Source: Candidatus Latescibacterota bacterium (GTDB lineage: Bacteria > Latescibacterota > UBA2968 > GCA-2709665). From it: a DNA stretch of 64,000 nucleotides. This document shows, in pieces, positions 1-64,000 of this stretch. The notes below the pieces were generated by a model. It made no database searches and was not told the DNA's origin. It worked only from the letters and a program-made list of their open reading frames with translations. Location of the stretch: NCBI GenBank assembly GCA_965237675.1, contig OZ250150.1:3744001-3808000 (forward strand). Direction: 5' to 3'. The number at the start of each line of letters is the position of its first letter. Position 1 is the stretch's first letter. A program made the position numbers and the translations under genes.

Positions 1-2
1 GT

Positions 3-281
3 CAATATGGCCCGTTATTGGCTAACTTCAATATGGAGGCGCCCCTGGCCGTGTTGGGGTTCGAGAAGGTGGAGGACGAACCCGATCCCGTTGAACCGCC
101 CGCGATCACTGCGGACTTCGATGGGAACGGGATGGTGGATTTTCAGGACTTTATTGCGTTCGCGCAGAATTTCGGGCGGAGCGAGGGGGACGCGGATTAC
201 GACGCCCGGTTCGACCTGAACGGCAACCAGGAAGTGGACTTTCAGGACTTTATTGCGTTCGCGAAACAATTCGGCAAGTAG
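3..281 (+). CDS. 3' end of a probably secreted protein with a C-terminal dockerin-like double EF-hand domain (5'-truncated by the window)
   Basis: The frame is open from the window edge. A Pro/Glu linker (EDEPDPVEPP) is followed by two repeats, DFDGNGMVDFQDFIAFAQNFG and DLNGNQEVDFQDFIAFAKQFG. Confidence 0.8.
   Translation, partial: QYGPLLANFNMEAPLAVLGFEKVEDEPDPVEPPAITADFDGNGMVDFQDFIAFAQNFGRSEGDADYDARFDLNGNQEVDFQDFIAFAKQFGK
135..263 (+). repeat. 30-nt direct repeat encoding the two EF-hand-like motifs
   Basis: gtggattttcaggactttattgcgttcgcg (135-164) versus gtggactttcaggactttattgcgttcgcg (234-263), 29/30 identical. Confidence 0.85.
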
Positions 282-325
282 CGATAAAGCTGTGAGGGTA
301 AGTTGCGGCCGGGAAACTGTGGTCG

Positions 326-1096
326 CTATGGGACGCCGGTGAGGAGGAGTCCGCCGTCCACGGGCAGAGAGACACCGTTGATGCTTGCCGCGTGGGGGCT
401 GGAGAGAAAGACCACGGCGCGTCCGATGTCTTCCGGTGTGCCGCCCCTGCGCGTGGGGATGAAGCCGTGGAGGCGTTCGGGCGCGCTGCCGCGCGGAGGC
501 GGGTTCTGCCCGAAGGCGTGTACGGTGTCCATATAACCGGGGAGAATCGCGTTGCAGCGAATGCCGAGGGGCGCCAGTTCGTAGGCCATGCTCATGGTAA
601 GCCGCAGGATGCCCGCCTTCGCGGTGCCGTAACAGGTGTCGTTTTCCCATACGGACTGCGCGTGCACCGAGGAGATGCTTACGATGCTCCCGCCATCGCC
701 CCGGTCTGCCATGCTTCGCGCAGCAGCCTGGCTGCACAGGAAATACCCTTTCAGGCAAACGTCGAGCGTGCGGTCCCAGATTGCTTCGGTGATTTCCATG
801 AAGGGCCTGTTCTCGGACCAATAGGGGTTGTTCACCAGGATGTCGATCCGTCCGAAACGATCCAGAAAAGCGCCGAACATCCGCTCCACGTCTGCGGCGC
901 TGGAGATATCGGCGTCAAAAAAGGCGGCTTCCCGGCCCGATCTCTGAACCAGATCGAGGGTTGTTTCAGCATCGTTGTCCTGCTCAATGTCGTTGATGCC
1001 CACGTCGCAGCCGGCTTCCGCCAGCGCCTGGGCGATTCCCCGGCCAATGCTGCGCCTGGATCCGGTAACAAGCGCTTTTCTGCCTTCAAGCAACAT
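326..1096 (-). CDS. SDR family NAD(P)-dependent oxidoreductase
   Basis: Rossmann motif ALVTGSRRSIGRGIA, DILVNN, ISSVHA, catalytic YGTAK; GAGG RBS upstream. Confidence 0.92.
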   Translation of the reverse strand: MLLEGRKALVTGSRRSIGRGIAQALAEAGCDVGINDIEQDNDAETTLDLVQRSGREAAFFDADISSAADVERMFGAFLDRFGRIDILVNNPYWSENRPFMEITEAIWDRTLDVCLKGYFLCSQAAARSMADRGDGGSIVSISSVHAQSVWENDTCYGTAKAGILRLTMSMAYELAPLGIRCNAILPGYMDTVHAFGQNPPPRGSAPERLHGFIPTRRGGTPEDIGRAVVFLSSPHAASINGVSLPVDGGLLLTGVP

Positions 1097-1196
1097 AAGT
1101 ACACCTCGCTAAGAGTGGAGCCTGGAACGGAATACGGGTTTAAAGCATGAAATACGATATCGTTTTGCACGTGTCAAACATAAAAGGGGGGAGGCA

Positions 1197-1919
1197 ATGA
1201 TGGCTTCCCCCTCTGATTTGAGAGGTGTATTTTTTCTTGCGGCCCTTTTGCTCGGTCTGGCCGGGCGGGCCCCTGCCGAGGAGCCGGAGTCTATAACGAC
1301 GACATTTGAAGACAGTATGTCGGTTGTCGAGGATTCAACAGACGCGCCGCTTGCGCCGGAACTGCTGGTGGCCGTCGCGGCAATGGAAGCCGGAGACTAC
1401 AAATTGGCGGCAACCGAGCTTCAGGCGCTTGCCATGGAGGATTCCGCGCGCATCGACGTTCAACGCATGCTGGCAAGCGCTTTTCTGCGTCAGGAAGCCT
1501 ATGCGCAAGCGGTCGAGGTCTGCGATCGGATCGCAGTGCTGGACTCTACGGATGCAGGTGTAAGGGTCGCCCTGGGTTTCTTGTACGAGAAGCTGGGGGA
1601 TGTAGACCGTTCCCTGGCGGCGTATGCGAAAGCGCTCGAAATGGATGCCGAAATGATTCAGGCGTATCAGGGGTTGGGATGGATCCTCGTGCAGCGGCGC
1701 CAGCTTCAGGAAGCCATGAACATGATCGGGAAGACCACCGAACTTGCACCGGAATACGCGCCGAATTACGTGCTGATGGGACGTGTTCTCACCGCGCAGG
1801 GTTTTTTCGAGAATGCCAGGAAGGCCTTCGAGACCGCGTTCAGGCTGGACCCCAGACTGCGCGAACAATATGGAATCCTGCTTCAGGAGCTTGTCCTGAG
1901 ACATCGCCTCGTACAGTAA
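1197..1919 (+). CDS. Secreted tetratricopeptide-repeat protein
   Basis: Signal peptide (VFFLAALLLGLAGRAPA) and repeated TPR helices (ALGFLYEKLGD, AYQGLGWI, LMGRVLTAQG); GGAGG RBS. Confidence 0.85.
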   Translation: MMASPSDLRGVFFLAALLLGLAGRAPAEEPESITTTFEDSMSVVEDSTDAPLAPELLVAVAAMEAGDYKLAATELQALAMEDSARIDVQRMLASAFLRQEAYAQAVEVCDRIAVLDSTDAGVRVALGFLYEKLGDVDRSLAAYAKALEMDAEMIQAYQGLGWILVQRRQLQEAMNMIGKTTELAPEYAPNYVLMGRVLTAQGFFENARKAFETAFRLDPRLREQYGILLQELVLRHRLVQ

Positions 1920-2058
1920 ACGATCCGGAAGCAGGATATTCTGTTTCTCCTGTCGCGCCTATCGTTTTTGGGGTATTGCAATCCGGGAGTTTATTTGACG
2001 CGAGTATAGGGCAATAGGGGGATGTCGCACGGAAAAAACGGATGATGGGAAAGGGGAG

Positions 2059-2817
2059 TTACTTGAGGTGAAAGCCGATGGGCATCACCATCCAGACCTT
2101 GCGTATTTCGCCCTCGTGCTTTCCTGGGCGGAAACGGAACTGGCGCGCGGCAGCAATGGCGTTGTTTCGAAAGATCTCCGGTCCACTGATGACCTCTGCC
2201 TTTTCCACGCGTCCTCGTTTGTCCACAAGGACACGAACCTTTACCACGCCTTGTTGTTTCGCCTTGTGGGCCTCACGGGGATATTCGGGTGCTACGATGC
2301 GAATCGGATGGGGTTTGTATTCGATATCGAAAATATCCATCGGATGGTCGGACGGGGGTCCTGCCGCCACCGGTCCCTTCAGGCGAAGATCCAGAGGGAG
2401 TGTGTCGAGATCCAGTTCCGTGGTTTCGATAGTAACGTCTTCAGGCACTTCCTCCCCGTCAACCTCGATCGGTACGCTCGGGCGGGGTGGCGGTGGTGGA
2501 CGCTGGGCCTGGGATGTTTCGGGAATCTGCGCCCACTGGACGACGTCGATCTGTGGGTCGTTCAACACCACGGTCGGGACATGTTCGGGGTAGAGGAGTA
2601 CGGTGAACAGCATGAGCAGAAAGGATGCGCCCACCGATCTGAGCATTCGGGTTCGATAGGTGAGTTTGAGGTCCATATCGGGGTCCTTGGATCGAACGGA
2701 AACACGAACACCCGTTGGACAATCCCTCAGGAGGCGCACGAACCTCTCCTGGTGCTCACGAAATCGCGCCAACTGTGCCAGGAGCGAATGACTGAAGCGA
2801 TGGTGAACGATTTTCAT
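2059..2817 (-). CDS. tonB: Energy transducer TonB family protein
   Basis: One TM helix, a Pro-rich linker (RPPPPPRP), and a C-terminal TonB domain YPREAHKAKQQGVVKVRVLVDKRGRV...FRFRPG...MPIGFHLK. Confidence 0.88.
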   Translation of the reverse strand: MKIVHHRFSHSLLAQLARFREHQERFVRLLRDCPTGVRVSVRSKDPDMDLKLTYRTRMLRSVGASFLLMLFTVLLYPEHVPTVVLNDPQIDVVQWAQIPETSQAQRPPPPPRPSVPIEVDGEEVPEDVTIETTELDLDTLPLDLRLKGPVAAGPPSDHPMDIFDIEYKPHPIRIVAPEYPREAHKAKQQGVVKVRVLVDKRGRVEKAEVISGPEIFRNNAIAAARQFRFRPGKHEGEIRKVWMVMPIGFHLK

Positions 2818-3215
2818 TGTTAAGTTCGGTGAGGGCTTGTGTGGAATGCAAGTATGCTGGCGCGTGCAGCGGGAAACGTTTTTCGTTCCAGGGGCGAATT
2901 CCGGCGGCCGGGACTTGCAGGCGATCGATCATCGACGTCCGCCCGGTGGCCGATGCCTTTCGTCCGTCGGTCGGTTCCGCCTTTTTCCACTTAGACCCTC
3001 AAAGCGAGAAAAGGTTCCGGGCCGACGGCTTTCCTCAGCCCGGCCCGGCAGTTGCTGAGACGACATGAATTTTCGCTCGTGGACATTCGGCCCACAGCGC
3101 TAACGCAGAGGTTCCTGAAGCCAGAAATTACTAAGTTAGTCCATACGTACGCAAAGTCAAGCGCAAACTTGAAACAATGGTGCGGATACACGAGAACACG
3201 GCGGGCTATGGCGTT

Positions 3216-3548
3216 ATGAACAGCAGAGCGAGCTTTCCCATGCGGATCGATGTACGGCGGGACGACGGGGAAATGGTAATCGAGTGGCACGGCGGCCGCA
3301 TTGACCGTCTGCCCCTGTCCGAGTTGAGGCGCTGGTGTCCGTGTGCGCTGTGTTCGGATCAACGCGAACATCAGTCCCGCGATCAGGGTCTGCATATGTT
3401 GACGTCGGAGGAGCGTGATGCAAACGCCGACGTGGCGGATGTGATTCCGGTGGGGAGGTATGCGATACAGATCAAATGGGGCGACGGACACGACACCGGA
3501 ATTTATACGTACGACTCCCTGCGAAAAATGGGCGAGGATTTGCCTTAG
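3216..3548 (+). CDS. DUF971 / gamma-butyrobetaine-hydroxylase-like N-terminal domain protein
   Basis: LRRWCPCALC and VGRYAIQIKWGDGHDTGIYTYDSLR motifs. The start could be 3177, 3216 or 3240. Confidence 0.85.
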   Translation: MNSRASFPMRIDVRRDDGEMVIEWHGGRIDRLPLSELRRWCPCALCSDQREHQSRDQGLHMLTSEERDANADVADVIPVGRYAIQIKWGDGHDTGIYTYDSLRKMGEDLP

Positions 3549-3766
3549 AGAATTGCCAGGGACGTGATGCGGGTTCCTCGTTGACCGCGAACGGTGGCGG
3601 TTCGGTCGTTGAGATAGGACGACGCTTCGTCGCCCTTGTGGCGGCGCATAACCCTTCCGCCATCGAAGCAGGGAATCCGTAGTGTCGCCTCGCAACCGAA
3701 ATTCCTGACGCCGCGAAACTTCACGACCGTGTCTCGGGTTACGGAACCTATCCATGGGATCAATCG

Positions 3767-3795
3767 TTGACGAGTGGGAAATGTGAAGCCATATT
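3767..3795 (+). promoter_or_regulatory. Putative sigma70 promoter of the aldo/keto reductase gene
   Basis: TTGACG-N17-CATATT, about 50 nt upstream of the AGGAG RBS and ATG at 3844. Confidence 0.45.
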
Positions 3796-3843
3796 ATGCA
3801 CGGAGGGATCGGTCAAGGTGTCCCAAACATTCAGGAGAGCGTT

Positions 3844-4767
3844 ATGGCGCAGACAATCGACGCAGGTTTGGTTGCAAACCCCGGAAAGGCGATATCTGAA
3901 ATGTTGCCTCACCGTATACTGGGAAAAACCGGGGTGCGGGTATCCATTCTTGGCTACGGCTCGGCACCGGGCGGAATTGGCATGGGCGACGATGACGCCA
4001 TTTCACTTTGCCATAAGGCCATCGATCTCGGCGTGACCTATATCGATACCGCGCCGGGATATGGCCGGGCGCATCTGCAACTGGGGCAGGTCATGGAAAG
4101 CAGGAGGGACGAAGTCTTCCTGGTCACCAAGACGCCGGCCGACGACGCGGCAGAGGCGTTGTCGATGTTGGAGAAAGGATTGAAAGACCTGCAGACCGAG
4201 CAGGTCGACCTGGTATACGTGCATTCGATGGGCAATCGGGATGTGGACAGGGTGCTGGCCCCCGATGGCGCGCTTGCGGGTCTGCGGGAGGCGAGGCGCC
4301 GGGGATGGACCCGGTTTATCGGAGTCACCGCGCACAACGCACCCTGGCGGACCGTCCGGGTATTGAGCGAAGCGGAGATGGACGTGGTGATGCTTGCCAT
4401 GAACATTGCCGACCGCTACACGTACAACTTTGAAAATGAAGTGCTGCCTCTCGCCTATGAGCAGAACGTCGGCGTGGCGGCCATGAAAGTCTACGGGGGA
4501 GCGTTGGGGATGAATTACGACAAACCGACTCTGTCGGCTCTGGCTTCGCACGGACCGCACGATCATAAAGCAGCGCTCCGGTACGCGCTGGGGCTGCCGG
4601 GGGTTGCCACGGCGGTTATTGGGATGTTCACCGAGGCCGAACTGGTGCAGAACGTGGAATGGGTGCGGCGAATTACGCCGCTGAATGCCACCGATAGTCT
4701 CGCTGCCGAGCACATTGGCCGACAGGTAGCCGCAGACTGGGGGCCGCATTACGGAGCGTTAGAATAG
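3844..4767 (+). CDS. Aldo/keto reductase
   Basis: RILGKTGVRVSILGYG, YIDTAPGYG, FLVTK, DLVYVHS, AMKVYGG. Confidence 0.9.
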   Translation: MAQTIDAGLVANPGKAISEMLPHRILGKTGVRVSILGYGSAPGGIGMGDDDAISLCHKAIDLGVTYIDTAPGYGRAHLQLGQVMESRRDEVFLVTKTPADDAAEALSMLEKGLKDLQTEQVDLVYVHSMGNRDVDRVLAPDGALAGLREARRRGWTRFIGVTAHNAPWRTVRVLSEAEMDVVMLAMNIADRYTYNFENEVLPLAYEQNVGVAAMKVYGGALGMNYDKPTLSALASHGPHDHKAALRYALGLPGVATAVIGMFTEAELVQNVEWVRRITPLNATDSLAAEHIGRQVAADWGPHYGALE

Positions 4768-4783
4768 AAAGCGAAACGAAATA

Positions 4784-5938
4784 ATGATCTCAGGGAGCCT
4801 TGTTGCCGCACGATTCACACAACTGGCGGGTGGGGTCCGCCGGGTTCTGCGCGGCGTATGGCCCGGCCTCGCAGGGCTGGCGCTGTGCGCGTGCGGGGTC
4901 GATGAAGCAGGTTCACCCCTGGGGGGTGTAACGCCCAGGTCGTTTGGCGTGGTCGGGCCGATGGTTGAACCCAGGAGGGATCACACGGCCACCCGACTGT
5001 CCGACGGCACTGTGTTGATTGCCGGAGGGGTACACGTGGTGTCCGCCGGCGTTGAAGAACCGCTGACCAGTGCGGAGATCTTCGATCCGGTCACGGGACG
5101 GTTTCGGCTTACGAACAGCCTGCCGGAGGGGCGTAGCGGGCACGTAGCCGCCTTATTGAAGAACGGCAAGGTGTTGATTGTGGGCGGGTTGATTGTGGGC
5201 GGGGGTGGGCAGACGTTGGTCCTGTACGATCGGGATTCCGGTTCTTTTCTCAGCAGTGGCGCCAGAAGCAGAATTCAGCGCCTGCGAACAGCGACGACGT
5301 TACAGGATGGCAGGGTGCTGCTGTTGGGCGATTTGAGTTTCGCGGCGGAAATTTACGACCCTGAAGAAGACGATATTGTAAAGAGGGTCACCGCGAGTAC
5401 AAGGCGCGTGCAGCATACCGCGACGCTGCTGAATACCGGCGATGTGCTCATCGCGGGTGGAGCCGTAAGATTTGCCGAGCGATTCGATCCGGCAACTGAT
5501 AAATTTACGGTGCCCCGTGGCGCCACCTTGCAGGATCTTAGATTCGGACATACGGCGACGTTGCTGACCGATGGACGTGTGTTGCTGGCCGGCGGCAGTG
5601 CCGTGATCAGCGGACAGGTGTTCACGCCCGTGAACAGCACCGAGGTTTTCGATCCGGACATCCCGTCGTTCCGAGAGGCGGGATTCATGCGGATCCCAAG
5701 GTTCGGACATGCGGCCACCCGGCTGTCCGATGGAAAGGTGCTCATTGTGGGCGGCGCGGCCGCCGATGCCGAGGTCTACGATCCCGGTACGGGGGCGTTT
5801 CAGTTCGTGGGTGGAGACGCGGGCCGGGTACGAAGCGGCGCTACGGCCACCCTGTTGAACGATGGCCGGGTGCTGGTGGCAGGAGGTGTGAACGAGGAAT
5901 TTTCGTATCTCGAGCATGCCGTGGTCTACAATCCTTAA
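4784..5938 (+). CDS. Kelch-repeat (beta-propeller) lipoprotein
   Basis: Lipobox-like LALCA-C and multiple R-x-x-HTAT-x-L-x-DG-x-VLIAGG...AEIYDP repeats. Confidence 0.88.
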   Translation: MISGSLVAARFTQLAGGVRRVLRGVWPGLAGLALCACGVDEAGSPLGGVTPRSFGVVGPMVEPRRDHTATRLSDGTVLIAGGVHVVSAGVEEPLTSAEIFDPVTGRFRLTNSLPEGRSGHVAALLKNGKVLIVGGLIVGGGGQTLVLYDRDSGSFLSSGARSRIQRLRTATTLQDGRVLLLGDLSFAAEIYDPEEDDIVKRVTASTRRVQHTATLLNTGDVLIAGGAVRFAERFDPATDKFTVPRGATLQDLRFGHTATLLTDGRVLLAGGSAVISGQVFTPVNSTEVFDPDIPSFREAGFMRIPRFGHAATRLSDGKVLIVGGAAADAEVYDPGTGAFQFVGGDAGRVRSGATATLLNDGRVLVAGGVNEEFSYLEHAVVYNP

Positions 5939-5971
5939 GATTCTCGAACGTCTGGCCGACACAGGAAAACC

Positions 5972-6006
5972 GAGGCTGAATCCCGCAGGGGCGGCCTCTG
6001 TTTTTT
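5972..6006 (+). terminator. Putative Rho-independent terminator
   Basis: GAGGCTG...CGGCCTC stem followed by TGTTTTTT after the Kelch gene. Confidence 0.5.
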
Positions 6007-6177
6007 GTGCTGTTTTTTCTGACGATATTTCGATGGCATCGGCATATTGCCGGCCGGTATTGAATCCGTATCGTCTGCCTCTTCACCCTACGACAGCGCC
6101 GAATCGATTGCGCTGAACCCGGTGAATTAACGCGACTGTTTCAGGTTTGTCGGATACGTCTCTGAGGTCAGGTTTCT

Positions 6178-8175
6178 ATGAGCCAGCCCGACTTCGAAAA
6201 TCGATTCCAGCCCCGGGGAGATTCGCCGGTGTCTGCCGGCGAGGGACTTCGCGGAATCGTAATCGCGCTGTCGGTTGCCATGTTGGTTTTCGCGTGTGTC
6301 GCGGCGACATTTCTGGAGTTCAGATCCCGCTCCGCCCATATGGCAATGGCGAACCTTCCTCTGGCAGTGCTATTGCCCTTTGTTGCATGGCTTCTGGTAA
6401 ACGCCCTCCTGAAGCGGTTTTTTCCCCGGCTTTCCCTGACTTCAGCGGAGTTGCGGCTGGCGTTGAGCATGCTCTGGGTGGGAGGATCGTTTGCGGGGTA
6501 TAACTGGATTACGCAGTGGGTTGGCGCTATGGCGGCGCCCAGGTATTACGCATCGCCCGAGAACCGGTGGCGGGAGTTGATTTTTGACTATCTGCCGTGG
6601 TGGATGTTCCCTTCGGATTTTCCGGGAGTGACCGAGGGGTTTTTCCTGGGGATCGAGAAAGGTGCCGCGGTGCCCTGGGGGGCATGGCTGGGACCCGTTT
6701 TCTGGGCGATGTCCGCCGGCGTGGCGATGACGGCGATCGGCGTGGGGGTGACGGCGGTGTTCCAGAAGCAGTGGGTGCAGCACGAACGGCTTACCTATCC
6801 CCTGGCGCAGGTGCCGATCGATCTGACGGAAGGCTTCGACCGGAAGCGAGGTTGGCCGCCGTTTGCACGCCAGTGGTTGTTCTGGGCAGGTTTTGCGGTG
6901 TCTGCGGTTCCCTTGCTGTGGAATCTGGTTGAATATTGGGCGCCCGGTTTTCCCCGCCTGGCGATTTTCGACGCCTATTATGGACCGAGCGGGCCCAGGG
7001 GCGCTGAGTTATCACGTTATTTACAGCCCTTTTCCTATCGTATGTTGCCCACCGTGCTCGGGTTTACGTTTCTGTGCGATTTGAATATCCTGTTCAGCAT
7101 ATGGTCGTTGTGGCTATCGGGCCAACTGGGCTTATATGCAATGTCCAGGGTCGGATTTTCGGTGGGTCTGGTGGGGCAGGAGGCCAAACCTTCGGCAATT
7201 TTAGGCTTGTTCACCCATGGCGTCAGCATGGGATTGGTGGTATGGACGTTGTGGGCCGCCCGGGGTCACCTGAAAAGAGTCTTTCGGCAGGTGGTTCGGC
7301 CGCGCGATGGCGAAGAGGCGGAAACTGCGATTCTCCCACCCCGATTGGCTCTGCTTTCGATATTGGCCGGCGGCATCTATATGGTTTTCTGGTTGAACAG
7401 GGCGGGTTACAGCGTGACAGTCGGCCTGTCCTGGCTATTGCTGTTCTGGGCGAGTATCCTGGTGGTGATGAAGTTTCTGGCCGCAAGTGGATTTGCGTAT
7501 CTGTTTCCCAGTTTCGGAACTTCCATCCTGAATATGACCGTCGGCGCAAACCGGATGAACGAATCCACCTTGGTGGGTCTTCGCCTGGTGAACTGGAGAC
7601 TCCTGGCAGGCTGGCGGTTGCCGGCGGCGCTTCCTCACGTCGAACGTCTGCTCGGGCGGTCGGGTCGCGTCGGGTGGGTGGTGGCCGGCAGCCTGGTGGC
7701 GGGTATGCTGGCGGCGATCATTTACACGGTTTCCATCTGTTACCAGGAGGGAGGCAGTACGTTCCGGACGTGGTCTCTCGTGGGCGCGCCCCGGGGGATG
7801 TACGAGGGTATCGCGAAGGCGGTTGCCGACACCGACCCCGAAGTAACCGATCCGGGAAAGATCGGCGTGTGGATTCTGGGTGGCCTGACTGCGGGCGCAA
7901 TACAGTTGATGCAGAGCCGATTCTCCTGGTGGCCGCTTCATCCTCTTGGCGTCATGCTGATGTCGAGCGGCTACGTTAGCCTCTATGTGTTGGATATCTT
8001 CCTGGTGTGGCTGGCCAAATTGATGGTTCTCAGGTTTGGCGGGATTTCTTTGTACAGGCGAGTCAAACCGTGTTGCTACGGATTGATTGTGGGTTATGTA
8101 TTCGCGGTCGGGTGTTCTTTTTTGGTGGATCTGATCTGGTTTCCCGAAGGGGGTCACTATATCCATGGATACTGA
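6178..8175 (+). CDS. DUF6785/DUF6784 family multi-pass membrane protein (putative peptide transporter)
   Basis: 665 aa with many hydrophobic helices; motifs QWVQHERLTYPLAQVP and RFSWWPLHPLG are typical of this family (recognition only). Confidence 0.75.
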   Translation: MSQPDFENRFQPRGDSPVSAGEGLRGIVIALSVAMLVFACVAATFLEFRSRSAHMAMANLPLAVLLPFVAWLLVNALLKRFFPRLSLTSAELRLALSMLWVGGSFAGYNWITQWVGAMAAPRYYASPENRWRELIFDYLPWWMFPSDFPGVTEGFFLGIEKGAAVPWGAWLGPVFWAMSAGVAMTAIGVGVTAVFQKQWVQHERLTYPLAQVPIDLTEGFDRKRGWPPFARQWLFWAGFAVSAVPLLWNLVEYWAPGFPRLAIFDAYYGPSGPRGAELSRYLQPFSYRMLPTVLGFTFLCDLNILFSIWSLWLSGQLGLYAMSRVGFSVGLVGQEAKPSAILGLFTHGVSMGLVVWTLWAARGHLKRVFRQVVRPRDGEEAETAILPPRLALLSILAGGIYMVFWLNRAGYSVTVGLSWLLLFWASILVVMKFLAASGFAYLFPSFGTSILNMTVGANRMNESTLVGLRLVNWRLLAGWRLPAALPHVERLLGRSGRVGWVVAGSLVAGMLAAIIYTVSICYQEGGSTFRTWSLVGAPRGMYEGIAKAVADTDPEVTDPGKIGVWILGGLTAGAIQLMQSRFSWWPLHPLGVMLMSSGYVSLYVLDIFLVWLAKLMVLRFGGISLYRRVKPCCYGLIVGYVFAVGCSFLVDLIWFPEGGHYIHGY

Positions 8176-8180
8176 CCAGC

Positions 8181-8942
8181 ATGATTAAGTGCGCGGCGAT
8201 CGACGTTTGTGGGGTAAGCAAGGTGTTTGAGAGCGATGCCGGCCGGGTGGTGGCGTTGAAGGACGTGAATTTGCAGGTTCCGCATGGCGCTTTTGTGAGT
8301 GTGATTGGACCCTCGGGTTGCGGAAAGACCAGCCTGATGCGCATTGTCGGTGATCTCGAGGTGCCGACGTCCGGCATGGTTCGGGTGAACGGAAAGATGC
8401 CGGCGGAGGCGAGAAAAGCGCGGGAGATTGGGGTGGTCTTTCAGAGCCCCGCCCTGATGGGCTGGCGTACGGTGGAGGAAAATGTGAGGCTGCCCGGCGA
8501 GATCTTCAACGATACAAAGGTGGGAGCACAGGCCCATGAGATGATTCGGGCCGTGGGGCTGCAGGGGTTCGAGCAGTCCTATCCGAGGCAGCTTTCGGGT
8601 GGCATGCAGTCAAGGGTAGCCATCGCCCGTGCGTTGACCTACCGACCCGACGTATTGTTGATGGATGAACCGTTCGGCGCGCTGGACGAGATGACACGAG
8701 AGAGAATGCAGTTGGAACTGCTGCGTATTTGGAGGGGTGCAAAGCCCGCGGTCCTGTTTATTACCCACAGCATCCCGGAGGCCATTCTGCTATCGGATCG
8801 GGTCGTGGTGATGTCGGCTCGCCCCGGGCGTCTGGTGGGTGACCTGCAGGTAGATTTCCCAAGACCGAGAAACGTGGATCTGCTGGCACGACCGCGTTTC
8901 GTTGAGATGGTGGCGCACCTCAGAACACTGCTGGCGGGTTAG
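8181..8942 (+). CDS. NitT/TauT-type ABC transporter ATP-binding protein
   Basis: Walker A GPSGCGKT, signature LSGGMQSR, Walker B LLMDEPFGALD, H-loop FITHS. Confidence 0.93.
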   Translation: MIKCAAIDVCGVSKVFESDAGRVVALKDVNLQVPHGAFVSVIGPSGCGKTSLMRIVGDLEVPTSGMVRVNGKMPAEARKAREIGVVFQSPALMGWRTVEENVRLPGEIFNDTKVGAQAHEMIRAVGLQGFEQSYPRQLSGGMQSRVAIARALTYRPDVLLMDEPFGALDEMTRERMQLELLRIWRGAKPAVLFITHSIPEAILLSDRVVVMSARPGRLVGDLQVDFPRPRNVDLLARPRFVEMVAHLRTLLAG

Positions 8943-9029
8943 GATCAATTGACCGCCGGGATTGGACTTCCCCACATCCCGAGCGTGCCAGGAACCCGCT
9001 GTTCCGCCATGGAAACGACGCCGATACGA

Positions 9030-10001
9030 TCAGGGAGCCGGTGGCAGCAGATCGGAAACGAAAAGTCTGGCGACGTCGACCTTGCGGTTGACCAGACCCA
9101 GATCGAACAGAACGTTCTGGGTGTGTGACCATCGTTCCGCGGTCTGCGCACCCAGCCCGAAGCGTTCGACGTCCGTGCTCATCAGGATGGGGATGAGTTG
9201 TTCGAAATTGGCCCGGTTGAATGCGGCGTTGCTTTCCGGGCGGTAGGCCATATACGCAGCAACGGCATCCTCCGGGTGATCGATGGCGTATCGCCAGCCT
9301 TTCATACTGGCGCGGACGAATTTCCGTACGACGTCCGGATTGTTTTTTACATAGTCGGTATTGGCAATGATGTTGGTGCTGTACAGGTCGATGCCGTATT
9401 GGGCAAACGCAATACGGGTTACGGCTCTACCCCGGAGCTCAACGGTCACCGGCTGGTCTTCGGTATAACCCAGCATGGCATCGACCTTTCCGGCAAGCAG
9501 GGGGGCGGGACTGGATTCCGTCATTCCCATCAGCTGCACGCGGTCTTCATCGATGCCGACCTTTTTTAGAAAAGCTTGGAATTCTCGATGTTTGGTACCC
9601 CCGATATTGACACCAACCCGTTTGCCGATAAGGTCTTCCGGTTTTCGGATGTCATTCTCTTCCAACGCGTACACGACAACCGGCGAATGCTGGTTGATCA
9701 CGGCCAGCGAGACCACGGGGATGTCTCTCGTGCGCGCCATCACAGTGGCGGAACCACTGGAGATCCCCAGCTGATACTTGCCGCTGCCCACCAGACGTGC
9801 TGTCGTAGGTGCGCCTGTGCCTTCGAGAATTTCAACCGAAATTCCCTCGGCATCGTAGTATCCCTTCGCTTTAGCCATAAAAAAGCCGGCGTGCTCCATC
9901 TGTGCTTTCCAGTCCAGAAGCAACTGGATCTGCTGTGTTGTGTCCGGAGGTCTTCCACAGGCAGACAGAACAGCAAGAACGAGCCAGACCAGGCGGTTCA
10001 T
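9030..10001 (-). CDS. ABC substrate-binding lipoprotein, NMT1/THI5 (ThiY/SsuA-like)
   Basis: Lipobox VLSA-C; LLDWKAQMEHAGFFMAKAKGYY; KPEDLIGKRVG; FVRASMKGW. Confidence 0.88.
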   Translation of the reverse strand: MNRLVWLVLAVLSACGRPPDTTQQIQLLLDWKAQMEHAGFFMAKAKGYYDAEGISVEILEGTGAPTTARLVGSGKYQLGISSGSATVMARTRDIPVVSLAVINQHSPVVVYALEENDIRKPEDLIGKRVGVNIGGTKHREFQAFLKKVGIDEDRVQLMGMTESSPAPLLAGKVDAMLGYTEDQPVTVELRGRAVTRIAFAQYGIDLYSTNIIANTDYVKNNPDVVRKFVRASMKGWRYAIDHPEDAVAAYMAYRPESNAAFNRANFEQLIPILMSTDVERFGLGAQTAERWSHTQNVLFDLGLVNRKVDVARLFVSDLLPPAP

Positions 10002-10030
10002 TTGAATCCTCCCGAGTATTTTTACACAGC

Positions 10031-10822
10031 CTATCGGCGGAGTGGATCACGAAAATCGCCCCAGCGTTTGAGCAGGAGCCTTTCCACGCCTTCCACAATC
10101 AGGAAGAGGAGCGTGCCCATCGCGCCCAGTACAATCAACGCGGCGAACATCAGATCCGTAGCCAGTTCGGAGTTGGCCAGCCGCGTGAGATGGCCCAGGC
10201 CGGCGCTGGCGCCCACGAATTCTCCCACGACCGCACCAATAACACTCAGGGTAACGCATATTTTAAGTGCGGCAAAAAGATAAGGAATAGCGTTGGGCAG
10301 GCGAACTTTAATCAGAATCTGGCGCCGACTCGCAGAAAGCGCGCGCATCAGGTCCAGGATGAGCGGGTCCACGGAAAGCAGGCCGCGTGTTGTGTTGATA
10401 ATGACAGGAAAAAAAGAAATGAGCGCGGCGATGATGACCTTGGGGAACAGTCCGAGGCCGAACCAGACGATAAAGAGAGGGGCCAATGCTTCTTTTGGAA
10501 AGGTTTGGGACGAGATGACGATGGGATAGAGCATCCGCTCGATTACGGAAGAGCGAGCCATGATAACGGCGCCGGCGACGCCCGTGGCGCCGCCGAGAAG
10601 AAAGCCCAAGAGCGCTTCCTGCAGAGTCACCCAGGCATGGGACAAAAGCGTGTAGCGTGCCGAGATCAGTTTACCGAGAATTCGTGAGGGCGCCGGCAAA
10701 ATATAGTCGGCAATTTCCCAGACGTACACCAACAGTTCCCATACGCCAAGCGTGAGGAGTACGAATACGAGGGAGAGGCCGTATTCCCGTATCGCAATTC
10801 GAAGGGCTCTGACCAGGATCAC
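10031..10822 (-). CDS. NitT/TauT-type ABC transporter permease
   Basis: ILPAPSRI, LAPLFIVWFGLG, EAA-like LMRALSASRRQILIKVRLP, GAVVGEFVG. Confidence 0.92.
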   Translation of the reverse strand: MILVRALRIAIREYGLSLVFVLLTLGVWELLVYVWEIADYILPAPSRILGKLISARYTLLSHAWVTLQEALLGFLLGGATGVAGAVIMARSSVIERMLYPIVISSQTFPKEALAPLFIVWFGLGLFPKVIIAALISFFPVIINTTRGLLSVDPLILDLMRALSASRRQILIKVRLPNAIPYLFAALKICVTLSVIGAVVGEFVGASAGLGHLTRLANSELATDLMFAALIVLGAMGTLLFLIVEGVERLLLKRWGDFRDPLRR

Positions 10823-11196
10823 GGTTCAAACAGAATAACTTGGGCCTGTATGAAACCGGCCTGGTTCTGATATTCCGGGTTTTCGTTCATTGCCATAAAA
10901 AGTGGCCCTTCGTAGGGTGAAAAAAAATCAAAATAGACCCCTGCGGCGAGGGGTGGATTCTCGGGACCGACCCTGCAGATCAGAGCGCCCACATTGGTGC
11001 CAGGCAGCAGATAGTCTTCTCCGGCCAAATTTCCTTCGATTCCGTTGGCGCTGCACCACACGATGGTGGCGGGACGCATTTCGGGCGACCAGATGCCCTC
11101 GGCGGAGATCACGATGCGCTGGTCTCTTTGCACTCGCAGGTACAATTCCTGCCAGATTGCATTTGGTCGAATGGTCTTGTTGATGGTCAGTGGCAT
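10819..11196 (-). CDS. LecA/PA-IL-like lectin-fold protein
   Basis: 125 aa with WQELYLRVQRDQRIVISAEGIWS, VGALICRVG and GPLFMAMNENPEYQNQAGFIQAQV. This parallels PA-IL motifs ([29 protein letters not shown]). Its stop overlaps the permease start (GTGA). Confidence 0.6.
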   Translation of the reverse strand: MPLTINKTIRPNAIWQELYLRVQRDQRIVISAEGIWSPEMRPATIVWCSANGIEGNLAGEDYLLPGTNVGALICRVGPENPPLAAGVYFDFFSPYEGPLFMAMNENPEYQNQAGFIQAQVILFEP

Positions 11197-11551
11197 GGGT
11201 TTGTACTCGATTCTGTGTGCGAAAAGGATTTCGCCTTGCCGCTACAAGATAGAGCCTCCCAGCGCCAATGTCAAGCGGGGAGGTCTTCATGCCCCACGTG
11301 TGGCGGCCGGCGTCTTTGGCTTTTGCCGAGGTGTATGGAGAACGTGCGGGACTTGGGCCGGAATCGACTGTTTACCGACAGGCGACTGAAATAGGAAGTG
11401 CTGCCCCGCGGTTGCAGGCTGCCGGGACCCGCACTCTGCCGTTCTGACTTCGCAGGGCCCTGAATGAAACAGGGTAGGCCGCACATGCCTGGACCCTCGC
11501 GGTCTCCTCGATGGCATTCCGGATAGGACGGAAACGACGAAAGGTTGCACG

Positions 11552-13315
11552 ATGGAATTTCATCTGACTCTGGATTTCAGGGACGACTTCACCGCCAGCG
11601 CGATTCCATGGACCGCCGAACGATTCCGGGAATACATACGCCTTGTGGCCGATCTGGGGATGACGGGTATTCACTGGATTGAGATGGGGGACAAGGAGAT
11701 GGGCAAATGGGATCGGGGTTCGTCTACCGATCTCAGGGGCAGAGCCCGCGAGTTCGTGGAGGCTGTTCCCGATCCCCTGGCGTTTCTGTGCGAGGAGGCG
11801 CATCGTGTCGGAATGAAAGTTTACGTTGTGCATAAGATAAACGATATGGCCAGTTTCGGCCCCGGACGGTTTTATCCTCTCGGAACAGCGCCCGACGTGA
11901 TGCCGGGCATTCCCCAGATCGGGGGATCGGGCCAGATGGCATTCCGATGGCTTCGCCGGCATCCGGACCGGCGCGTGGAGATTCACCCTTCGCTAATGGA
12001 AGCCGCGAGCACTCGGAAACCCGTGGGGACCATTCGTTTCTGGCACGAAACCGGTCGCCTCGAAAGGGTTCCGGGCATTGAGATATTTGTGAGTGAGACG
12101 AATGCACGTTACGTTCCCTACAAGGGTACCAGAGAAATCGACGTTTCCGTGCGAAGGCGAAAGCCACCTGTATATACGCCGGCGCCGGAAAGACGTTTCG
12201 GGCAGGAAGGGGATTTTGCCTGCATCGAAATCTCCGGCCTCGAGATATCGCAACCGTTTTTTTGTGTCCGCTTCGCAGATTCAGTCGGTCTTACCAACAC
12301 CCTCGCGGCACTCCTGGAAGTGGAGGACGTGCACGGAGAACCCGTCGTTTTGACGTGGGGATTCTGCCCCCGGTCGGATTATTCGAAATCTCTCGGTTCG
12401 TTTGAAGAAACCGGCATCGGGTTTGACGCCAACTGGCATGTTCCTTTCGAAGACCATCCCGGGGGTGCCGAATGGCAGTATTCGGCGGGAAGGTACCGGC
12501 TGAACGTGGATAAGGTTCCCTTTGTCGGAATTGCCCGCGGCAGAAACCGGTTTCTGTCCTCAGCGGTCGAACTCGGTTATCCTGACGTCAGACGCTGGTT
12601 GCTCGACATCGTTCAGTATGAACTGGACGCGGGCTGCGACGGGGTGGACATTCGGGTGGAATGTCATACACAGAATATGGATTTCGAAAATTACGGATTC
12701 GGGCAACCCATTGTCGAAGCGTTTCGGGATCGATACGGCGTGGATATAACCCGGGAATCATTCGACCGGGGCGCCTGGCGGGCATTGCGGGGAGAATATT
12801 TCGATCTGTTTCTGAAGGAAGCATCTGATCTGATTCGGTCACGTGGAAAAGAACGATGGATACACCTGACCGGATATCCCGGCATGGATCGGCAGCCCCG
12901 GCAGCAGAGCCTCTATCAGAAGTACTGGAACTGGCGGAAATGGTTGGCGGAAGGCTGGGTGGACGTTGTGAATTTCAAGCGATTCCAGGCGAGGGGTCTT
13001 TCACCCGGGCAGCGGGGGGAAATTGACCGTTTCTATCGAAAGGCGCTGAACCACTGCAGGGATCTTGACCTGCGAATGGCCTACACTCCCGATCCGAGAT
13101 ACGAGGGCATGAGCGAGGAGGAATTCGTGGACATGGAACTGCGGAATATCCATCGTATCGCGCGGGACGGATTCGAAATCTACAATTTCTATGAGGGTTG
13201 TACCTACATACGTCTGACTGAACACGGATTCAAAGTCGATGCCGGGAATTTATGGCGAAACGTCCGTGAATGGAGTGAGGCACACAACCACGCACCGGGT
13301 CGTGACGGCTCTTAA
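11552..13315 (+). CDS. Uncharacterised glycoside-hydrolase-like TIM-barrel protein (GHL10/DUF187-like) with an inserted domain
   Basis: DPLAFLCEEAHRVGMKVY, LGYPDVRRWLLD...DGVDIR, YGFGQPIVEAFRDRYGVD, WRKWLAEGWVD; no signal peptide. Confidence 0.55.
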   Translation: MEFHLTLDFRDDFTASAIPWTAERFREYIRLVADLGMTGIHWIEMGDKEMGKWDRGSSTDLRGRAREFVEAVPDPLAFLCEEAHRVGMKVYVVHKINDMASFGPGRFYPLGTAPDVMPGIPQIGGSGQMAFRWLRRHPDRRVEIHPSLMEAASTRKPVGTIRFWHETGRLERVPGIEIFVSETNARYVPYKGTREIDVSVRRRKPPVYTPAPERRFGQEGDFACIEISGLEISQPFFCVRFADSVGLTNTLAALLEVEDVHGEPVVLTWGFCPRSDYSKSLGSFEETGIGFDANWHVPFEDHPGGAEWQYSAGRYRLNVDKVPFVGIARGRNRFLSSAVELGYPDVRRWLLDIVQYELDAGCDGVDIRVECHTQNMDFENYGFGQPIVEAFRDRYGVDITRESFDRGAWRALRGEYFDLFLKEASDLIRSRGKERWIHLTGYPGMDRQPRQQSLYQKYWNWRKWLAEGWVDVVNFKRFQARGLSPGQRGEIDRFYRKALNHCRDLDLRMAYTPDPRYEGMSEEEFVDMELRNIHRIARDGFEIYNFYEGCTYIRLTEHGFKVDAGNLWRNVREWSEAHNHAPGRDGS

Positions 13316-13356
13316 CCACACAACCGCGGTCTCGGCTCAAAAGAGGGGATGCCTGA

Positions 13357-14907
13357 ATGATGCGGAATGAAGTTATCGAAGTGGGATCTGGAAAGCAGTT
13401 GTTCGTGGATTCGAAGTTCGTTGCGTCCAATGAGGGTGTCGCCTTTGTAATGAACCCGCCGTATCAGGCGTACGAACCGGTACTGATGCCGGATCAAACC
13501 TGGGAGCGGCGGCCTGGAGCGAGTTATGGAATTTATAGCAGCATTCTAAAGGACGCAGACGGAAGGATACGCGCCTGGTATCACGTTCGCATCGGCGACT
13601 ACCGTTCCGGTAAAGACGAGGCCCACGTGGCTTACGCCGAGTCCGCCGATGGCATCCATTTCACCAAGCCGGTCCTGGACCTGTTTGAGTCCAACGGAAC
13701 AACGCATAATAACGTTGTCATCCCTGGCGATATAGGAGGAAGTTCCGTGTGGATCGATCCTCACGCACCGCCCGAGGTTCGCTACAAGACCCAGGCGAAA
13801 GTCTATTCGCCGCCCGAGGTATGGGGGCATCTGCACATGCACGGGTCGCCCGACGGGATTCACTGGAAGCTGGTGCGTGACATCGAGCTCAGTCGCGGCG
13901 GGTGGGATACGCAAACTATCGTCTTCTGGGATCCGCCGGTCGGGCGTTACGTAATGTATACCCGACACTGGTTTGCGAAGCGGCACGGGACCGCCGGGGG
14001 AAATTTAAACTACCGGACGGTGCGCAGGCTGGAGTCCGACGACCTGCTTGAATGGGGCAATCAGCGAATTGTAATGCGGCCCGACGACGTGGATATGGAC
14101 ACCTATGAGACGCCCGTTCCCGTTCGACCGGAGGGACCGGAACGCCCTTACGGTCGGGTACCGGTCGACTACTACGGTGCTTCGGTCTTCAAATATCCTG
14201 ACCCTGAGGGTGTGTATGTCATGCTGGCCAACGCAAACTGGTATTGGTACGACCGCGAGCCGATTGTCACCGTCATGCGCGACGATATGGGCGTCGCGCG
14301 TGAAGAGACCCAGAATATCTATGGTCCCAGCCGCTTCGACGCCCGGCTGTCCGTAAGCCGGGACGGCATCAACTTTCAGCGATGCGGCGGGCGCAAGGCC
14401 TTCCTGACGCCCGGCAAGGAGGGGAGTTTCTCTTCCCGCATGGTATGGGCGACGCCGAGTCCCGTACCGATGGGGGACGAGTTGTGGATTTACTACAGCG
14501 GTACAAACAGGGATCACGACGGCCTTGTCGATCCGTCGGCTGGAAGGCATCTCAGCGGTATCGGCCGTGCCGTGATGCGGTTGGATGGATTCGTATCCGC
14601 GGACGCCGACTACGGAGGCGGCGAACTTGTCACACCGGCAATACGATTTGACGGGGCGCAACTGGAATTGAACCTGGATACCGGCGGGGGAGGCTCGGTG
14701 AAGGTGGAGTTGCAGGATCATCAGGGCCGGCCGTTAACCAATTATACCGAATCGGACGCCTCATTCTTGTGCGGCAACTCCGTACGGATGCCCGTGCGGT
14801 GGGGAGAGAAGACGGAGGTCGGCGAGTTGTCGGGGAGGCCGATCAGGATACGCTTTGTCATGCGCGACTGCAAGCTGTATGCGTTTCAATTCACGTCGCC
14901 CGGTTGA
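13357..14907 (+). CDS. Uncharacterised beta-propeller glycoside-hydrolase-like protein
   Basis: KQLFVD N-terminus; Asp-box-like YAESADGIHFTKP, GSPDGIHW, ESDDLLEW, VSRDGINF; GDELWIYYSG; MRLDGFVS; C-terminal beta-sandwich ending KLYAFQF. Confidence 0.65.
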   Translation: MMRNEVIEVGSGKQLFVDSKFVASNEGVAFVMNPPYQAYEPVLMPDQTWERRPGASYGIYSSILKDADGRIRAWYHVRIGDYRSGKDEAHVAYAESADGIHFTKPVLDLFESNGTTHNNVVIPGDIGGSSVWIDPHAPPEVRYKTQAKVYSPPEVWGHLHMHGSPDGIHWKLVRDIELSRGGWDTQTIVFWDPPVGRYVMYTRHWFAKRHGTAGGNLNYRTVRRLESDDLLEWGNQRIVMRPDDVDMDTYETPVPVRPEGPERPYGRVPVDYYGASVFKYPDPEGVYVMLANANWYWYDREPIVTVMRDDMGVAREETQNIYGPSRFDARLSVSRDGINFQRCGGRKAFLTPGKEGSFSSRMVWATPSPVPMGDELWIYYSGTNRDHDGLVDPSAGRHLSGIGRAVMRLDGFVSADADYGGGELVTPAIRFDGAQLELNLDTGGGGSVKVELQDHQGRPLTNYTESDASFLCGNSVRMPVRWGEKTEVGELSGRPIRIRFVMRDCKLYAFQFTSPG

Positions 14908-15210
14908 TTCCGTGAGCTCCGCTGAGGAACTCGCTGAAACAGGTCGGCCCCGACGACCTCGCCAGAGATGTCAGCGAGCGCATTTCCCTTGTGCGAGCCC
15001 GTTTGCGTGTTATCGGATTGGAGGATTAAATGGCAAATTATGAGGTCGTTGTCAAGACCCTCAAACCCATCCTTAAGGGTCCAACCATCCAAAGACCTGG
15101 GGCCAGCCTCTCCATCCTGGTGTCTTTTCCAACGCCCGCATGCAACAAGATCGAAAGGGACGCCGCGGGTCTCAGGCCTCTTGTTCCTTGCAATCGACTC
15201 GGTGAACGAT

Positions 15211-16033
15211 CTACCAGGCATGTTTTTCGAGAAGCGCCTTGCTCTTGAGTACACCCTCGTGATCGTCGGTTTTGCCCTCGTATTCGATACCGTAGGGGTT
15301 GTTGTAGCCTGCCTCCTTGAGGATGCCGAGGGCGGCGGCGCAGTCGATTTCCCGTGATTCTCCGTCCGGGTCGAAACTGAGGAACTTCGCGTGAATCGCC
15401 CAGGCGTACGGGGCGACCCTTCTGAGGTTTTCCAGCTTGTCGTCTTCGGCCGGCCAGTTGAGGAAATCGGCAAGTACGCGGCAGTGGTCGTTTCCGACCG
15501 CGTCCATGATCCGCAGGATGTTGGCCGCCGATACCGATACGCCCCCGTGATTCTCCATCAGCAGTCGGATGCCCGCCTGGGTGCAAAGTTCCGAGAGTTC
15601 GCCAAAGCTGTTGATACACTGTTCAATATGTGTTTCGTTGACGGGTTCACCCCGACCCGGGCCGGTGTTGGCGCGAAACGCGTTGCAACCCAGCGCCAGG
15701 CATGCACCGATCCATTTTCTGTGATTCTCCACGGCTTGTTTGCGTTCCTTTTCGTCTGGAGAAGAAAGGTCGCCGTGGCTGTCCACCGCGATGTTCAGCA
15801 ACCGTACGCCCGAATCCTCCGCGCGTCGACGCAGTTCGACAAGATACCCATCGGCCAGACGACTGGTCGCGGGGCTGTCCGGATCGGCGAAGACAAAGAA
15901 GGGGCTGTTGAGCTCCAACAGACGAATGTCGAATTCTTGCGACGGCAAGAGCGGGAAAGTCGAGGAGACGCAGGGGGTTCTCGGATTGTCTGAACCGACG
16001 ATGAACGCTCCAGCCAGCCAGTGAGATTTCCAT
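15211..16033 (-). pseudogene. Sugar phosphate isomerase/epimerase (xylose-isomerase-like TIM barrel), frameshifted near 15940
   Basis: GGAGG RBS plus ATG at 16033 gives MEISLAGWSVHR...LLDFPALAV. The protein continues in another frame as QEFDIRLLELNSPFF...LLMENHGG...LADFLNW...IHAKF...YGIEYEG. Confidence 0.8.
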
Positions 16034-16261
16034 GGGAGTTGCCTCCGTCGTTGGTTTGGGTTTGCACTTGCTTTTGCGGCGGTGTGGGAATATAATATTC
16101 CGCCCCATGCTTTGCGAGCGCTACCTGTTCTTCCGGTCGGCGGCAATGACCGGCGAATGGAAGCGCCAATTCAACGGGTCGCGCAAACCCAACGAAGGAC
16201 GTGTGCGACCGTACTTCCTCCCCAATGCGGATTTTCGCGTGCATTTTCGAAAGGACACCCC

Positions 16262-17830
16262 GTGAAAGGCATGGTTACCGCGCCGCAACCGTTGGCTGTA
16301 GATGCCGGCGTGAAGGTGTTGGCCGATGGCGGGAATGCCGTTGATGCGGTCGTAGCGGCAGCGTTTGTTCAGATGGTGACAACGCCGCGAAGCTGCGGAA
16401 TCGGTGGCTTCGGCATGATGTACATCCATACCCCTGAAACGGAGACGATCCTGGATTTCCACGGAAAGGCCGGTGGGCGGGTTCGACCCGATATGTGGGA
16501 ACGCGAAATCCTTCGAGAGAACACCACGGGATACGGATACACGCTCAGGGGGCAGGTCAACGAACTCGGCTATGGCGCGGTTACAACACCCGGTACGGTG
16601 GCCGGCCTTTACAGAGCCCATGGCAGATTCGGGACCATGTCGTGGCGAGAGATCCTTCAGCCGGGTATCGCGGTTGCAACGGACGGATACGAGGTGACCC
16701 GTACAGAGGCGGCGTCATGGAAACAGATCCCGACTCCCGAGACGACACCGTGGATAACGGTGGCGACGTCGCCCTACGAGGGCGGGGGTGAGTTGATTGC
16801 CAACCCGGATATGGCCAGGACGTTCTCAATTTTGGCCGAGGGTGGGGCCGAGGTTTTCTATCGCGGTGATCTGGCCAGGACAATCGCCGATGACATGGAA
16901 AAGGGCGACGGATTTGTGACCCTCGAAGATCTGGCGAGTTACGAGGTGACGGTTACCCGGCCGTTGTATGTGCAATATCGGGACTATACCGTTGCCTCCA
17001 ACCAGCCTCCAGGCGGAGGACTGACCATTTTACAGATGCTGAAAATTCTCGAGGGTTACAACCTCGCGGACATCGGATACCTGACCCCGGAATACGTGTA
17101 CACCGTTTCCATGGCGATGAAGGCCGCATGGGCAGACCGGGCAAACTGGATCGGGGATCCTGCGTTTGTGGACGTACCGATTGAAGATCTGTTGTGTGAA
17201 AAACGGGCGGTGGCGTGGCGGCGGCGCATCGACGCCCGTGAGAAAATCACCATTCCTCGATGGCACCCGCCGGAGCCGCCGTGCACCACGCATATAACCG
17301 TCGTGGACAGGTGGCGCAACGTGGTCGGCCTGACGCACTCACTGGGATCGGGTTCGGACGTGATCACCCGGGGATTGGGGTTTATGTACAATAACTGTAT
17401 GAATTGTTTCAACCCGGTGCCAGGTTACGTGAACTCCATCGAGCCGGGCAAGTCCAGAACAACCGGTATGGCGCCGACACTGGTGAAATTGGGGGACGAT
17501 CCTTTCTTCAGCGTGGGCGCGCCGGGGGGTACCCGGATTGTGACCGGGATTCTCCACGCCATTCTGAACGTGATCGACCACGGCATGACGGCGACCGAGG
17601 CGATCGCGGCCCCTCGATTTGATTGCCAGAGCGATGTGATTGTCGCCCACTCCAGAATTGCGCCCTCCGTATGTGAAGGCGTACAGGCGATGGGCCACGA
17701 AATCCAGTCTCTGCTGGGCGGCTACGGCGGGATTGCCTCGGTCCATGGCGTTATTCTCGATCCGTCCACGGGAGCCCTCGACGGCGGGGCCGATCCCGGT
17801 TCACCCGGAATGGCGATGGCGGCAATGTGA
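16262..17830 (+). CDS. ggt: Gamma-glutamyltransferase family Ntn hydrolase (cytoplasmic)
   Basis: GGNAVDAVVAAA, CGIGGFG, VTTPGTVAG, nucleophile TTHITVVD, GAPGGTRI; AAGGA RBS before GTG. Confidence 0.9.
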   Translation: MKGMVTAPQPLAVDAGVKVLADGGNAVDAVVAAAFVQMVTTPRSCGIGGFGMMYIHTPETETILDFHGKAGGRVRPDMWEREILRENTTGYGYTLRGQVNELGYGAVTTPGTVAGLYRAHGRFGTMSWREILQPGIAVATDGYEVTRTEAASWKQIPTPETTPWITVATSPYEGGGELIANPDMARTFSILAEGGAEVFYRGDLARTIADDMEKGDGFVTLEDLASYEVTVTRPLYVQYRDYTVASNQPPGGGLTILQMLKILEGYNLADIGYLTPEYVYTVSMAMKAAWADRANWIGDPAFVDVPIEDLLCEKRAVAWRRRIDAREKITIPRWHPPEPPCTTHITVVDRWRNVVGLTHSLGSGSDVITRGLGFMYNNCMNCFNPVPGYVNSIEPGKSRTTGMAPTLVKLGDDPFFSVGAPGGTRIVTGILHAILNVIDHGMTATEAIAAPRFDCQSDVIVAHSRIAPSVCEGVQAMGHEIQSLLGGYGGIASVHGVILDPSTGALDGGADPGSPGMAMAAM

Positions 17831-17973
17831 GAATTAAAAGTGGATCGCACCGGCCGTTGCCGGATTTTCCACCTTTGCCGCGGTGCCCGGGCAGGGGTCA
17901 TCATTCTTCCTCAGGGCGGGCGAGATGGTGGTTCATGGTCACATGAGTGGTGACAACAGAGAAAGGAAACCTA

Positions 17974-19173
17974 ATGTTTGAAACGCTCGAGATGGCACCC
18001 GCAGATCCGATTTTGGGATTGACCGCGGCATATAACGAAGATACCGATCCTAATCGAATCAATCTCGGCGTCGGTGAGTATAAAGACGGCGATGGCAACA
18101 CACCGGTTTTCAAGTCGGTGCAGAATGCGGAAACCCGGATCCTCACCCGGCAGACCACCAAGAACTACCTGCCGATTTCGGGTGGGCCGGAATATGCGGC
18201 CGCAGTACAGGCCCTTTTGTTTGGTCCAAATCATGAAATTGTTACAGGCAAACGAGCGGCAACCGTACATGCTCCGGGCGGGACTGGGGGATTGCGGGTT
18301 GCCGGTGATTTCGTACACAAGCTGTTTCCGAACGCCAGGATCTGGCTGAGTGATCCGACCTGGGCGAATCATCCCAATGTTTACAGACACGCAGGGGTCG
18401 CCTTGGAGACCTATCCGTATTTGGATAAGGATACAAACGGCCTGGATTTTCCCGCCATGCTCGATGCCCTTAGGGCGGTTCCAGAGGGAGATATCGTACT
18501 GTTGCACGGCTGTTGTCACAACCCGACGGGTATCGATCCGACGCCCGAACAATGGGCGCAGATCGCAGCCGCAGCCGGGGCGAGCGGCTGGATCCCGCTT
18601 GTCGACCTCGCTTACCAGGGGTTGGGTGAAGGGCTCGAGCCGGATAGACAGGGTTTAACGGCGCTGTGTCGTTCGGGTGCGGAATTGATGGTGTCGAGTT
18701 CGTATTCAAAGAATTTCGGTCTGTATAACGAGCGCGTCGGCGCGTTGACCCTCGTGGCATCGTCGCCTGAGGCGGCCAGGGCGTTGATGAGTCAGGTGAT
18801 GATTTGTATCCGTGCCAATTATTCGAACCCGCCGGCCCACGGCGCGGCCATCGTGACGGAGGTTCTGAACGATTCCCGGCTTCGCCGCCAATGGGAGGGT
18901 GAGGTAAAAGAGATGCGGAACCGCATCAACCGTATGCGCTCTTTGTTTGTGGATACCCTGGAACGGAAGGGTGTACGGCGCGATTTCTCCTTCATCGCCA
19001 GGCAGCGGGGCATGTTCTCGTTTTCGGGCTTGAACAAGGAACAGGTGGATGCCCTCCGAGAGAGATATTCAATCTATATGGTGGGTTCGGGTCGGATAAA
19101 CGTGGCCGGCATCACCGAGGTGAATGTCGACTATCTCTGCGATTCGATTGCCGCGGTGCTGCGGGCGTCGTAA
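17974..19173 (+). CDS. aspC: Aspartate/aromatic amino acid aminotransferase (subfamily I-alpha)
   Basis: ADPILGL, INLGVGEYKD, HGCCHNPTG, DLAYQG, PLP lysine in SYSKNFGLYNERVG, GRINVAG. Confidence 0.93.
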   Translation: MFETLEMAPADPILGLTAAYNEDTDPNRINLGVGEYKDGDGNTPVFKSVQNAETRILTRQTTKNYLPISGGPEYAAAVQALLFGPNHEIVTGKRAATVHAPGGTGGLRVAGDFVHKLFPNARIWLSDPTWANHPNVYRHAGVALETYPYLDKDTNGLDFPAMLDALRAVPEGDIVLLHGCCHNPTGIDPTPEQWAQIAAAAGASGWIPLVDLAYQGLGEGLEPDRQGLTALCRSGAELMVSSSYSKNFGLYNERVGALTLVASSPEAARALMSQVMICIRANYSNPPAHGAAIVTEVLNDSRLRRQWEGEVKEMRNRINRMRSLFVDTLERKGVRRDFSFIARQRGMFSFSGLNKEQVDALRERYSIYMVGSGRINVAGITEVNVDYLCDSIAAVLRAS

Positions 19174-19262
19174 CACCTCGGCATCGACGAATGTGGTGCG
19201 TGCGATCTTACCGCCGATCCGATCGAGGTGGGAGCAGCCGTGAAAGCGCGGGCGAGTAAACG

Positions 19263-20765
19263 ATGAACGATTCGCTGTTCTGGGGAGACCTGCACACGCA
19301 TTGTGCGATCAGCTATGGTTACGGCAGTCTGGACCGGGCCTTCAGACTGGGCCGCGAGCATCTGGATTTTTGTTCGGTGGTAGGACATGCGACGTGGCAC
19401 GACATGCCGGTCGATCGGGATCGTCACGGCTTCATCATCGACTATCATAGAGAGGGATTCGCCACGCTGAAGCGAAACTGGAAGCACGTGAAGGAAACGG
19501 TGAATCGGTATAATCAGCCGGGGCAGTTCGTCACGTTTCCGGGTTATGAGTGGCACTCGTGCGCCTACGGTGACCACAACGTGTATTACATGGAAGACGG
19601 CGGCGAAATTGTCGAGCGCGATAGCCTCGAGGAACTGGACGAAGCGCTTGAGGGGCAGGAGGTTATGATTCATCCCCATCATATCGGTTATGGCGAAGGA
19701 TATCGCGGGATAAACTGGTCCCATTTTGACGCTCGGCGGTCTCCGGCCGTCGAGATTCTGTCCGGCCATGGGGGGTCGGAGCGGGACGGTGGGCCGTACC
19801 CCATGTACCATACGATGGGGCCCAGGCAATATCGGGGAACGTTGGCATACGGGCTGGAACTCGGTCACCGGTTCGGATTTCTGGGAGGCACGGATCATCA
19901 CGGGGGATATCCCGGGCATTACGGAGAGGGAAGAACCGGCGTGTACGCGCCGGAACTCACGCGCCGGGCGATCTGGGACGCGATCCGCGCCAGACGCTGC
20001 TATGCGGTGACGGGGAATCGGATCGCGTTGGATTTTTCCATTAACGATGCGAAAATGGGTGACGAGGTTGCGTTTTCAGGCCCCCGTGAGATTCGTGTAT
20101 CGGTGAGTGGATCCGACGTGCTCGACCAGATAGAGGTCGTGAAGAACAACCGGCCGTTGAGACGTGTTTTCGGACCCCCGCCCGTTGCGGCGCTGCCTGA
20201 CCCGGTCCGGGCGAAGATCCGCGTGGAATGGGGCTGGGGCGACAAAGAGGAGTGGGTGCGATGGGATGCTCGGGTTCGGCTTTCCGATGGACGGCTGGTT
20301 TCCGTGGAGCCCTGTTTCACCGGCGACCCCGTGCTGGCGCCCTCGGCGGATGGTGCGGTTACGGAAACCGGTGAGGAACCGATTCACGGCATTGTGGCTC
20401 ATGATGAACGGCATGTGGCCTGGTTTTCCCATACCCGGGGCAATTCGCACCCGTACCTGCGGGGCACCAACGCGTTGGTCCTGGAATTGGATTCGCCACG
20501 ATCCGCCTCGTTGGAATTCAGTCTCAACGGCGCGACCTATCGCTACGTGCTGGCGGATCTCTTCGAGGGATCCAGGAGCGAATTTATCCGGGGATGGCGA
20601 TCCGAGGCCATGCTCGTGCACCGGGCCGTGCCCCAGGCACAGCTGCAGACGACGCTGGAGTTTGAAGATGACGAACCGGAGCGCGAGACCGATTTCTATT
20701 ATGTCCGTGTGGCGCAGGAGAACAACCAGTGGGCCTGGGCCAGCCCTATCTGGGTGTCGAGTTGA
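19263..20765 (+). CDS. DUF3604 / PHP-fold metallohydrolase
   Basis: WGDLHTH, PGYEWHS, GDHNVY, HPHH, VEILSGHG, GGTDHH, FYYVRVAQ...WASPIWV. Confidence 0.8.
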   Translation: MNDSLFWGDLHTHCAISYGYGSLDRAFRLGREHLDFCSVVGHATWHDMPVDRDRHGFIIDYHREGFATLKRNWKHVKETVNRYNQPGQFVTFPGYEWHSCAYGDHNVYYMEDGGEIVERDSLEELDEALEGQEVMIHPHHIGYGEGYRGINWSHFDARRSPAVEILSGHGGSERDGGPYPMYHTMGPRQYRGTLAYGLELGHRFGFLGGTDHHGGYPGHYGEGRTGVYAPELTRRAIWDAIRARRCYAVTGNRIALDFSINDAKMGDEVAFSGPREIRVSVSGSDVLDQIEVVKNNRPLRRVFGPPPVAALPDPVRAKIRVEWGWGDKEEWVRWDARVRLSDGRLVSVEPCFTGDPVLAPSADGAVTETGEEPIHGIVAHDERHVAWFSHTRGNSHPYLRGTNALVLELDSPRSASLEFSLNGATYRYVLADLFEGSRSEFIRGWRSEAMLVHRAVPQAQLQTTLEFEDDEPERETDFYYVRVAQENNQWAWASPIWVSS

Positions 20766-20885
20766 TTGTGCGCAAGAATATGGAGATGTGGATGCGTATG
20801 ATTGGCGCGATTGGTTGCACCGGGTTAAGATCAGGGGTATCCGTGAGCGCCGTGTGGAATGTATCGTGAGAAATGGAGGTCGTTC

Positions 20886-21659
20886 ATGGTTCTGAAAGAC
20901 CGGGTGGCGATCGTGACCGGTGGCAGTTCGGGAATCGGCCGGGGCGTCGCCCTGGAATTTGCAGGAGAGGGGGCGACGGTGGTGGTGGCCGATGTCCAGG
21001 AGGCGCCGAAGCAGGGGAAATATCACGAGCAGGAGGTTGGGTCACCGACTCTGGAGGAGGTTCGCAGGCTGGGTAGTGACGGGATGTTTATCGAAACCGA
21101 CATGGGTGACGCCGCCGCGGTTGAGGCGCTGGTGAATCGGACGGCTGATGCGTTCGGTGGACTGGACATTCTGGTGAATAACGCGGGGATACACATTCCG
21201 GGAGACAGCCAGTCGCTATCGCTGGAGGCGTGGGACAGGGTGATCGGAGTCAACTTGCGAGGGGTATTCGTCGCGTCCAGAGCCGCGATTCCTCATCTGA
21301 AGCGATCTCAAGCCGGAAGAATCATCAATATCGCGTCGGTGCATTCTTTTGGCGGTGGTGGGGGTCCCGCCTATGCGCCCGCCAAAGCCGGCGTGGTCAA
21401 CCTCACGCGCGATCTGGCGATGGAAGTGGCGCCGGAAGGGGTTACGGCAAACGCGATCTGCCCGGGCTATATCGAAACCGCCATCCAGGACTATCTGACG
21501 GAGGAACAGATCCAGGATGCGCTGGACAGGACGCCGCTTCCCCGATTCGGATTGCCGCGGGATATCGGCCGAGCCTGTGTGTTTCTTGCGTCCTCGGATG
21601 CGGAGTGGATTACGGCGGTGGCGTTGCCGGTAGATGGCGGCTGGCTCGCCCCGGTTTGA
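20886..21659 (+). CDS. SDR family oxidoreductase
   Basis: TGGSSGIG, DILVNNAG, NIASVH, YAPAK; GGAGG RBS. Confidence 0.93.
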   Translation: MVLKDRVAIVTGGSSGIGRGVALEFAGEGATVVVADVQEAPKQGKYHEQEVGSPTLEEVRRLGSDGMFIETDMGDAAAVEALVNRTADAFGGLDILVNNAGIHIPGDSQSLSLEAWDRVIGVNLRGVFVASRAAIPHLKRSQAGRIINIASVHSFGGGGGPAYAPAKAGVVNLTRDLAMEVAPEGVTANAICPGYIETAIQDYLTEEQIQDALDRTPLPRFGLPRDIGRACVFLASSDAEWITAVALPVDGGWLAPV

Positions 21660-21728
21660 TCGGATACGGATACATACCGCCTCGGCTGGCGCATCGTGTC
21701 CGCGCACTGCCCGATTCTTGAGGAAATT

Positions 21729-22796
21729 ATGGAGATTCGAGCCGTCCGGGAAGACGAAATCGAGGAGACGTTAGAACTCCAGAGACTGGTATTTCGACCG
21801 GACGAGGGAGCGGGGGCGCTCGACCGGTACCGGACGTACGTGCGGGACGATCCGAGCTATCGGCTGGATCAGTCGCGGGTTCTCCTGGAAGACGGGCGAA
21901 TCGTGGCGCATTTGCGGGTATGGGATCGGGCAATTCGCGTTCGCGGGGCTGTGATTCGCGCCGGCGGTATCGGCAGCGTGCTGACCCACCCGGAATACAG
22001 GGGCAGGGGATTTGCGCGTGCGCTGATGCGGAAAACGGAAGCGTATATGCTCAATGCCGGGTACGACGTCGGTCTCCTCTTTACGATTATCGGGACACCA
22101 TTCTACGAGACGCTGGGTTGGGCACCCATTCCGCTGCCGACGTTTGCGATTGACCTGGCGTCCGGAACCGTCGACCACGAGGTGAGTCGTGTCAGAACTC
22201 TGGATGTCGCGCGGGATCTGGATGCCGTTATGGCGATTTACGAGCAGTGTTCCCGCAGCCTGACCGGTCCTGAAGTGAGGCCAAGGGAGTACTGGACGGC
22301 AGGCCCCTCGCGAATACGGGGTGTTTTCCCTCAGTGGGGCGTTGGGCAGGATGCGGATCTGTGCGGTTATGCGACCTTCGACGCAACCGGGGATCGGATC
22401 TGGGTGAAAGAAGGATGCGTTCAGCCATCGCATGAAGCGGTGTTCGCGGACCTGGCGCGGTGGGTTTGCCGGTGCGCCCGCCAGAACGGATTGACTCGGG
22501 TAGAGGGCAGTCTTCCGGCGGAACACGGGTTGGTACGCGCGCTCGAAGAGGTCTGTGGTTCCACTGCGGCGTGGGACGGCCACGATGAGATGATGTTGAA
22601 GGGAATCAACTGGCGAAGAATCAAGGAAAAGCTGGACGGGAATCCGCCGCCCGGGGGAGCGCCGGCAGCCGAGGGAGCGTTCTGGCGCGCGTTATTCGGT
22701 CAGGATGTGGACGGTATGGATGAATCGCTGACGGAGTGGATGGATTCGTTGCCGGAGTGCGAGGGGCCGTTCTACTGGTGGAGCGATATTTTTTAG
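21729..22796 (+). CDS. GNAT family N-acetyltransferase (Eis-like tandem GNAT)
   Basis: GGIGSVLTHPEYRGRGFARALM acetyl-CoA motif; PFYETLGW. Confidence 0.85.
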   Translation: MEIRAVREDEIEETLELQRLVFRPDEGAGALDRYRTYVRDDPSYRLDQSRVLLEDGRIVAHLRVWDRAIRVRGAVIRAGGIGSVLTHPEYRGRGFARALMRKTEAYMLNAGYDVGLLFTIIGTPFYETLGWAPIPLPTFAIDLASGTVDHEVSRVRTLDVARDLDAVMAIYEQCSRSLTGPEVRPREYWTAGPSRIRGVFPQWGVGQDADLCGYATFDATGDRIWVKEGCVQPSHEAVFADLARWVCRCARQNGLTRVEGSLPAEHGLVRALEEVCGSTAAWDGHDEMMLKGINWRRIKEKLDGNPPPGGAPAAEGAFWRALFGQDVDGMDESLTEWMDSLPECEGPFYWWSDIF

Positions 22797-24661
22797 TATT
22801 CGCAGCGGCCGTGGTTGGGGTTGAGCCGCGCTTCGGCATCGTCCACCATCCCTTTCAGAATTTGTGCTGCAAGCTGGTCGATGGCGGTTTTCGTCTCCTC
22901 CAGGTTGGATCCGCACAGGTGAGGATGGTCCACAGACGCCGCTGAGACGTAGTATTTGATTTTGGGTTCCGTGCCTGAAGGTCGGGCGGTGACACGGGAA
23001 TGGCCGGCGGACGTGAAGGTGAAGGCAATCACGTCGCCCTTTGCGCCGTCGATCCTTCGGCCGATGCCCGTCTGCAGGTTCAGTGCCCTCCCCACCCTTC
23101 TGTCGATGATCTCCACGATGTCGCAGCCGCCGATCTGTCGGGGTGGATGGGTTCTGAGGGATTCCATAATTTGAACGATATCCCGGCTGCCCTGTGCCCC
23201 GGATCGGAAAACGGACTCCTGGATTTCCCTGAAGTATCCGTATTCCCTGTAGATGTCGTCCAGGTAGTCTCGCAGTGTGCGCCGACGGGTTTTCAGGTCC
23301 GCGGCGCATTCCGACAGGAGGACGGCGGCAACGGCGGCGTCCTTGTCTCTGGTGAAAGATCCGGCCAGATAACCGTGGCTTTCTTCGGTTCCGAAGAGGA
23401 ATTTGGCGCCCGGCAGAAGATTGGCGATAATCCCACCGATGTATTTGAAGCCGACCAGCAGGTCGTCTACCACCGTGGCGTCGAAGGCACGTGCGATGAT
23501 GGACGTGAGGTCGGTTGTGACGATTGTTTTCGCGACCACGCCACCGCCCGCCGGTTCCCGGCGGTTCTTTTTCGTCTGTAAGAGGTAGTGGCACAGGACA
23601 ACGCCAATCTGATTGCCGTTGAGCGCAAGATCCTCAAGGGGGGCGTTCCATCCGTATCGGGAATCCGGAACCGCGCACCCGAGCCGGTCGGCGTCGGGAT
23701 CGCTGGCAATGACCATATCGGCGTCGATCTCGGCGGCTTTTTCTACGGCCAGAGCGAGCGCGCGGGGATCTTCGGGGTTGGCGATGCCGTTCCGGACCGT
23801 CGGGAAGTTGCCGTCCGGTTGCGCCTGCGATGCAACAACGTGCAGGTCCGCGTAGCCGAGGATATGCAGGACCGGCGATATCGACGTGGTACCCACACCA
23901 TGTAACGGAGTGTAGACCAGACGGACGTTGCGTTCGGGGCTGAGAGAGAGGTTCGCCAGTTCACGCAGATAGAGCGTGTCGATGGTCCGGCCGAGGTTTC
24001 CGACGAGGCCCTTTTCAACCGCCTGACTGAAGTCGCACTTCTTGATTGCACGTACGGATTTGACTTCCGCGATGATGTTTCTGTCGTGAGGAGGCACAAC
24101 CTGGCCGCCGTCGGACCAGTACACCTTGATGCCGTTGTCGGTAGGCGGGTTGTGGCTGGCGCTGATCACCACACCGGCAACCGCGTTGGTCTGCCGGACC
24201 GTAAAGGAAAGTTGGGGGGAGGACCGGAATGTTCCGAAGAGTCTGGCGTGGATACCGTTGCCAGCCAGAACAGCCGCGACCTCATTGGCGAAGTCTTCCG
24301 AATTATTCCGGGTGTCGTATGCGATGACAACGCCACGATGCGGTGTATCGGTGCCGGATTTGAGGATGTATTGTGCGATTCCCTGGGCGGCTTCCCCGAC
24401 GGTTCGCAAGTTGATGCGGTTTGGACCCGGCCCCATGGCGCCCCGAATCCCACCGGTGCCGAATGCGATCCGGATGCGAAAGGCGTCTTCGAGTTCCTCC
24501 ACGTCTCCAGCCAGCACCAGGTTCTGAATATCTGCGACAGCGGCAGCGTAAACGGGGTCGGTGAGCCAGAGTACGGCGTTCTTCCCGGCGGCTCCGGAGA
24601 GTTCGCCCGCGGCGACCCAGAGTTCGATATTTTTGAGGATGTGCGTGGGCGTTTTTTGCAC
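22793..24661 (-). CDS. pgm: Phosphoglucomutase/phosphomannomutase (alpha-D-phosphohexomutase)
   Basis: FGTGGIRG, active-site ISASHNP, metal loop DPDADR, sugar loop GTEESHG, RPSGTEPKIKYY. Confidence 0.93.
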   Translation of the reverse strand: MQKTPTHILKNIELWVAAGELSGAAGKNAVLWLTDPVYAAAVADIQNLVLAGDVEELEDAFRIRIAFGTGGIRGAMGPGPNRINLRTVGEAAQGIAQYILKSGTDTPHRGVVIAYDTRNNSEDFANEVAAVLAGNGIHARLFGTFRSSPQLSFTVRQTNAVAGVVISASHNPPTDNGIKVYWSDGGQVVPPHDRNIIAEVKSVRAIKKCDFSQAVEKGLVGNLGRTIDTLYLRELANLSLSPERNVRLVYTPLHGVGTTSISPVLHILGYADLHVVASQAQPDGNFPTVRNGIANPEDPRALALAVEKAAEIDADMVIASDPDADRLGCAVPDSRYGWNAPLEDLALNGNQIGVVLCHYLLQTKKNRREPAGGGVVAKTIVTTDLTSIIARAFDATVVDDLLVGFKYIGGIIANLLPGAKFLFGTEESHGYLAGSFTRDKDAAVAAVLLSECAADLKTRRRTLRDYLDDIYREYGYFREIQESVFRSGAQGSRDIVQIMESLRTHPPRQIGGCDIVEIIDRRVGRALNLQTGIGRRIDGAKGDVIAFTFTSAGHSRVTARPSGTEPKIKYYVSAASVDHPHLCGSNLEETKTAIDQLAAQILKGMVDDAEARLNPNHGRCEY

Positions 24662-24850
24662 AGAATTGCTCCTGTTGAATGCCCGCCAATTCCGTTGAAG
24701 ATAGATTGCGGCATGCCCGGCGGGTGCCCGCCGGTTCGGTGCTTTCTAATATATCCTATGAGAGGCCACGATCAACAGATAAATCGCTTGACTTTCGGAA
24801 GGCATTGTGCATATTGTTCGTAAGTGAAACAGTTATAAGGAGTTGGCCAT

Positions 24851-25540
24851 ATGCCTACACTCTTTTTGTTGCCGCTCGCAGCCGTGTTGTTTTTCCTGCA
24901 ACCGGTCCGAGTGTGGGCAAGAGGAACGTGCGGCGAAGGGCGGGAACCGGGGTTGGATTTGCGTTTGAGGCCGTGGATCGGTTTGGCGGGTATCCGGCTA
25001 TTCTACGCCAATGGCACATGGCGCGTGGGGGCGCTTGCGGGGTGGTGGACGGTGTGGACAACGCCGCTGGGAAAAGATAAGAGTCGGCGCAAGAAAAGCG
25101 GCACAAAGGAACGGGCCGAAGGGAAACCGCATGTTCTGGACCGGCTCTCGGCAATGGGCGATCGTTTGGCGCGGATTGGGGTTTATTTCAAGAGGCTGTG
25201 GTTGCCCGCACGGCGATTTGCGTCGCGGGTTCTGAAGGGGTTCCGTTTGCGCCGCTTTTCCTGTAAGGTCGTATTTGGCGCAGCCAATCCGGCCACCACC
25301 GGACAGGTTTTTGGGTACTTCATGGCGGCTTCGTCTTTAGCCGGGATAAGCGGATGCATTGAAGCGACCCCGGATTTTGAGCAGCGGCGGCTGGATGGCG
25401 AAGCCGAGGTGGAAATCCGGGTGTATCCCCACCGGCTGTTATGCGCGGTTGCCTGCGTTGCGTGGTGCGCAGCGCTGGCCTGGTTTTTGGAGCGACGTGA
25501 TCTGAAGCGGAGACAGGGGGCGTCAGGCGTGCCGGCGTAA
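24851..25540 (+). CDS. DUF2953 (YtfI-like) membrane-anchored protein
   Basis: N-terminal TM helix; VVFGAANPATTGQVFG and IEATPDF motifs; lies upstream of a ytfJ homologue. Confidence 0.7.
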   Translation: MPTLFLLPLAAVLFFLQPVRVWARGTCGEGREPGLDLRLRPWIGLAGIRLFYANGTWRVGALAGWWTVWTTPLGKDKSRRKKSGTKERAEGKPHVLDRLSAMGDRLARIGVYFKRLWLPARRFASRVLKGFRLRRFSCKVVFGAANPATTGQVFGYFMAASSLAGISGCIEATPDFEQRRLDGEAEVEIRVYPHRLLCAVACVAWCAALAWFLERRDLKRRQGASGVPA

Positions 25541-25568
25541 TGAGTTGAGTGGACCTTGAGGAGGCGTT

Positions 25569-25970
25569 ATGTCTGTTGAAGATCTCATCAAGACGGTGAT
25601 GACGGAATTCCGCCAAATGGTAAAGACGGAGACGGTTGTGGGCGAACCGATCGAGATAGGGGGGACGGTTGTGGTACCGGTGTCCAGGATTTCGTTCGGG
25701 TTCGGCGCGGGCGCGGGCGCGGACAAGACGGATGGTGGCGGGAGCGGAACCGGCGGCGGGGCTTCCGTGGAACCGCTGGCATTTTTTGTGATTCGAGACG
25801 GAAAAGCACAGATTCTCCCCGTACAGGAGAAAGAAGGATCCATAAAGGCGTTGTTGGATCTGGCACCGGACCTTCTGGCAAGAGTGAAGGCGTTCAAGGA
25901 GAAGAGAGACAGGAAAAGAGCCGAGGCGGAAGTCGAGACCGATTCCGGTGGTGACGACGTGAGCGCATAG
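25569..25970 (+). CDS. ytfJ: YtfJ/GerW family protein
   Basis: KTETVVGEPIEIGGTVVVPVSRISFGFGAGAG...GTGGGASVEPLAFFVI; GAGGAGG RBS. Confidence 0.88.
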   Translation: MSVEDLIKTVMTEFRQMVKTETVVGEPIEIGGTVVVPVSRISFGFGAGAGADKTDGGGSGTGGGASVEPLAFFVIRDGKAQILPVQEKEGSIKALLDLAPDLLARVKAFKEKRDRKRAEAEVETDSGGDDVSA

Positions 25971-25982
25971 GTCGGAGGAGCC

Positions 25983-27212
25983 ATGAACCGGCTGCTGCTT
26001 CTGATTCCGACAACGACCTATCGCACTCACGCTTTCATGGCCGCCGCCGCGTTGCTCGATGCAGCGGTGGTGGTGGGAACCGACCGCCGTCAGGCGCTGG
26101 AAAGTCAGATACCTGGAAGTACGCTGGCGCTGGACTTTGCAAGGCCCGCAGCCGCCGTGGAGGAGATTGTCGCTTTTTCGAAGGCGTACCCAATCCGGTC
26201 GGTGGTGGGCGTGGATGATAAGACCGTCCTGATCGCCGCGATGGCATGCAGGGCACTCGGACTTCCGCACAATTCGGTTGCGTCCGTCCGTGCGTCCCGG
26301 TACAAACACGTAATGCGCCAGATGCTTGCTGAAACAGGCCTGCCCTCTCCGGGGTTCAGGCTTTTTTCAATTTCGGAAGATCCGGAGGTGGCCGCCACAG
26401 AGGCGAAATATCCCTGTGTGTTGAAACCCGTGTATCTGTCCGCCAGCCGCGGCGTCATCCGCGCGAACGAAAGCGGGGAATTCGTGACGGCTTTCAACCG
26501 GATTCTGCGGTTGATTTCGGAGTCTGCCCACGATGCGCCTGAAGGCGGAGATTGCATTCTGGTGGAGGACTACATACCAGGCGAGGAGGTGGCGTTGGAG
26601 GGATTGCTGGTGGAGGGAGAGTTACGGACCCTCGCCTTGTTCGACAAACCGGATCCGCTCCGCGGGCCGTATTTTGCCGAGACACTGTACGTAACGCCCT
26701 CCCGGCTGCCCGAATCCACGCAGACACAGATCCGTGAGACCGCGCAGAGGGCCGCGCGTGCCCTTGGGCTGGGCGTGGGGCCCGTGCATGCCGAGTTGCG
26801 GCTGAATAGACGCGGCGTCTACGTCGTGGAAATCGCAGCGCGGTCCATCGGCGGGCTGTGTTCGCGTGTTTTACGTTTTGGCGCCGGCGCGTCGCTGGAA
26901 GAGCTGATTCTACGCCAGGCAACGGGGAACGCTCCGGGCGACTTGACGAGGGAAAATACCGCGGCCGGCGTGATGATGCTGCCGGTGCCGAAGCCGGGAA
27001 TTCTGCGGTCGGTGCAGGGGTTGGAACGTGCACGGTGCGTACGTGGAATTGTTGAGGTCGTGATGACCATTCCCCTGGATCAGCCTGTACAACCGCTGCC
27101 CGAGGGCGACCGGTATCTGGGCTTCATCTTCGCACGCGAAGAGACACCCGTGGCGGTGGAAGCGGCCCTTCGCGAGGCCTACCGCCGTCTCGGGGTGGTC
27201 ATCGAGGGATGA
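25983..27212 (+). CDS. ATP-grasp domain ligase (L-amino-acid-ligase-like)
   Basis: YPCVLKP, SASRGVIR, LVEDYIPGEE, GPVHAELR, VVEIAARSIGG; GGAGGAG RBS. Confidence 0.88.
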   Translation: MNRLLLLIPTTTYRTHAFMAAAALLDAAVVVGTDRRQALESQIPGSTLALDFARPAAAVEEIVAFSKAYPIRSVVGVDDKTVLIAAMACRALGLPHNSVASVRASRYKHVMRQMLAETGLPSPGFRLFSISEDPEVAATEAKYPCVLKPVYLSASRGVIRANESGEFVTAFNRILRLISESAHDAPEGGDCILVEDYIPGEEVALEGLLVEGELRTLALFDKPDPLRGPYFAETLYVTPSRLPESTQTQIRETAQRAARALGLGVGPVHAELRLNRRGVYVVEIAARSIGGLCSRVLRFGAGASLEELILRQATGNAPGDLTRENTAAGVMMLPVPKPGILRSVQGLERARCVRGIVEVVMTIPLDQPVQPLPEGDRYLGFIFAREETPVAVEAALREAYRRLGVVIEG

Positions 27213-27289
27213 TAGGGTGGCATTCAATCCGACGGGAGCCTGATCGGATTGCCCTGCGTCATTCCTTTAGCGACGTGCTTCCCGTTCTT

Positions 27290-27323
27290 CCAATCAGACA
27301 AGAGCAAACTGCTCTTCGGTTGG
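27290..27323 (-). promoter_or_regulatory. Candidate bacterial SECIS element
   Basis: mRNA UGA-GCGGAG-CCAA-CCG-AAGAGC-AGUUU-GCUCUU-GUCUGA-UUGG. It has a 6-bp upper stem, a 5-nt loop with G at position 2, a lower CCAA/UUGG stem, and 19 nt between the UGA and the loop. Confidence 0.7.
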
Positions 27324-28703
27324 CTCCGCTCAGCAGTACCAGGGCTCGGTGAGGCGGGGAAGGGATTGGCGGTTCGAGTCAATACCGGAATCGAACTCCG
27401 GGGCCGGGCGGCCCAACAGGTGGTGGAGGTACGACCGGATTCTATGGAAAATTTCTCGCCGGCTGGTGTCCTGATTCTGAAGCCGTGTGACCAACCGGGT
27501 GAGTTCGTGTTGGAGCCGATCCAACCGTACATCCGGATGTGCCCACGGATATGACAGGGTTTCGGGTGCGAAGGGTTCCACCAGGTCCCGAATCTGGGCA
27601 AGGTCCAGGAGTCTTGAGCCTTTGGGGATGAGCAGCCGTATCGTGAGCTGTACGGGAGAGACGTTCTCGATCAGGTCAAGGCCCGCGAGGGTGTCCAGAA
27701 AGCCGGCATAGTGCTCCATGGTGGCCCAGGGCGTGAACGGGATGAAGGTCGGATTCATTACGAGTTCGTGTCGTCGAAAGAGATGCACGACTTCGATGAA
27801 GTCGTCGACTGTATGGCCCTTGTCCAACCGCGCGAGGACCCGGTCGTCGAGGGACTCGACGGCGGTCGTGACAATCGCGCACCCGGTATCTTTGAGGAGG
27901 GGCAGATAACGGCTATACCCTAGCAGATGTTCGATTTTGACGGTGATGTCGTAGGTGACATCGGGAAATGTTTCGTGGAGCCTTTTTAAAATCGGTATGG
28001 CGTGGCCGATACCGTTGAAGAAGTCGGGATCACCAAACGTGATGTGACCGGCCCCCGCGGCGACCTGTTTCGCAATGTCGTCCAGCACGGTCTCCGGTTG
28101 CACAATACGGAATCTGCCCCTGTACACGGGCACCACGGGACAATGGCGACAGAGATGTTTGCAACCTCGGCTGGCCTCCGTATAGCCGACGGTTGTGAGA
28201 TGTCCGTCCTCTGTGGATAGTCGCGCGTATCGGGAAAGGTCCGGCAGGCCTGTCCGGTCGGGCGGAAGAAACCGCAGCCTGGCCAGGGAAACGACGGGCT
28301 CTTCCTGATCCGGGGTGGCGCTCGAGGCCTCTTGCAGACGCCTGCAGAGTTGAAGCAGTCCGTTTTCGAATTCTCCGCCGAGAATGGTCTGGGCGCCCAC
28401 GCTTCGCAGGAAGGATTCGTTCACGGATGCATAGAGCCCATAGAAACAGAGGTGGGCGTTGGCATTCTGTTCGCGGGCTCTTAAGGCAAGCGGTACGGCA
28501 AGTCGCGTTGCCGTGTGCATTGGCACGTAGAATGCTACCAGATCGGCGTCCCGAACGGCCTCGTCAGGAAAATCGTCTATTGAAACGTCAGCCAGGACAA
28601 CGTGGATGCCCGCCCTCCGCAACCATCCTGCCGGCGAGGCCAGACCGAATGGCTGACGACCCAATTCGTAGGTGGACACGAGCACGACTTTGAATGGACG
28701 CAA
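27294..28703 (-). CDS. CUAEP-tail radical SAM selenoprotein (B12-binding-like N-domain plus radical SAM), Sec at TGA 27330-27332
   Basis: CxxxCxxC motif SRGCKHLCRHCP. Reading through the TGA gives ...LTEPWYC-U-AEPTEEQFALV-stop(27294), the CUAEP/CCAEP tail. A hairpin lies directly 3' of the UGA. Confidence 0.88.
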
Positions 28704-28736
28704 TGGGGAGATGGTAGGCAGCCCTTGGTCATCCTG

Positions 28737-28785
28737 AAAAAAACGGCAGACACGGGGGCGGCCCTCACGAAGTCTGCCGTTTTTT
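28737..28785 (-). terminator. Rho-independent terminator after nfuA (potentially bidirectional)
   Basis: AAAAAACGGCAGAC...GTCTGCCGTTTTTT perfect inverted repeat with A/T tracts on both sides. Confidence 0.8.
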
Positions 28786-28796
28786 GTAAGCTGTTG

Positions 28797-29381
28797 TTAT
28801 TTTGAGGACTGGTAGTACGGGTTCGTACCACCCGCGTGTTCGGTCACGTCGAGGATCTCTTCAATTTCGGGCACGGCCTCCTTGATGAGGACTTCGACAC
28901 CCTGTTTGAGCGTGACATCCACCATGCCGCAACCCTGGCATCCTCCGCCGAACTGGATGTACGCTTTATTGTCCTTTACGTCGATCAACGAGATATGACC
29001 ACCGTGCATGGCAACGCCGGGGTTGATCTTCTCGTCGATGATGTTCTGGATCTTCTCTGCAGTGGTGCCTTTCAGATGCGAGGGAACCTTGTTGGGATTC
29101 TCTATCTTGAAACCTCTTCCCATCAGGCTGTCCACAAAGTCCAGGATGATGTCCTGGGCATACGGGGCGCTTTCCTGGCCGACGTAGACATTGAACCCGT
29201 CGAACGGGGTGACGTCGTCGTCTTCGTTTTCCTGCCCGTCGGCGACAAAGCCGAGTCGGTAGTTGGCCTGCAGAGGCGATACCGCCTCTGCTTTGACACG
29301 AACGCCAACGATGGCCGACTCCTGGTTCCGGATAAGGTTGACGACCTCCTTCTGCGCGGCTTCGGTTACGGTGATGTTCAT
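28797..29381 (-). CDS. nfuA: Fe-S biogenesis carrier NfuA
   Basis: Degenerate A-type N-domain (ITVTEAAQ...GFKIENPN) plus an Nfu domain INPGVAMHGG...GGGCQGCGMVDVTLKQGVE...DVTEHAGGTNPYY. Confidence 0.93.
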   Translation of the reverse strand: MNITVTEAAQKEVVNLIRNQESAIVGVRVKAEAVSPLQANYRLGFVADGQENEDDDVTPFDGFNVYVGQESAPYAQDIILDFVDSLMGRGFKIENPNKVPSHLKGTTAEKIQNIIDEKINPGVAMHGGHISLIDVKDNKAYIQFGGGCQGCGMVDVTLKQGVEVLIKEAVPEIEEILDVTEHAGGTNPYYQSSK

Positions 29382-29421
29382 ATCGACCTTCCCCTTAGAG
29401 AGGTGTGCTTTGCCAGGGCGG

Positions 29422-29916
29422 TCAAGACTGAAGCGCCACTGTCGGTCTTGCAGGATGTTCGCGGTCTATTTTCTCCTGAATTTTCATCAGCGCGAACAAC
29501 AGGTCTTCAGGCCGGGGCGGGCAGCCCGGCACGTAGATATCCACCGGCAAGAACTGATCGACGCCCTGAACAAGCGTATACGTATTGAAAACGCCTCCGG
29601 ACGATGCGCAGGCGCCCATCGAAATCACCCACTTCGGATCCGGCATCTGATCGTAGATCTTCTTGAGAACCGGCATCATCTTGATCGATATCCGACCTGA
29701 TACAATGAGCAAGTCGGACTGCCGTGGCGAGAACCGCACAGCTTCCGCGCCGAAGCGAGCCATGTCGAAGCGTCCGGAGAGCGTGGCCATCATTTCGATG
29801 GCGCAGCAAGCCGTGCCGAATGGCATTGGCCAGAGGGATGATTTCCGCGCCCAGTTAATCATTTTGGACAGAGTGGTTGTGAAAACGTTATCGCCAAGGC
29901 CCGTCTCAAGTCCCAT
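29422..29916 (-). CDS. nuoB: Orphan NADH-quinone oxidoreductase subunit B homologue (second copy) among the suf genes
   Basis: [46 protein letters not shown]; all four N2-cluster Cys ligands are present. Confidence 0.92.
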
Positions 29917-30019
29917 TGATCACCTCTGCAGAAGGGTTGGAAACGTCACGTGAGATGTACGTCGCCGGCGAAGCGTCCACGACGTACCGACCGGTTGGCA
30001 ACCCGCCCGCGGCGTTTTG

Positions 30020-30499
30020 CTAACCCGAAACCTGAATCAGCTCGTCCGTCACGTTCTGCAAACAGGCATCCATGGCCTGTTCTTCTCCCAGCAGATCATT
30101 CAGTGTAACGCGGCTCAGCAGCTGATCGATCATGGACTGTACCGAGGTCCACAGCGATCGTATCGAACAGTCTACGGAGTGCGTACATAGTAATTCCCGG
30201 CCAGCGTGTTCCTCGCAGAATTCCGGTGTGAACAGTCGACCGCCGAGTGCGGTCAGTACGTCGCCGACCACAATCAGGTCAGCAGATTGCGCGAGTCTGT
30301 ACCCTCCGGCCTGTCCTCGAACGCTTTCGACGAATTCCCCCAGCCGCAGAAGACGCATCAGCTTGGCGACATTTGGGATGGAGAGGCCTTCAACCTGGCT
30401 GATCTCAGATATGGAGAGGCCGCCGCCGGTTTCTCTCTGCCTGCGGCCAATCTGAAGCAGGCACCGAAGCCCGTATTCTTCCCCGGCGCTCAATTTCAT
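30020..30499 (-). CDS. Rrf2 family Fe-S-sensing transcriptional regulator
   Basis: EEYGLRCLL, winged HTH VESVRGQAGGYRLA, and a Cys/His cluster FCEEH...LCTHSVDCSIRSLW. Confidence 0.92.
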   Translation of the reverse strand: MKLSAGEEYGLRCLLQIGRRQRETGGGLSISEISQVEGLSIPNVAKLMRLLRLGEFVESVRGQAGGYRLAQSADLIVVGDVLTALGGRLFTPEFCEEHAGRELLCTHSVDCSIRSLWTSVQSMIDQLLSRVTLNDLLGEEQAMDACLQNVTDELIQVSG

Positions 30500-30640
30500 G
30501 GCGCTATAGCTTTCTTGGATGGGTTGGACGTCTGATTGAATCCATCTGTTCGGCTAAACGGCTCCATGGATCCGGAAAGTCCGCGTCGTCGGCCTCGGCA
30601 CCCGCGACGGTGGGGGGTGTGGCGCGGTTACGGGTTCCGA

Positions 30641-31150
30641 CTAAAACAGTCCGAGCTCGAGTCTTGCTGCTTCGGACATCATCTCCGGGTTCCACGGCGG
30701 ATCGAAGGTCAGATCCAGGTTGACGTCTCGGACACCGGAAACCGAGCGGGTGACGCTTTCAACCTGCCCGGGCAGGATACCCGCGGCCGGACATGCGGGG
30801 GAGGTCAAAGTCATTTTAACGTAGGTCATCCCGGAGGGTTCGACCTTGACTTCGTATATGAGGCCGATATCGTAGATGTTGATCGGAATCTCCGGATCGA
30901 AAACCGTGCGATGGGCGGCGATGATGTTATCTCTGACGCCTTCGGTGTTTATCGAGTTTTCGGTTTCGGCCGCGGCTGCGGCCGCTTCGGCCATCTCTTG
31001 CTTTTCTTCCTTGCTTGCGGCGGCGTGCGCCGTCAGCGCGCTGATGTCGACGGGATTCGCCTCGTCTGCCGCGTTTGTATTCGACTCGTCGCTTGGAGGC
31101 GAATCGTCTTCTTTGTTCCTGTACAGTCGGTTCAGCAGTCGGTTCAGCAC
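30641..31150 (-). CDS. sufT: SUF system Fe-S assembly protein SufT (DUF59/MIP18)
   Basis: VFDPEIPINIYDIGLIY, MTLTSPACP, FDPPWNPEMMSEAARLELG. Confidence 0.92.
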   Translation of the reverse strand: MLNRLLNRLYRNKEDDSPPSDESNTNAADEANPVDISALTAHAAASKEEKQEMAEAAAAAAETENSINTEGVRDNIIAAHRTVFDPEIPINIYDIGLIYEVKVEPSGMTYVKMTLTSPACPAAGILPGQVESVTRSVSGVRDVNLDLTFDPPWNPEMMSEAARLELGLF

Positions 31151-31173
31151 GATGGATTCCTCCCGTTAGACGC

Positions 31174-31629
31174 CTACTCGGTGGTCACAGGCAATTCGCG
31201 TTTCTCAAGTGCTGCCACAAGGGTGTGCCACGCCAGGGTTGCGCATTTGATGCGCACAGGGAACTCTCTTACGCCCGAAAAAACGGCCAGTTTGCCGATA
31301 CCGTCGGTGACGGGTTGGGTCGAAACATCGCTGGTGACCAGGTCGCGGAACTTTCCGAAGAGCGATTGTGCTTCCTGAAGGGTCCGTCCCTTGACCGCGT
31401 CGGTCATCAGAGATGCCGACGCCTTGGAGATGGCACATCCGGCGCCTTGAAAAGCGATATCTGCAATGCGGTTGCCGTCGATTTTCACGAAGAGGTTGAA
31501 ATGGTCGCCACACAACGGGTTGTACCCCTCGGACGTTCGATCCGCGCCGGTCATCGACCGGAAGTTGCGCGGACTCCGATTGTGGTCCAGAATGACCTGT
31601 TGGTAGAGTTCTCGGAGATCGGACATCAT
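31174..31629 (-). CDS. sufU: SUF system NifU-like sulfur-transfer protein SufU
   Basis: LYQQVILDH, GYNPLCGD, GAGCAISKASAS, FPVRIKCATL. Confidence 0.95.
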   Translation of the reverse strand: MMSDLRELYQQVILDHNRSPRNFRSMTGADRTSEGYNPLCGDHFNLFVKIDGNRIADIAFQGAGCAISKASASLMTDAVKGRTLQEAQSLFGKFRDLVTSDVSTQPVTDGIGKLAVFSGVREFPVRIKCATLAWHTLVAALEKRELPVTTE

Positions 31630-32906
31630 CGGAAGACCTCATGGGTCGTGTGCAACGCCCGTACGAGCGTGTCGATGTCTTCCCGCGTATTGTAAAACGC
31701 TGTGGCCGCTCGGGTCGTCGCGGGAATATTGAAGTGCCGCATCACAGGTTGGGCGCAATGGTGTCCGGCGCGGACTGCCACGCCTTGCTGATCAACGATG
31801 GTGCCGACGTCATGCGGGTGGACACCGTCCAGAACGAAGGAGATGACACTGACTTTCTCTTCAGCCGTTCCTATGATTCTCAGCCCTGATATCTCGGAAA
31901 GGGCGTCGGTGGCATAGGCCAGCAGGTCGTTCTCGTAAGCGGCGGCCGCTTCCAGGTCGATCCGGTTCAAATAGTCGATGGCGGCGCCGAGCCCGATACA
32001 GCCGGCAATATGGGGTGTGCCGGCCTCGAAGCGGGCGGGTGGATCGGCATAGGTGGTTTTTTCAAGCGAAACTTCACGAATCATGCCGCCTCCGCCCTTG
32101 TAGGGCGGCATCGATTCAAGCAGTTCACTTCTCCCGTAAAGAACCCCGATGCCGGTCGGACCGTATAGCTTGTGCCCCGAAAAGGCGTAGAAGTCACATC
32201 CGAGTGCCTGAACGTCCACTTTGAAATGGGGAACCGCCTGTGCTCCATCCAGGAGTACGGGGATACTGCGTTCATGTGCCAGTTCCACGATTGCGGCTAC
32301 CGGATTGAGGGTGCCAAGGACGTTCGACACGTGTACGACGGCCACAAGTTTCGTACGCTCGTTCAGCCGTCTTTCAACCTCGTCGATCTGCAACTCGCCC
32401 CGGTCATTAATGGGTATCACACGCAGTTTTGCACCTTTTTCCTCGCAGAGCATCTGCCACGGCACGATGTTCGAGTGGTGTTCCATGGCGGAAACGAGGA
32501 TTTCGTCACCGGCTTCCACGTTTTTGCGGCCGAATGTCTGGGCAACGAGGTTAATGCTGTCCGTGGTGCCGCTGGTGAAGATGATTTCTCTGTCGTGGGC
32601 CGCGTTCAGAAACTGACGGACCTTGCTGCGTGCCCCTTCGTAGGAATCCGTTGCAAGCTGGCTGAGAAGATGAACCCCGCGGTGCACGTTGGCGTTGGCC
32701 GTTTCGTAAAAAACCTCAAGCACGTCCAGCACATCTCTGGGTTTCTGGGTTGTTGCCGCGTTGTCAAGGTAGACCAGCGGGTTGTCCCGTATGGATTGGC
32801 TCAGTACCGGAAAATCCATCCGGATACGGTAGGGATCGAAAGGACCCGCGCGTTCAATGAGCGGGCAGGAAAGCCGTTCGGCCAGGGCATGCGCTGTCAG
32901 GCTCAT
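31626..32906 (-). CDS. sufS: Cysteine desulfurase SufS
   Basis: YLDNAATTQKP, EHHSNIVPW, PLP lysine in SGHKLYGPTG, catalytic RAGHHCAQP; ATGA overlap with the sufD stop. Confidence 0.96.
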   Translation of the reverse strand: MSLTAHALAERLSCPLIERAGPFDPYRIRMDFPVLSQSIRDNPLVYLDNAATTQKPRDVLDVLEVFYETANANVHRGVHLLSQLATDSYEGARSKVRQFLNAAHDREIIFTSGTTDSINLVAQTFGRKNVEAGDEILVSAMEHHSNIVPWQMLCEEKGAKLRVIPINDRGELQIDEVERRLNERTKLVAVVHVSNVLGTLNPVAAIVELAHERSIPVLLDGAQAVPHFKVDVQALGCDFYAFSGHKLYGPTGIGVLYGRSELLESMPPYKGGGGMIREVSLEKTTYADPPARFEAGTPHIAGCIGLGAAIDYLNRIDLEAAAAYENDLLAYATDALSEISGLRIIGTAEEKVSVISFVLDGVHPHDVGTIVDQQGVAVRAGHHCAQPVMRHFNIPATTRAATAFYNTREDIDTLVRALHTTHEVFR

Positions 32907-34228
32907 GGGATTTTCCCGACGTTTCGCGCCTGTTCGAATCTGTCCATTACAATCCGTTCGAGATAGTCCCGGACGGAATCGGGTTTGATTCTGTTCAGGA
33001 TGTCGACCGCGAATGCATGGACAAGGATGCGCTGTGCGGCCGCGTGACTTAACCCGCGAGAGCGCAGGTAAAAGACCGCGTTCTGATCGAGTTGCCCTAT
33101 TGTTGCGCCGTGGGAGCACTTCACCTGGTCGGCGTAGATTTCGAGTTGGGGTTTGGTATTGATGCCGGCGCCGTCGGAGATGAGCAGGCTCTGGCTGCTC
33201 TGGTAGGCGTCGGTCTCCTGAGCCTTCCGGTGGACGTGTATCTTGCCGCGAAACACGCCACTGGATCTGCCGCCGAGAATACCCTTGTAGAGTTCGTGGC
33301 TGTTGCAATTCGGCTCGGCGTGTTCGATCAGGGTGTGGTTATCGATATGCTGCTCTTTGTCGGTCAAATAGAAGCCGTTGACCGTGGCTTCACCGGCTTC
33401 GCCGGCCAGCAACGCGTTGACTTCGTTGCGGACCAGTTTGCCGCCCAGAGAAATGGCGTGTGTGGACAGATTGCTCCCGGCGCCCTGACGGGCTTGCATG
33501 GTGGCGATATGAAACGCGTCCGGGCTCTCGAGTTCCAGTTTGTAGTGATCCACCACCGCGCGGTCGCCGGCGATGACTTCGGTGACCGCGTTTGTGAAAT
33601 AGGCGCCGCCACCCGTGTAGGTTTCGATAATCGTGGCCTGGCTGTCTTCTTCGGCCAGGACAAGCGTGCGGGGGTGTGAAATGGACGGGTCGCCTGAAGG
33701 GATTGAAACAAACAGGATGTGAATGGGAGATTCGACAGCCGTGCCCCGTGGGACATATACACAGGCACCATCCTGGAGAAATGCGGTGTTGAGCGCGACG
33801 AAGGCGTGCTCCTCGTACGCGGCGTGCCGCGCAATATGGGTTTCCACCCATTCGGGTTCGAAGGCCATCAATTCGGACAGACTGCACACCCGCACGCCGG
33901 GCGGGAGGTTCCCCGTGCGGGAATATTCGGCATTGTAGAATCCATTGACGAAAACCAGGCGTGTGGCAGCCAGTTCCTGGATGGGATCTTCCGTTTTCCA
34001 GACCTGACGTACATCCTCTGCTGTCGTTGTGCGAAACGGAGTCCGGACAAGCGGAGCAACATTTGTGTGGAACCACGCTTCGTCCCTTGTGCCGGGAAAC
34101 CCGAGTTCCGCAAATCGTTCAATTGCAGACTTGCGAAGTGCGTGCAAGGGCGCGGCGAACCGTCCGTTCAGGCTCTCTTCAAAAGCGGTAAATGCCGACA
34201 GATAGGCGTGTGTGCCTCTGTTCCCCAT
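32903..34228 (-). CDS. sufD: Fe-S cluster assembly protein SufD
   Basis: FVALNTAF, ELYKGIL, TKPQLEIYADQVKCSHGATIGQLD, FYLRSRG; AAGGAGG RBS. Confidence 0.95.
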   Translation of the reverse strand: MGNRGTHAYLSAFTAFEESLNGRFAAPLHALRKSAIERFAELGFPGTRDEAWFHTNVAPLVRTPFRTTTAEDVRQVWKTEDPIQELAATRLVFVNGFYNAEYSRTGNLPPGVRVCSLSELMAFEPEWVETHIARHAAYEEHAFVALNTAFLQDGACVYVPRGTAVESPIHILFVSIPSGDPSISHPRTLVLAEEDSQATIIETYTGGGAYFTNAVTEVIAGDRAVVDHYKLELESPDAFHIATMQARQGAGSNLSTHAISLGGKLVRNEVNALLAGEAGEATVNGFYLTDKEQHIDNHTLIEHAEPNCNSHELYKGILGGRSSGVFRGKIHVHRKAQETDAYQSSQSLLISDGAGINTKPQLEIYADQVKCSHGATIGQLDQNAVFYLRSRGLSHAAAQRILVHAFAVDILNRIKPDSVRDYLERIVMDRFEQARNVGKIP

Positions 34229-34244
34229 GGTGCGGCGACCTCCT

Positions 34245-35018
34245 TTAAGGACGGGCGAATCGGGCCGTCGACTCTTCACGAATCCAATCGTAGCCTTCCG
34301 CTTCGAGCTTCTGGGCGAGTTCCTTGCCACCCGATTTGACAATCCGGCCCTTCAGAAGAACATGCACGGCGTCCGGCACGATGTAGTCCAGCAGCCGCTG
34401 GTAGTGGGTAACCACGAGAACCGCGCTCCCGGGGTTTTTCCGGTGAAGCGTGTTCACGCCGTTGGCCACGATCTTCAGGGCGTCGATATCCAAACCGGAG
34501 TCCGTTTCGTCCATGATAGCCAGCCGGGGTTCGAGCATTGCCATCTGGAATATTTCGTTTCGTTTTTTTTCACCGCCGGAGAAGCCTTCGTTGACCGCCC
34601 GATTGAGAAACGACTGGTCCATTTCCACCAGTTCCAGCTTCTCCCTGGACAGAGCGAGAAAATCCATGGCGTCGAGTTCATCCTGGCCGCGTGCTTTTCG
34701 AAGTTCATTGAGCGCAGTCCGAAGAAAATAGGCGCTGTTGACGCCGGGAATTTCCACCGGGTACTGAAAAGCCATGAAGACGCCGGCCTGGGCGCGTTCT
34801 TCCGGTTCCAATTCCAACAGGTCTTCGCCTTCGTAGAGAATCTCGCCGCGGGTCACTTCGTATTCTTCTCGGCCGGCCAATACCTGGGCAAGGGTGCTCT
34901 TTCCGGATCCGTTGGGACCCATAATGGCGTGGATTTCGCCGGCGTTGATTTTCAGGTCGATGCCGGTAAGGATGCGGGTGCCTTCGACGCTTGCGTGGAG
35001 GTCGTTGACTTCGAGCAT
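34245..35018 (-). CDS. sufC: Fe-S cluster assembly ATPase SufC
   Basis: [51 protein letters not shown]. Confidence 0.97.
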
Positions 35019-35159
35019 GCGTGTTCCTTATTTATAGACTGTCCTTTGTTGCAGTCGTGAGGCGCTGTCTGGCCGGGCGTTTTTTTAAAGGCCTCCGGCG
35101 ACGCCTTCGATGTGTTCGCAGATTCTTTCTGTGTCGCCTGGGCGCGTTCCCCGTGCGTG

Positions 35160-36626
35160 TTATCCCACGCTGCCTTCCAGGCTGATGCCAAGCAACTTCT
35201 GGGCCTCGACGGCGAATTCCATCGGGAGTTCGGCCAGCACTTCCCTGCAGAAGCCGTTGACGATCATGGAGACGGCGTCTTCGGTGGAGATGCCGCGCTG
35301 GTTACAGTAGAAAATTTGATCTTCACCGATTTTTGAGGTGGAGGCTTCGTGCTCTACCTGGGAGGTGGTGTTTCTCACGTCGATGTACGGGAAGGTGTGA
35401 GCCCCGCAACGGTCGCCGATGAGCATGGAGTCGCACTGGGTAAAGTTTCGGGCGTTCGCTGCGCCTTTTAGTACCTGCACCCGGCCCCGATAGGTATTCT
35501 GACCGTTCTTGGCGGAGATGCCTTTCGAAATGATGGTGCTGCGCGTGTTTTTACCCAGATGAATCATCTTCGTGCCCGTATCGGCCTGTTGGCGCCCGGT
35601 GGTGACGGCCACGGAGTAGAATTCGCCAACGGAGTTGTCGCCCTGGAGAATGCAGCTGGGATATTTCCAGGTGATGGCCGATCCGGTTTCAACCTGCGTC
35701 CAGGAGATTTTCGCGTTGGCGCCGCGGCAGGCGCCGCGTTTGGTGACAAAGTTGTAGATCCCGCCAACACCGTTTTCGTCTCCCGGATACCAGTTCTGAA
35801 CGGTCGAGTATTTGATCTGCGCGTTGTCGAGGGCAACCAGTTCCACGACGGCGGCATGGAGCTGATTCTCGTCTCTCTTGGGGGCCGTGCAACCTTCGAG
35901 ATACGATACGTAAGCCCCGTCTTCAGCGACGATCAGCGTCCTCTCGAACTGGCCTGTATTGGCTGCGTTGATTCGGAAGTACGTGGACAGTTCCATGGGG
36001 CACCGCACACCGCGGGGGATGTAGCAGAAGGACCCGTCCGTAAAGACCGCGGAGTTGAGAGCGGCGAAGAAATTGTCATTGTAGGGCACGACCGAACCGA
36101 GGTATTTCTTCACTATTTCGGTGTGTTCTTGCACGGCTTCCGAGAACGAGCAGAAAATGATGCCCAAGTCAGACAGTTTGTCTTTAAACGTCGTGGCCAC
36201 GGAAACGCTGTCGAAAACGGCGTCGACCGCCACGCCGGCAAGTATTTTCTGCTCTTGGAGAGGGATGCCCAATTTCTCATACGTGCTCAGGATTTCAGGG
36301 TCAACCTCGTCGAGGCTCTGGAGCGCGTCCTGGTTTTTGGGTGCGGAGTAATATATAATGTTCTGATAGTCGATGTCCGGATAGTCGACCATGGCCCACT
36401 GGCGGCTTTGCTTGCGACGGGTCGGATCATCCATCTTCAGCCAGTTGCGATAGGCTTTAAGGCGCCATTGCAATAGCCAGTCGGGTTCGCTTTTCTTCTC
36501 GGAAATAAACGCGATAATGTCTTCATTCAGGCCAGGGGGCGCGGCGTCCGTTTCGATGTCCGTTACGAAACCGTATTTGTACTCTCTGGTCGCCAGTTCT
36601 TCAATTTCCTGCACTTCCTCGCTCAT
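35160..36626 (-). CDS. sufB: Fe-S cluster assembly protein SufB
   Basis: [56 protein letters not shown]...EGSVG. Confidence 0.97.
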
Positions 36627-36708
36627 CGGGTGCTCCTTCCATCGCTTGAAAGGGCATTAGTTTTGTTATTGTTTGTGCGACTCGACGATAACGTTTCCTG
36701 AATTCAAG

Positions 36709-36741
36709 CTTAACATACCCAATCCGTATCCATGTGTCAAG
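36709..36741 (-). promoter_or_regulatory. suf promoter overlapped by an imperfect inverted repeat (candidate Rrf2 operator)
   Basis: Minus strand TTGACA(36740-36735)-N17-TATGTT(36717-36712). The arms CTTAACATA and TGTGTCAAG are 7/9 complementary. Confidence 0.6.
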
Positions 36742-36835
36742 ATTAAAAATGTACAAAAAAGTCAAGTTTGCCGGATCCGTTATCACGAGGACTGGCTCAA
36801 CCATGGGGAACGAATGCGCGAGGGGTGCTTTTCTC

Positions 36836-36865
36836 TTGACAGATGCGCAAGGATTTCGCTAATTT
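36836..36865 (+). promoter_or_regulatory. Putative sigma70 promoter of the nuo operon, divergent from suf
   Basis: TTGACA-N18-TAATTT, about 100 nt upstream of nuoA. Confidence 0.4.
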
Positions 36866-36963
36866 ATCGCCGTCAGTTCGGAAAGCGGATAACGATAGAT
36901 TGAAGCCCTGCGCAACGTCGGAGTTTCTTTTCATGGCGTTGCTCCTCGGGAGGTCCCGAAACG

Positions 36964-37383
36964 ATGCTGGATCAATATGCCAACGTTCTGATATTCCTGG
37001 GGATCGGCGCTCTCTTCGTCGTGGTCAATCTCTTCATCGGCAGTCTGATTCGGCCCCGGAATCCCAGCGCCGAGAAACTGAGTACATACGAGTGCGGTGA
37101 AGAACCCGTCGGAGGTTCCTGGATTCAATTCAATATTCGGTTCTACGTGATTGCCCTGGATTTCATCATCTTCGACGTGGAAGTGGTATTGCTTTATCCG
37201 TGGGCGGTGGTCGCCAACGACTTCGGCTGGTATGGCTTCGGCGCCATGTCGATTTTCGTGGTGGTGCTCCTGCTTGGCTTGGCGTATGCCTGGCGGAAGG
37301 GCGCCCTCGAATGGGTGCGTCCCAAGCTCTCGGGGCGGCAGGCGCCGGTAGCCGCTCCCGCCGGCGGAGGCCACGTTGCCTGA
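36964..37383 (+). CDS. nuoA: NADH-quinone oxidoreductase subunit A
   Basis: KLSTYECGEEP, FNIRFYVIAL, FIIFDVE, YAWRKGALEW; GGAGG RBS. Confidence 0.95.
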   Translation: MLDQYANVLIFLGIGALFVVVNLFIGSLIRPRNPSAEKLSTYECGEEPVGGSWIQFNIRFYVIALDFIIFDVEVVLLYPWAVVANDFGWYGFGAMSIFVVVLLLGLAYAWRKGALEWVRPKLSGRQAPVAAPAGGGHVA

Positions 37384-37523
37384 TCCGCCCGCCCGTTCCG
37401 GTCACACAGAAGGCGTGTGGGTTGATTTACGCCATTTTTTCAATGACCTGATATCAATCCGTTGCCCTTCACGGTGTTCGGATTCCATCGTCTGCTTGGA
37501 CGCTTCAGGAGGCATGCCTACTC

Positions 37524-38009
37524 ATGGGAAAGCTCACAGGTCGTTTCCAGGATAATGTAATCGTGACGTCGGTCGATTATTTCGTCAATTGGGCCCGTCT
37601 GTCCTCGCTCTGGCCGATGACGTTCGGATTGGCGTGTTGCGCCATAGAAATGATGGCCACGGGGGCGTCGCGGTACGATTGGTCGCGGTTGGGGATGGTC
37701 CCGCGCGCCACACCCCGGCAGTCTGATTTGATGATTGTGGCTGGCACGGTTACGTTGAAAATGGCCAGTCGCGTGAAGAAATTGTACGACCAGATGGCTG
37801 AGCCCAGGTACGTCATGTCCATGGGCTGTTGCGCCACGTCGGGCGGACCCTATTGGCAACACGGGTACCATGTATTGAAGGGTGTCGACCGGGTTGTGCC
37901 GGTTGACGTCTATGTCCCCGGCTGTCCTCCTAGGCCGGAGGCCTTGTTGGAGGGCGTACTAAAACTCCAGGACAAGATCCGAATCGATTCCATTGCGAGA
38001 GTGAGTTAG
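37524..38009 (+). CDS. nuoB: NADH-quinone oxidoreductase subunit B
   Basis: [46 protein letters not shown]. Confidence 0.96.
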
Positions 38010-38053
38010 GCAGCGTCCGCAAGTTCGCGCCGGACCGGATGTGGGGGCAATCA

Positions 38054-38524
38054 ATGACGCCGCAGGAGATTTTTGATCGTCTAAAGGAGAAATTCGCCGA
38101 CCGGGTTCTGGATCTGGCCGAAAACGTGGATCCGTTTGTTCGGGTAAAGGCCGACGCCATACAGGAAATTGGCCTGTATTTGCGAGACGACGAGACAATG
38201 CGGTTCGAGTCGCTGATGTGTCTGAGCGGGGTGGATTATCCGGAACACCTGACGGTGGTCTACCATCTGTTTTCGACGTCCCGCGGTCACAAGATAACGT
38301 TAAAAGCGGAGGTGGGAAGAGACGAACCCCACGTGCCAACGGTCGAAGGTGTATGGCGGGTGGCGAACTGGCACGAACGCGAGACGTACGATATGTTCGG
38401 GATTGTCTTTGACGGGCACAGCGATCCGCGCCGGATTCTGTGTCCCGACGACTGGGAAGGGTGGCCCCTGCGCAAGGATTACCAGGTGCAGGAATATTAC
38501 CGCGGCATCAGAGTTGAGGTATAA
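38054..38524 (+). CDS. nuoC: NADH-quinone oxidoreductase subunit C
   Basis: LSGVDY, ANWHERETYDMFGI, DWEGWPLRKDY. Confidence 0.95.
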   Translation: MTPQEIFDRLKEKFADRVLDLAENVDPFVRVKADAIQEIGLYLRDDETMRFESLMCLSGVDYPEHLTVVYHLFSTSRGHKITLKAEVGRDEPHVPTVEGVWRVANWHERETYDMFGIVFDGHSDPRRILCPDDWEGWPLRKDYQVQEYYRGIRVEV

Positions 38525-38527
38525 ATT

Positions 38528-39727
38528 ATGGCAGAGATTTCACGGGGGGCGGCCGCGGTTGCGGTGGAACGGCCAGGACTGCCGCCGGTTGCGGAAACGG
38601 GGGACGATAACTTAAACAGCGAGTTGATGACAATCAATATGGGACCCCAGCATCCAAGCACGCACGGGGTGCTGCGTTTGGAGATCAAGACCGACGGAGA
38701 GATTGTTGAGGAGGCAAAACCCCATATTGGTTATCTTCATCGTTGCTTTGAGAAACACGCCGAGAATCTGCCGTATCAGCAGGTGATACCGTTTACGGAT
38801 CGAATGGATTACCTCGCGGCGATGAACAACAATATGGGGTACGTACTGGCCGTTGAGAAACTCCTGGGACTCGAGATTCCGGAGCGAGTGGAGTATATCC
38901 GGATCATTATGTGCGAGTTGAACCGGATTGCCAGCCACCTGGTTTCCTTTGGGACCTACGGAATGGATATTGGGGCGTTTACGCCCTTTTTGTTTGCCTT
39001 CCGGGAGCGGGAAGATATTTTCGACCTGTTTGAAATGACGTGCGGGGCCCGGATGTTGTACAATTACATCTGGGTGGGCGGAGTTTCCCACGACCTGCCG
39101 CCGGGTTTCGTGGAACGCTGCCGGCATTTCCTGGGCGCGTTCAAGGGCAAAGTGAAAGAGTATAACGACCTGCTGACGTACAATAAAATTTTCATTGAAC
39201 GCACCGCCAACGTTGGTGTGTTGTCGCGCGAGTTGGCGTACAGTCACAACATTACCGGACCGAATCTGCGCGGTTGCGGGGTGCAATGGGACCTGCGTCG
39301 GGACGAACCGTATTCAATTTACGACCGTTTCGAATTTGACGTGCCCTGCGGCAAAGGGGAGATGGGGACCCTGGGGGATTGCTGGGATCGCTACATCGTG
39401 CGGATTCGTGAGATGGAGGAAAGCGCCAGGATTGTGTCTCAGGCGCTCGATCAGTTGCCCGAAGGGGGAGACGTACAGGCGGCGGTCCCCAGAAACGTGC
39501 GGCCACCGAAAGACACGGAGTGTTATGTTCGAAGTGAAAATCCCAGGGGCGAACTGGGAATATACGTGATCAGCGACGGTTCCAACGTGCCGTACCGGGT
39601 GCGCGTGAAATCGCCCTGTTTTACCGTGATGAGTGTTTTTGACGAACTCGCCAGGGGCCATTATCTGGCCGATATCATTGCAATTATCGGGAGCATCGAT
39701 ATCGTACTGGGCGAGATCGACCGTTAG
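38528..39727 (+). CDS. nuoD: NADH-quinone oxidoreductase subunit D
   Basis: NMGPQHPSTHGVLRL, GYLHRCFEK, ELNRIASHL, ENPRGELG, DIVLGEIDR; no NiFe-binding CxxC motifs. Confidence 0.96.
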   Translation: MAEISRGAAAVAVERPGLPPVAETGDDNLNSELMTINMGPQHPSTHGVLRLEIKTDGEIVEEAKPHIGYLHRCFEKHAENLPYQQVIPFTDRMDYLAAMNNNMGYVLAVEKLLGLEIPERVEYIRIIMCELNRIASHLVSFGTYGMDIGAFTPFLFAFREREDIFDLFEMTCGARMLYNYIWVGGVSHDLPPGFVERCRHFLGAFKGKVKEYNDLLTYNKIFIERTANVGVLSRELAYSHNITGPNLRGCGVQWDLRRDEPYSIYDRFEFDVPCGKGEMGTLGDCWDRYIVRIREMEESARIVSQALDQLPEGGDVQAAVPRNVRPPKDTECYVRSENPRGELGIYVISDGSNVPYRVRVKSPCFTVMSVFDELARGHYLADIIAIIGSIDIVLGEIDR

Positions 39728-39748
39728 GTGTGGTCCGAGGAGTACCTT

Positions 39749-40921
39749 ATGCCCGAGTTTGCGGAGGCTCTTGTAAATCAGGTTGGTTTTTTGAGTGCTG
39801 TGCCGATCGGTCTGGTGTCCCTTGCGTTGGGTCTGCTCGCCGGGATCGTGGTTGTTACGCTCGTTGCCGTGCTGGGCCTGATTATGGTGTATATGGAAAT
39901 GAAGATATCGGCCCATATCCAGGACCGATTGGGGCCGATGCGTACCGGCGGGTGGCACGGCTGGGCTCAGCCGCTTGCCGACGGTGTCAAGCTCCTGTTG
40001 AAGGAGGACATCATTCCGGCGGCGGCAGATAAATGGCTCTTCATTCTCGCGCCCCTTCTGGTTTTTTCCGGCGCTCTCGCTGTCTTCGTGTGTATCCCGT
40101 TCGGCGGCAACCTGATCGTGAGCAATCTGGACATTGGTATTTTTTATATTCTGGCCATTTCGTCGTTGGGAGTACTGGGCATTCTCATGGCCGGGTGGGC
40201 GTCCAATAACAAGTGGTCTCTCCTCGGCGCCATGCGTTCGGCCGCACAGGTGGTGAGCTATGAAATCCCGGTGGCCATGGCTTTTTTAAGTGTAATCCCG
40301 CTTGTGGGTTCCCTGAGCATGCAGGACCTGGTCGCCGCGCAGTCCGGGTCGTTGTATCACTGGTTCGTTTTTCGAAATCCATTTACGTTTCTTGCATTCA
40401 TCCTTTACTTTATCGCCTCTCTCGCAGAGGTCAACCGGACCCCGTTCGATATACCCGAGGCCGAATCCGAACTGGTGGCGGGATATCACACCGAATACAG
40501 CGGCATGCGCTTCTCGTTCTTTTTCGTGGCGGAATACGCGGCGATGGTTGGCGTGAGTATGGTTGGCGCGGTTGTATTTCTGGGTGGCTGGCAGGCGCCC
40601 TGGGGTGGTTCGTTTCCGGCTGGTCCCATCTGGATGATCGGCAAGGGCCTCTTCCTGGTGGCGGTGCAGATCTGGATTCGATGGACGCTTCCCCGGTTGC
40701 GCGTCGATCAGTTGATGTTCGTGGGCTGGAAGGTACTGACGCCGGCGGCGTTTCTGTGTCTGCTCGGGTCGGTCGTATGGCACTTCGCCGCTCCAGGATG
40801 GCTGCAGGAACTCGCGAAGGTTGGATTGATGGGCGTGATGGCCGTTGTTCTTATCTTCCTGTTGCGGTCCGCCGCTCAGGGATTGATGCAGGGGCGGACA
40901 CAGCGGGCCCGGGCAGCATGA
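39749..40921 (+). CDS. nuoH: NADH-quinone oxidoreductase subunit H
   Basis: [56 protein letters not shown]. Confidence 0.96.
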
Positions 40922-40993
40922 TTCGCGGGCCAATTGCGTACGTATTCGAGCCATAGTCAGGATCAACTGGACGACTCCTCCAAAGGTGGTGCT

Positions 40994-41482
40994 ATGGGAT
41001 CGTATTTCAGAAATCTCTTTCAGTCGGCTTCTTCCATCTGGGTGGGCCTGAATATCACATTGAAGCACATGTTTACGCCTTCGATTACCCTGCAGTACCC
41101 GGAAGAGCGCTGGCAGATGCCGGAACGGTCGCGCAACCAGTTATTCAACGATATCGACGATTGTATCGGTTGCGATCAGTGCGCACGAGCCTGTCCGGTG
41201 GATTGCATTTATATCGAATGTGAAAAAGCCGGTCCGGACGAGGATCTGGGCCTGACGTCCATGGGAACAAAGAAGCGGCTCAAGGTTCTGCGTTTTGATA
41301 TCGACATGGGGCTTTGCTGTTATTGTGGTCTTTGTACGTATCCCTGCCCCACCGAATGTCTGATTATGACCCCCGATTACGAGTCGTCCGTCTACGATCG
41401 GACGGATCTGATCTACCGTTACGCCCGTCCCTGGGACTACGAACAAAAGCCCGCTGTCGCGGAGTCGGCGGAGCGTCAATAG
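40994..41482 (+). CDS. nuoI: NADH-quinone oxidoreductase subunit I (2x[4Fe-4S])
   Basis: TLQYPEE, CIGCDQCARACP and CCYCGLCTYPCP. Confidence 0.95.
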   Translation: MGSYFRNLFQSASSIWVGLNITLKHMFTPSITLQYPEERWQMPERSRNQLFNDIDDCIGCDQCARACPVDCIYIECEKAGPDEDLGLTSMGTKKRLKVLRFDIDMGLCCYCGLCTYPCPTECLIMTPDYESSVYDRTDLIYRYARPWDYEQKPAVAESAERQ

Positions 41483-41588
41483 ACTGCGGCGGCCCCGTCA
41501 TTTCAAGGCGCCGGGAACATGGGAGCCAGCCTTGCAGACGAAGGCGGTCGTCTATTGATGGCCCGGGGCTTCCGGAAATGGTTGTTAT

Positions 41589-42107
41589 ATGGAACTCTCG
41601 ACGATCGTGTTTTACCTGTTTGCCGCCGTGACCGTGGGCTCGGCGGCAGCAGTCGTGTTTGTGAGCCGGCTGATTTATGCAGTATTTGCCCTGCTGTTTA
41701 CGTTTTTCGGTGTTGCCGGTCTGTACGTCTTTCTCGATGCCGATTTCCTGGCGGGCGCGCAGGTATTGATCTATGTCGGAGGCATCCTGATTCTGTTGCT
41801 CTTCGGTGTGATGTTGACCAACCGGATCTACGATTTGAATTTGCTGGCCGAACGGGTGCAGTTTCTGCCCAGCGTGGTTGTTGTCGGCGCCGGTTTCGCG
41901 CTGCTGGTTATGGTGATCGTGAAAACGTCCTGGCCGCTTTCCGAGGGTCCCGCGCCGGCTTCCAGTACAGCGGAGATCGGCAAGTCGCTGATGACAACTT
42001 ACGTCCTGCCGTTCGAGGTGGCCGGAATGCTGTTGCTGGCGGCCCTGCTCGGGGCTTCGATGCTGGCCGGAAAGGGGAAGGGGGAGGAGGAGGAGGGGGA
42101 CTCATGA
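41589..42107 (+). CDS. nuoJ: NADH-quinone oxidoreductase subunit J
   Basis: AQVLIYVGGILILLLFGVML, YVLPFEVAG. Confidence 0.94.
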   Translation: MELSTIVFYLFAAVTVGSAAAVVFVSRLIYAVFALLFTFFGVAGLYVFLDADFLAGAQVLIYVGGILILLLFGVMLTNRIYDLNLLAERVQFLPSVVVVGAGFALLVMVIVKTSWPLSEGPAPASSTAEIGKSLMTTYVLPFEVAGMLLLAALLGASMLAGKGKGEEEEGDS

Positions 42108-42409
42108 TTGGATTGGAGCACTATCTGGTCGTGGGGGCCATTCTTTTCTGCCTCGGTATTCTGGCGGTTGCCACGCGCCGCAACGCGATCAGCATTCTGA
42201 TGGGGGTGGAACTCATACTGAATGCCGCGAATCTGAATCTTGTCGCGTTTGCGCGGTTCTCCGATTCGGGATTGGAGGGGCAGGTTTTCGCCGTTTTCGT
42301 CATTGTCCTCGCGGCGGCGGAAGCGGCGGTTGCGCTGGCGATCGTTTTGAATATCTACCGCAATTATCAGATGGTCAACATCGACAGACTGGACTCTTTG
42401 AGCGGATGA
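42104..42409 (+). CDS. nuoK: NADH-quinone oxidoreductase subunit K
   Basis: RRNAISILMGVELILNAANLNLV, LAAAEAAVALAI; ATGA overlap with nuoJ. Confidence 0.95.
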   Translation: MIGLEHYLVVGAILFCLGILAVATRRNAISILMGVELILNAANLNLVAFARFSDSGLEGQVFAVFVIVLAAAEAAVALAIVLNIYRNYQMVNIDRLDSLSG

Positions 42410-44505
42410 CGTCCCCGGGGGAGTCAATGCCCGTAGATCTGCTGCTAATCCCTTTGCTGCCGCTTGCGGCCTTTGTCGTACAGACCTTCGTGGGACGGCG
42501 CCTGCCGCGTGGGGGCGATTGGGTACCCCTGGCGGCTATTGCCATTGCGTTTCTCCTTTCTCTCCGGTATTTCATCCAGGCGCTTTCGGCGTACGATCCG
42601 GGCTGGCGCCTCGAGCTCGATACGTGGGTCTGGCTGGATTTGAGCGCCGCGAAGATTACCGTTGGCCTGCTGGTCGACAATATAACTGCCGTCATGTTGA
42701 TGGTTGTAACGGTGGTGAGTGGGCTGGTGCACCTGTATTCGGTAGGTTATATGCACGGAGATCCGCGTTATTCCAGGTTTTTCGGGTTTCTGGCGATTTT
42801 TTCGTTTTCGATGCTGGGTCTGGTTCTGGTTGACAACTTCCTGCTGCTTTACGTGTTCTGGGAACTCGTAGGGCTCTCTTCCTATCTGCTGATCGGATTC
42901 TGGTACGAAAAACCGTCGGCGGCAGCGGCATGTAAGAAAGCATTTCTGGTGAACCGTGTGGGCGACCTCGGCTTTTTCATAGGTATTATGATCGTGTTCT
43001 GGAAGGTCGGCGCTTTCGACTTCGCAAGTGTTTACGACGGGGTAGCCAGCGGGCGGCTCAGCGGGGGACTGCTGACGGTTGCGGGCCTGTGTCTGTTCTG
43101 CGGCGCGGTGGGCAAGTCGGCGCAGTTTCCACTGCATGTGTGGCTGCCCGACGCCATGGAAGGTCCGACGCCCGTCAGCGCGCTGATCCACGCCGCCACC
43201 ATGGTTGCGGCCGGTGTGTATATGGTAACGAGGATGTTCCCGATCCTGACGCCCGACGCGTTGTTGGTGATCGCTTACATTGGCGGGATCACGGCAATTC
43301 TGGGTGCAACCATCGCCGTGGCCCAGTACGACATCAAGCGCGTTCTGGCTTATTCGACCATCAGCCAGCTGGGATATATGATGATGGGGTTGGGCGTAGG
43401 CGCATATGTTGCGGGGTTCTTTCACCTGATGACGCACGCGGCTTTCAAGGCATGCCTCTTCCTTGGGTCGGGCAGTGTGATCCACGCTGTTCAGCATGCG
43501 TTCCACCGGACACACAACGACAACGATCCGCAGGACATGCGAAATATGGGCGGCCTCCGGGCGAAAATGCCGTTGACGTTCTGGACGTTTCTTATTGCGA
43601 CCGTAGCCCTGGCTGGCGTACCGTTTACCTCCGGATTTCTCAGCAAAGACGCAATTCTGGCCGGGGCGCTGGGTTTTGGAGGCTTCTCCCGTCCGGCCCA
43701 TTTCCTGCTGCCCCTGTTCGGATTTGCCGCTGCCGGACTAACCGCCTTTTATATGTTCCGGTTGATCTTTCTCACGTTTTATGGAAAGCCGAGGGACAAG
43801 GCCCTGGTCGAAAACGCCCACGAGTCCCCCCGTGTGATGACCGTTCCGCTGATTGTGCTGGCGGTGCTGAGTATCTGGATCTTCTATACCTGGAATCCGC
43901 TGGGCGGCGAGGGCTGGTTTCACCATCTCGTCAAGCTGCCTGAAGCGGGGCTGCTCGCGGCCAACGGCGAAGCGTTGCCGAATGGAACCGAGGTTGAGGT
44001 TAGTGCGGCCGGTTCGAATAACGACGCCGCGCACGCGGCGCACTACCCGGCGATGATCCTGTCTTTACTGGTTGCCGGCGCGGGCATCTATACGGCCTAT
44101 CGTCTTTACTACAATCGGCGGGAGGAAATGATCGCGTTGGAGGAGGCATCGCTTCAGTCGGGTGGGTTCTTCCGCACGTTGAACCGGAAGTGGTATTTCG
44201 ACGAAATATACGAAGCCAGTTTTGTCCGCGCCGTAGTGGTCGGGCGAACGGCGTTGAACTGGTTCGACGCTCACATTGTGGACGGTCTCGTGAATCTGTC
44301 GGCCACGGTGACGCGGGGTATTTCTTTCATCGATCGATTGTTTGATGAATGGGTGGTCGATGGGCTCGTGAACGCCGTTGCAGGGGTGATCGGGTGGGCC
44401 GGCGCGGGGCTGAGACGCATTCAGACGGGCCGCCTTCAGACCTATGTTGTTCTGGTGATGGCGGGCATCCTGGTTCTGATGGTGATCCGATTGATGGTTG
44501 CCTGA
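42406..44505 (+). CDS. nuoL: NADH-quinone oxidoreductase subunit L
   Basis: GKSAQFPLHVWLPDAMEGPTPVSALIHAATMV, HLMTHAAFKA, C-terminal amphipathic helix ending IQTGRLQTY. The start is 42406 or 42427. Confidence 0.96.
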   Translation: MTSPGESMPVDLLLIPLLPLAAFVVQTFVGRRLPRGGDWVPLAAIAIAFLLSLRYFIQALSAYDPGWRLELDTWVWLDLSAAKITVGLLVDNITAVMLMVVTVVSGLVHLYSVGYMHGDPRYSRFFGFLAIFSFSMLGLVLVDNFLLLYVFWELVGLSSYLLIGFWYEKPSAAAACKKAFLVNRVGDLGFFIGIMIVFWKVGAFDFASVYDGVASGRLSGGLLTVAGLCLFCGAVGKSAQFPLHVWLPDAMEGPTPVSALIHAATMVAAGVYMVTRMFPILTPDALLVIAYIGGITAILGATIAVAQYDIKRVLAYSTISQLGYMMMGLGVGAYVAGFFHLMTHAAFKACLFLGSGSVIHAVQHAFHRTHNDNDPQDMRNMGGLRAKMPLTFWTFLIATVALAGVPFTSGFLSKDAILAGALGFGGFSRPAHFLLPLFGFAAAGLTAFYMFRLIFLTFYGKPRDKALVENAHESPRVMTVPLIVLAVLSIWIFYTWNPLGGEGWFHHLVKLPEAGLLAANGEALPNGTEVEVSAAGSNNDAAHAAHYPAMILSLLVAGAGIYTAYRLYYNRREEMIALEEASLQSGGFFRTLNRKWYFDEIYEASFVRAVVVGRTALNWFDAHIVDGLVNLSATVTRGISFIDRLFDEWVVDGLVNAVAGVIGWAGAGLRRIQTGRLQTYVVLVMAGILVLMVIRLMVA

Positions 44506-44802
44506 AATCCCTGAATTGATTCGATGGGTATTACAGGTTTTTCCATTTCGAGGGTTTCGGAATGCGCGGTGCCGTCGGTAAACACGGAGAGAATGCGGAA
44601 ATCGGCATGTCCCCGATCGAGAATCCTGACGTCGCCCGAGGCGAAACGCCTACCACGACCCGGCGCGTGAGACGGTTCGAAACGCGCCCACCTCGCTGCG
44701 CCGCATCCCGGCCGCGAACAGGAGTCCGGCAATTGGGACAAGGCGGACCGGTCTGCCGTCCGTCATTTGCGTTGCGACATTGTTGAGGGAGGTAGCCGAC
44801 AG

Positions 44803-46380
44803 ATGGCTCAATGGATTCTAACGTTTTTAACGTTTATTCCAGTTCTGGGTGCGGTGGTGATTCTGCTGATGCCGGGCAGGGCGGTCGATGCGATCCGCAG
44901 GGTTGCGCTGGCTGCAACCGGTCTCTGCCTTCTGCTGGCGATCTGGTTGTTTCAGGATTTCAATCGGTCCGTGCCCGATATGCAATACGAAGTGCGGCTA
45001 CCCTGGATCGAGTCGTTCAACATCCACTATTATATGGGCATAGACGGCCTGAGCGTTTCGATGGTCCTGTTGACGGCGCTGCTGGGTTTCCTGTGCGTTC
45101 CCGCCTCCTGGTCCATCAACCGTGGCGTGAAGGGATATTTCGCACTGTTTCTGCTGCTTGAGACCGGCATGCAGGGTGTGTTCGTGTCCCTTGATTTCTT
45201 TCTGTTCTACGTGTTCTGGGAAGTGATGCTGTTGCCGATGTATTTCCTGATCGGGATCTGGGGAGGTCCTCGAAAGGAGTATGCCGCCATTAAGTTCTTC
45301 CTGTTTACATTGGCGGGGAGCGTATTGTTATTGCTGGCGATGTTGGCGCTTTACTTCAATGTAACCGATCCGGATACGGGGAAACATACGTTCAATATGC
45401 TGGTGATGATGGACCAGGCCAACCACTCCGATTGGCTGCGGGCCGGGATGATTTTCGGTTACTCGGCTCCAGTAATGATCTGGTTTGCCATGTTTATCGG
45501 TTTCGCCATAAAGGTGCCCCTGTTTCCATTCCACACCTGGCTTCCCGACGCGCATGTCGAAGCGCCTACGGCCATCAGTGTGATTCTGGCCGGCGTGCTG
45601 CTTAAAATGGGCACTTACGGTATTTTGAGGTTCAATTACCCTATGTTGCCCGACGTGACACGCGATTTCAGCTATTTTCTGGCCGTGATCGGGGTCATTA
45701 ACATCATCTATGGCGCACTTGTTGCAATGGCGCAGACCGATTTGAAGAAATTGGTGGCGTACTCCAGTATCAGTCATATGGGTTTTGTGATGCTTGGCAT
45801 GTCGTCGTTTACGCCCCACGGAATCAACGGGGCGGTATTTCAGATGTTCAACCACGGCACCATCACGGCGATGTTGTTTCTTCTGGTGGGCGTCATTTAC
45901 GACCGAGCCCACCACCGGTATATTGTCTATCCCAATGATTACGAAGATCCGGATTTGCGTGGAAAACTGGGATTTGGCGGATTATGGTCGCACATGCCGG
46001 TATACGGCAGTCTGACGATGGTGGCTTATTTTGCCGCATTGGGGTTGCCGGGGCTTTCAGGGTTTATCAGCGAAGCGCTATGTTTCCTGGGTGCCTTCCA
46101 GGTCCATCGCACGATGACAATCCTGGGCACGTTGGGGGTGCTTCTGGGTGCGGCATACATGCTCTGGGCCTTTCAGCGTCTGTTCATGGGGCCGTTTAAC
46201 GAAAGGTGGCGGGACCTGCCCGAGATTAACGGTCGCGAGATCTTCTGCCTGGCGCCGCTGGCGGTCATTGTCATCGTTCTGGGCATTTATCCCGCGCCCG
46301 TGCTGGACCTGCTGGCGCAGTCTCTCGGAGAACTCGTAAAGGATCTTAACGGGCCGGTTATGTCCGCGTTACAGCGATAA
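44803..46380 (+). CDS. nuoM: NADH-quinone oxidoreductase subunit M
   Basis: FYVFWEVMLLP, KVPLFPFHTWLPDAHVEAPT, LKMGTYG, AYSSISHMG; GGAGG RBS. Confidence 0.96.
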   Translation: MAQWILTFLTFIPVLGAVVILLMPGRAVDAIRRVALAATGLCLLLAIWLFQDFNRSVPDMQYEVRLPWIESFNIHYYMGIDGLSVSMVLLTALLGFLCVPASWSINRGVKGYFALFLLLETGMQGVFVSLDFFLFYVFWEVMLLPMYFLIGIWGGPRKEYAAIKFFLFTLAGSVLLLLAMLALYFNVTDPDTGKHTFNMLVMMDQANHSDWLRAGMIFGYSAPVMIWFAMFIGFAIKVPLFPFHTWLPDAHVEAPTAISVILAGVLLKMGTYGILRFNYPMLPDVTRDFSYFLAVIGVINIIYGALVAMAQTDLKKLVAYSSISHMGFVMLGMSSFTPHGINGAVFQMFNHGTITAMLFLLVGVIYDRAHHRYIVYPNDYEDPDLRGKLGFGGLWSHMPVYGSLTMVAYFAALGLPGLSGFISEALCFLGAFQVHRTMTILGTLGVLLGAAYMLWAFQRLFMGPFNERWRDLPEINGREIFCLAPLAVIVIVLGIYPAPVLDLLAQSLGELVKDLNGPVMSALQR

Positions 46381-46454
46381 ACGCGAGATAGACAGTCCGA
46401 TTCTGCCGGGCTTCAACGCGATTCGGGCCCATCACCGATGGGAGGAACGACCTT

Positions 46455-47984
46455 TTGGCCGAGGCCATTGGAAACGCGGTCGCAGTGAATCTTGACAGCC
46501 TGCAATATGTCTGGCCGGAGATCATCATCACGGCTGCAATTTTAGGTATTGTGACCGTCGATTTGATCCTGACCGGAAAGAAGAAGGCATTGTTGACGGG
46601 CATCTCGCTTCTGGTGCTTGTGGCATGCCTGTTTTCGATCGCCGGATTGTACGATGAGCCGCCCAGGTCGTTGTTCATGGGCATGATCGCCTTGGATGGT
46701 TTTGCCCTGTTCTTCAAACTTCTGATTGTGATCGCAACCCTCGTGGTCACCCTGTTCGGTTTGCAGTCGCGGGACATCGACGCGGACCGCATCGGTGAAT
46801 TCTACGCGCTCTTTCTTTCGGTCGCATTGGGCGGCTTTTTGATGGCGGGCGCGACGAATTTGTTGATGATGTACCTTGCGCTTGAACTGGTCAGCCTGCC
46901 GTCCTTTGTGCTTGCGGGCTATCAAAAACGGGTCCGGCGATCCAACGAGGCTGCGCTGAAATATGTGGTATACGGCGGGGTGTCTTCCGGCATCATGCTG
47001 TATGGATTTTCCTTGATCTACGGATTGACGGGGACGCTGGACATCTACGGGATTGCGGCCCGCCTGGGGACCACCGCGCCGTACGAAATGACGTTGTTTC
47101 TTGGTGCGACGCTCGCGATGGCAGGCTTTGGCTACAAGGTGGCTTCGGTTCCATTTCATTTCTGGTGTCCTGACGTCTACGAGGGTGCGCCTACACCCGT
47201 GACGGCGTTCTTATCGGTCGCACCCAAGGCGGTCGGTTTCGCCATGCTGGCGCGGTTCTTCTATGTGGGCTTATCCGCCTACGATGGCACTTCGGGTACG
47301 GGTACCACGTTGGGTGTGGCGTGGCCGCAGTTGCTTGCCCTCATTTCGGCCTTTACGATGACGCTGGGCAATCTGACGGCCATCTGGCAGCGCAATCTGA
47401 AAAGGCTGCTGGCGTACTCCAGCATTGCCCACGCGGGATATATGATGATGGGCGTGGTGATGTTGTCGGCAGCGGGATTGAAAGCGGTGATGTTTTATAC
47501 GGGCGCGTATTTGTTTATGAATCTGGGTGCCTTTCTGGTTGTTTTGCTGCTGGCCGAGCGGATCGACAGTGAGGATATTAAAGATTACAGGGGTCTGGGG
47601 TGGCGGTCGCCATGGATTGCGTTGGCGATGTCTGCGTTTCTCTTTTCACTCACTGGATTGCCGCCCACGGCCGGGTTTGTAGGAAAGGTGTATCTGTTTG
47701 CCGCCGTGGTCGATGGTGGGCTCTACTGGTTGGCGGTGGTGGGTGCGTTGAACAGTGCCGTTTCTTTGTATTATTATGCAAGGGTCGTTCGGGCCATGTA
47801 CATGGAGAAGCCGCATTCCGAAACAAGGATCGTCATTCCCCCGTTCGCCACCGCCACCCTGGCGGTGTTGTTTGCCGGCACGGTGCTGTTTGGCGTCTAT
47901 TGGGCACCGCTGGCCGATTTGGCCGAAACGTCTACCGCGATCTTTTTAAACGGAAATGGAGCAGTTCAGGCGTTGATGCGGTAA
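46455..47984 (+). CDS. nuoN: NADH-quinone oxidoreductase subunit N
   Basis: EAALKY, PFHFWCPDVYEGAPTP, KRLLAYSSIAHAGY, GLPPTAGFVGK; GGAGG upstream of the TTG start. Confidence 0.95.
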   Translation: MAEAIGNAVAVNLDSLQYVWPEIIITAAILGIVTVDLILTGKKKALLTGISLLVLVACLFSIAGLYDEPPRSLFMGMIALDGFALFFKLLIVIATLVVTLFGLQSRDIDADRIGEFYALFLSVALGGFLMAGATNLLMMYLALELVSLPSFVLAGYQKRVRRSNEAALKYVVYGGVSSGIMLYGFSLIYGLTGTLDIYGIAARLGTTAPYEMTLFLGATLAMAGFGYKVASVPFHFWCPDVYEGAPTPVTAFLSVAPKAVGFAMLARFFYVGLSAYDGTSGTGTTLGVAWPQLLALISAFTMTLGNLTAIWQRNLKRLLAYSSIAHAGYMMMGVVMLSAAGLKAVMFYTGAYLFMNLGAFLVVLLLAERIDSEDIKDYRGLGWRSPWIALAMSAFLFSLTGLPPTAGFVGKVYLFAAVVDGGLYWLAVVGALNSAVSLYYYARVVRAMYMEKPHSETRIVIPPFATATLAVLFAGTVLFGVYWAPLADLAETSTAIFLNGNGAVQALMR

Positions 47985-48069
47985 ACGCAAGTACGGATCT
48001 GGCGGAAGGTACCAAATTGCGCAGATTGCGTGAGACTCGATACGGAAAGGTTGTTTCAGGGTAGACATT

Positions 48070-48106
48070 AAGAAGGCCCCGCGGTGTTGCATCGCGGGGC
48101 CTTCTT
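48070..48106. terminator. Hairpin terminator between convergent nuoN and the PqqD-like gene
   Basis: AAGAAGGCCCCGCG...CGCGGGGCCTTCTT, a 14-bp perfect inverted repeat. Confidence 0.75.
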
Positions 48107-48129
48107 CGGTTGGGACGCGGACTCGGTAC

Positions 48130-48555
48130 TTATCCCCAGGCTTTCCCGCTGGCACTTCTTTTCCTCTTGCGCAGATCGCTTTTCTCGACGAGAAATCCGA
48201 GCAGATTTTTGCGGCCCAGCGTTCTAAGGTAGCTCAATAGGGAGATTTCAGCTTCCTTTGCGTTAAGTTTGTGGGATTCGCACAGGCATTTTATCATGGC
48301 AGCAACCGTTGTACGCCCGTCGCACATCCCCCAAACCTGAGAACCAATCTCATCCAGTACCAGCGTTCGTTTCTCGGGCACCCAGAAGATTTTGGAAAGT
48401 ATTTTCACTTTGGTGGTGTCCGCACGTTTCAGCGTGATGGTCACTTCGTCGTCTTTGTTCGTTTTCCATTCCAACTGGTTGTTCCGTGTCGGTTTGGAAT
48501 TGAACATCGCTTCCCGGCTGATTTTGGGCTGCCGTTTTAGTGAAAACAAGGACAT
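48130..48555 (-). CDS. PqqD-family / RiPP-recognition-element-like protein
   Basis: RTLVLDEIGSQVWGMCDGRTTVAAMI...EAEISLLSYLRTLGRKNLL matches the PqqD winged-helix pattern; AGGA RBS. Confidence 0.78.
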   Translation of the reverse strand: MSLFSLKRQPKISREAMFNSKPTRNNQLEWKTNKDDEVTITLKRADTTKVKILSKIFWVPEKRTLVLDEIGSQVWGMCDGRTTVAAMIKCLCESHKLNAKEAEISLLSYLRTLGRKNLLGFLVEKSDLRKRKRSASGKAWG

Positions 48556-48594
48556 GACGCTTCCTGCGGTGTGAGGGAACGGACGGACCGACCG

Positions 48595-49563
48595 TCAGGC
48601 TTGCGGGCTATCCTGGACGGACTCGTCGTGGCAGACGACGGCGTTGCGGGCATGTTCAATGTCCGGAGCATCCTTCTGCCTTTTGTAGTAGGTGTGAACT
48701 GCATATATCTTGTTGACGTCCCTACAGGTCCAGACGCGGGCTTCCATATTCAGGCGCGGTCTCACATTCCAGAATGGTAACGGCATCAACAACCCTCGCC
48801 AGCGGCTTTTGGGTTTTCCGATGACGGCGAGACCCCGATGGTCTCCGAGGCTTGTTTCCTGGGAGTCCAAATAGACATGCCGCAGGTTCTTTCGGAAGAA
48901 TTCCTGGTACCAGTCCAGAAGGGTGCGCTTTTTGAGGAGCACTTCAGCAAGGCTCAGCCGGTCTACCTGAAGGATACTCTGGCCACTCTGAAAACTTAGC
49001 CGAAGGTGTCCGGATTTGAGGTCGTAGGATTCCAAAGAGAAACGGGGAGGCGATGAACACACGAGATCGTAGAGCGCCCACGTCCGGTGACCGTCCGGTG
49101 CTGTATCCCGTATTGAGTTGAGAATTCGCCTGATATTCTCCCCGGGGTCCTCGTTCCGTTCCGACCTGATTCTGACGAAAATAAGCCTGTCAGAGGACTT
49201 GCTGTAGAATGCCAGCGCGTGGATCCGGTATTCGGCTTGCCAAGCGAAAAAGACTGGCGAGCAGACATCGGGCAGTTCAAGCCAGCCGGCGTCGTGAGTG
49301 CGTTCGACGTGGATACTTTTCTTTTCCTTGCGGGCGCTTTGGGTGAGCCCATCGACATATCGGTCCACAATCGGTGCGACCCGCTTGTCGCCGCGGGCAT
49401 CTTTCCACTCGATCTCCAGCCTGGCGAGTGTGGAATCGTCCAGACGGACGCTGCCGGCTTTGGAATCGCCGGTTATCTTGCCAGGATTCCATTCTAAGGG
49501 CACTTCGAGGGTCAGCCCGTGCCATCCAAAAAGAGTCCAGTCCGAATAACGCAACGATTTCAC
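48595..49563 (-). CDS. Hypothetical protein upstream of the PqqD-like gene (possibly two PsbP/DcrB-like domains)
   Basis: Long ORF with two segments starting FGWHGLTLEVPLEW and WALYDLVCSSPPRF. The GTG start is inferred. Confidence 0.6.
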   Translation of the reverse strand: MKSLRYSDWTLFGWHGLTLEVPLEWNPGKITGDSKAGSVRLDDSTLARLEIEWKDARGDKRVAPIVDRYVDGLTQSARKEKKSIHVERTHDAGWLELPDVCSPVFFAWQAEYRIHALAFYSKSSDRLIFVRIRSERNEDPGENIRRILNSIRDTAPDGHRTWALYDLVCSSPPRFSLESYDLKSGHLRLSFQSGQSILQVDRLSLAEVLLKKRTLLDWYQEFFRKNLRHVYLDSQETSLGDHRGLAVIGKPKSRWRGLLMPLPFWNVRPRLNMEARVWTCRDVNKIYAVHTYYKRQKDAPDIEHARNAVVCHDESVQDSPQA

Positions 49564-49791
49564 GCGACGCCACCCTCTACCGAAGAGTACGATACTCCGA
49601 ATGGCTAAATATACGGAACCCGGCGCACCTGTCAAGCACTTTGTGTTTCAACTAAGTGTAGGTTTTGCAGTGAGTTGTAATAGGTCTTCGCGGACAGACG
49701 GCCAGCGTATCCATTCTGGCGGAGTTTTGCATCGAATGGCGTGCCGGACTCCGTTCCGGTGCGCCATTTTTCTCATCCTTCAAAACAGGTG

Positions 49792-49820
49792 TTGACGAAT
49801 GAACTAATGTTCACTATATT
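49792..49820 (+). promoter_or_regulatory. lexA promoter with an SOS box (TGAAC-N4-GTTCA) between -35 and -10
   Basis: TTGACG(49792)-N17-TATATT(49815); palindrome TGAACtaatGTTCA at 49800-49813. Confidence 0.75.
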
Positions 49821-49918
49821 CAAATGAGCACGTGCTGACGTTCGTGGCCAGTATCCCATCGAGCGGGGCTGGTTCGTTTGAGTACTTCGGAAGACATCGG
49901 TTATCGAGGAGTGGCGCG

Positions 49919-50548
49919 ATGCGTCAGAAACTAACGGACAGACAGAGAGACATTTACGAATTTATCGCCCGGACGATCCGAGATGGGGGCGCTCCTCCAA
50001 CAATTCGGGAGACGATGGAGGCCTTTAATATCGCATCCACCAACGGAGTGCGGACCACCCTGGCCGCCCTTGAGAAAAAGGGTTATATCCGGCGACGTCC
50101 CATGGTGTCCCGAGGTATCGAACTTACGGACTACGTGGAACGCGATCTGCCCGGAGTATCCGAGTCGCGAGAGGTGCCGGTTATCGGACGTGTGGCTGCC
50201 GGGGAGCCCATCCTGGCGACTGAGAATGTCGAGAGTACCGTGGCTGTGGATCGTTCCTTTTTGCCGTCGGAGGACGTTTTTATTCTCCGGGTAAAGGGTG
50301 AGAGCATGCGCGATGCCGGCATTCTCGACGGAGATTATGTTATGGCGCGGCAGCAGGAAACGGCGAGTCCGGGCGAAATTGTGGTGGCGGTGATCGGGGA
50401 GGAGGCGACCGTGAAGCGATATTTTCCGGAGGCGGGTCGGGTAAGGCTCACACCAGAGAATGAAGCGTTTGAGACCATCGTGGTGCATCCGGACCGGGAC
50501 GAGTTTCGCATCGCAGGCAAAATTGTGGGATTGATGCGTCGATTCTGA
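49919..50548 (+). CDS. lexA: SOS repressor LexA
   Basis: LTDRQRDIYEFI, PPTIRE, LEKKGYIRR; cleavage site GRVAAGEP; catalytic GESM and ATVKR. Confidence 0.96.
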   Translation: MRQKLTDRQRDIYEFIARTIRDGGAPPTIRETMEAFNIASTNGVRTTLAALEKKGYIRRRPMVSRGIELTDYVERDLPGVSESREVPVIGRVAAGEPILATENVESTVAVDRSFLPSEDVFILRVKGESMRDAGILDGDYVMARQQETASPGEIVVAVIGEEATVKRYFPEAGRVRLTPENEAFETIVVHPDRDEFRIAGKIVGLMRRF

Positions 50549-50573
50549 GAATTGCTCAAGGGTCAATCGATTC

Positions 50574-50601
50574 CGCCCTCGTTGGATTTCGAGGGCGTTT
50601 T
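50574..50601 (+). terminator. Rho-independent terminator after lexA
   Basis: CGCCCTCG-N8-CGAGGGCG-TTTT. Confidence 0.65.
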
Positions 50602-50725
50602 CTGTTGCAGTACGGTCAATCCACGGTGCCGGAGGAAATCCTCCCCGGATGCCTCCGTTTCTTCACTGGGACATATTCGACGAAGACAACCACGAATTAT
50701 CGTGTATGGTTTTCGGTGTTTTGTC

Positions 50726-51847
50726 TTAAACGGCAGGGGCCAGTTTCCGAATAAAGCGTTTGCCGGGTAGCTGTTCCGCATAGCCGGCCAGTTCCAGACA
50801 AAGCAGCACTGAAAGCGCGTTGGCGGCAGGCATATCGGTACGGTCGGCAATGGTATCGATGTGGGCCGGCACGTCCGCCGAGAGACACTCAAAGATTTGA
50901 CGTTCCGATTTCGAGAGTTCTGAGGGCTCCGGCGCCGGGTGCTGGCGGGTATGTGGTGCCCGCAGTTGTGTCAAGTGTGGACGAAGTTCATCCAGAATGT
51001 CCTCGACGGATTGTACCAGCACGGCGCCCTGCCGGATCAGTTGGTTTGTGCCTCTGCTTCGGCCCGAATGGACCGGGCCGGGAACGGCGAATACTTCCCG
51101 GTTCTGTTCCAGGGCCAGCCGAGCCGTAATCAACGCCCCGCTGCGGTCTCCGGCTTCGATAACCACCACGCCCAGGCTGAGTCCGCTGATGATTCTGTTG
51201 CGGCGGGGAAAATTGTGTGCTTCTGCGGATGCGCCCATCGGAAATTCGGACAGGGTGGCGCCAGCCTCGCTGATGGTGTGGAAAAGGTCTCGGTTTTGAG
51301 GAGGATACGGCCTGTCCAACCCGCTACCGAGGACGGCAACGGTATATCCTCGTTCGGCCAGAGCTCCCCGGTGGGCGTGGGTATCGATTCCGGTGGCCAT
51401 GCCACTGACCACGGTGATGCCCCTCCGAACCAATTCTCCCGACAGCTGGTAGGCGATTTTTCGACCGTACGAAGTGAAGGTTCGGGAGCCGACTATTGCA
51501 ACGGCGGGATGTGCACACGCCGCGATGTCACCGCGTACATACAGAATGGGCGGTGGGTCATAGGTCTGTCTCAGATATCCCGGATAATCGGGGCTCTTCA
51601 GACTCAGCAAGTGAACGCCTGCGTCCTGTGCGCGTCGCAGTTGTTCCTCTGCCCAGGCCGGGTCGCTTGTCTTTTGGATGGCGCGTGCAATTTCAGGTCC
51701 GATGCCTGGCACGGCGCACAGATGGGCGCGGGGCGCCCCCAAGACAGATCCCGGACTGTGGAAATGACGTATGAGTGCGCCAAACGCAACCGGTCCCAGA
51801 CCGGAGACCGAATGAAGTGTCAACCAGTCGAGCATATCGTTGGCCAT
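50726..51847 (-). CDS. dprA: DNA-processing protein DprA
   Basis: VAIVGSR, VVSGMATGIDTHAH, FPRRNRIISGLS, VVIEAGDRSGALITA, REVFAVPG, C-terminal winged helix. Confidence 0.96.
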   Translation of the reverse strand: MANDMLDWLTLHSVSGLGPVAFGALIRHFHSPGSVLGAPRAHLCAVPGIGPEIARAIQKTSDPAWAEEQLRRAQDAGVHLLSLKSPDYPGYLRQTYDPPPILYVRGDIAACAHPAVAIVGSRTFTSYGRKIAYQLSGELVRRGITVVSGMATGIDTHAHRGALAERGYTVAVLGSGLDRPYPPQNRDLFHTISEAGATLSEFPMGASAEAHNFPRRNRIISGLSLGVVVIEAGDRSGALITARLALEQNREVFAVPGPVHSGRSRGTNQLIRQGAVLVQSVEDILDELRPHLTQLRAPHTRQHPAPEPSELSKSERQIFECLSADVPAHIDTIADRTDMPAANALSVLLCLELAGYAEQLPGKRFIRKLAPAV

Positions 51848-52091
51848 CGAAGAAAAAAACGGATGTGGTTCACCCGTATGTACCCACGTTGTGTGTGATG
51901 TAGCTCAGGTTTGGCTATCAGGTATGCAAAAAAAGTACCAGCGAAGAAAGCCAGCTATTGCAGGGCGGAAGACCCGGGCGGGATGAAAGAGGCTTTCAAG
52001 AGTCGTAGCGGGAATGAAAGGAAGATGCAGGAACAACCGGTGAATGGATACGGTTTTGCGGATTGCTATGTTCTCCGTTCGCATCCGTATT

Positions 52092-53183
<1,092 letters not shown>

Positions 53184-53439
53184 CTAAGTAGGCGTGAGCC
53201 CTCCGGATCGCCCGTTGCCGTGCGTTGTTGGCCTGTCGGTTTCCGGGTTTCGGATTGCTGATGGTATCTCGCATCGGAAGGGTTCGTTCAATTGGAATAC
53301 GACGATTTGCGCTTTCAATCGGATCTCGCGCTGGTTTGTGGATAAACGAAACGACTTCAGCCTGTGGACAAACGGTCTCTTCCAGGTTGAGCAGGGCTAC
53401 GAAGTCGCCGGTCACGATTCCGTTTGTTGAATGGAGCTG

Positions 53440-53916
53440 TCACGAGAACTTCGCCTTCAGTCGATTTGCAACGGCAGGCGGCACAAAAGCCGTCACATCG
53501 CCGCCAAAACGGGCGATTTCTCTAACAAGGGTAGAATTGAGATACGCATAGTCCAGACTGGGCATCAGAAAGAGAACCTCCAATTGGGGTTCCATTTGCC
53601 GGTTGACAACCGCCATCGAGATTTCCAACTCATATTCGGTGGTGGTACGTAGACTGCGTACAACGGTGAAGACGCCGCTTTTCCTGACAAAGTCGACGAG
53701 CAACCCGCTGTACTGTTTGACTTCCACATTCGGGCAGTGAGATGAGACTTCCTGAATCATCTGGACGCGTTCTTCGGGTGAAAACACCGGATGTTTCTCG
53801 GGATTCAGACCTACGGCGACGATTAGCCGGCTGCAGATGTTGGCCGCTCGTTCGATCAAGTCCAGATGACCGTATGTCACCGGGTCGAAGGTGCCCGGAT
53901 AAATCGCCGCGGTCAT
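53440..53916 (-). CDS. coaD: Phosphopantetheine adenylyltransferase
   Basis: AIYPGTFDPVTYGHLDLIER (HxGH-type motif TYGH), FSPEERVQM, STLVREIARFGGDV. Confidence 0.9.
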   Translation of the reverse strand: MTAAIYPGTFDPVTYGHLDLIERAANICSRLIVAVGLNPEKHPVFSPEERVQMIQEVSSHCPNVEVKQYSGLLVDFVRKSGVFTVVRSLRTTTEYELEISMAVVNRQMEPQLEVLFLMPSLDYAYLNSTLVREIARFGGDVTAFVPPAVANRLKAKFS

Positions 53917-54869
53917 ATTTGCTCCTTTGCGAGTTCCCTAAAGGCCAACCCACTTGCAATGCTGAACGTGGACTGGCTTCCCAGGAAACGCCGCTGTGAA
54001 TCCGGGAGGGTCTGTGTCGCGCAGTTCGAGAAGGGGTCCAGGGTTTCGAGTTGCGGCCCATTGGGAATCACAAGACGCTGGGCAACGGTCGCTATCCGGT
54101 GATCCTCGCCACAAATCAGAACCCGATGAAAGTCCGGTTTACTTGGGTTGGTGCGGCGGGATCCATGGAGCCAGCGACGAATTGTGGCGTCGGTTCGTTC
54201 CGCGTTCGAGTATTGATGCGGGCGATCCACCGGCAATCCGGAAACAACAATCGGGATCTCAAGGCTGGCGGCCTCGGCGGAAATCAGGATGTCGGACTCC
54301 ACAGCAACAAAATAGAGCCAGGGATGCCCAACCATGACGGCCGCAACCCGGGATCCAGCTCCGTTTTTCGCCAACAGACAGGCGTAATACAGGCCCAAGG
54401 GCTCGGCTTCCAGCCGGTACCCTCTCACGCCAAGTGGCGGAAATAAATCAGAACAGAATTCGAAAATTTCCTTGCGAATGGCGACCCAGAATGCTGTTCG
54501 CCCGGCAGCAAAGTAATCGACGATGTACCGTTCGCTGGGGTCCACCAGAGTCTGCGCTGCCTCCCAGGTCATGTGTTCCTTCCGGTCTTCGGTCGAAGCC
54601 AGTTCCAGCGGAGCTTTCTGTAGGTGGAAGAAACCACCTCCCAGAGACAGGACGATGGCGCCCGGTTCGCCGTGGATCTGCGCGAATGCCTGCTTGAGGC
54701 CCTCCGATAGGCATCGCCTGACCGGCAGTGGAACTGGCCACCTGGGAAGCATGGGCGAGGTCAGGCGGGTCTCGAAGAGGGCACACAGGCGGTATCCAGC
54801 CGAAGTCCGTTCCAGGCAGGCCAACCGGAGCACATCTCTGGCGATATGAATACCGGTTGCCCTGTTCAT
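53913..54869 (-). CDS. PilM-like (actin-fold) hypothetical protein
   Basis: TGIHI N-terminal strand, HMTWEAAQTL...YIVDY, VLICGE, LDPFSN, C-terminal FSIASGLAFR resembling PilM (xAVAxGLALR). Confidence 0.55.
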   Translation of the reverse strand: MNRATGIHIARDVLRLACLERTSAGYRLCALFETRLTSPMLPRWPVPLPVRRCLSEGLKQAFAQIHGEPGAIVLSLGGGFFHLQKAPLELASTEDRKEHMTWEAAQTLVDPSERYIVDYFAAGRTAFWVAIRKEIFEFCSDLFPPLGVRGYRLEAEPLGLYYACLLAKNGAGSRVAAVMVGHPWLYFVAVESDILISAEAASLEIPIVVSGLPVDRPHQYSNAERTDATIRRWLHGSRRTNPSKPDFHRVLICGEDHRIATVAQRLVIPNGPQLETLDPFSNCATQTLPDSQRRFLGSQSTFSIASGLAFRELAKEQI

Positions 54870-55273
54870 GGGGCGCTCACCGTAATCTTCGAACCCAGTC
54901 TTTCCAGTGTCTTTTTTCCAATTCCCTTTATCCGGGTCAATTCATCCACGGACTTAAAAGGGCCCCGGCTATTGCGGTCGTCCACAATTCGCCGGGCAAT
55001 TTTGGGCCCAATGCCTGGCAGGCGCATCAGTTGTCTGGCCGAGGCCCGGTTCAGATCGATGGGTCCCTTATCTTTCTCCACAATCTCGGATTTCCCCGGA
55101 CCGTCGGGTACCGGTACCGCGCCTTTTTGAACGTGAAAGTCCGGGAGGTCGCGGTCGCCGTACCTCTCAATCAGATTTACTGCCCCACCGACCAGCAAAG
55201 CAGCAGCCAGACCCAGCAACACAAACCGTTCTTTGGGATTGAAGGAAAACATACGAACCCCGATTTTCGTCAC
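54866..55273 (-). CDS. comEA: ComEA family helix-hairpin-helix DNA-binding protein
   Basis: N-terminal TM helix; IDLNRASARQLMRLPGIGPKIARRIV...GPFKSVDELTRIKGIGKKT. The start is 55273 or 55252. Confidence 0.9.
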   Translation of the reverse strand: MTKIGVRMFSFNPKERFVLLGLAAALLVGGAVNLIERYGDRDLPDFHVQKGAVPVPDGPGKSEIVEKDKGPIDLNRASARQLMRLPGIGPKIARRIVDDRNSRGPFKSVDELTRIKGIGKKTLERLGSKITVSAP

Positions 55274-55309
55274 AGAAAATGGTCGAGAACGAACGCCGGA
55301 TGGATGATT

Positions 55310-58300
55310 TCAGTTAAAGCGAATTTCTCCCCACACCTTGAATTCCCAGATTCTATTATTCAGGTCACGGAGTTTGTCCTTGCGACTCTCGTGCCGGAAT
55401 CGGGTACCCCCCGTGAATTTGCTGCTGAACTGATATTGACCCGCCAGGCTGGCGTTCCAGCGGTCATCGCTTTGGCGAACGACGGCCTGGATGGTGTCGG
55501 TGGCTTCCGCGCCCCGGGGAATTTCTTTTTTCAGGCTTGCGCTGGTGCCGTACTCAAGGGTGAGATCCAGGTTGCTTTGCATTCTATTGAAGAATTTCGA
55601 ACTTAGCGAATATCTGAGGGATGCGGTGAACTGAGACGTTTCGGTTATGGTCGTTCCAATCAGGCGCTCCTCCAGCGTCGGCTGTGTGACAGTGCTGTCG
55701 GTGGCCACGTTGCGCTGGTACCGAAGGTCGTTCTGTCTGCTGCGGTTCGTACGGAAATTCGTGTTCATTTTGTTCTTCCATCGGGCCTGCCATGCGATCA
55801 GGGGCCTGAGTTCCGTTCTCCGTATATCGCTGGTCAGAACGTTGTCATCCAGGCCGCCGTCGCCTCGGAAGATACGGTTTGACTTGTAATTAAAGCTTAG
55901 ATTCGAACTGGTGAACAGCCACCTCAAGACAGGAAGTTGCCCAAGACCCCGCCACTGGGCGGACAGATTGGGAAACTCGAGCTTCTGTTCTTCCGTATTG
56001 GCGTTGCCAAAACTTCTGGTATGGTTAAAGGTCAATCCGGTAGAGCCTTGAAAGCCGGCTGGCAGGCGCACACCGCTTTTGAGAGTGGCATTGTCCGTTA
56101 TATTTCTGGTGTTAACGCGTGTGACGCCGCCCGATCCGTAGCGCGGCGACATTGTGGTGTCGGTGAGGCCGAGTTGAAATTTAAACGCAGGGCGGCGTCT
56201 CAGACCAAAAAGATTGAACGCGCGATTGCGAAAGACGTTGGCCTGAACGGCGTCCAGTGCGCCGCCCAGTCTGCCGATCAGCCGGACGATCGAGAATCCG
56301 GTCTGACCTTGCTTTGGCCGCGCAAGCGGACGGAAAAGACCCGGCAGGTTCAGGCTGAATCGGGCGGCGACGCGGCTTTTGTTGCCCACGGTGAGACCCC
56401 TGCGTTCGTTCCCGATGGAAGTGCGCTTCCCCCCCGTTTCAAGCCGTTCACGATAGTGAGAGGAGTAGTCGGTGTTGATGTTGAGCAATTTGGAAACGCG
56501 TGGCGTGAAGTTGAAGCCTATTTCCTGATTTCGCGTGGTTTCGCGGCCGAACTGTAGCCTGGAGAAATCAAACGAGTTCCGGAGATCACGGTTCGCCGCC
56601 AGGGAATAGTTGGCGTTCAGGCTTCGAAACGGAGTCAGCTTTATAACGAAACTCTCGTTGACGTTGAAGGTTTCATTCAGTGCAGCGATGACGTCCGATG
56701 TGTCGCCTTCAACGGCGGAGAAGGAGCGTCTGTTAATGTGCTTCCGATCAAAACGCAGGTTGTAGCGAAGGGTTGACGGAAGGTAGAAGAAGCTGACGTC
56801 CTGAAAATAGGTACCCAGCCGCGGAACCCAATTCAGGATTTTCACTCCCTTCTGTTGCGGCCAGCTGACGTCATAGCTGAAGCTACCGTTGAAATTCTGA
56901 TCGTTGTTGGACCGGCGCCGTGTGATGGCACCGCTAACGGCATTGTTGGTCAGGAAGTTCAGAGACGCATTGATCCGGTCGAAAAAGAGCCGGGCGATCC
57001 AGCGCGGGTTCTGTGTCGCCCGACGCTTGCGAAGCGAGACATTGAACCTGGACGAAGCACGGACAGCGCTCTCCTTCGACTTTTGCTGATCGGTCAAGAC
57101 GATGTCAGAACCCTGTCGAATTCGAGGCACAGACCCGTTGCGGAGGTAGTTGAATCGCACCGGTATGACCGTGTTCCACTTGTCGGGCAGGAATTTATTC
57201 AGATTGAGCGAACTATTCAGGCTGATTTGTGTCGTCGAATTGCCCGTAGAGCGTCCCTGAAGATCCTGGAAGTCGCCGCTCCGGCGTTCCAGATTTAGGC
57301 TTGCGATGCCCAGGTCGGCCAACGTGGTCTGTACGTTCAGTAACATGGATACGGCATTTTTCTTTCGGATTCGATCGACTCGAAGTTCATCCAGCCAGAT
57401 CTCGTTTTCTCCCTCCAGGGGAAATTCCCCCCTGTTGCTGACGCCGATCACGAACGACTTGATTTTTGAAAGCGCTGGGTTGCCCCGCACGGTATATGTA
57501 GCGCCATCCAGGTCTGCGTGGATCTGATTGGATTCAATGTCAAAATCGGCTATAATTTCGCCTGCCGGCAGGGAAAGACGCAGTGTGTCGGACGCCTGGC
57601 CGGTAGCCTTCAGGTCCGTGAGTTTTCCTTTGATCTGCGACAGCACATCCAGTTCGATTTTCAATGTGTTGTTCTCTGGAGACCAGCCCCTGTAGATAGG
57701 TTTCCGGTACTCGTAAAAGTTGAGCGTATCTTCACCGATGGGCGAAAATCTCACGAAGAGTTCAATTGGACTGAAGCGTCCGGCCAAGGAATCGGGTTCA
57801 GCCGGAAAATTGTCCTCGTAAGTGGGTGAAGTGGGATTGCCACCGTGTACGAACATGGTCATCAGACCATATCGCGTATAGTTCTGCCCCTCCGTAAACG
57901 TCCGCGAAGCGGACAGGCTTTCGCCGGGAAAGAGGTCTTCGAACCGGAGAACCAGCGACCGTTCAAGGTGTTGCCTTCCGGTTTGGGGGTTGGTCTCCCG
58001 TTCAAGGCCCGGTGGAAGTTCATAAACCTGGTTGTCGGTACCTATGGTGGCCACCCTTAAGTCCCCCGATTGTTGTCCCTCAGGGGGTTTATCTTCGAGC
58101 CAGTCGCTTCCCACCGCGGCAATTGTGTAGATGTCGAGGGAGGTCGTATCGTCGTGTTCGATCCAGATTCGTGCAAAGTCAAACACACCTGCGAAGGTCG
58201 TGTCCGGATTGCCTTCGATGGTGCGTGGGGCATTGTTGCCACGTAATGGGATGCGTAACAGCCTCCACGGGCGGTCGGACGGATCCGACTGGCTGCCCAC

Positions 58301-61300
58301 CACGAGCACGGACGGTCCGTCGTACCCGCCGGTCATCCCATTCCAGCCCCGATCGGATGCCAGGTCGGCGCTATAGTGCAGGTAATGGTTCCGGGTGTCC
58401 AGGATGCCGTTCTGGTTCAGGTCTTCGGAATCCGGCCTCTGTTCCCGTTCGGGATTGTTATTCTGGGTGCCGTTTACACCCGACGGGTACCGGAAACGAA
58501 AGTTCTCCTGGTTGAGGTCCACGTCCTTGAAATTGTCATCAGACGGGTCGTCGGGGACGGTGACGCCGGGGAAGATAAGGCGGAAGACCGAATCTTCCTG
58601 AGCGTCGGTCAGACCGTCCAGGCCGATGTCTTCTTCCGGAATGGCCACGTCATCGCCCGTAGGAAAGCCGGGCAGTGGGCGGTCTTCCGTGCGAAACTGA
58701 CCGGTCGGCGGCGGATTCAACGTTGCGTCGTCAAGCAGCAGGTCGGTCTGTTCGGAAATTTCACCGAGGTCGATATGGAGCCGGCCTCTATTCCCCCTGA
58801 TCCACAGTTCGATAAACTTGGACCGTGAGAAGTCCATGCCGCGCAGGTAGCTCGTAACGCCCGCCCACGAGATCTCCGGGAGGCCACCGGCGGGGTTTCG
58901 TGAGGTTTCGGGAAAACCGTTGGACCGATGCGGTTCGAAACGGATACTGAGAACATCGTCGACGATGCTGCTTTCCACGGGAATATCGTCTCGCCCCGGC
59001 TGGATGTCGTAGATCGATATGCGGTCGCGATGCACCAGATTGTACCAAGTAAGGCGTCCCTTTGGCATCGAAAGCTGCAGGCCGTTCCGCATCGGGGAGC
59101 TGCCGGCGGACCAAGGGAATTTAAACGTAGAAAACGACTTCCTGCTTTCTGCGCCTTCGAAATCGTCAATGTACGCGACATTTTTCGTATTCGGGTTGGG
59201 CAGGCTCTGCGCGATTTCCATATCGACATTAAATGCCGAGGGCGCCTGGGTGGAGATAAACGGCAGCCTGTTGGCCAAGTCGGTTAGGGCCTGTGGCTTG
59301 AAACGGAACCTTCCATTCAGGTCCCAAATCAGGGTCCGGGCCGGCTCTTCGCCCACGCGAACCCGCTGATGACTGGCGCTCTCGCTTCCGTAAAGCAAGC
59401 TCATTCCCAGCATCGAAACGTTGTCCTTGAACGGATGTTCCGCGCGGATGCCAAGAAGGCTTTTTTGTCCGCCTCCAAAACCGAACTGGCTCTTGGATCC
59501 GTAGTTGATGACCAGGTTGGCGGAAGGGTCGGCCGCAAGGTCTGAAGCCTCACCGACCAACTCGATGGTGCCGAATTCATATTTGATGTTGTAGTCGCGC
59601 CCGCGAGTCAGCCGGCGGTTATTCAGCAGAACCTCCTCGCTGTTTTCAATCAGGCCAAAGCCCAGGTTGAATTTGGTGTCCCTGCTTTTCGATCGGATGC
59701 GCAGGTAATACTGTCCTTTCTGGGCACGTGTGGTGTTATTCGTGGTGTTGTAAATTTCTGGCACGCGGGCGTCGTCGGATAGCGCCTCCGCGCCGACACC
59801 GGGTTCACCAAAAGGCTCCAGATCGCGAAAAACCAGGTGGCCGGTGCGCAGATTGAGTCCGGGCAGGTTCGTGCCGCCGTCAATATCGATAAGGTTGTCG
59901 GGAGGTGAGGACTCCGAGGAGCCGTTGGTGTGTCTGTCCAGGTCGAAGATCTGGAGGTACGGCGTACCACGCTGGTTGTCCACCGCCTCCTGTCCGGAAA
60001 CATCTCTGAGGATCTCCAGTTCAAAGCCCTCCGGCTCGATGTCACGGCTTCCCATGTAGTACACATTGCGCCACGCGAGGTCCCACGATGGAAATTCCGG
60101 CCGTTGCTGACGGGCGTGAATGAGCTTTAGTCGAATCCTGGCATCCGGATTGGAGGGGTCCTGGATAAAATTCAGATCGCCGAAAACCCTACCGTCGGCC
60201 GTTCGGTAGGCGACTGCCAGGGTGTGACCTCGAGAGATTCGTCCCCTGGTCATAATCAGATATCCTCTGGCGTCGACCAGAAACTCGGAGCGGTCCAGTT
60301 CATGAAAGAATCCCTCTTCAATGCCCCCGTTCTGCACCCCCGTGACGCCGGCATCGGGTTCCGGTATAGGCCCGGCGGTCCAGAAGGCAAAGGCAACCCC
60401 TCGGCCGGCGCGTTGTTCGATGTCGTTGCGATCGTTGAAGTCGTTCAGGAAAACACGGACAGAGCTGATGTCCACGAGGTCGGCCCGGGTCGGTTCGTCC
60501 GGAAAGCTCTGGCGATACACACCGTCTAGAAAGAAGTAGAGATTCTCTTCGTAGGCATAGTCTCGAATTCTATTTGCGATTTCCTCTGCCTGCCCCTGGA
60601 ATGATTTCCGGTTGCTGGCGCCCTTATCGTGGCTGGTGACCACCGTCACGTCCAATCCGCCCAGGCGTCCGCGGCCTTTGATTCCGAACAGACCGCTCCG
60701 GTTGGATGAACTGAAGCCAACCAGACGCGTGCCAGGCAGGCTGAGGGAGGTTCTGCCCGCTTCAATCTCCTGAATGATGTCGTCTTCGTCTCCGTCGTAA
60801 CGAAATTGAAGCGACTCGCTGATATCGGTCTGACCGCGGCTGTTCTGTTGGAGGTTCAGCGTAATGCGGTCGCCGATGGAGCCCTGCACGTTTAATTGGG
60901 ATTGCTGTTCGAAATTGACGGTAAAACCCTCGGCTGTCCTTGCACGAACGGTCTGAGCCTGTCCGCCCACGGTGGTATTCACGCCGGACAGATCGATGCG
61001 CCGAGATCCGGTAATTTTAATATTCGTGTCGCCTTCGCCCGTGATAACACTGAGCGCTTTGGGCACGTTGACCGGTATCTTGATATCCAGCAGAGCGCTG
61101 CCCGCGCCCCGGCGAGGTCGTGCCGGCGGATTGAGTTTCTCTAAGGTCATGCGATAAAAATCGGCATCGAATTTGTACGCGGACAAGCGCTTTATCGTAA
61201 TGACGGCCGGTATGCCATGGACAACGTCGCCGATGGCTTGAAAAACCATCAGCGTGCCGGTATCGGTATCAAGAAGGCGGGTAACCGTCTGGGTGAACTG

Positions 61301-61534
61301 GCGACGTTGTCGGAAGAGGGGCTGATAGGCGGTGGAAAGAGAGTAGGTTAACTTGCTCGGAGGACGATTGAAGACGTGAGTGGGTGCCTTCCCGAGCGTA
61401 AGTTGAATACCCGGTTCCGCGCGGAGGGTGTCCGGATTGGCCAGAAGACACGTGCTGAAGATGCAAGCGAGGACTGTCGGTAGCGGGAGGGTCAATCCCT
61501 TTTGAGAATCTTTGGCGATGGATGGGGTTTGCAT
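55310..61534 (-). CDS. sprA: Type IX secretion system translocon SprA/Sov
   Basis: About 2070 aa; LNVQGSIGDRI, YDGDEDDIIQEIEAG, GLFGIK, AYIDDFEG, EDIGLDG, DSEDLNQNG, IWLDELRV; amphipathic beta-strands ending EIRFN. The start is uncertain (the ORF is open to 61624). Confidence 0.88.
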   Translation of the reverse strand: MQTPSIAKDSQKGLTLPLPTVLACIFSTCLLANPDTLRAEPGIQLTLGKAPTHVFNRPPSKLTYSLSTAYQPLFRQRRQFTQTVTRLLDTDTGTLMVFQAIGDVVHGIPAVITIKRLSAYKFDADFYRMTLEKLNPPARPRRGAGSALLDIKIPVNVPKALSVITGEGDTNIKITGSRRIDLSGVNTTVGGQAQTVRARTAEGFTVNFEQQSQLNVQGSIGDRITLNLQQNSRGQTDISESLQFRYDGDEDDIIQEIEAGRTSLSLPGTRLVGFSSSNRSGLFGIKGRGRLGGLDVTVVTSHDKGASNRKSFQGQAEEIANRIRDYAYEENLYFFLDGVYRQSFPDEPTRADLVDISSVRVFLNDFNDRNDIEQRAGRGVAFAFWTAGPIPEPDAGVTGVQNGGIEEGFFHELDRSEFLVDARGYLIMTRGRISRGHTLAVAYRTADGRVFGDLNFIQDPSNPDARIRLKLIHARQQRPEFPSWDLAWRNVYYMGSRDIEPEGFELEILRDVSGQEAVDNQRGTPYLQIFDLDRHTNGSSESSPPDNLIDIDGGTNLPGLNLRTGHLVFRDLEPFGEPGVGAEALSDDARVPEIYNTTNNTTRAQKGQYYLRIRSKSRDTKFNLGFGLIENSEEVLLNNRRLTRGRDYNIKYEFGTIELVGEASDLAADPSANLVINYGSKSQFGFGGGQKSLLGIRAEHPFKDNVSMLGMSLLYGSESASHQRVRVGEEPARTLIWDLNGRFRFKPQALTDLANRLPFISTQAPSAFNVDMEIAQSLPNPNTKNVAYIDDFEGAESRKSFSTFKFPWSAGSSPMRNGLQLSMPKGRLTWYNLVHRDRISIYDIQPGRDDIPVESSIVDDVLSIRFEPHRSNGFPETSRNPAGGLPEISWAGVTSYLRGMDFSRSKFIELWIRGNRGRLHIDLGEISEQTDLLLDDATLNPPPTGQFRTEDRPLPGFPTGDDVAIPEEDIGLDGLTDAQEDSVFRLIFPGVTVPDDPSDDNFKDVDLNQENFRFRYPSGVNGTQNNNPEREQRPDSEDLNQNGILDTRNHYLHYSADLASDRGWNGMTGGYDGPSVLVVGSQSDPSDRPWRLLRIPLRGNNAPRTIEGNPDTTFAGVFDFARIWIEHDDTTSLDIYTIAAVGSDWLEDKPPEGQQSGDLRVATIGTDNQVYELPPGLERETNPQTGRQHLERSLVLRFEDLFPGESLSASRTFTEGQNYTRYGLMTMFVHGGNPTSPTYEDNFPAEPDSLAGRFSPIELFVRFSPIGEDTLNFYEYRKPIYRGWSPENNTLKIELDVLSQIKGKLTDLKATGQASDTLRLSLPAGEIIADFDIESNQIHADLDGATYTVRGNPALSKIKSFVIGVSNRGEFPLEGENEIWLDELRVDRIRKKNAVSMLLNVQTTLADLGIASLNLERRSGDFQDLQGRSTGNSTTQISLNSSLNLNKFLPDKWNTVIPVRFNYLRNGSVPRIRQGSDIVLTDQQKSKESAVRASSRFNVSLRKRRATQNPRWIARLFFDRINASLNFLTNNAVSGAITRRRSNNDQNFNGSFSYDVSWPQQKGVKILNWVPRLGTYFQDVSFFYLPSTLRYNLRFDRKHINRRSFSAVEGDTSDVIAALNETFNVNESFVIKLTPFRSLNANYSLAANRDLRNSFDFSRLQFGRETTRNQEIGFNFTPRVSKLLNINTDYSSHYRERLETGGKRTSIGNERRGLTVGNKSRVAARFSLNLPGLFRPLARPKQGQTGFSIVRLIGRLGGALDAVQANVFRNRAFNLFGLRRRPAFKFQLGLTDTTMSPRYGSGGVTRVNTRNITDNATLKSGVRLPAGFQGSTGLTFNHTRSFGNANTEEQKLEFPNLSAQWRGLGQLPVLRWLFTSSNLSFNYKSNRIFRGDGGLDDNVLTSDIRRTELRPLIAWQARWKNKMNTNFRTNRSRQNDLRYQRNVATDSTVTQPTLEERLIGTTITETSQFTASLRYSLSSKFFNRMQSNLDLTLEYGTSASLKKEIPRGAEATDTIQAVVRQSDDRWNASLAGQYQFSSKFTGGTRFRHESRKDKLRDLNNRIWEFKVWGEIRFN

Positions 61535-61819
61535 GCGTGATTTGGAATGACTGGTTCGGAGACGGGTCCACGCGTAGAGATTAAGAGTTAGAATAATAAT
61601 ACCGAACCATGTGTTAAAGATCAAGGGAAAACCCGAACCGGATGATCCATATATAAGAGACTCAGAAACAGTGAGTTAGGAATAAGAATCGGCATCCCGA
61701 ATCTTGTAATCGTTAGAGAAAGGGCTTCCGCCGAAAAAAAAATCGCGTATATTCTGGCCGCATTCCGATGTCTGGATCTTTAACTCTTTTGAAGACACAC
61801 GGTTCCTCGGAGACTTGGC

Positions 61820-63118
61820 ATGGTGCTTTCCAAGTATGTTCTCAGGGAGCATGTCGTGCCATTTGTGTTTGGCTTCTCGGTAATTATGTTTCTGCTGGTG
61901 GTTGACCTGATTCTGCAGAAGATGGATTTGATGTTGGGTAAGGGAATTGCACCGGGGGTTGTTCTGGAGTTGTTTCTGTTGAATACCGCCTGGATGATTG
62001 CTCTGGCAGTACCAATGGCGGTGCTTGTCGCCACTCTGATGGCTTTCGGACGCCTGAGCGCCGACGGTGAAATTTCTGCGATGCAGGCACTGGGAGTCGG
62101 GATCTTCCGCGTGATCTGGCCAGTATTGCTGGCTGGCGCCTCCCTCGCCCTCGGGCTGGTGATCTTCAATGACCGGGTGCTGCCGGAATTCAATTACCGG
62201 GCCCGGTTGCTGATGGGTGACATCCAGCGGAAGCGTCCCGCTGTCGCCCTCGAGGACCGGAGCGGTGTCTTTATTCAGGATTTCGCCAACTACAGGATTC
62301 TGATAGGCGATATCGACAGGCGGACCTCAATTCTCAAGGATGTCCTGATTTACAAGTTCGAGCCAGGGGGATATCCGGTATCCATCACCGCCGAAACGGG
62401 CCGGATTCGAATTGTTCGGGAGAGTGACGAAGCGCTGGTGACGCTGGAGAATGGAGAGTGGCATCGCGTGGACAGGGTCGATCCGGACGTCTACGTAAGA
62501 GCCCGTTTCAAAAAAAAGAACCTCCGGCTCGGAGAGGCCGGACGGCAGCTGATCCGCACGTTGTCACACTACCGGACCGACAGAGAGATGGGACTGGGTG
62601 CGATGATGGACCGGGTGAATGATTACCAGCGAGAAGCGGCTGCCCTGAAGGCCGACACCGCCGACAGGGCAGGCGCCGCATTCAGACGCCTGCTTTTCGA
62701 ACCGGACATCGAGCGCCTCCCCTTGCGTATGATCGCGGATCTGGCCATGCAATTTCGAACTGACGCAGCCATTCGACATCACAAACTCCGGCAGGCGGAT
62801 CGGTACCTGGTTGAGATCCATAAAAAGCTGTCAATTCCTGTTGCATGTATTGTGTTCATTTTGATTGGCGCGCCGCTCGGCATCCGGGTGCGCGGGCGCA
62901 GCCCCGCTGTCGGCGCCGGAATCAGCATTGGGTTCTTTCTTCTGTGGTGGCTCTGTCTGATCAGCGGGGAAACGCTGGCCGATCGAGGATACCTGCCACC
63001 GTGGGTTGCGATGTGGAGCCCCAATTTCATCGTTCTCTTGTGCGGCTCGTGGCTTGTATTAGGCACCCTGCTCGAATGGCGTTTCGGTCTGAGGAGGCGG
63101 AAACCGTGCGTATCCTGA
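61820..63118 (+). CDS. lptF: LPS export ABC transporter permease LptF
   Basis: KYVLRE, PMAVLVATLMAFGRLSADGEISAM, VEIHKKLSIPVAC, GAPLG, AMWSPN. Confidence 0.9.
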   Translation: MVLSKYVLREHVVPFVFGFSVIMFLLVVDLILQKMDLMLGKGIAPGVVLELFLLNTAWMIALAVPMAVLVATLMAFGRLSADGEISAMQALGVGIFRVIWPVLLAGASLALGLVIFNDRVLPEFNYRARLLMGDIQRKRPAVALEDRSGVFIQDFANYRILIGDIDRRTSILKDVLIYKFEPGGYPVSITAETGRIRIVRESDEALVTLENGEWHRVDRVDPDVYVRARFKKKNLRLGEAGRQLIRTLSHYRTDREMGLGAMMDRVNDYQREAAALKADTADRAGAAFRRLLFEPDIERLPLRMIADLAMQFRTDAAIRHHKLRQADRYLVEIHKKLSIPVACIVFILIGAPLGIRVRGRSPAVGAGISIGFFLLWWLCLISGETLADRGYLPPWVAMWSPNFIVLLCGSWLVLGTLLEWRFGLRRRKPCVS

Positions 63119-64000
63119 GCCGGTACGTACAGAATCAGTTTTTCGTATTCATGGCGCTGTGTTTTTCAGGGTTTTTGGCCGTTTTCGTCGTTGTGGACCT
63201 GGCCGGCCGACTCAGCGGCTTTATAGACAGGGGGGTGAGTGGCGGCACCCTTGCCTTGTATTACACGCTCTCAATTCCTTATATGGGTATTCTCATTCTT
63301 CCCATGGCGACGTTGCTGGCCAGTCTCTTCTGTTTTGGCAACCTTGCCCGTTTCGGCGAGCTGTCCGCAATGAAGTCCGCGGGTATTTCGCTGTATCGTA
63401 TTGCCGCACCCGTTCTGGCAGCAGCTCTCCTGGTCTGTGCGGCATCCTTCTTCCTGACCGACCGGGTGATGCCGGGCGCAAATCGGAAGCGTACGGCCAT
63501 TATTCGGGGCAATCGTCAGGCCGTCTTCACGCCCGTTTTGTTGCAGGTTGTCCTGCAGGACGTCGACGGGCAAATCCTCTCGGTGGGTACCTACTTCCGC
63601 AATGAAGCGCGTGGAACGAAGGTGACACTGGACCGGTTTGAGGGAATGCGTCTGGTCAAAAAGTTGCGCGCCGAGGAGATGGTGTGGCAAACCGAGGGAT
63701 GGACGTTTCGCAGGGGCGAAGTGCGGCGGTTTTCTCCAGAAGGAGAAGAACGCGTGGTCAAGTTCAGGGCGATGCCTGGTCGCGGGATCACACTGAGGCC
63801 CGAAGATCTGGGCCGGGACGTTCGCTCGGCGGATGAGCTGAGTTTTTCCGAATTGACCGCGCTTATCCTGCGGAGGCGGCGAATGGGGGAGGACGTTGTT
63901 CGAGTGCAGGTCGCGCGTTACATGCGACTCTCATTTCCGTTTACCGGGTTCGTGATGGTGTTGTTCGGCATCTCCCTTTCGTCCCGAACCCAACACGCTG
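63106..64000 (+). CDS. lptG: LPS export ABC transporter permease LptG (3'-truncated)
   Basis: GAGGAGG RBS plus GTG at 63106, giving MRILSRYV...LPMATLLASLFCFGNLARFGELSAMKSAGISLYRIAAP. It is absent from the ORF track, consistent with the frame running off the window end. Confidence 0.88.
   Translation, partial: MRILSRYVQNQFFVFMALCFSGFLAVFVVVDLAGRLSGFIDRGVSGGTLALYYTLSIPYMGILILPMATLLASLFCFGNLARFGELSAMKSAGISLYRIAAPVLAAALLVCAASFFLTDRVMPGANRKRTAIIRGNRQAVFTPVLLQVVLQDVDGQILSVGTYFRNEARGTKVTLDRFEGMRLVKKLRAEEMVWQTEGWTFRRGEVRRFSPEGEERVVKFRAMPGRGITLRPEDLGRDVRSADELSFSELTALILRRRRMGEDVVRVQVARYMRLSFPFTGFVMVLFGISLSSRTQHA

Follow-up and report, generated by a model that had tools for sequence, protein, structure and literature searches.

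The radical SAM gene on the minus strand at 27294..28703 of the window (the whole 64,000-nucleotide stretch of DNA that was analysed) encodes, with high probability as judged from sequence comparison, a genuine selenoprotein of the curated family NF040546. Its UGA codon at 27332-27330 would be decoded as selenocysteine by SelB and tRNA-Sec, directed by a downstream hairpin. Earlier records already cover the family, its selenocysteine codon and its truncation by gene callers, so that the selenoprotein reading restates a curated family; because the NCBI pipeline already names that family, the value for annotation is small. As for the chemistry of the protein, we tentatively prefer a reading modelled on ArsL, in which SAM donates its 3-amino-3-carboxypropyl group to a soft atom on the Cys-Sec tail.

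Reading frame, family and the UGA codon

The open reading frame as called runs from a TTG at 28703 to 27330 on the minus strand and predicts a protein of 457 aa that ends in ...LTEPWYC, followed by TGA (27332-27330). The frame remains open beyond this codon and reads GCG GAG CCA ACC GAA GAG CAG TTT GCT CTT GTC TGA, corresponding to AEPTEEQFALV, as the initial annotation had described; the tail-coding segment lies at 27297..27329, and the second in-frame TGA that closes the frame is at 27296-27294. The read-through product has 469 aa and the C-terminus ...EPWY-C457-U458-AEPTEEQFALV, in which the putative selenocysteine (U458, codon at 27330..27332) adjoins the cysteine C457. There are two candidate starts, the TTG at 28703 and a CTG at 28721; the latter coincides in alignment with the annotated methionine of close homologues, whose annotated N-terminus is MPTISPLRPFK.

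The read-through protein matches the NCBIfam equivalog model NF040546 (rSAM_CUAEP) with 612.7 bits against a cut-off of 500, and the alignment pairs residues 6-467 with model positions 1-467 of 468, covering the tail. This places the protein at equivalog level in the recognised CUAEP/CCAEP-tail family to which it had been assigned from the sequence alone. The C-terminal C-[U/C]-A-E-P motif is present as C457-U458-A-E-P, with cysteine in the selenocysteine column in the CCAEP homologues. All of the tested features—the full-length equivalog score, the CX3CX2C cluster motif, the C-U-A-E-P tail and the selenocysteine column—agree with the family, and no difference was found among them. The cluster motif (C181/C185/C188) is invariant in all 41 aligned family members, as are three further cysteines, C86, C275 and C457. 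Pfam recognises a Radical_SAM domain (PF04055, 50.9 bits) and gives a B12-binding match (PF02310) of 21 bits, below the gathering score of 32.1. The source genome carries a single NF040546 copy, with one TGA inside it.

Family records are labelled Acidobacteriota, Gemmatimonadota/Latescibacterota, Chloroflexota, Methylomirabilota and Actinomycetota, among others. In the part of the text available, the bioRxiv preprint of Haft (2022; 10.1101/2022.07.06.499078) lists the CUAEP family as uncharacterised and as one of few CU-motif selenoproteins, alongside HgcA, SAO-locus proteins and some MerT. This preprint was the sole biological paper naming the CUAEP/CCAEP family in a literature search.

Of the best 120 database homologues, 103 stop precisely at ...EPW[YF]C, while CCAEP is found in 16 and CCSEP in one. 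The expectation that standard gene callers would truncate the protein is thereby borne out, and the 17 entries with a second cysteine supply the Cys alignment that had been proposed as a check on the UGA. The copy in Thermomicrobium roseum DSM 5159, a cultured carrier, is also of the TGA form, and its annotation terminates at ...SWFC. The same 103 entries would also agree with a different reading, namely that UGA is a true stop, that the protein ends at PWYC and that the hairpin is either fortuitous or has a role in transcription or mRNA stability. We regard this as extremely unlikely, since the curated NF040546 model runs through the tail and since the codon and the sequence beyond it behave as part of a gene. 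We took 80 loci from species-representative genomes, of which 79 match the motif (L076 does not match the search pattern). The codon at the site is TGA in 60 of these, TGC in 14 and TGT in five, so that a Cys codon replaces TGA in 19. [AS]EP follows the site in 79/79 and is succeeded by an open frame of 11-32 codons; conservation of AEP had been a further check proposed at the outset. When 61 TGA forms are aligned without gaps, the positions separating the UGA from the stem show little or no variation except in columns 6, 9, 12 and 15, all of which are third codon positions. Because variation is confined to these positions, the stretch after the UGA behaves as translated sequence.

The pattern is uniform within the window's taxonomic family, where each of 22 genomes (G000 included) has one NF040546 copy above cut-off, with exactly one TGA in each; in the sister family, no copy above cut-off was found in any of 19 genomes. 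From these comparisons we conclude that the UGA very likely encodes selenocysteine.

The SECIS-like hairpin and the selenium machinery

Bacterial SECIS elements follow a geometric rule, with a hairpin placed shortly 3' of the UGA and an apical loop containing G/U. The window has such a hairpin on the minus strand at 27300..27316, with a stem AAGAGC/GCUCUU (27316-27311 paired with 27305-27300) and an apical loop AGUUU (27310-27306). The loop lies 19 nt from the UGA and has G as its second base. Folded alone, the hairpin has an energy of -7.8 kcal/mol and a z-score of -2.27, and 8 of 200 shuffled sequences fold equally well. This single-sequence signal, which suggests a structure modestly above chance, is the other observation that would suit a terminating UGA, and the weight of the argument rests on comparison.

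RNAfold was applied to nucleotides 13-39 past the UGA in all of the loci. Every one of the 60 TGA forms folds a hairpin with its loop at nucleotides 23-27 (median -10.25 kcal/mol), whereas in the 19 Cys forms it is mostly absent or weak (median -4.5 kcal/mol; Mann-Whitney p 8e-10 between the two, with relatives that are non-independent). The hairpin thus tracks the TGA forms as opposed to the Cys forms, which argues against an incidental structure behind a true stop. The loops among the TGA forms are AGUU, AGUUG/A/C, AGGUN, GUU or GGU, and pairing is kept while the stem sequence shifts with the encoded peptide (EEQ[FLV]A[LP], [GR]DQL[AV]P, TGQLAG and others).

Covariation was scored by register. 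For the i+j=50 register, paired cells make up 74.4% and those with changes on both sides number 44, values that were each reached by 0/500 shuffles; six slid registers all pair less. The best of these, at 63.4%, is a second register in use, with a 4-nt loop in place of the 5-nt loop of the first. Because the stem has two registers, a single consensus structure understates the covariation. Two of the five covariation measures did not exceed the shuffles, namely the count of pairs with double-sided change (reached in 416/500) and the count of further pair types (496/500). In 20 loci of the same family, the window's (L026) among them, the synonymous sites are constant within the stem (GAG, GCT and CTT) and variable outside it. 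The stem-loop at SECIS-like distance with G second in its loop therefore stands as first described, and occurs at the same position, with covariation, in all of the TGA forms.

A lower stem, CCAA/UUGG, had also been proposed and is rejected: the 19 relatives in the same family do not preserve it, the flanks that it would need differ even among close relatives, and the minimum-energy fold omits the pairing. A scan of 27200-27420 against Rfam with E-values up to 10 gave no SECIS-type match and one chance snoRNA match (E 5).

The source genome (5.6 Mb, 3 contigs, 99.93% complete) was searched for the selenocysteine machinery, and all four genes were found, with matches exceeding the curated cut-offs. 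Genes for selA (561 bits) and selB (358 bits) adjoin and are followed by tRNA-Sec (selC; 73.3 bits, ARAGORN anticodon TCA). The selD gene (363 bits) lies away from selA/selB and itself has one in-frame TGA, making it a selenocysteine-containing form, followed by a similar hairpin whose loop, GGUC, starts 17 nt past the UGA. The complete machinery is a further point against a terminating UGA in the radical SAM gene.

Gene neighbourhood

Convergent with the radical SAM gene, and 81 nt from its true stop, is a plus-strand gene (25983..27212, 409 aa) for an ATP-grasp protein of the L-amino-acid-ligase (LAL) type, with Pfam matches to ATP-grasp_4, LAL_C2 and ATPgrasp_N. The distribution of this ligase equals that of the radical SAM gene in 41 related genomes, being present in 22/22 with the gene and in 0/19 without it, and in 21 of those 22 the two lie side by side in convergent orientation. 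Neighbours were also counted by tblastn in 81 loci from many phyla, 67 of which have at least 2 kb of downstream sequence. A ligase homologue is present in 51 of the 81 and lies within 500 nt in 39, mostly co-directional. In some lineages other genes come after the radical SAM gene.

Homologues of YggX (Iron_traffic) are found in 39/81 loci, of AcnA in 26 (divergent), of DUF169 in 12 and of an NfuA-like protein, upstream of the radical SAM gene, in 10, within 500 nt in nine of these. In the window the NfuA-like Fe-S carrier gene is directly upstream on the same strand (28797..29381; TIGR03341 155.9 bits against a cut-off of 269, with Pfam Fe-S_biosyn and NifU). Farther upstream, also on the minus strand, are genes for an Rrf2 regulator (30020-30499), a SufS-family desulfurase (31626-33308) and SufB (35160-36626). 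The interval between nfuA and the radical SAM gene contains a terminator-like hairpin with a U7 tract (28737..28779, minus strand; -27 kcal/mol, z -4.32, reached by 0/200 shuffles). A simple promoter and terminator scan found no promoter and missed this terminator, whose loop exceeds 8 nt. No arsenic gene such as arsM, arsQ or arsR occurs among the neighbours in the window, nor among the 14 annotated of the 24 most recurrent neighbour clusters, for which family names rest on one representative per cluster.

Predicted fold, relationship to ArsL and possible chemistry

An AF2 model of the protein was built from a 41-row alignment (mean pLDDT 87.7, pTM 0.89). It predicts a Rossmann-like N-terminal domain, a radical SAM barrel and a helical C-terminal region, with the tail modelled at moderate confidence (pLDDT 67-81). 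The body as modelled is an N-terminal Rossmann-like, B12-domain-like module joined to a radical SAM barrel. The best Foldseek matches in the PDB are AprD4, TsrM, OxsB, MgmA and MiaB. Four radical SAM enzymes of solved structure that contain a B12 domain, AprD4 (6fd2), TsrM (6wte), OxsB (5ul4) and MgmA (9ccb), share the two-domain fold (E 1e-15 to 1e-12, TM 0.52-0.63) but only 13-19% sequence identity, and the PF02310 match of the window's protein is below threshold; the predicted fold is similar to that of cobalamin binders (TsrM, OxsB) and also to that of AprD4. A sequence search against PDB chains gave no matches, and the Foldseek search of the PDB found no ArsL structure.

ArsL forms the C-As bond in arsinothricin biosynthesis and, to our knowledge, is alone among radical SAM enzymes of canonical fold in transferring the aminocarboxypropyl (ACP) group of SAM. 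Its model, NF040542, is the second-best family match for the window's protein, with 279.8 bits (cut-off 450); the next named family scores 48 bits. The alignment covers residues 7-399 and stops at model position 405 of 423, short of the RCCLKC tail. For comparison we took an ArsL-family protein from plasmid records, a Priestia protein with the RCCLKC tail, which is 34% identical to the window's protein over 410 residues, with homology extending from residue 4 to about 401. No ArsL above cut-off was found among 151 genomes of the window's phylum.

The two families have homologous bodies and the canonical cluster motif in common, the proteins of each end in a short Cys-rich tail, and both have an LAL-type ATP-grasp gene nearby. 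In both of the ArsL-family plasmid loci examined (L134 and L135, which carry ars genes) such a gene lies within 4 kb, in an ArsR-linked operon 2-3 kb off, and its product is 23% identical to the window's ligase. The differences are also substantial. The window's tail is CUAEPTEEQFALV and not RCCLKC; it offers two soft ligands, one of them selenium, as opposed to three, with selenocysteine where ArsL has arsenic-binding cysteines. The window's protein has some 45 more residues in the C-terminal region, its family has C86 and C275 as additional invariant cysteines, and its gene is without the arsenic gene context.

Two preprints, each available in part, bear on the mechanism of ArsL. The one from the Dong group describes cleavage of SAM by ArsL into methylthioadenosine plus an ACP radical, with As(III) bound by the C-terminal RCCLKC motif. 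In that from Booker/Silakov, three tail cysteines bind the arsenic, and an Fe-C(gamma) organometallic species forms that may undergo attack by arsenic; the accessible portion reports only six conserved cysteines in ArsL.

The initial annotation had suggested that the tail could serve as a soft-metal or redox arm in the manner of the ArsL tail, which is a reasonable possibility given that ArsL is the nearest named family. We propose ArsL-like logic for the window's protein because its body is homologous to that of ArsL and it bears a soft-ligand tail where ArsL holds its substrate atom. SAM would be cleaved at the S-C(gamma) bond as in ArsL, and the aminocarboxypropyl species derived from it would meet a soft atom—sulfur, selenium or a metalloid—offered by the mobile Cys-Sec tail. 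This would yield a gamma-substituted 2-aminobutyrate that the LAL-type ATP-grasp partner could couple to another amino acid, and the NfuA- and YggX-type neighbours may service the iron-sulfur cluster. A shared scheme of amino acid formation followed by ligation would fit, given the LAL-type gene at both ArsL-family plasmid loci. This ArsL-like transfer is the reading that we prefer by analogy, and we hold it tentatively. Against it are the ArsL score, far under the cut-off, the absence of RCCLKC, with two ligands from Cys-Sec compared with the three-Cys arsenic site of ArsL, and the lack of arsenic genes among the 14 annotated recurrent clusters. So too are the presence of the ligase within 500 nt in just 39/81 loci and the other genes that follow in some lineages.

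Selenocysteine is most often a redox residue, and a rather unlikely alternative is canonical 5'-deoxyadenosyl radical chemistry on a small molecule or peptide. The Cys-Sec pair would then be a redox arm comparable to the C-terminal pair of mammalian thioredoxin reductase, acting as an H-atom or electron donor or as a resolving selenenylsulfide. The CX3CX2C motif with its PF04055 match points this way, as do the best fold matches, which are canonical or class-B-like (AprD4, OxsB, MgmA, MiaB), and the oxidative-stress and Fe-S neighbours (AcnA, YggX and NfuA in 26, 39 and 10 of the 81 loci). ArsL, however, is by far the nearest characterised family, and a canonical motif and fold are also found in ArsL, which nevertheless performs ACP chemistry according to the accessible parts of the preprints.

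A quite improbable reading is that C86, C275 and the Cys-Sec pair are the ligands of an auxiliary metal ion or iron-sulfur cluster, which would participate in the reaction or be consumed by it. Use or consumption of such a site would account for a neighbouring gene for a dedicated NfuA-type carrier, as seen in the window and in nine other loci, and auxiliary-cluster enzymes (MiaB, RimO) are among the fold matches. The invariance of C86, C275 and C457 in 41/41 members also favours it, alongside the six conserved cysteines reported for ArsL; the Priestia protein has Ile and Val at the positions of C86 and C275, a comparison that rests on this one ArsL-family sequence. The model, in contrast, places C86 mid-strand and C275 at the start of a strand, more typical of buried structural residues, and NfuA is adjacent in just 10/81 loci.

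A more specific and, in our view, improbable form of the preferred ArsL-like transfer is that the enzyme forms carbon-chalcogen or carbon-metalloid bonds. The 3-amino-3-carboxypropyl group of SAM would pass, by organometallic or radical chemistry of the ArsL type, to S, Se or Te carried as a mixed selenosulfide-type adduct of the tail, and the homocysteine- or selenohomocysteine-like product would be ligated into a dipeptide. If this were true, soil bacteria would have a widespread small-molecule pathway, so far unrecognised, in which selenium is used catalytically. The identity of the family's substrate would tell whether ArsL-type chemistry is a general route to carbon-heteroatom bonds. Outside bioRxiv supplements, a literature search returned no paper combining radical SAM, selenocysteine and ArsL.

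Vicinal Cys-Sec or Cys-Cys pairs at or near a flexible C-terminus recur in several other proteins. Mammalian thioredoxin reductase ends in Gly-Cys-Sec-Gly (GCUG) and MerA has a C-terminal vicinal CC; such pairs hold a soft metal or shuttle reducing equivalents. These proteins and the CU selenoproteins (HgcA, SAO-locus proteins and some MerT) have folds and catalytic cores unrelated to those of the window's protein and share the logic of the motif alone. ArsL is a sister family, and the window's family is far more widespread than it.

Selenium machinery and a cultured family member

The genome from which the window derives (G000) carries selA, selB and the gene for tRNA-Sec in a single compact cluster on the minus strand (G000:C1:4984023-4987542). 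The selD gene (locus L014, G000:C1:309559-310482) encodes a protein that is itself a selenoprotein (...ARTCG-U-AAKVSP), and has a hairpin whose loop, GGUC, begins 17 nt past the UGA.

A member of the CUAEP/CCAEP-tail radical SAM family is also present on the megaplasmid of a cultured type strain, Thermomicrobium roseum DSM 5159 (L133:6947-8440). Its annotated C-terminus is ...ESWFC and its stop codon is TGA, after which the frame continues as AEPLEDPSGP.... The hairpin here, GGACCC-GUC-GGGUCC, is as far from the TGA as elsewhere in the family; the database CDS is therefore probably too short.

Invariant cysteines outside the cluster motif and tail

Two further cysteines of the radical SAM protein, C86 and C275 (codons near window positions 28446 and 27879), are invariant in all 41 family members aligned, and neither lies in the cluster motif or in the tail. 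In the one ArsL-family protein compared, by contrast, the corresponding residues are Ile and Val.

Neighbouring open reading frames

Four orfs near the module, of 228-282 aa, were searched against Pfam and NCBIfam, and none has a match at E 1e-5: these are 24851-25540, 30536-31378 and 34212-35060 on the plus strand, and 33390-34076 on the minus strand. A 250-aa orf antisense to nfuA (28836-29588, plus strand), also without a family match, is found in four loci, but this recurrence merely reflects conservation of the nfuA frame opposite it. About 150 additional N-terminal residues are present in the orf of the SufS-family cysteine desulfurase (31626-33308, minus strand); it scores 668 bits against the encapsulin-cargo desulfurase model NF041166, for which the cut-off is 800, with an alignment confined to residues 151-553. 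Either the extension is genuine or the orf call is too long.

ATP-grasp genes at ArsL-family plasmid loci

Both of the loci examined with an ArsL-family radical SAM gene (RCCLKC tail), on plasmids of Priestia megaterium and Bacillus cereus AH820, have an L-amino-acid-ligase-type ATP-grasp gene (ATP-grasp_4 with a weak LAL_C2 match; L134:1483-2706 and L135:1450-2673, respectively) 2-3 kb upstream. At each it is part of a carboxymuconolactone-decarboxylase / ATP-grasp / ArsR operon within an arsenic island, which suggests that ArsL-type products, too, may be ligated into peptides at these loci.

What the first reader, a model, noticed from the sequence alone, without database searches (positions are those of the whole stretch)
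28797..36626. Orphan NuoB embedded in a SUF gene string between the Rrf2 regulator and NfuA
Seen in sequence: the co-oriented order is sufB-sufC-sufD-sufS-sufU-sufT-rrf2-nuoB2-nfuA, followed by a terminator. nuoB2 keeps all N2 [4Fe-4S] ligands (ACC, GAC, PGCPP) but has no nuoA, nuoC or nuoD neighbours. It is clearly diverged from the nuoB of the adjacent complex I operon (SGRISIKM / [10 protein letters not shown] versus AGTVTLKM / [12 protein letters not shown]), so it is not a recent duplicate. Established knowledge: NuoB normally works only in complex with NuoD/C. Inference: this may be a stand-alone NuoB co-opted as an Fe-S carrier, scaffold or sensor, or a stress-induced replacement subunit delivered with NfuA (NfuA matures complex I clusters in E. 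coli). Either would be an unrecognised SUF accessory component.
Basis: partly seen in the sequence, partly recalled or inferred. Interest (0 to 1): 0.75.

Follow-up and report, generated by a model that had tools for sequence, protein, structure and literature searches.

The report
Complex I nuoB inside SUF operon
A normal-looking gene for the iron-sulfur subunit B of respiratory complex I has been moved into the tail of the iron-sulfur cluster assembly (SUF) operon in one narrow group of uncultured bacteria; it is an unusual gene placement, not a new kind of SUF component.

Summary
On the minus strand the order is sufB-sufC-sufD-sufS-sufU-sufT-rrf2-nuoB2-nfuA, followed by a terminator. NuoB2 has all four N2 cysteines and is 54% identical to the NuoB1 of the nuoABCDHIJKLMN operon (no nuoEFG) that starts 7 kb away on the other strand.

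NuoB2 does not look like a new SUF accessory.
- In the ML tree it groups with NuoBs that sit in ordinary nuoA-B-C-D-E-F-G-H operons of Latescibacterota and Poribacteria (75-81% identity). An AU test did not prove the nesting.
- It matches 61 of 61 columns that are at least 90% conserved in 69 in-operon NuoBs.
- It shows no rate acceleration.
- Its dN/dS is 0.02, as low as NuoB1's.

The suf linkage occurs in 4 of the 80 loci examined, all in one clade with 96-99% identity. Seven other loci carry solitary nuoB genes in unrelated contexts.

Best reading: a canonical complex I subunit whose gene was relocated and is now co-transcribed with rrf2 and nfuA. I could not check whether it serves a 14-subunit enzyme encoded elsewhere (favoured) or swaps into the adjacent 11-subunit enzyme. 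Interest is modest.

The parts
35160..36626 (-). sufB, first gene of the operon
   Evidence: NF008773 908.8 bits (cut-off 717), PF01458
34245..35018 (-). sufC ATPase
   Evidence: TIGR01978 365.5 bits (cut-off 212.8)
32903..34342 (-). sufD (start codon uncertain; the listed ORF overlaps the end of sufC)
   Evidence: TIGR01981 283.1 bits (cut-off 222), PF01458 and PF19295
31626..32903 (-). sufS cysteine desulfurase
   Evidence: TIGR01979 613.4 bits (cut-off 475.1), PF00266
31174..31629 (-). sufU sulfur-transfer protein
   Evidence: TIGR01994 158.6 bits (cut-off 92.5)
30641..31150 (-). sufT-like DUF59 protein with a low-complexity N-terminal extension
   Evidence: PF01883 57 bits (cut-off 23.5); TIGR02945 132.7 bits, just under its cut-off of 143.4
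30020..30499 (-). Rrf2-family regulator with three cysteines (C95, C106, C111)
   Evidence: PF02082 90.5 bits; TIGR00738 86.5 bits (cut-off 73.3); the best specific model is the SUF regulator TIGR02944 at 75.2 bits, below its cut-off of 110.65
29422..29916 (-). nuoB2: complex I subunit B of the type found in nuoEFG-containing operons, with its own GAGGTG ribosome-binding site
   Evidence: PF01058; NF005012 239 bits (cut-off 116). Best solved relative is Thermus Nqo6 at 217 bits. 0 of 61 mismatches at conserved in-operon columns. dN/dS 0.02. The roughly 35 nt before the ATG are conserved in L001-L004.
28797..29381 (-). nfuA-like carrier: cysteine-free A-type N-terminal domain plus Nfu C-terminal domain with CQGC
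   Evidence: PF01521 and PF01106; sequence; TIGR03341 155.9 bits, below its cut-off of 269
28736..28786 (-). intrinsic terminator hairpin with U7 tail, marking the end of the transcription unit
   Evidence: -27.6 kcal/mol, z -4.25; the hairpin is conserved in L001-L004, with differences in the inner stem
36712..36740 (-). promoter-like TTGACA-17-TATGTT upstream of sufB, inside a near-invariant block of the suf/nuo intergenic region
   Evidence: Consensus scan (the number of such hits in the region equals the chance expectation); the block is invariant in window, L001, L002 and L004
36964..47984 (+). context: divergent 11-gene complex I operon nuoA-B1-C-D-H-I-J/K-L-M-N without nuoEFG
   Evidence: Pfam; the same neighbourhood is present in L001, L002 and L004

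Best explanation
**What it is.** nuoB2 encodes an ordinary N2-cluster subunit B of respiratory complex I. It is the orthologue of the nuoB that sits in nuoA-B-C-D-E-F-G-H... operons in related Latescibacterota, Poribacteria and allies. In one narrow lineage (the window and L001-L004) the gene was moved out of that operon and inserted between rrf2 and nfuA, at the tail of a SufU-type suf operon.

**What is shown.**
- Its family membership and its N2 cysteine ligands.
- Its grouping with in-operon NuoBs in the ML tree.
- The absence of rate acceleration and the presence of very strong purifying selection.
- No terminator between rrf2, nuoB2 and nfuA, and a conserved terminator after nfuA.

**What is inferred.**
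- It is transcribed from the suf promoter together with the Rrf2 regulator and NfuA, so its synthesis is matched to Fe-S supply.
- It receives its [4Fe-4S] cluster, plausibly from NfuA.
- It then assembles with NuoD, NuoC, NuoH and NuoA in a membrane complex I.
- Most likely that complex is a 14-subunit-type enzyme whose other genes lie elsewhere in the genome without a nuoB of their own (simple relocation).

**Odds.** I put about 0.8 on 'it is a working complex I subunit' and about 0.5 on the specific claim that its partners are an elsewhere-encoded 14-subunit set.
For: **Family and ligands.** PF01058, NF005012 and TIGR01957 all score above their cut-offs. The best solved relative is Thermus Nqo6 (217 bits), and the four cysteines align with it.

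**Context in relatives.** I kept the 80 best loci out of 547 confirmed relatives. In 69 of them the NuoB2-type gene lies next to nuoA, nuoC or nuoD. In the long loci a 3.5-7 kb gap separates nuoD from nuoH. That gap holds NuoE, NuoF and NuoG in both loci I checked, L013 and L005.

**Tree.** NuoB2 falls in a 39-row clade with Latescibacterota and Poribacteria in-operon NuoBs. It is separated from NuoB1 by a branch with 99 support.

**Constraint.**
- It has 0 of 61 mismatches at columns that are at least 90% conserved in 69 in-operon NuoBs. At the 80% level it has 1 of 77, against a leave-one-out median of 3 for in-operon proteins. NuoB1 has 12 and 19 mismatches at the same two levels.
- It has 0 of 12 NuoB1-like states at type-discriminating columns.
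- Its path length from the clade ancestor is 0.31-0.40, against a median of 0.48 for in-operon rows.
- Its dN/dS is 0.020-0.029 at dS 0.9-1.0, the lowest in the suf string and equal to NuoB1.

**Precedent for scattered nuoB.** Solitary nuoB genes of this type occur in non-nuo contexts in 7 of the 80 loci.

**Sister lineages.** Sister proteins at 81-92% identity share a longest-contig length with a NuoCD fusion: P0025 with P0154 at 12,151 bp, P0013 with P0246 at 59,815 bp, and P0039/P0041 with P0191 at 5,782,071 bp. This suggests they are still linked to nuoCD.

**Operon membership.** The rrf2-nuoB2 spacer is 103 bp here and only about 40 bp in L004, with only the ribosome-binding region conserved. 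There is no hairpin with a T-run before nfuA's end. The terminator after nfuA is conserved.
Against: - The partner genes were not found. The 64-kb window holds no nuoC, nuoD, nuoE, nuoF or nuoG of the 14-subunit type, and I could not scan the rest of the genome.
- In two protein searches with 14-subunit-type NuoD and NuoCD, no listed hit carried the contig lengths seen for window-lineage NuoB2 proteins, such as 5,453,092 bp. This check is insensitive.
- nuoB2 lies only 7 kb from another complex I operon, in the divergently transcribed neighbour, in all 3 related loci that reach that far. That would be a coincidence under simple relocation.
- An AU test does not reject a tree in which the suf-linked proteins, the context-unknown proteins and NuoB1 sit outside all 76 in-operon and solitary rows (p = 0.355). 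The nesting therefore rests on the ML tree and on identities, not on a significant test.
- Co-transcription and cluster delivery by NfuA are inferences.
Confidence: 0.5

Rival explanations
1. **Alternative B subunit of the adjacent enzyme.** The lineage has lost the rest of the 14-subunit operon and kept only its nuoB. NuoB2 is made with the SUF machinery and NfuA, and it replaces or supplements NuoB1 in the neighbouring 11-subunit complex. This is an isoform switch of the N2-bearing subunit.
For: - nuoB2 sits 7,021-7,132 bp from nuoA1, in the operon that shares a conserved 337-bp control region with the 11-gene nuo operon. This holds in the window and in 3 of the 3 related loci that extend far enough.
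- Selection on NuoB2 is very strong although it has no adjacent partner genes.
- In Marinimicrobia locus L041, the orthologous 11-gene-type operon runs nuoA-nuoC-nuoD... with no nuoB. It lies directly upstream of a 14-gene-type operon that has one. This suggests that a 14-type NuoB can serve an 11-type complex.
- No 14-type NuoD or NuoCD with a window-lineage contig length was listed (weak evidence).
Against: - There is no burst of change on the stem branch.
- There are 0 of 12 NuoB1-like states at type-discriminating positions. The Marinimicrobia NuoB shows none either, so this is weak evidence.
- The 11-gene operon already has its own intact, equally constrained NuoB1.
- The Marinimicrobia case rests on a single locus that covers the nuoA-nuoC junction, and a nuoB elsewhere in that genome is not excluded.
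- Loss of the 14-subunit genes is not shown.
Confidence: 0.27
2. **The first reader's main idea.** NuoB2 works alone, outside any complex I, as an Fe-S carrier, scaffold or redox/Fe-S sensor of the SUF pathway.
For: It is embedded between an Fe-S-sensing type of regulator and an Fe-S carrier, in one transcription unit with sufBCDSUT. This arrangement is kept in four species-level genomes at synonymous divergence of about 0.9-1.0.
Against: - It has no similarity to any carrier family; it matches only PF01058.
- Every column conserved in in-operon NuoBs is kept, including those with no obvious role in merely holding a cluster.
- There is no rate shift after relocation.
- The linkage is confined to one narrow clade, 4 of 80 loci.
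- Solitary nuoB genes elsewhere sit in unrelated contexts such as an M17 peptidase, ETF-QO and mreC. Being solitary therefore does not imply a SUF role.
Confidence: 0.08
3. **Decaying leftover.** nuoB2 is a functionless remnant of a lost operon.
For: Its usual neighbours are absent.
Against: - The reading frame is intact in the window and in 4 related loci.
- dN/dS is 0.02 at dS of about 1.
- The ribosome-binding region is conserved.
Confidence: 0.01

Closest known systems
NuoB / Nqo6 / PSST, the N2-cluster subunit of complex I (Thermus thermophilus Nqo6, PDB 2FUG/4HEA chain 6)
   Same: NuoB2 scores 217 bits against Nqo6 over residues 10-151. The tandem CC, GAC and PGCPP cysteines align. Family HMMs score above their cut-offs.
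   Different: The gene is not in a nuo operon. It lies between rrf2 and nfuA in a suf operon.
In-operon NuoB of nuoA-N (nuoEFG-containing) operons in Latescibacterota, Poribacteria and 'Gemmatimonadota' MAGs (L005-L028)
   Same: Identity is 75-81%. NuoB2 shares a clade with them in the ML tree and is identical at all strongly conserved columns.
   Different: Those genes overlap nuoA and precede nuoC. NuoB2 has its own ribosome-binding site and SUF neighbours.
IscR (Rrf2)-controlled nfuA, and NfuA as a carrier for complex I Fe-S subunits in E. coli and P. aeruginosa
   Same: An Rrf2 gene lies upstream of an NfuA-type two-domain carrier. Passages read in PMC6084964 state that NfuA contributes to maturation of the complex I subunit NuoG and that IscR represses nfuA.
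   Different: The reported client there is NuoG, not NuoB. There nfuA is monocistronic and regulated in trans, whereas here regulator, client-like gene and carrier are in one operon. Nothing was tested here.
Bacteria with two complex I gene sets or N-module-less 'C-I-like' sets (PMC12361115, section 9 read)
   Same: The window's lineage has an 11-gene set without nuoEFG, plus a second-type nuoB. The paper reports 415 species with sets lacking EF or EFG and 45 species with two complete sets.
   Different: That survey does not describe a nuoB inside a suf operon. In the passages I read, the words 'orphan', 'scattered' and 'dispersed' do not occur in its main text.

Membership tests
Complex I subunit B (NuoB/Nqo6/PSST; PF01058, TIGR01957, NF005012) | Family HMM scores above the curated cut-offs | tested here: met
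   PF01058 scores 99.1 against 27, NF005012 239 against 116, and TIGR01957 230.5 against 142.7
Complex I subunit B (NuoB/Nqo6/PSST; PF01058, TIGR01957, NF005012) | Four cysteine ligands of cluster N2 (tandem CC, GxC, PGCPP) | tested here: met
   C37, C38, C103 and C132 are invariant in alignment A1. They align with the Nqo6 cysteines at a +8 offset. The Nqo6 ligand numbering C45/C46/C111/C140 is recalled, not taken from a call.
Complex I subunit B (NuoB/Nqo6/PSST; PF01058, TIGR01957, NF005012) | Residues conserved across operon-encoded orthologues are retained (no sign of a changed function) | tested here: met
   0 of 61 mismatches at columns at least 90% conserved and 1 of 77 at columns at least 80% conserved in 69 in-operon proteins. 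dN/dS is 0.02.
Complex I subunit B (NuoB/Nqo6/PSST; PF01058, TIGR01957, NF005012) | Gene located in a nuo operon beside nuoA and nuoC/nuoD | tested here: not met
   It is flanked by rrf2 and nfuA in the window and in L001-L004. This is a usual feature, not an obligatory one: 7 of the 80 loci also have a solitary nuoB.
Complex I subunit B (NuoB/Nqo6/PSST; PF01058, TIGR01957, NF005012) | Physical assembly with NuoD, NuoC and NuoH, and electron transfer from N2 to quinone | not testable with these tools
   This needs biochemistry. No complex prediction was run, because a textbook pair would pass by likeness to solved structures.
SUF accessory or Fe-S carrier (A-type carriers, Nfu, SufT/DUF59) | Homology to a known carrier or scaffold family | tested here: not met
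   NuoB2 matches only PF01058. The carrier domains are in the neighbouring genes.
SUF accessory or Fe-S carrier (A-type carriers, Nfu, SufT/DUF59) | Linkage to suf genes conserved across diverse taxa | tested here: not met
   4 of the 80 loci have the linkage, all in one clade at 96-99% identity. In the other 76 loci, the only suf-query matches within 10 kb were six weak sufC or sufS matches (23-29% identity) in five loci, none adjacent to nuoB, and there was no rrf2 or nfuA match.
SUF accessory or Fe-S carrier (A-type carriers, Nfu, SufT/DUF59) | Cluster transfer to apo-proteins | not testable with these tools
   This needs an in vitro assay.
SufU-type SUF operon (sufBCDSU) | SufB, SufC, SufD, SufS and SufU equivalogs above their cut-offs, co-oriented | tested here: met
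   with the scores listed under parts.
NfuA (TIGR03341) | Degenerate A-type N-terminal domain plus Nfu C-terminal domain with CxxC, and an equivalog score above the cut-off | tested here: inconclusive
   Both Pfam domains are present. The N-terminal domain has no cysteine and the C-terminal domain has CQGC. The equivalog score of 155.9 is below its cut-off of 269.35.

The most novel reading that the evidence does not exclude
The lineage has discarded its 14-subunit complex I but kept that enzyme's N2 subunit as a second, SUF-co-expressed B subunit. This subunit is loaded by NfuA and swapped into the neighbouring 11-subunit, N-module-less complex. That would be an isoform switch at the terminal Fe-S cluster and quinone site, tied to Fe-S supply. 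The Marinimicrobia arrangement (an 11-gene-type operon with no nuoB next to a 14-gene-type operon with one) would be the same principle of one B subunit serving two enzymes.
Probability: 0.25. Interest if true: 0.6.

Novelty: new member of a known kind. Interest (0 to 1): 0.3.

Why it matters
If the favoured reading holds, this is a tidy natural example of a respiratory Fe-S subunit gene placed under the control of the Fe-S assembly operon, next to a carrier. It would hint that NfuA-type carriers load cluster N2. It would not add a new SUF component.

If the alternative-subunit reading holds, it would show that complex I can exchange its N2-bearing subunit. That would bear on how cluster N2 and the quinone site are tuned.

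Either way the case is confined to a few uncultured sponge-associated genomes, so the practical impact is small.

Tried and rejected

2. **Matching 'longest_contig' values between protein searches.** This gave three matches for sister lineages and none for the window lineage. I rejected it as evidence of absence, because the query's own genome was not recovered this way.

3. **AU test.** I tested a tree that holds all 76 in-operon and solitary rows together. The result, p = 0.355, does not reject it. The alignment is short (175 columns), and the opposing group included context-unknown rows and NuoB1.

4. **Type-discriminating positions.** These are uninformative between the two complex I readings.

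5. **Literature.** Four searches found nothing on a nuoB in a suf operon or on this lineage's complex I:
   - 'nuoB' with 'suf operon' (10 papers, listing seen)
   - 'nuoB' with 'nfuA' (10 papers, listing seen)
   - 'Latescibacteria' with 'complex I' and 'sponge' (3 papers, listing seen)
   - the isolate name of L004 (0 papers)

6. **Rfam.** A scan of 26000-38000 at E <= 0.1 gave no match.

7. **Consensus terminator and promoter scan.** Hit counts equalled the chance expectation, and the scan missed the real terminator.

8. **dN/dS rows dropped.** I dropped the rows for sufD (all loci) and for nuoC in L001. My coordinates put them out of frame, giving identities of 4-22%.

10. **Collections not checked.** No genome of the lineage could therefore be scanned for the other nuo genes.

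Full report
**1. What is in the sequence**

On the minus strand, Pfam and NCBIfam identify nine genes in this order:
- sufB (35160-36626)
- sufC (34245-35018)
- sufD (32903-34342, start uncertain)
- sufS (31626-32903)
- sufU (31174-31629)
- a SufT-like DUF59 protein (30641-31150)
- an Rrf2 regulator with three cysteines (30020-30499)
- nuoB2 (29422-29916, 164 aa)
- an NfuA-type two-domain carrier (28797-29381)

The spacers are 141 bp (sufT-rrf2), 103 bp (rrf2-nuoB2) and 40 bp (nuoB2-nfuA). None of them folds into a terminator-like hairpin.

After nfuA there is a strong hairpin followed by U7: -27.6 kcal/mol, z -4.25, and 0 of 200 shuffles fold as well. The hairpin recurs in all four related loci, with sequence differences in the inner stem.

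Only the roughly 35 nt before the nuoB2 start, including a GAGGTG ribosome-binding site, are conserved in the rrf2-nuoB2 spacer. In L004 that spacer is only about 40 bp.

I infer a single transcription unit, sufBCDSUT-rrf2-nuoB2-nfuA. It would be driven from the conserved promoter-like block upstream of sufB. This is not shown.

**2. The neighbourhood**

A complete nuoA-B1-C-D-H-I-J/K-L-M-N operon runs from 36964 to 47984. It is divergent from sufB across a 337-bp spacer and has no nuoE, nuoF or nuoG. No other nuo gene is in the 64-kb window.

NuoB2 and NuoB1 are 54% identical, and both keep the four cysteines. Among solved structures, NuoB2 is closest to Thermus Nqo6 (217 bits), then to mycobacterial and E. 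coli NuoB. NuoB1 is closest to mitochondrial NDUFS7/PSST (209 bits).

**3. Where NuoB2 comes from**

*Homologues.* NuoB2 homologues at 74-96% identity are found in MAGs labelled Latescibacterota, Poribacteria, Gemmatimonadota and Handelsmanbacteria.

L001, a Latescibacterota MAG, is 99% identical. I labelled all 80 loci by tblastn with the window's suf and nuo proteins:
- 4 loci (L001-L004, 96-99% identity) have the same suf-rrf2-nuoB-nfuA-rSAM arrangement. L001, L002 and L004 also show the divergent 11-gene nuo operon.
- 69 loci have the gene next to nuoA and/or nuoC/nuoD. Where the locus is long enough, a 3.5-7 kb gap lies between nuoD and nuoH.
- 7 loci have a solitary nuoB.

I checked the nuoD-nuoH gap in two loci, L013 and L005. 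In both it holds NuoE, NuoF and NuoG.

*The solitary genes.* These sit beside an M17 aminopeptidase (L029, L051), after ETF-QO and nuoI (L043), or near mreC and ATP synthase genes (L052). Scattered nuoB genes are therefore not rare, and they are not tied to SUF.

*The tree.* A quick IQ-TREE run on 97 rows, rooted on the four NuoB1 sequences, separates NuoB1 from all others with 99 support. It places NuoB2 in a 39-row clade (support 82) with in-operon NuoBs of Latescibacterota (L010-L015, L027) and Poribacteria.

*Nearest sisters.* The closest sisters are proteins of unknown context at 81-92% identity. Three of them share their exact longest-contig length with a NuoCD fusion protein:
- P0025 with P0154, at 12,151 bp
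- P0013 with P0246, at 59,815 bp
- P0039/P0041 with P0191, at 5,782,071 bp

This suggests they are still linked to nuoCD.

*Caveat.* An AU test does not reject a tree in which all 76 in-operon and solitary rows are held together against the suf-linked rows, the unknown-context rows and NuoB1 (p = 0.355). The nesting is therefore the best estimate, not a proven one.

**4. Is it still an ordinary subunit?**

Four analyses say yes.
- *Conserved columns.* NuoB2 carries the consensus residue at 61 of 61 columns that are at least 90% conserved among the 69 in-operon proteins, and at 76 of 77 columns conserved at 80% or more. That is fewer departures than the median in-operon protein (3). NuoB1 departs at 12 and 19 columns.
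- *No convergence on NuoB1.* NuoB2 has none of the 12 NuoB1-specific states.
- *No acceleration.* Its path length from the clade ancestor is 0.31-0.40, against a median of 0.48 (range 0.33-0.96) for in-operon sisters.
- *Strong purifying selection.* Between the window and L002-L004, synonymous sites are near saturation (dS 0.92-1.01) while dN is 0.019-0.024, giving dN/dS 0.020-0.024. Against L001 the ratio is 0.029. This is the lowest in the suf string (sufB 0.046-0.074, nfuA 0.060-0.345, rrf2 0.067-0.218) and matches NuoB1 at 0.012-0.019. The sufD rows and one nuoC row were dropped as out of frame.

The gene is therefore functional. The arrangement is as old as the divergence of at least four species-level genomes. 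Nothing in the protein has changed since it left the operon. A protein co-opted as a free carrier, scaffold or sensor would be expected to lose constraint on its many subunit interfaces, and NuoB2 has not.

**5. Which complex does it serve?**

This is the open point. I could not test whether the genome holds a nuoB-less 14-gene operon.

*For simple relocation:*
- the unchanged protein
- the precedent of 7 scattered nuoB genes
- from general knowledge, the need of an aerobic heterotroph for an NADH-oxidising N-module

*For the alternative, that NuoB2 is a second B subunit for the adjacent 11-subunit enzyme:*
- its conserved position 7 kb from that operon, in the divergent neighbour (3 of 3 loci that reach that far)
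- the Marinimicrobia locus L041, where the orthologous 11-gene-type operon runs nuoA-nuoC-nuoD with no nuoB and is followed directly by a 14-gene-type operon with one
- the weak and insensitive failure to see a 14-type NuoD or NuoCD with a window-lineage contig length

I put 0.5 on relocation with partners elsewhere, 0.27 on the alternative-subunit reading, 0.08 on a stand-alone SUF role, and the rest on other possibilities.

**6. Mechanism proposed**

*Shown:*
- NuoB2 is an intact, strongly constrained N2 subunit.
- Its gene lies in one terminator-bounded unit with SUF genes, an Rrf2 regulator and an NfuA-like carrier.

*Inferred:*
- The Rrf2 protein senses Fe-S status and controls the unit.
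- NuoB2 is made in step with the assembly machinery and receives its [4Fe-4S] cluster from NfuA.
- It then docks with NuoD, NuoC and the membrane arm.

From passages read in PMC6084964: NfuA is reported to contribute to maturation of the complex I subunit NuoG, and IscR, an Rrf2 protein, represses nfuA in E. coli and P. aeruginosa. A regulator-carrier pair with a complex I client therefore has precedent, although NuoB as the client does not.

The operon is of the SufU type, which I recall as usually the housekeeping Fe-S system. 'Stress-induced' should therefore not be assumed.

**7. Comparison with what is known, and novelty**

A 2025 survey (PMC12361115; passages and section 9 read) describes several complex I variants:
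- complete sets
- sets lacking EF or EFG (415 species)
- fused CD or BCD
- two complete sets (45 species)
- incomplete sets

In what I read, it does not describe a nuoB in a suf operon. For PMC4758237 I saw only the search listing.

Four literature searches found no report of this arrangement. bioRxiv supplements and non-CC papers were not searched.

I file NuoB2 as a new member of a known family in an unusual, lineage-restricted gene context. Interest is 0.3.

Noticed in passing
window 27294-28703 (-), with 25983-27212 (+): The radical-SAM gene after the terminator matches the CUAEP/CCAEP-tail radical SAM (seleno)protein model (NF040546, 590.5 bits against a cut-off of 500). Its listed stop (TGA at 27330-27332) is followed in frame by AEP, giving ...WYC-U-AEP... 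when TGA is read as Sec. It is probably a selenoprotein mis-ended by standard ORF calling. An ATP-grasp L-amino-acid-ligase-like gene lies divergent to it. No SECIS element was looked for.
   Followed up: partly
L041:1-2000 and L041:9564-10915 (also L037, L040, L045): In Marinimicrobia, an operon orthologous to the window's 11-gene nuo set runs nuoA (ends 255), nuoC (273-773), nuoD (764-1909) with no nuoB. It is followed directly by a 14-gene-type nuoA-nuoB-nuoC operon. One nuoB may serve two complex I gene sets. Only L041 covers the nuoA-nuoC junction.
   Followed up: partly
L029:9974-11981 and L051:10001-12206 (also L020, L058); L043:7740-10435: A solitary nuoB is followed by an M17 leucyl aminopeptidase in two separately supported clades. 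In a Planctomycetota MAG there is an ETF-QO, nuoI, nuoB trio. These are examples of scattered complex I genes.
   Followed up: partly
L013:10471-11112 (same position in L010-L015, L027): A 213-aa phosphoribosyltransferase-domain ORF is inserted between nuoB and nuoC of the 14-gene operon in the sister Latescibacterota group.
   Followed up: no
window 36627-36963: The intergenic region shared by sufB and the divergent nuoA has two near-invariant blocks across the window, L001, L002 and L004. One contains TTGACA-17-TATGTT and a second TTGAC 25 nt upstream. These may be a shared operator for the Rrf2 regulator. No motif was tested.
   Followed up: partly
window 41519-42409 (+): The ORF listed here is 296 aa, and only its last 95 residues match NuoK (PF00420). 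No separate nuoJ ORF was scanned, so nuoJ and nuoK may be fused, or the ORF call may be joining them.
   Followed up: no
window 55310-61624 (-): A 2104-aa ORF with a SprA_N domain, a type IX secretion component. This is consistent with an FCB-group organism.
   Followed up: no
window 48130-49635 (-): A PqqD-like small protein (PF05402) lies next to a 346-aa ORF with no Pfam match, directly after nuoN. This may be a peptide-modification pair.
   Followed up: no
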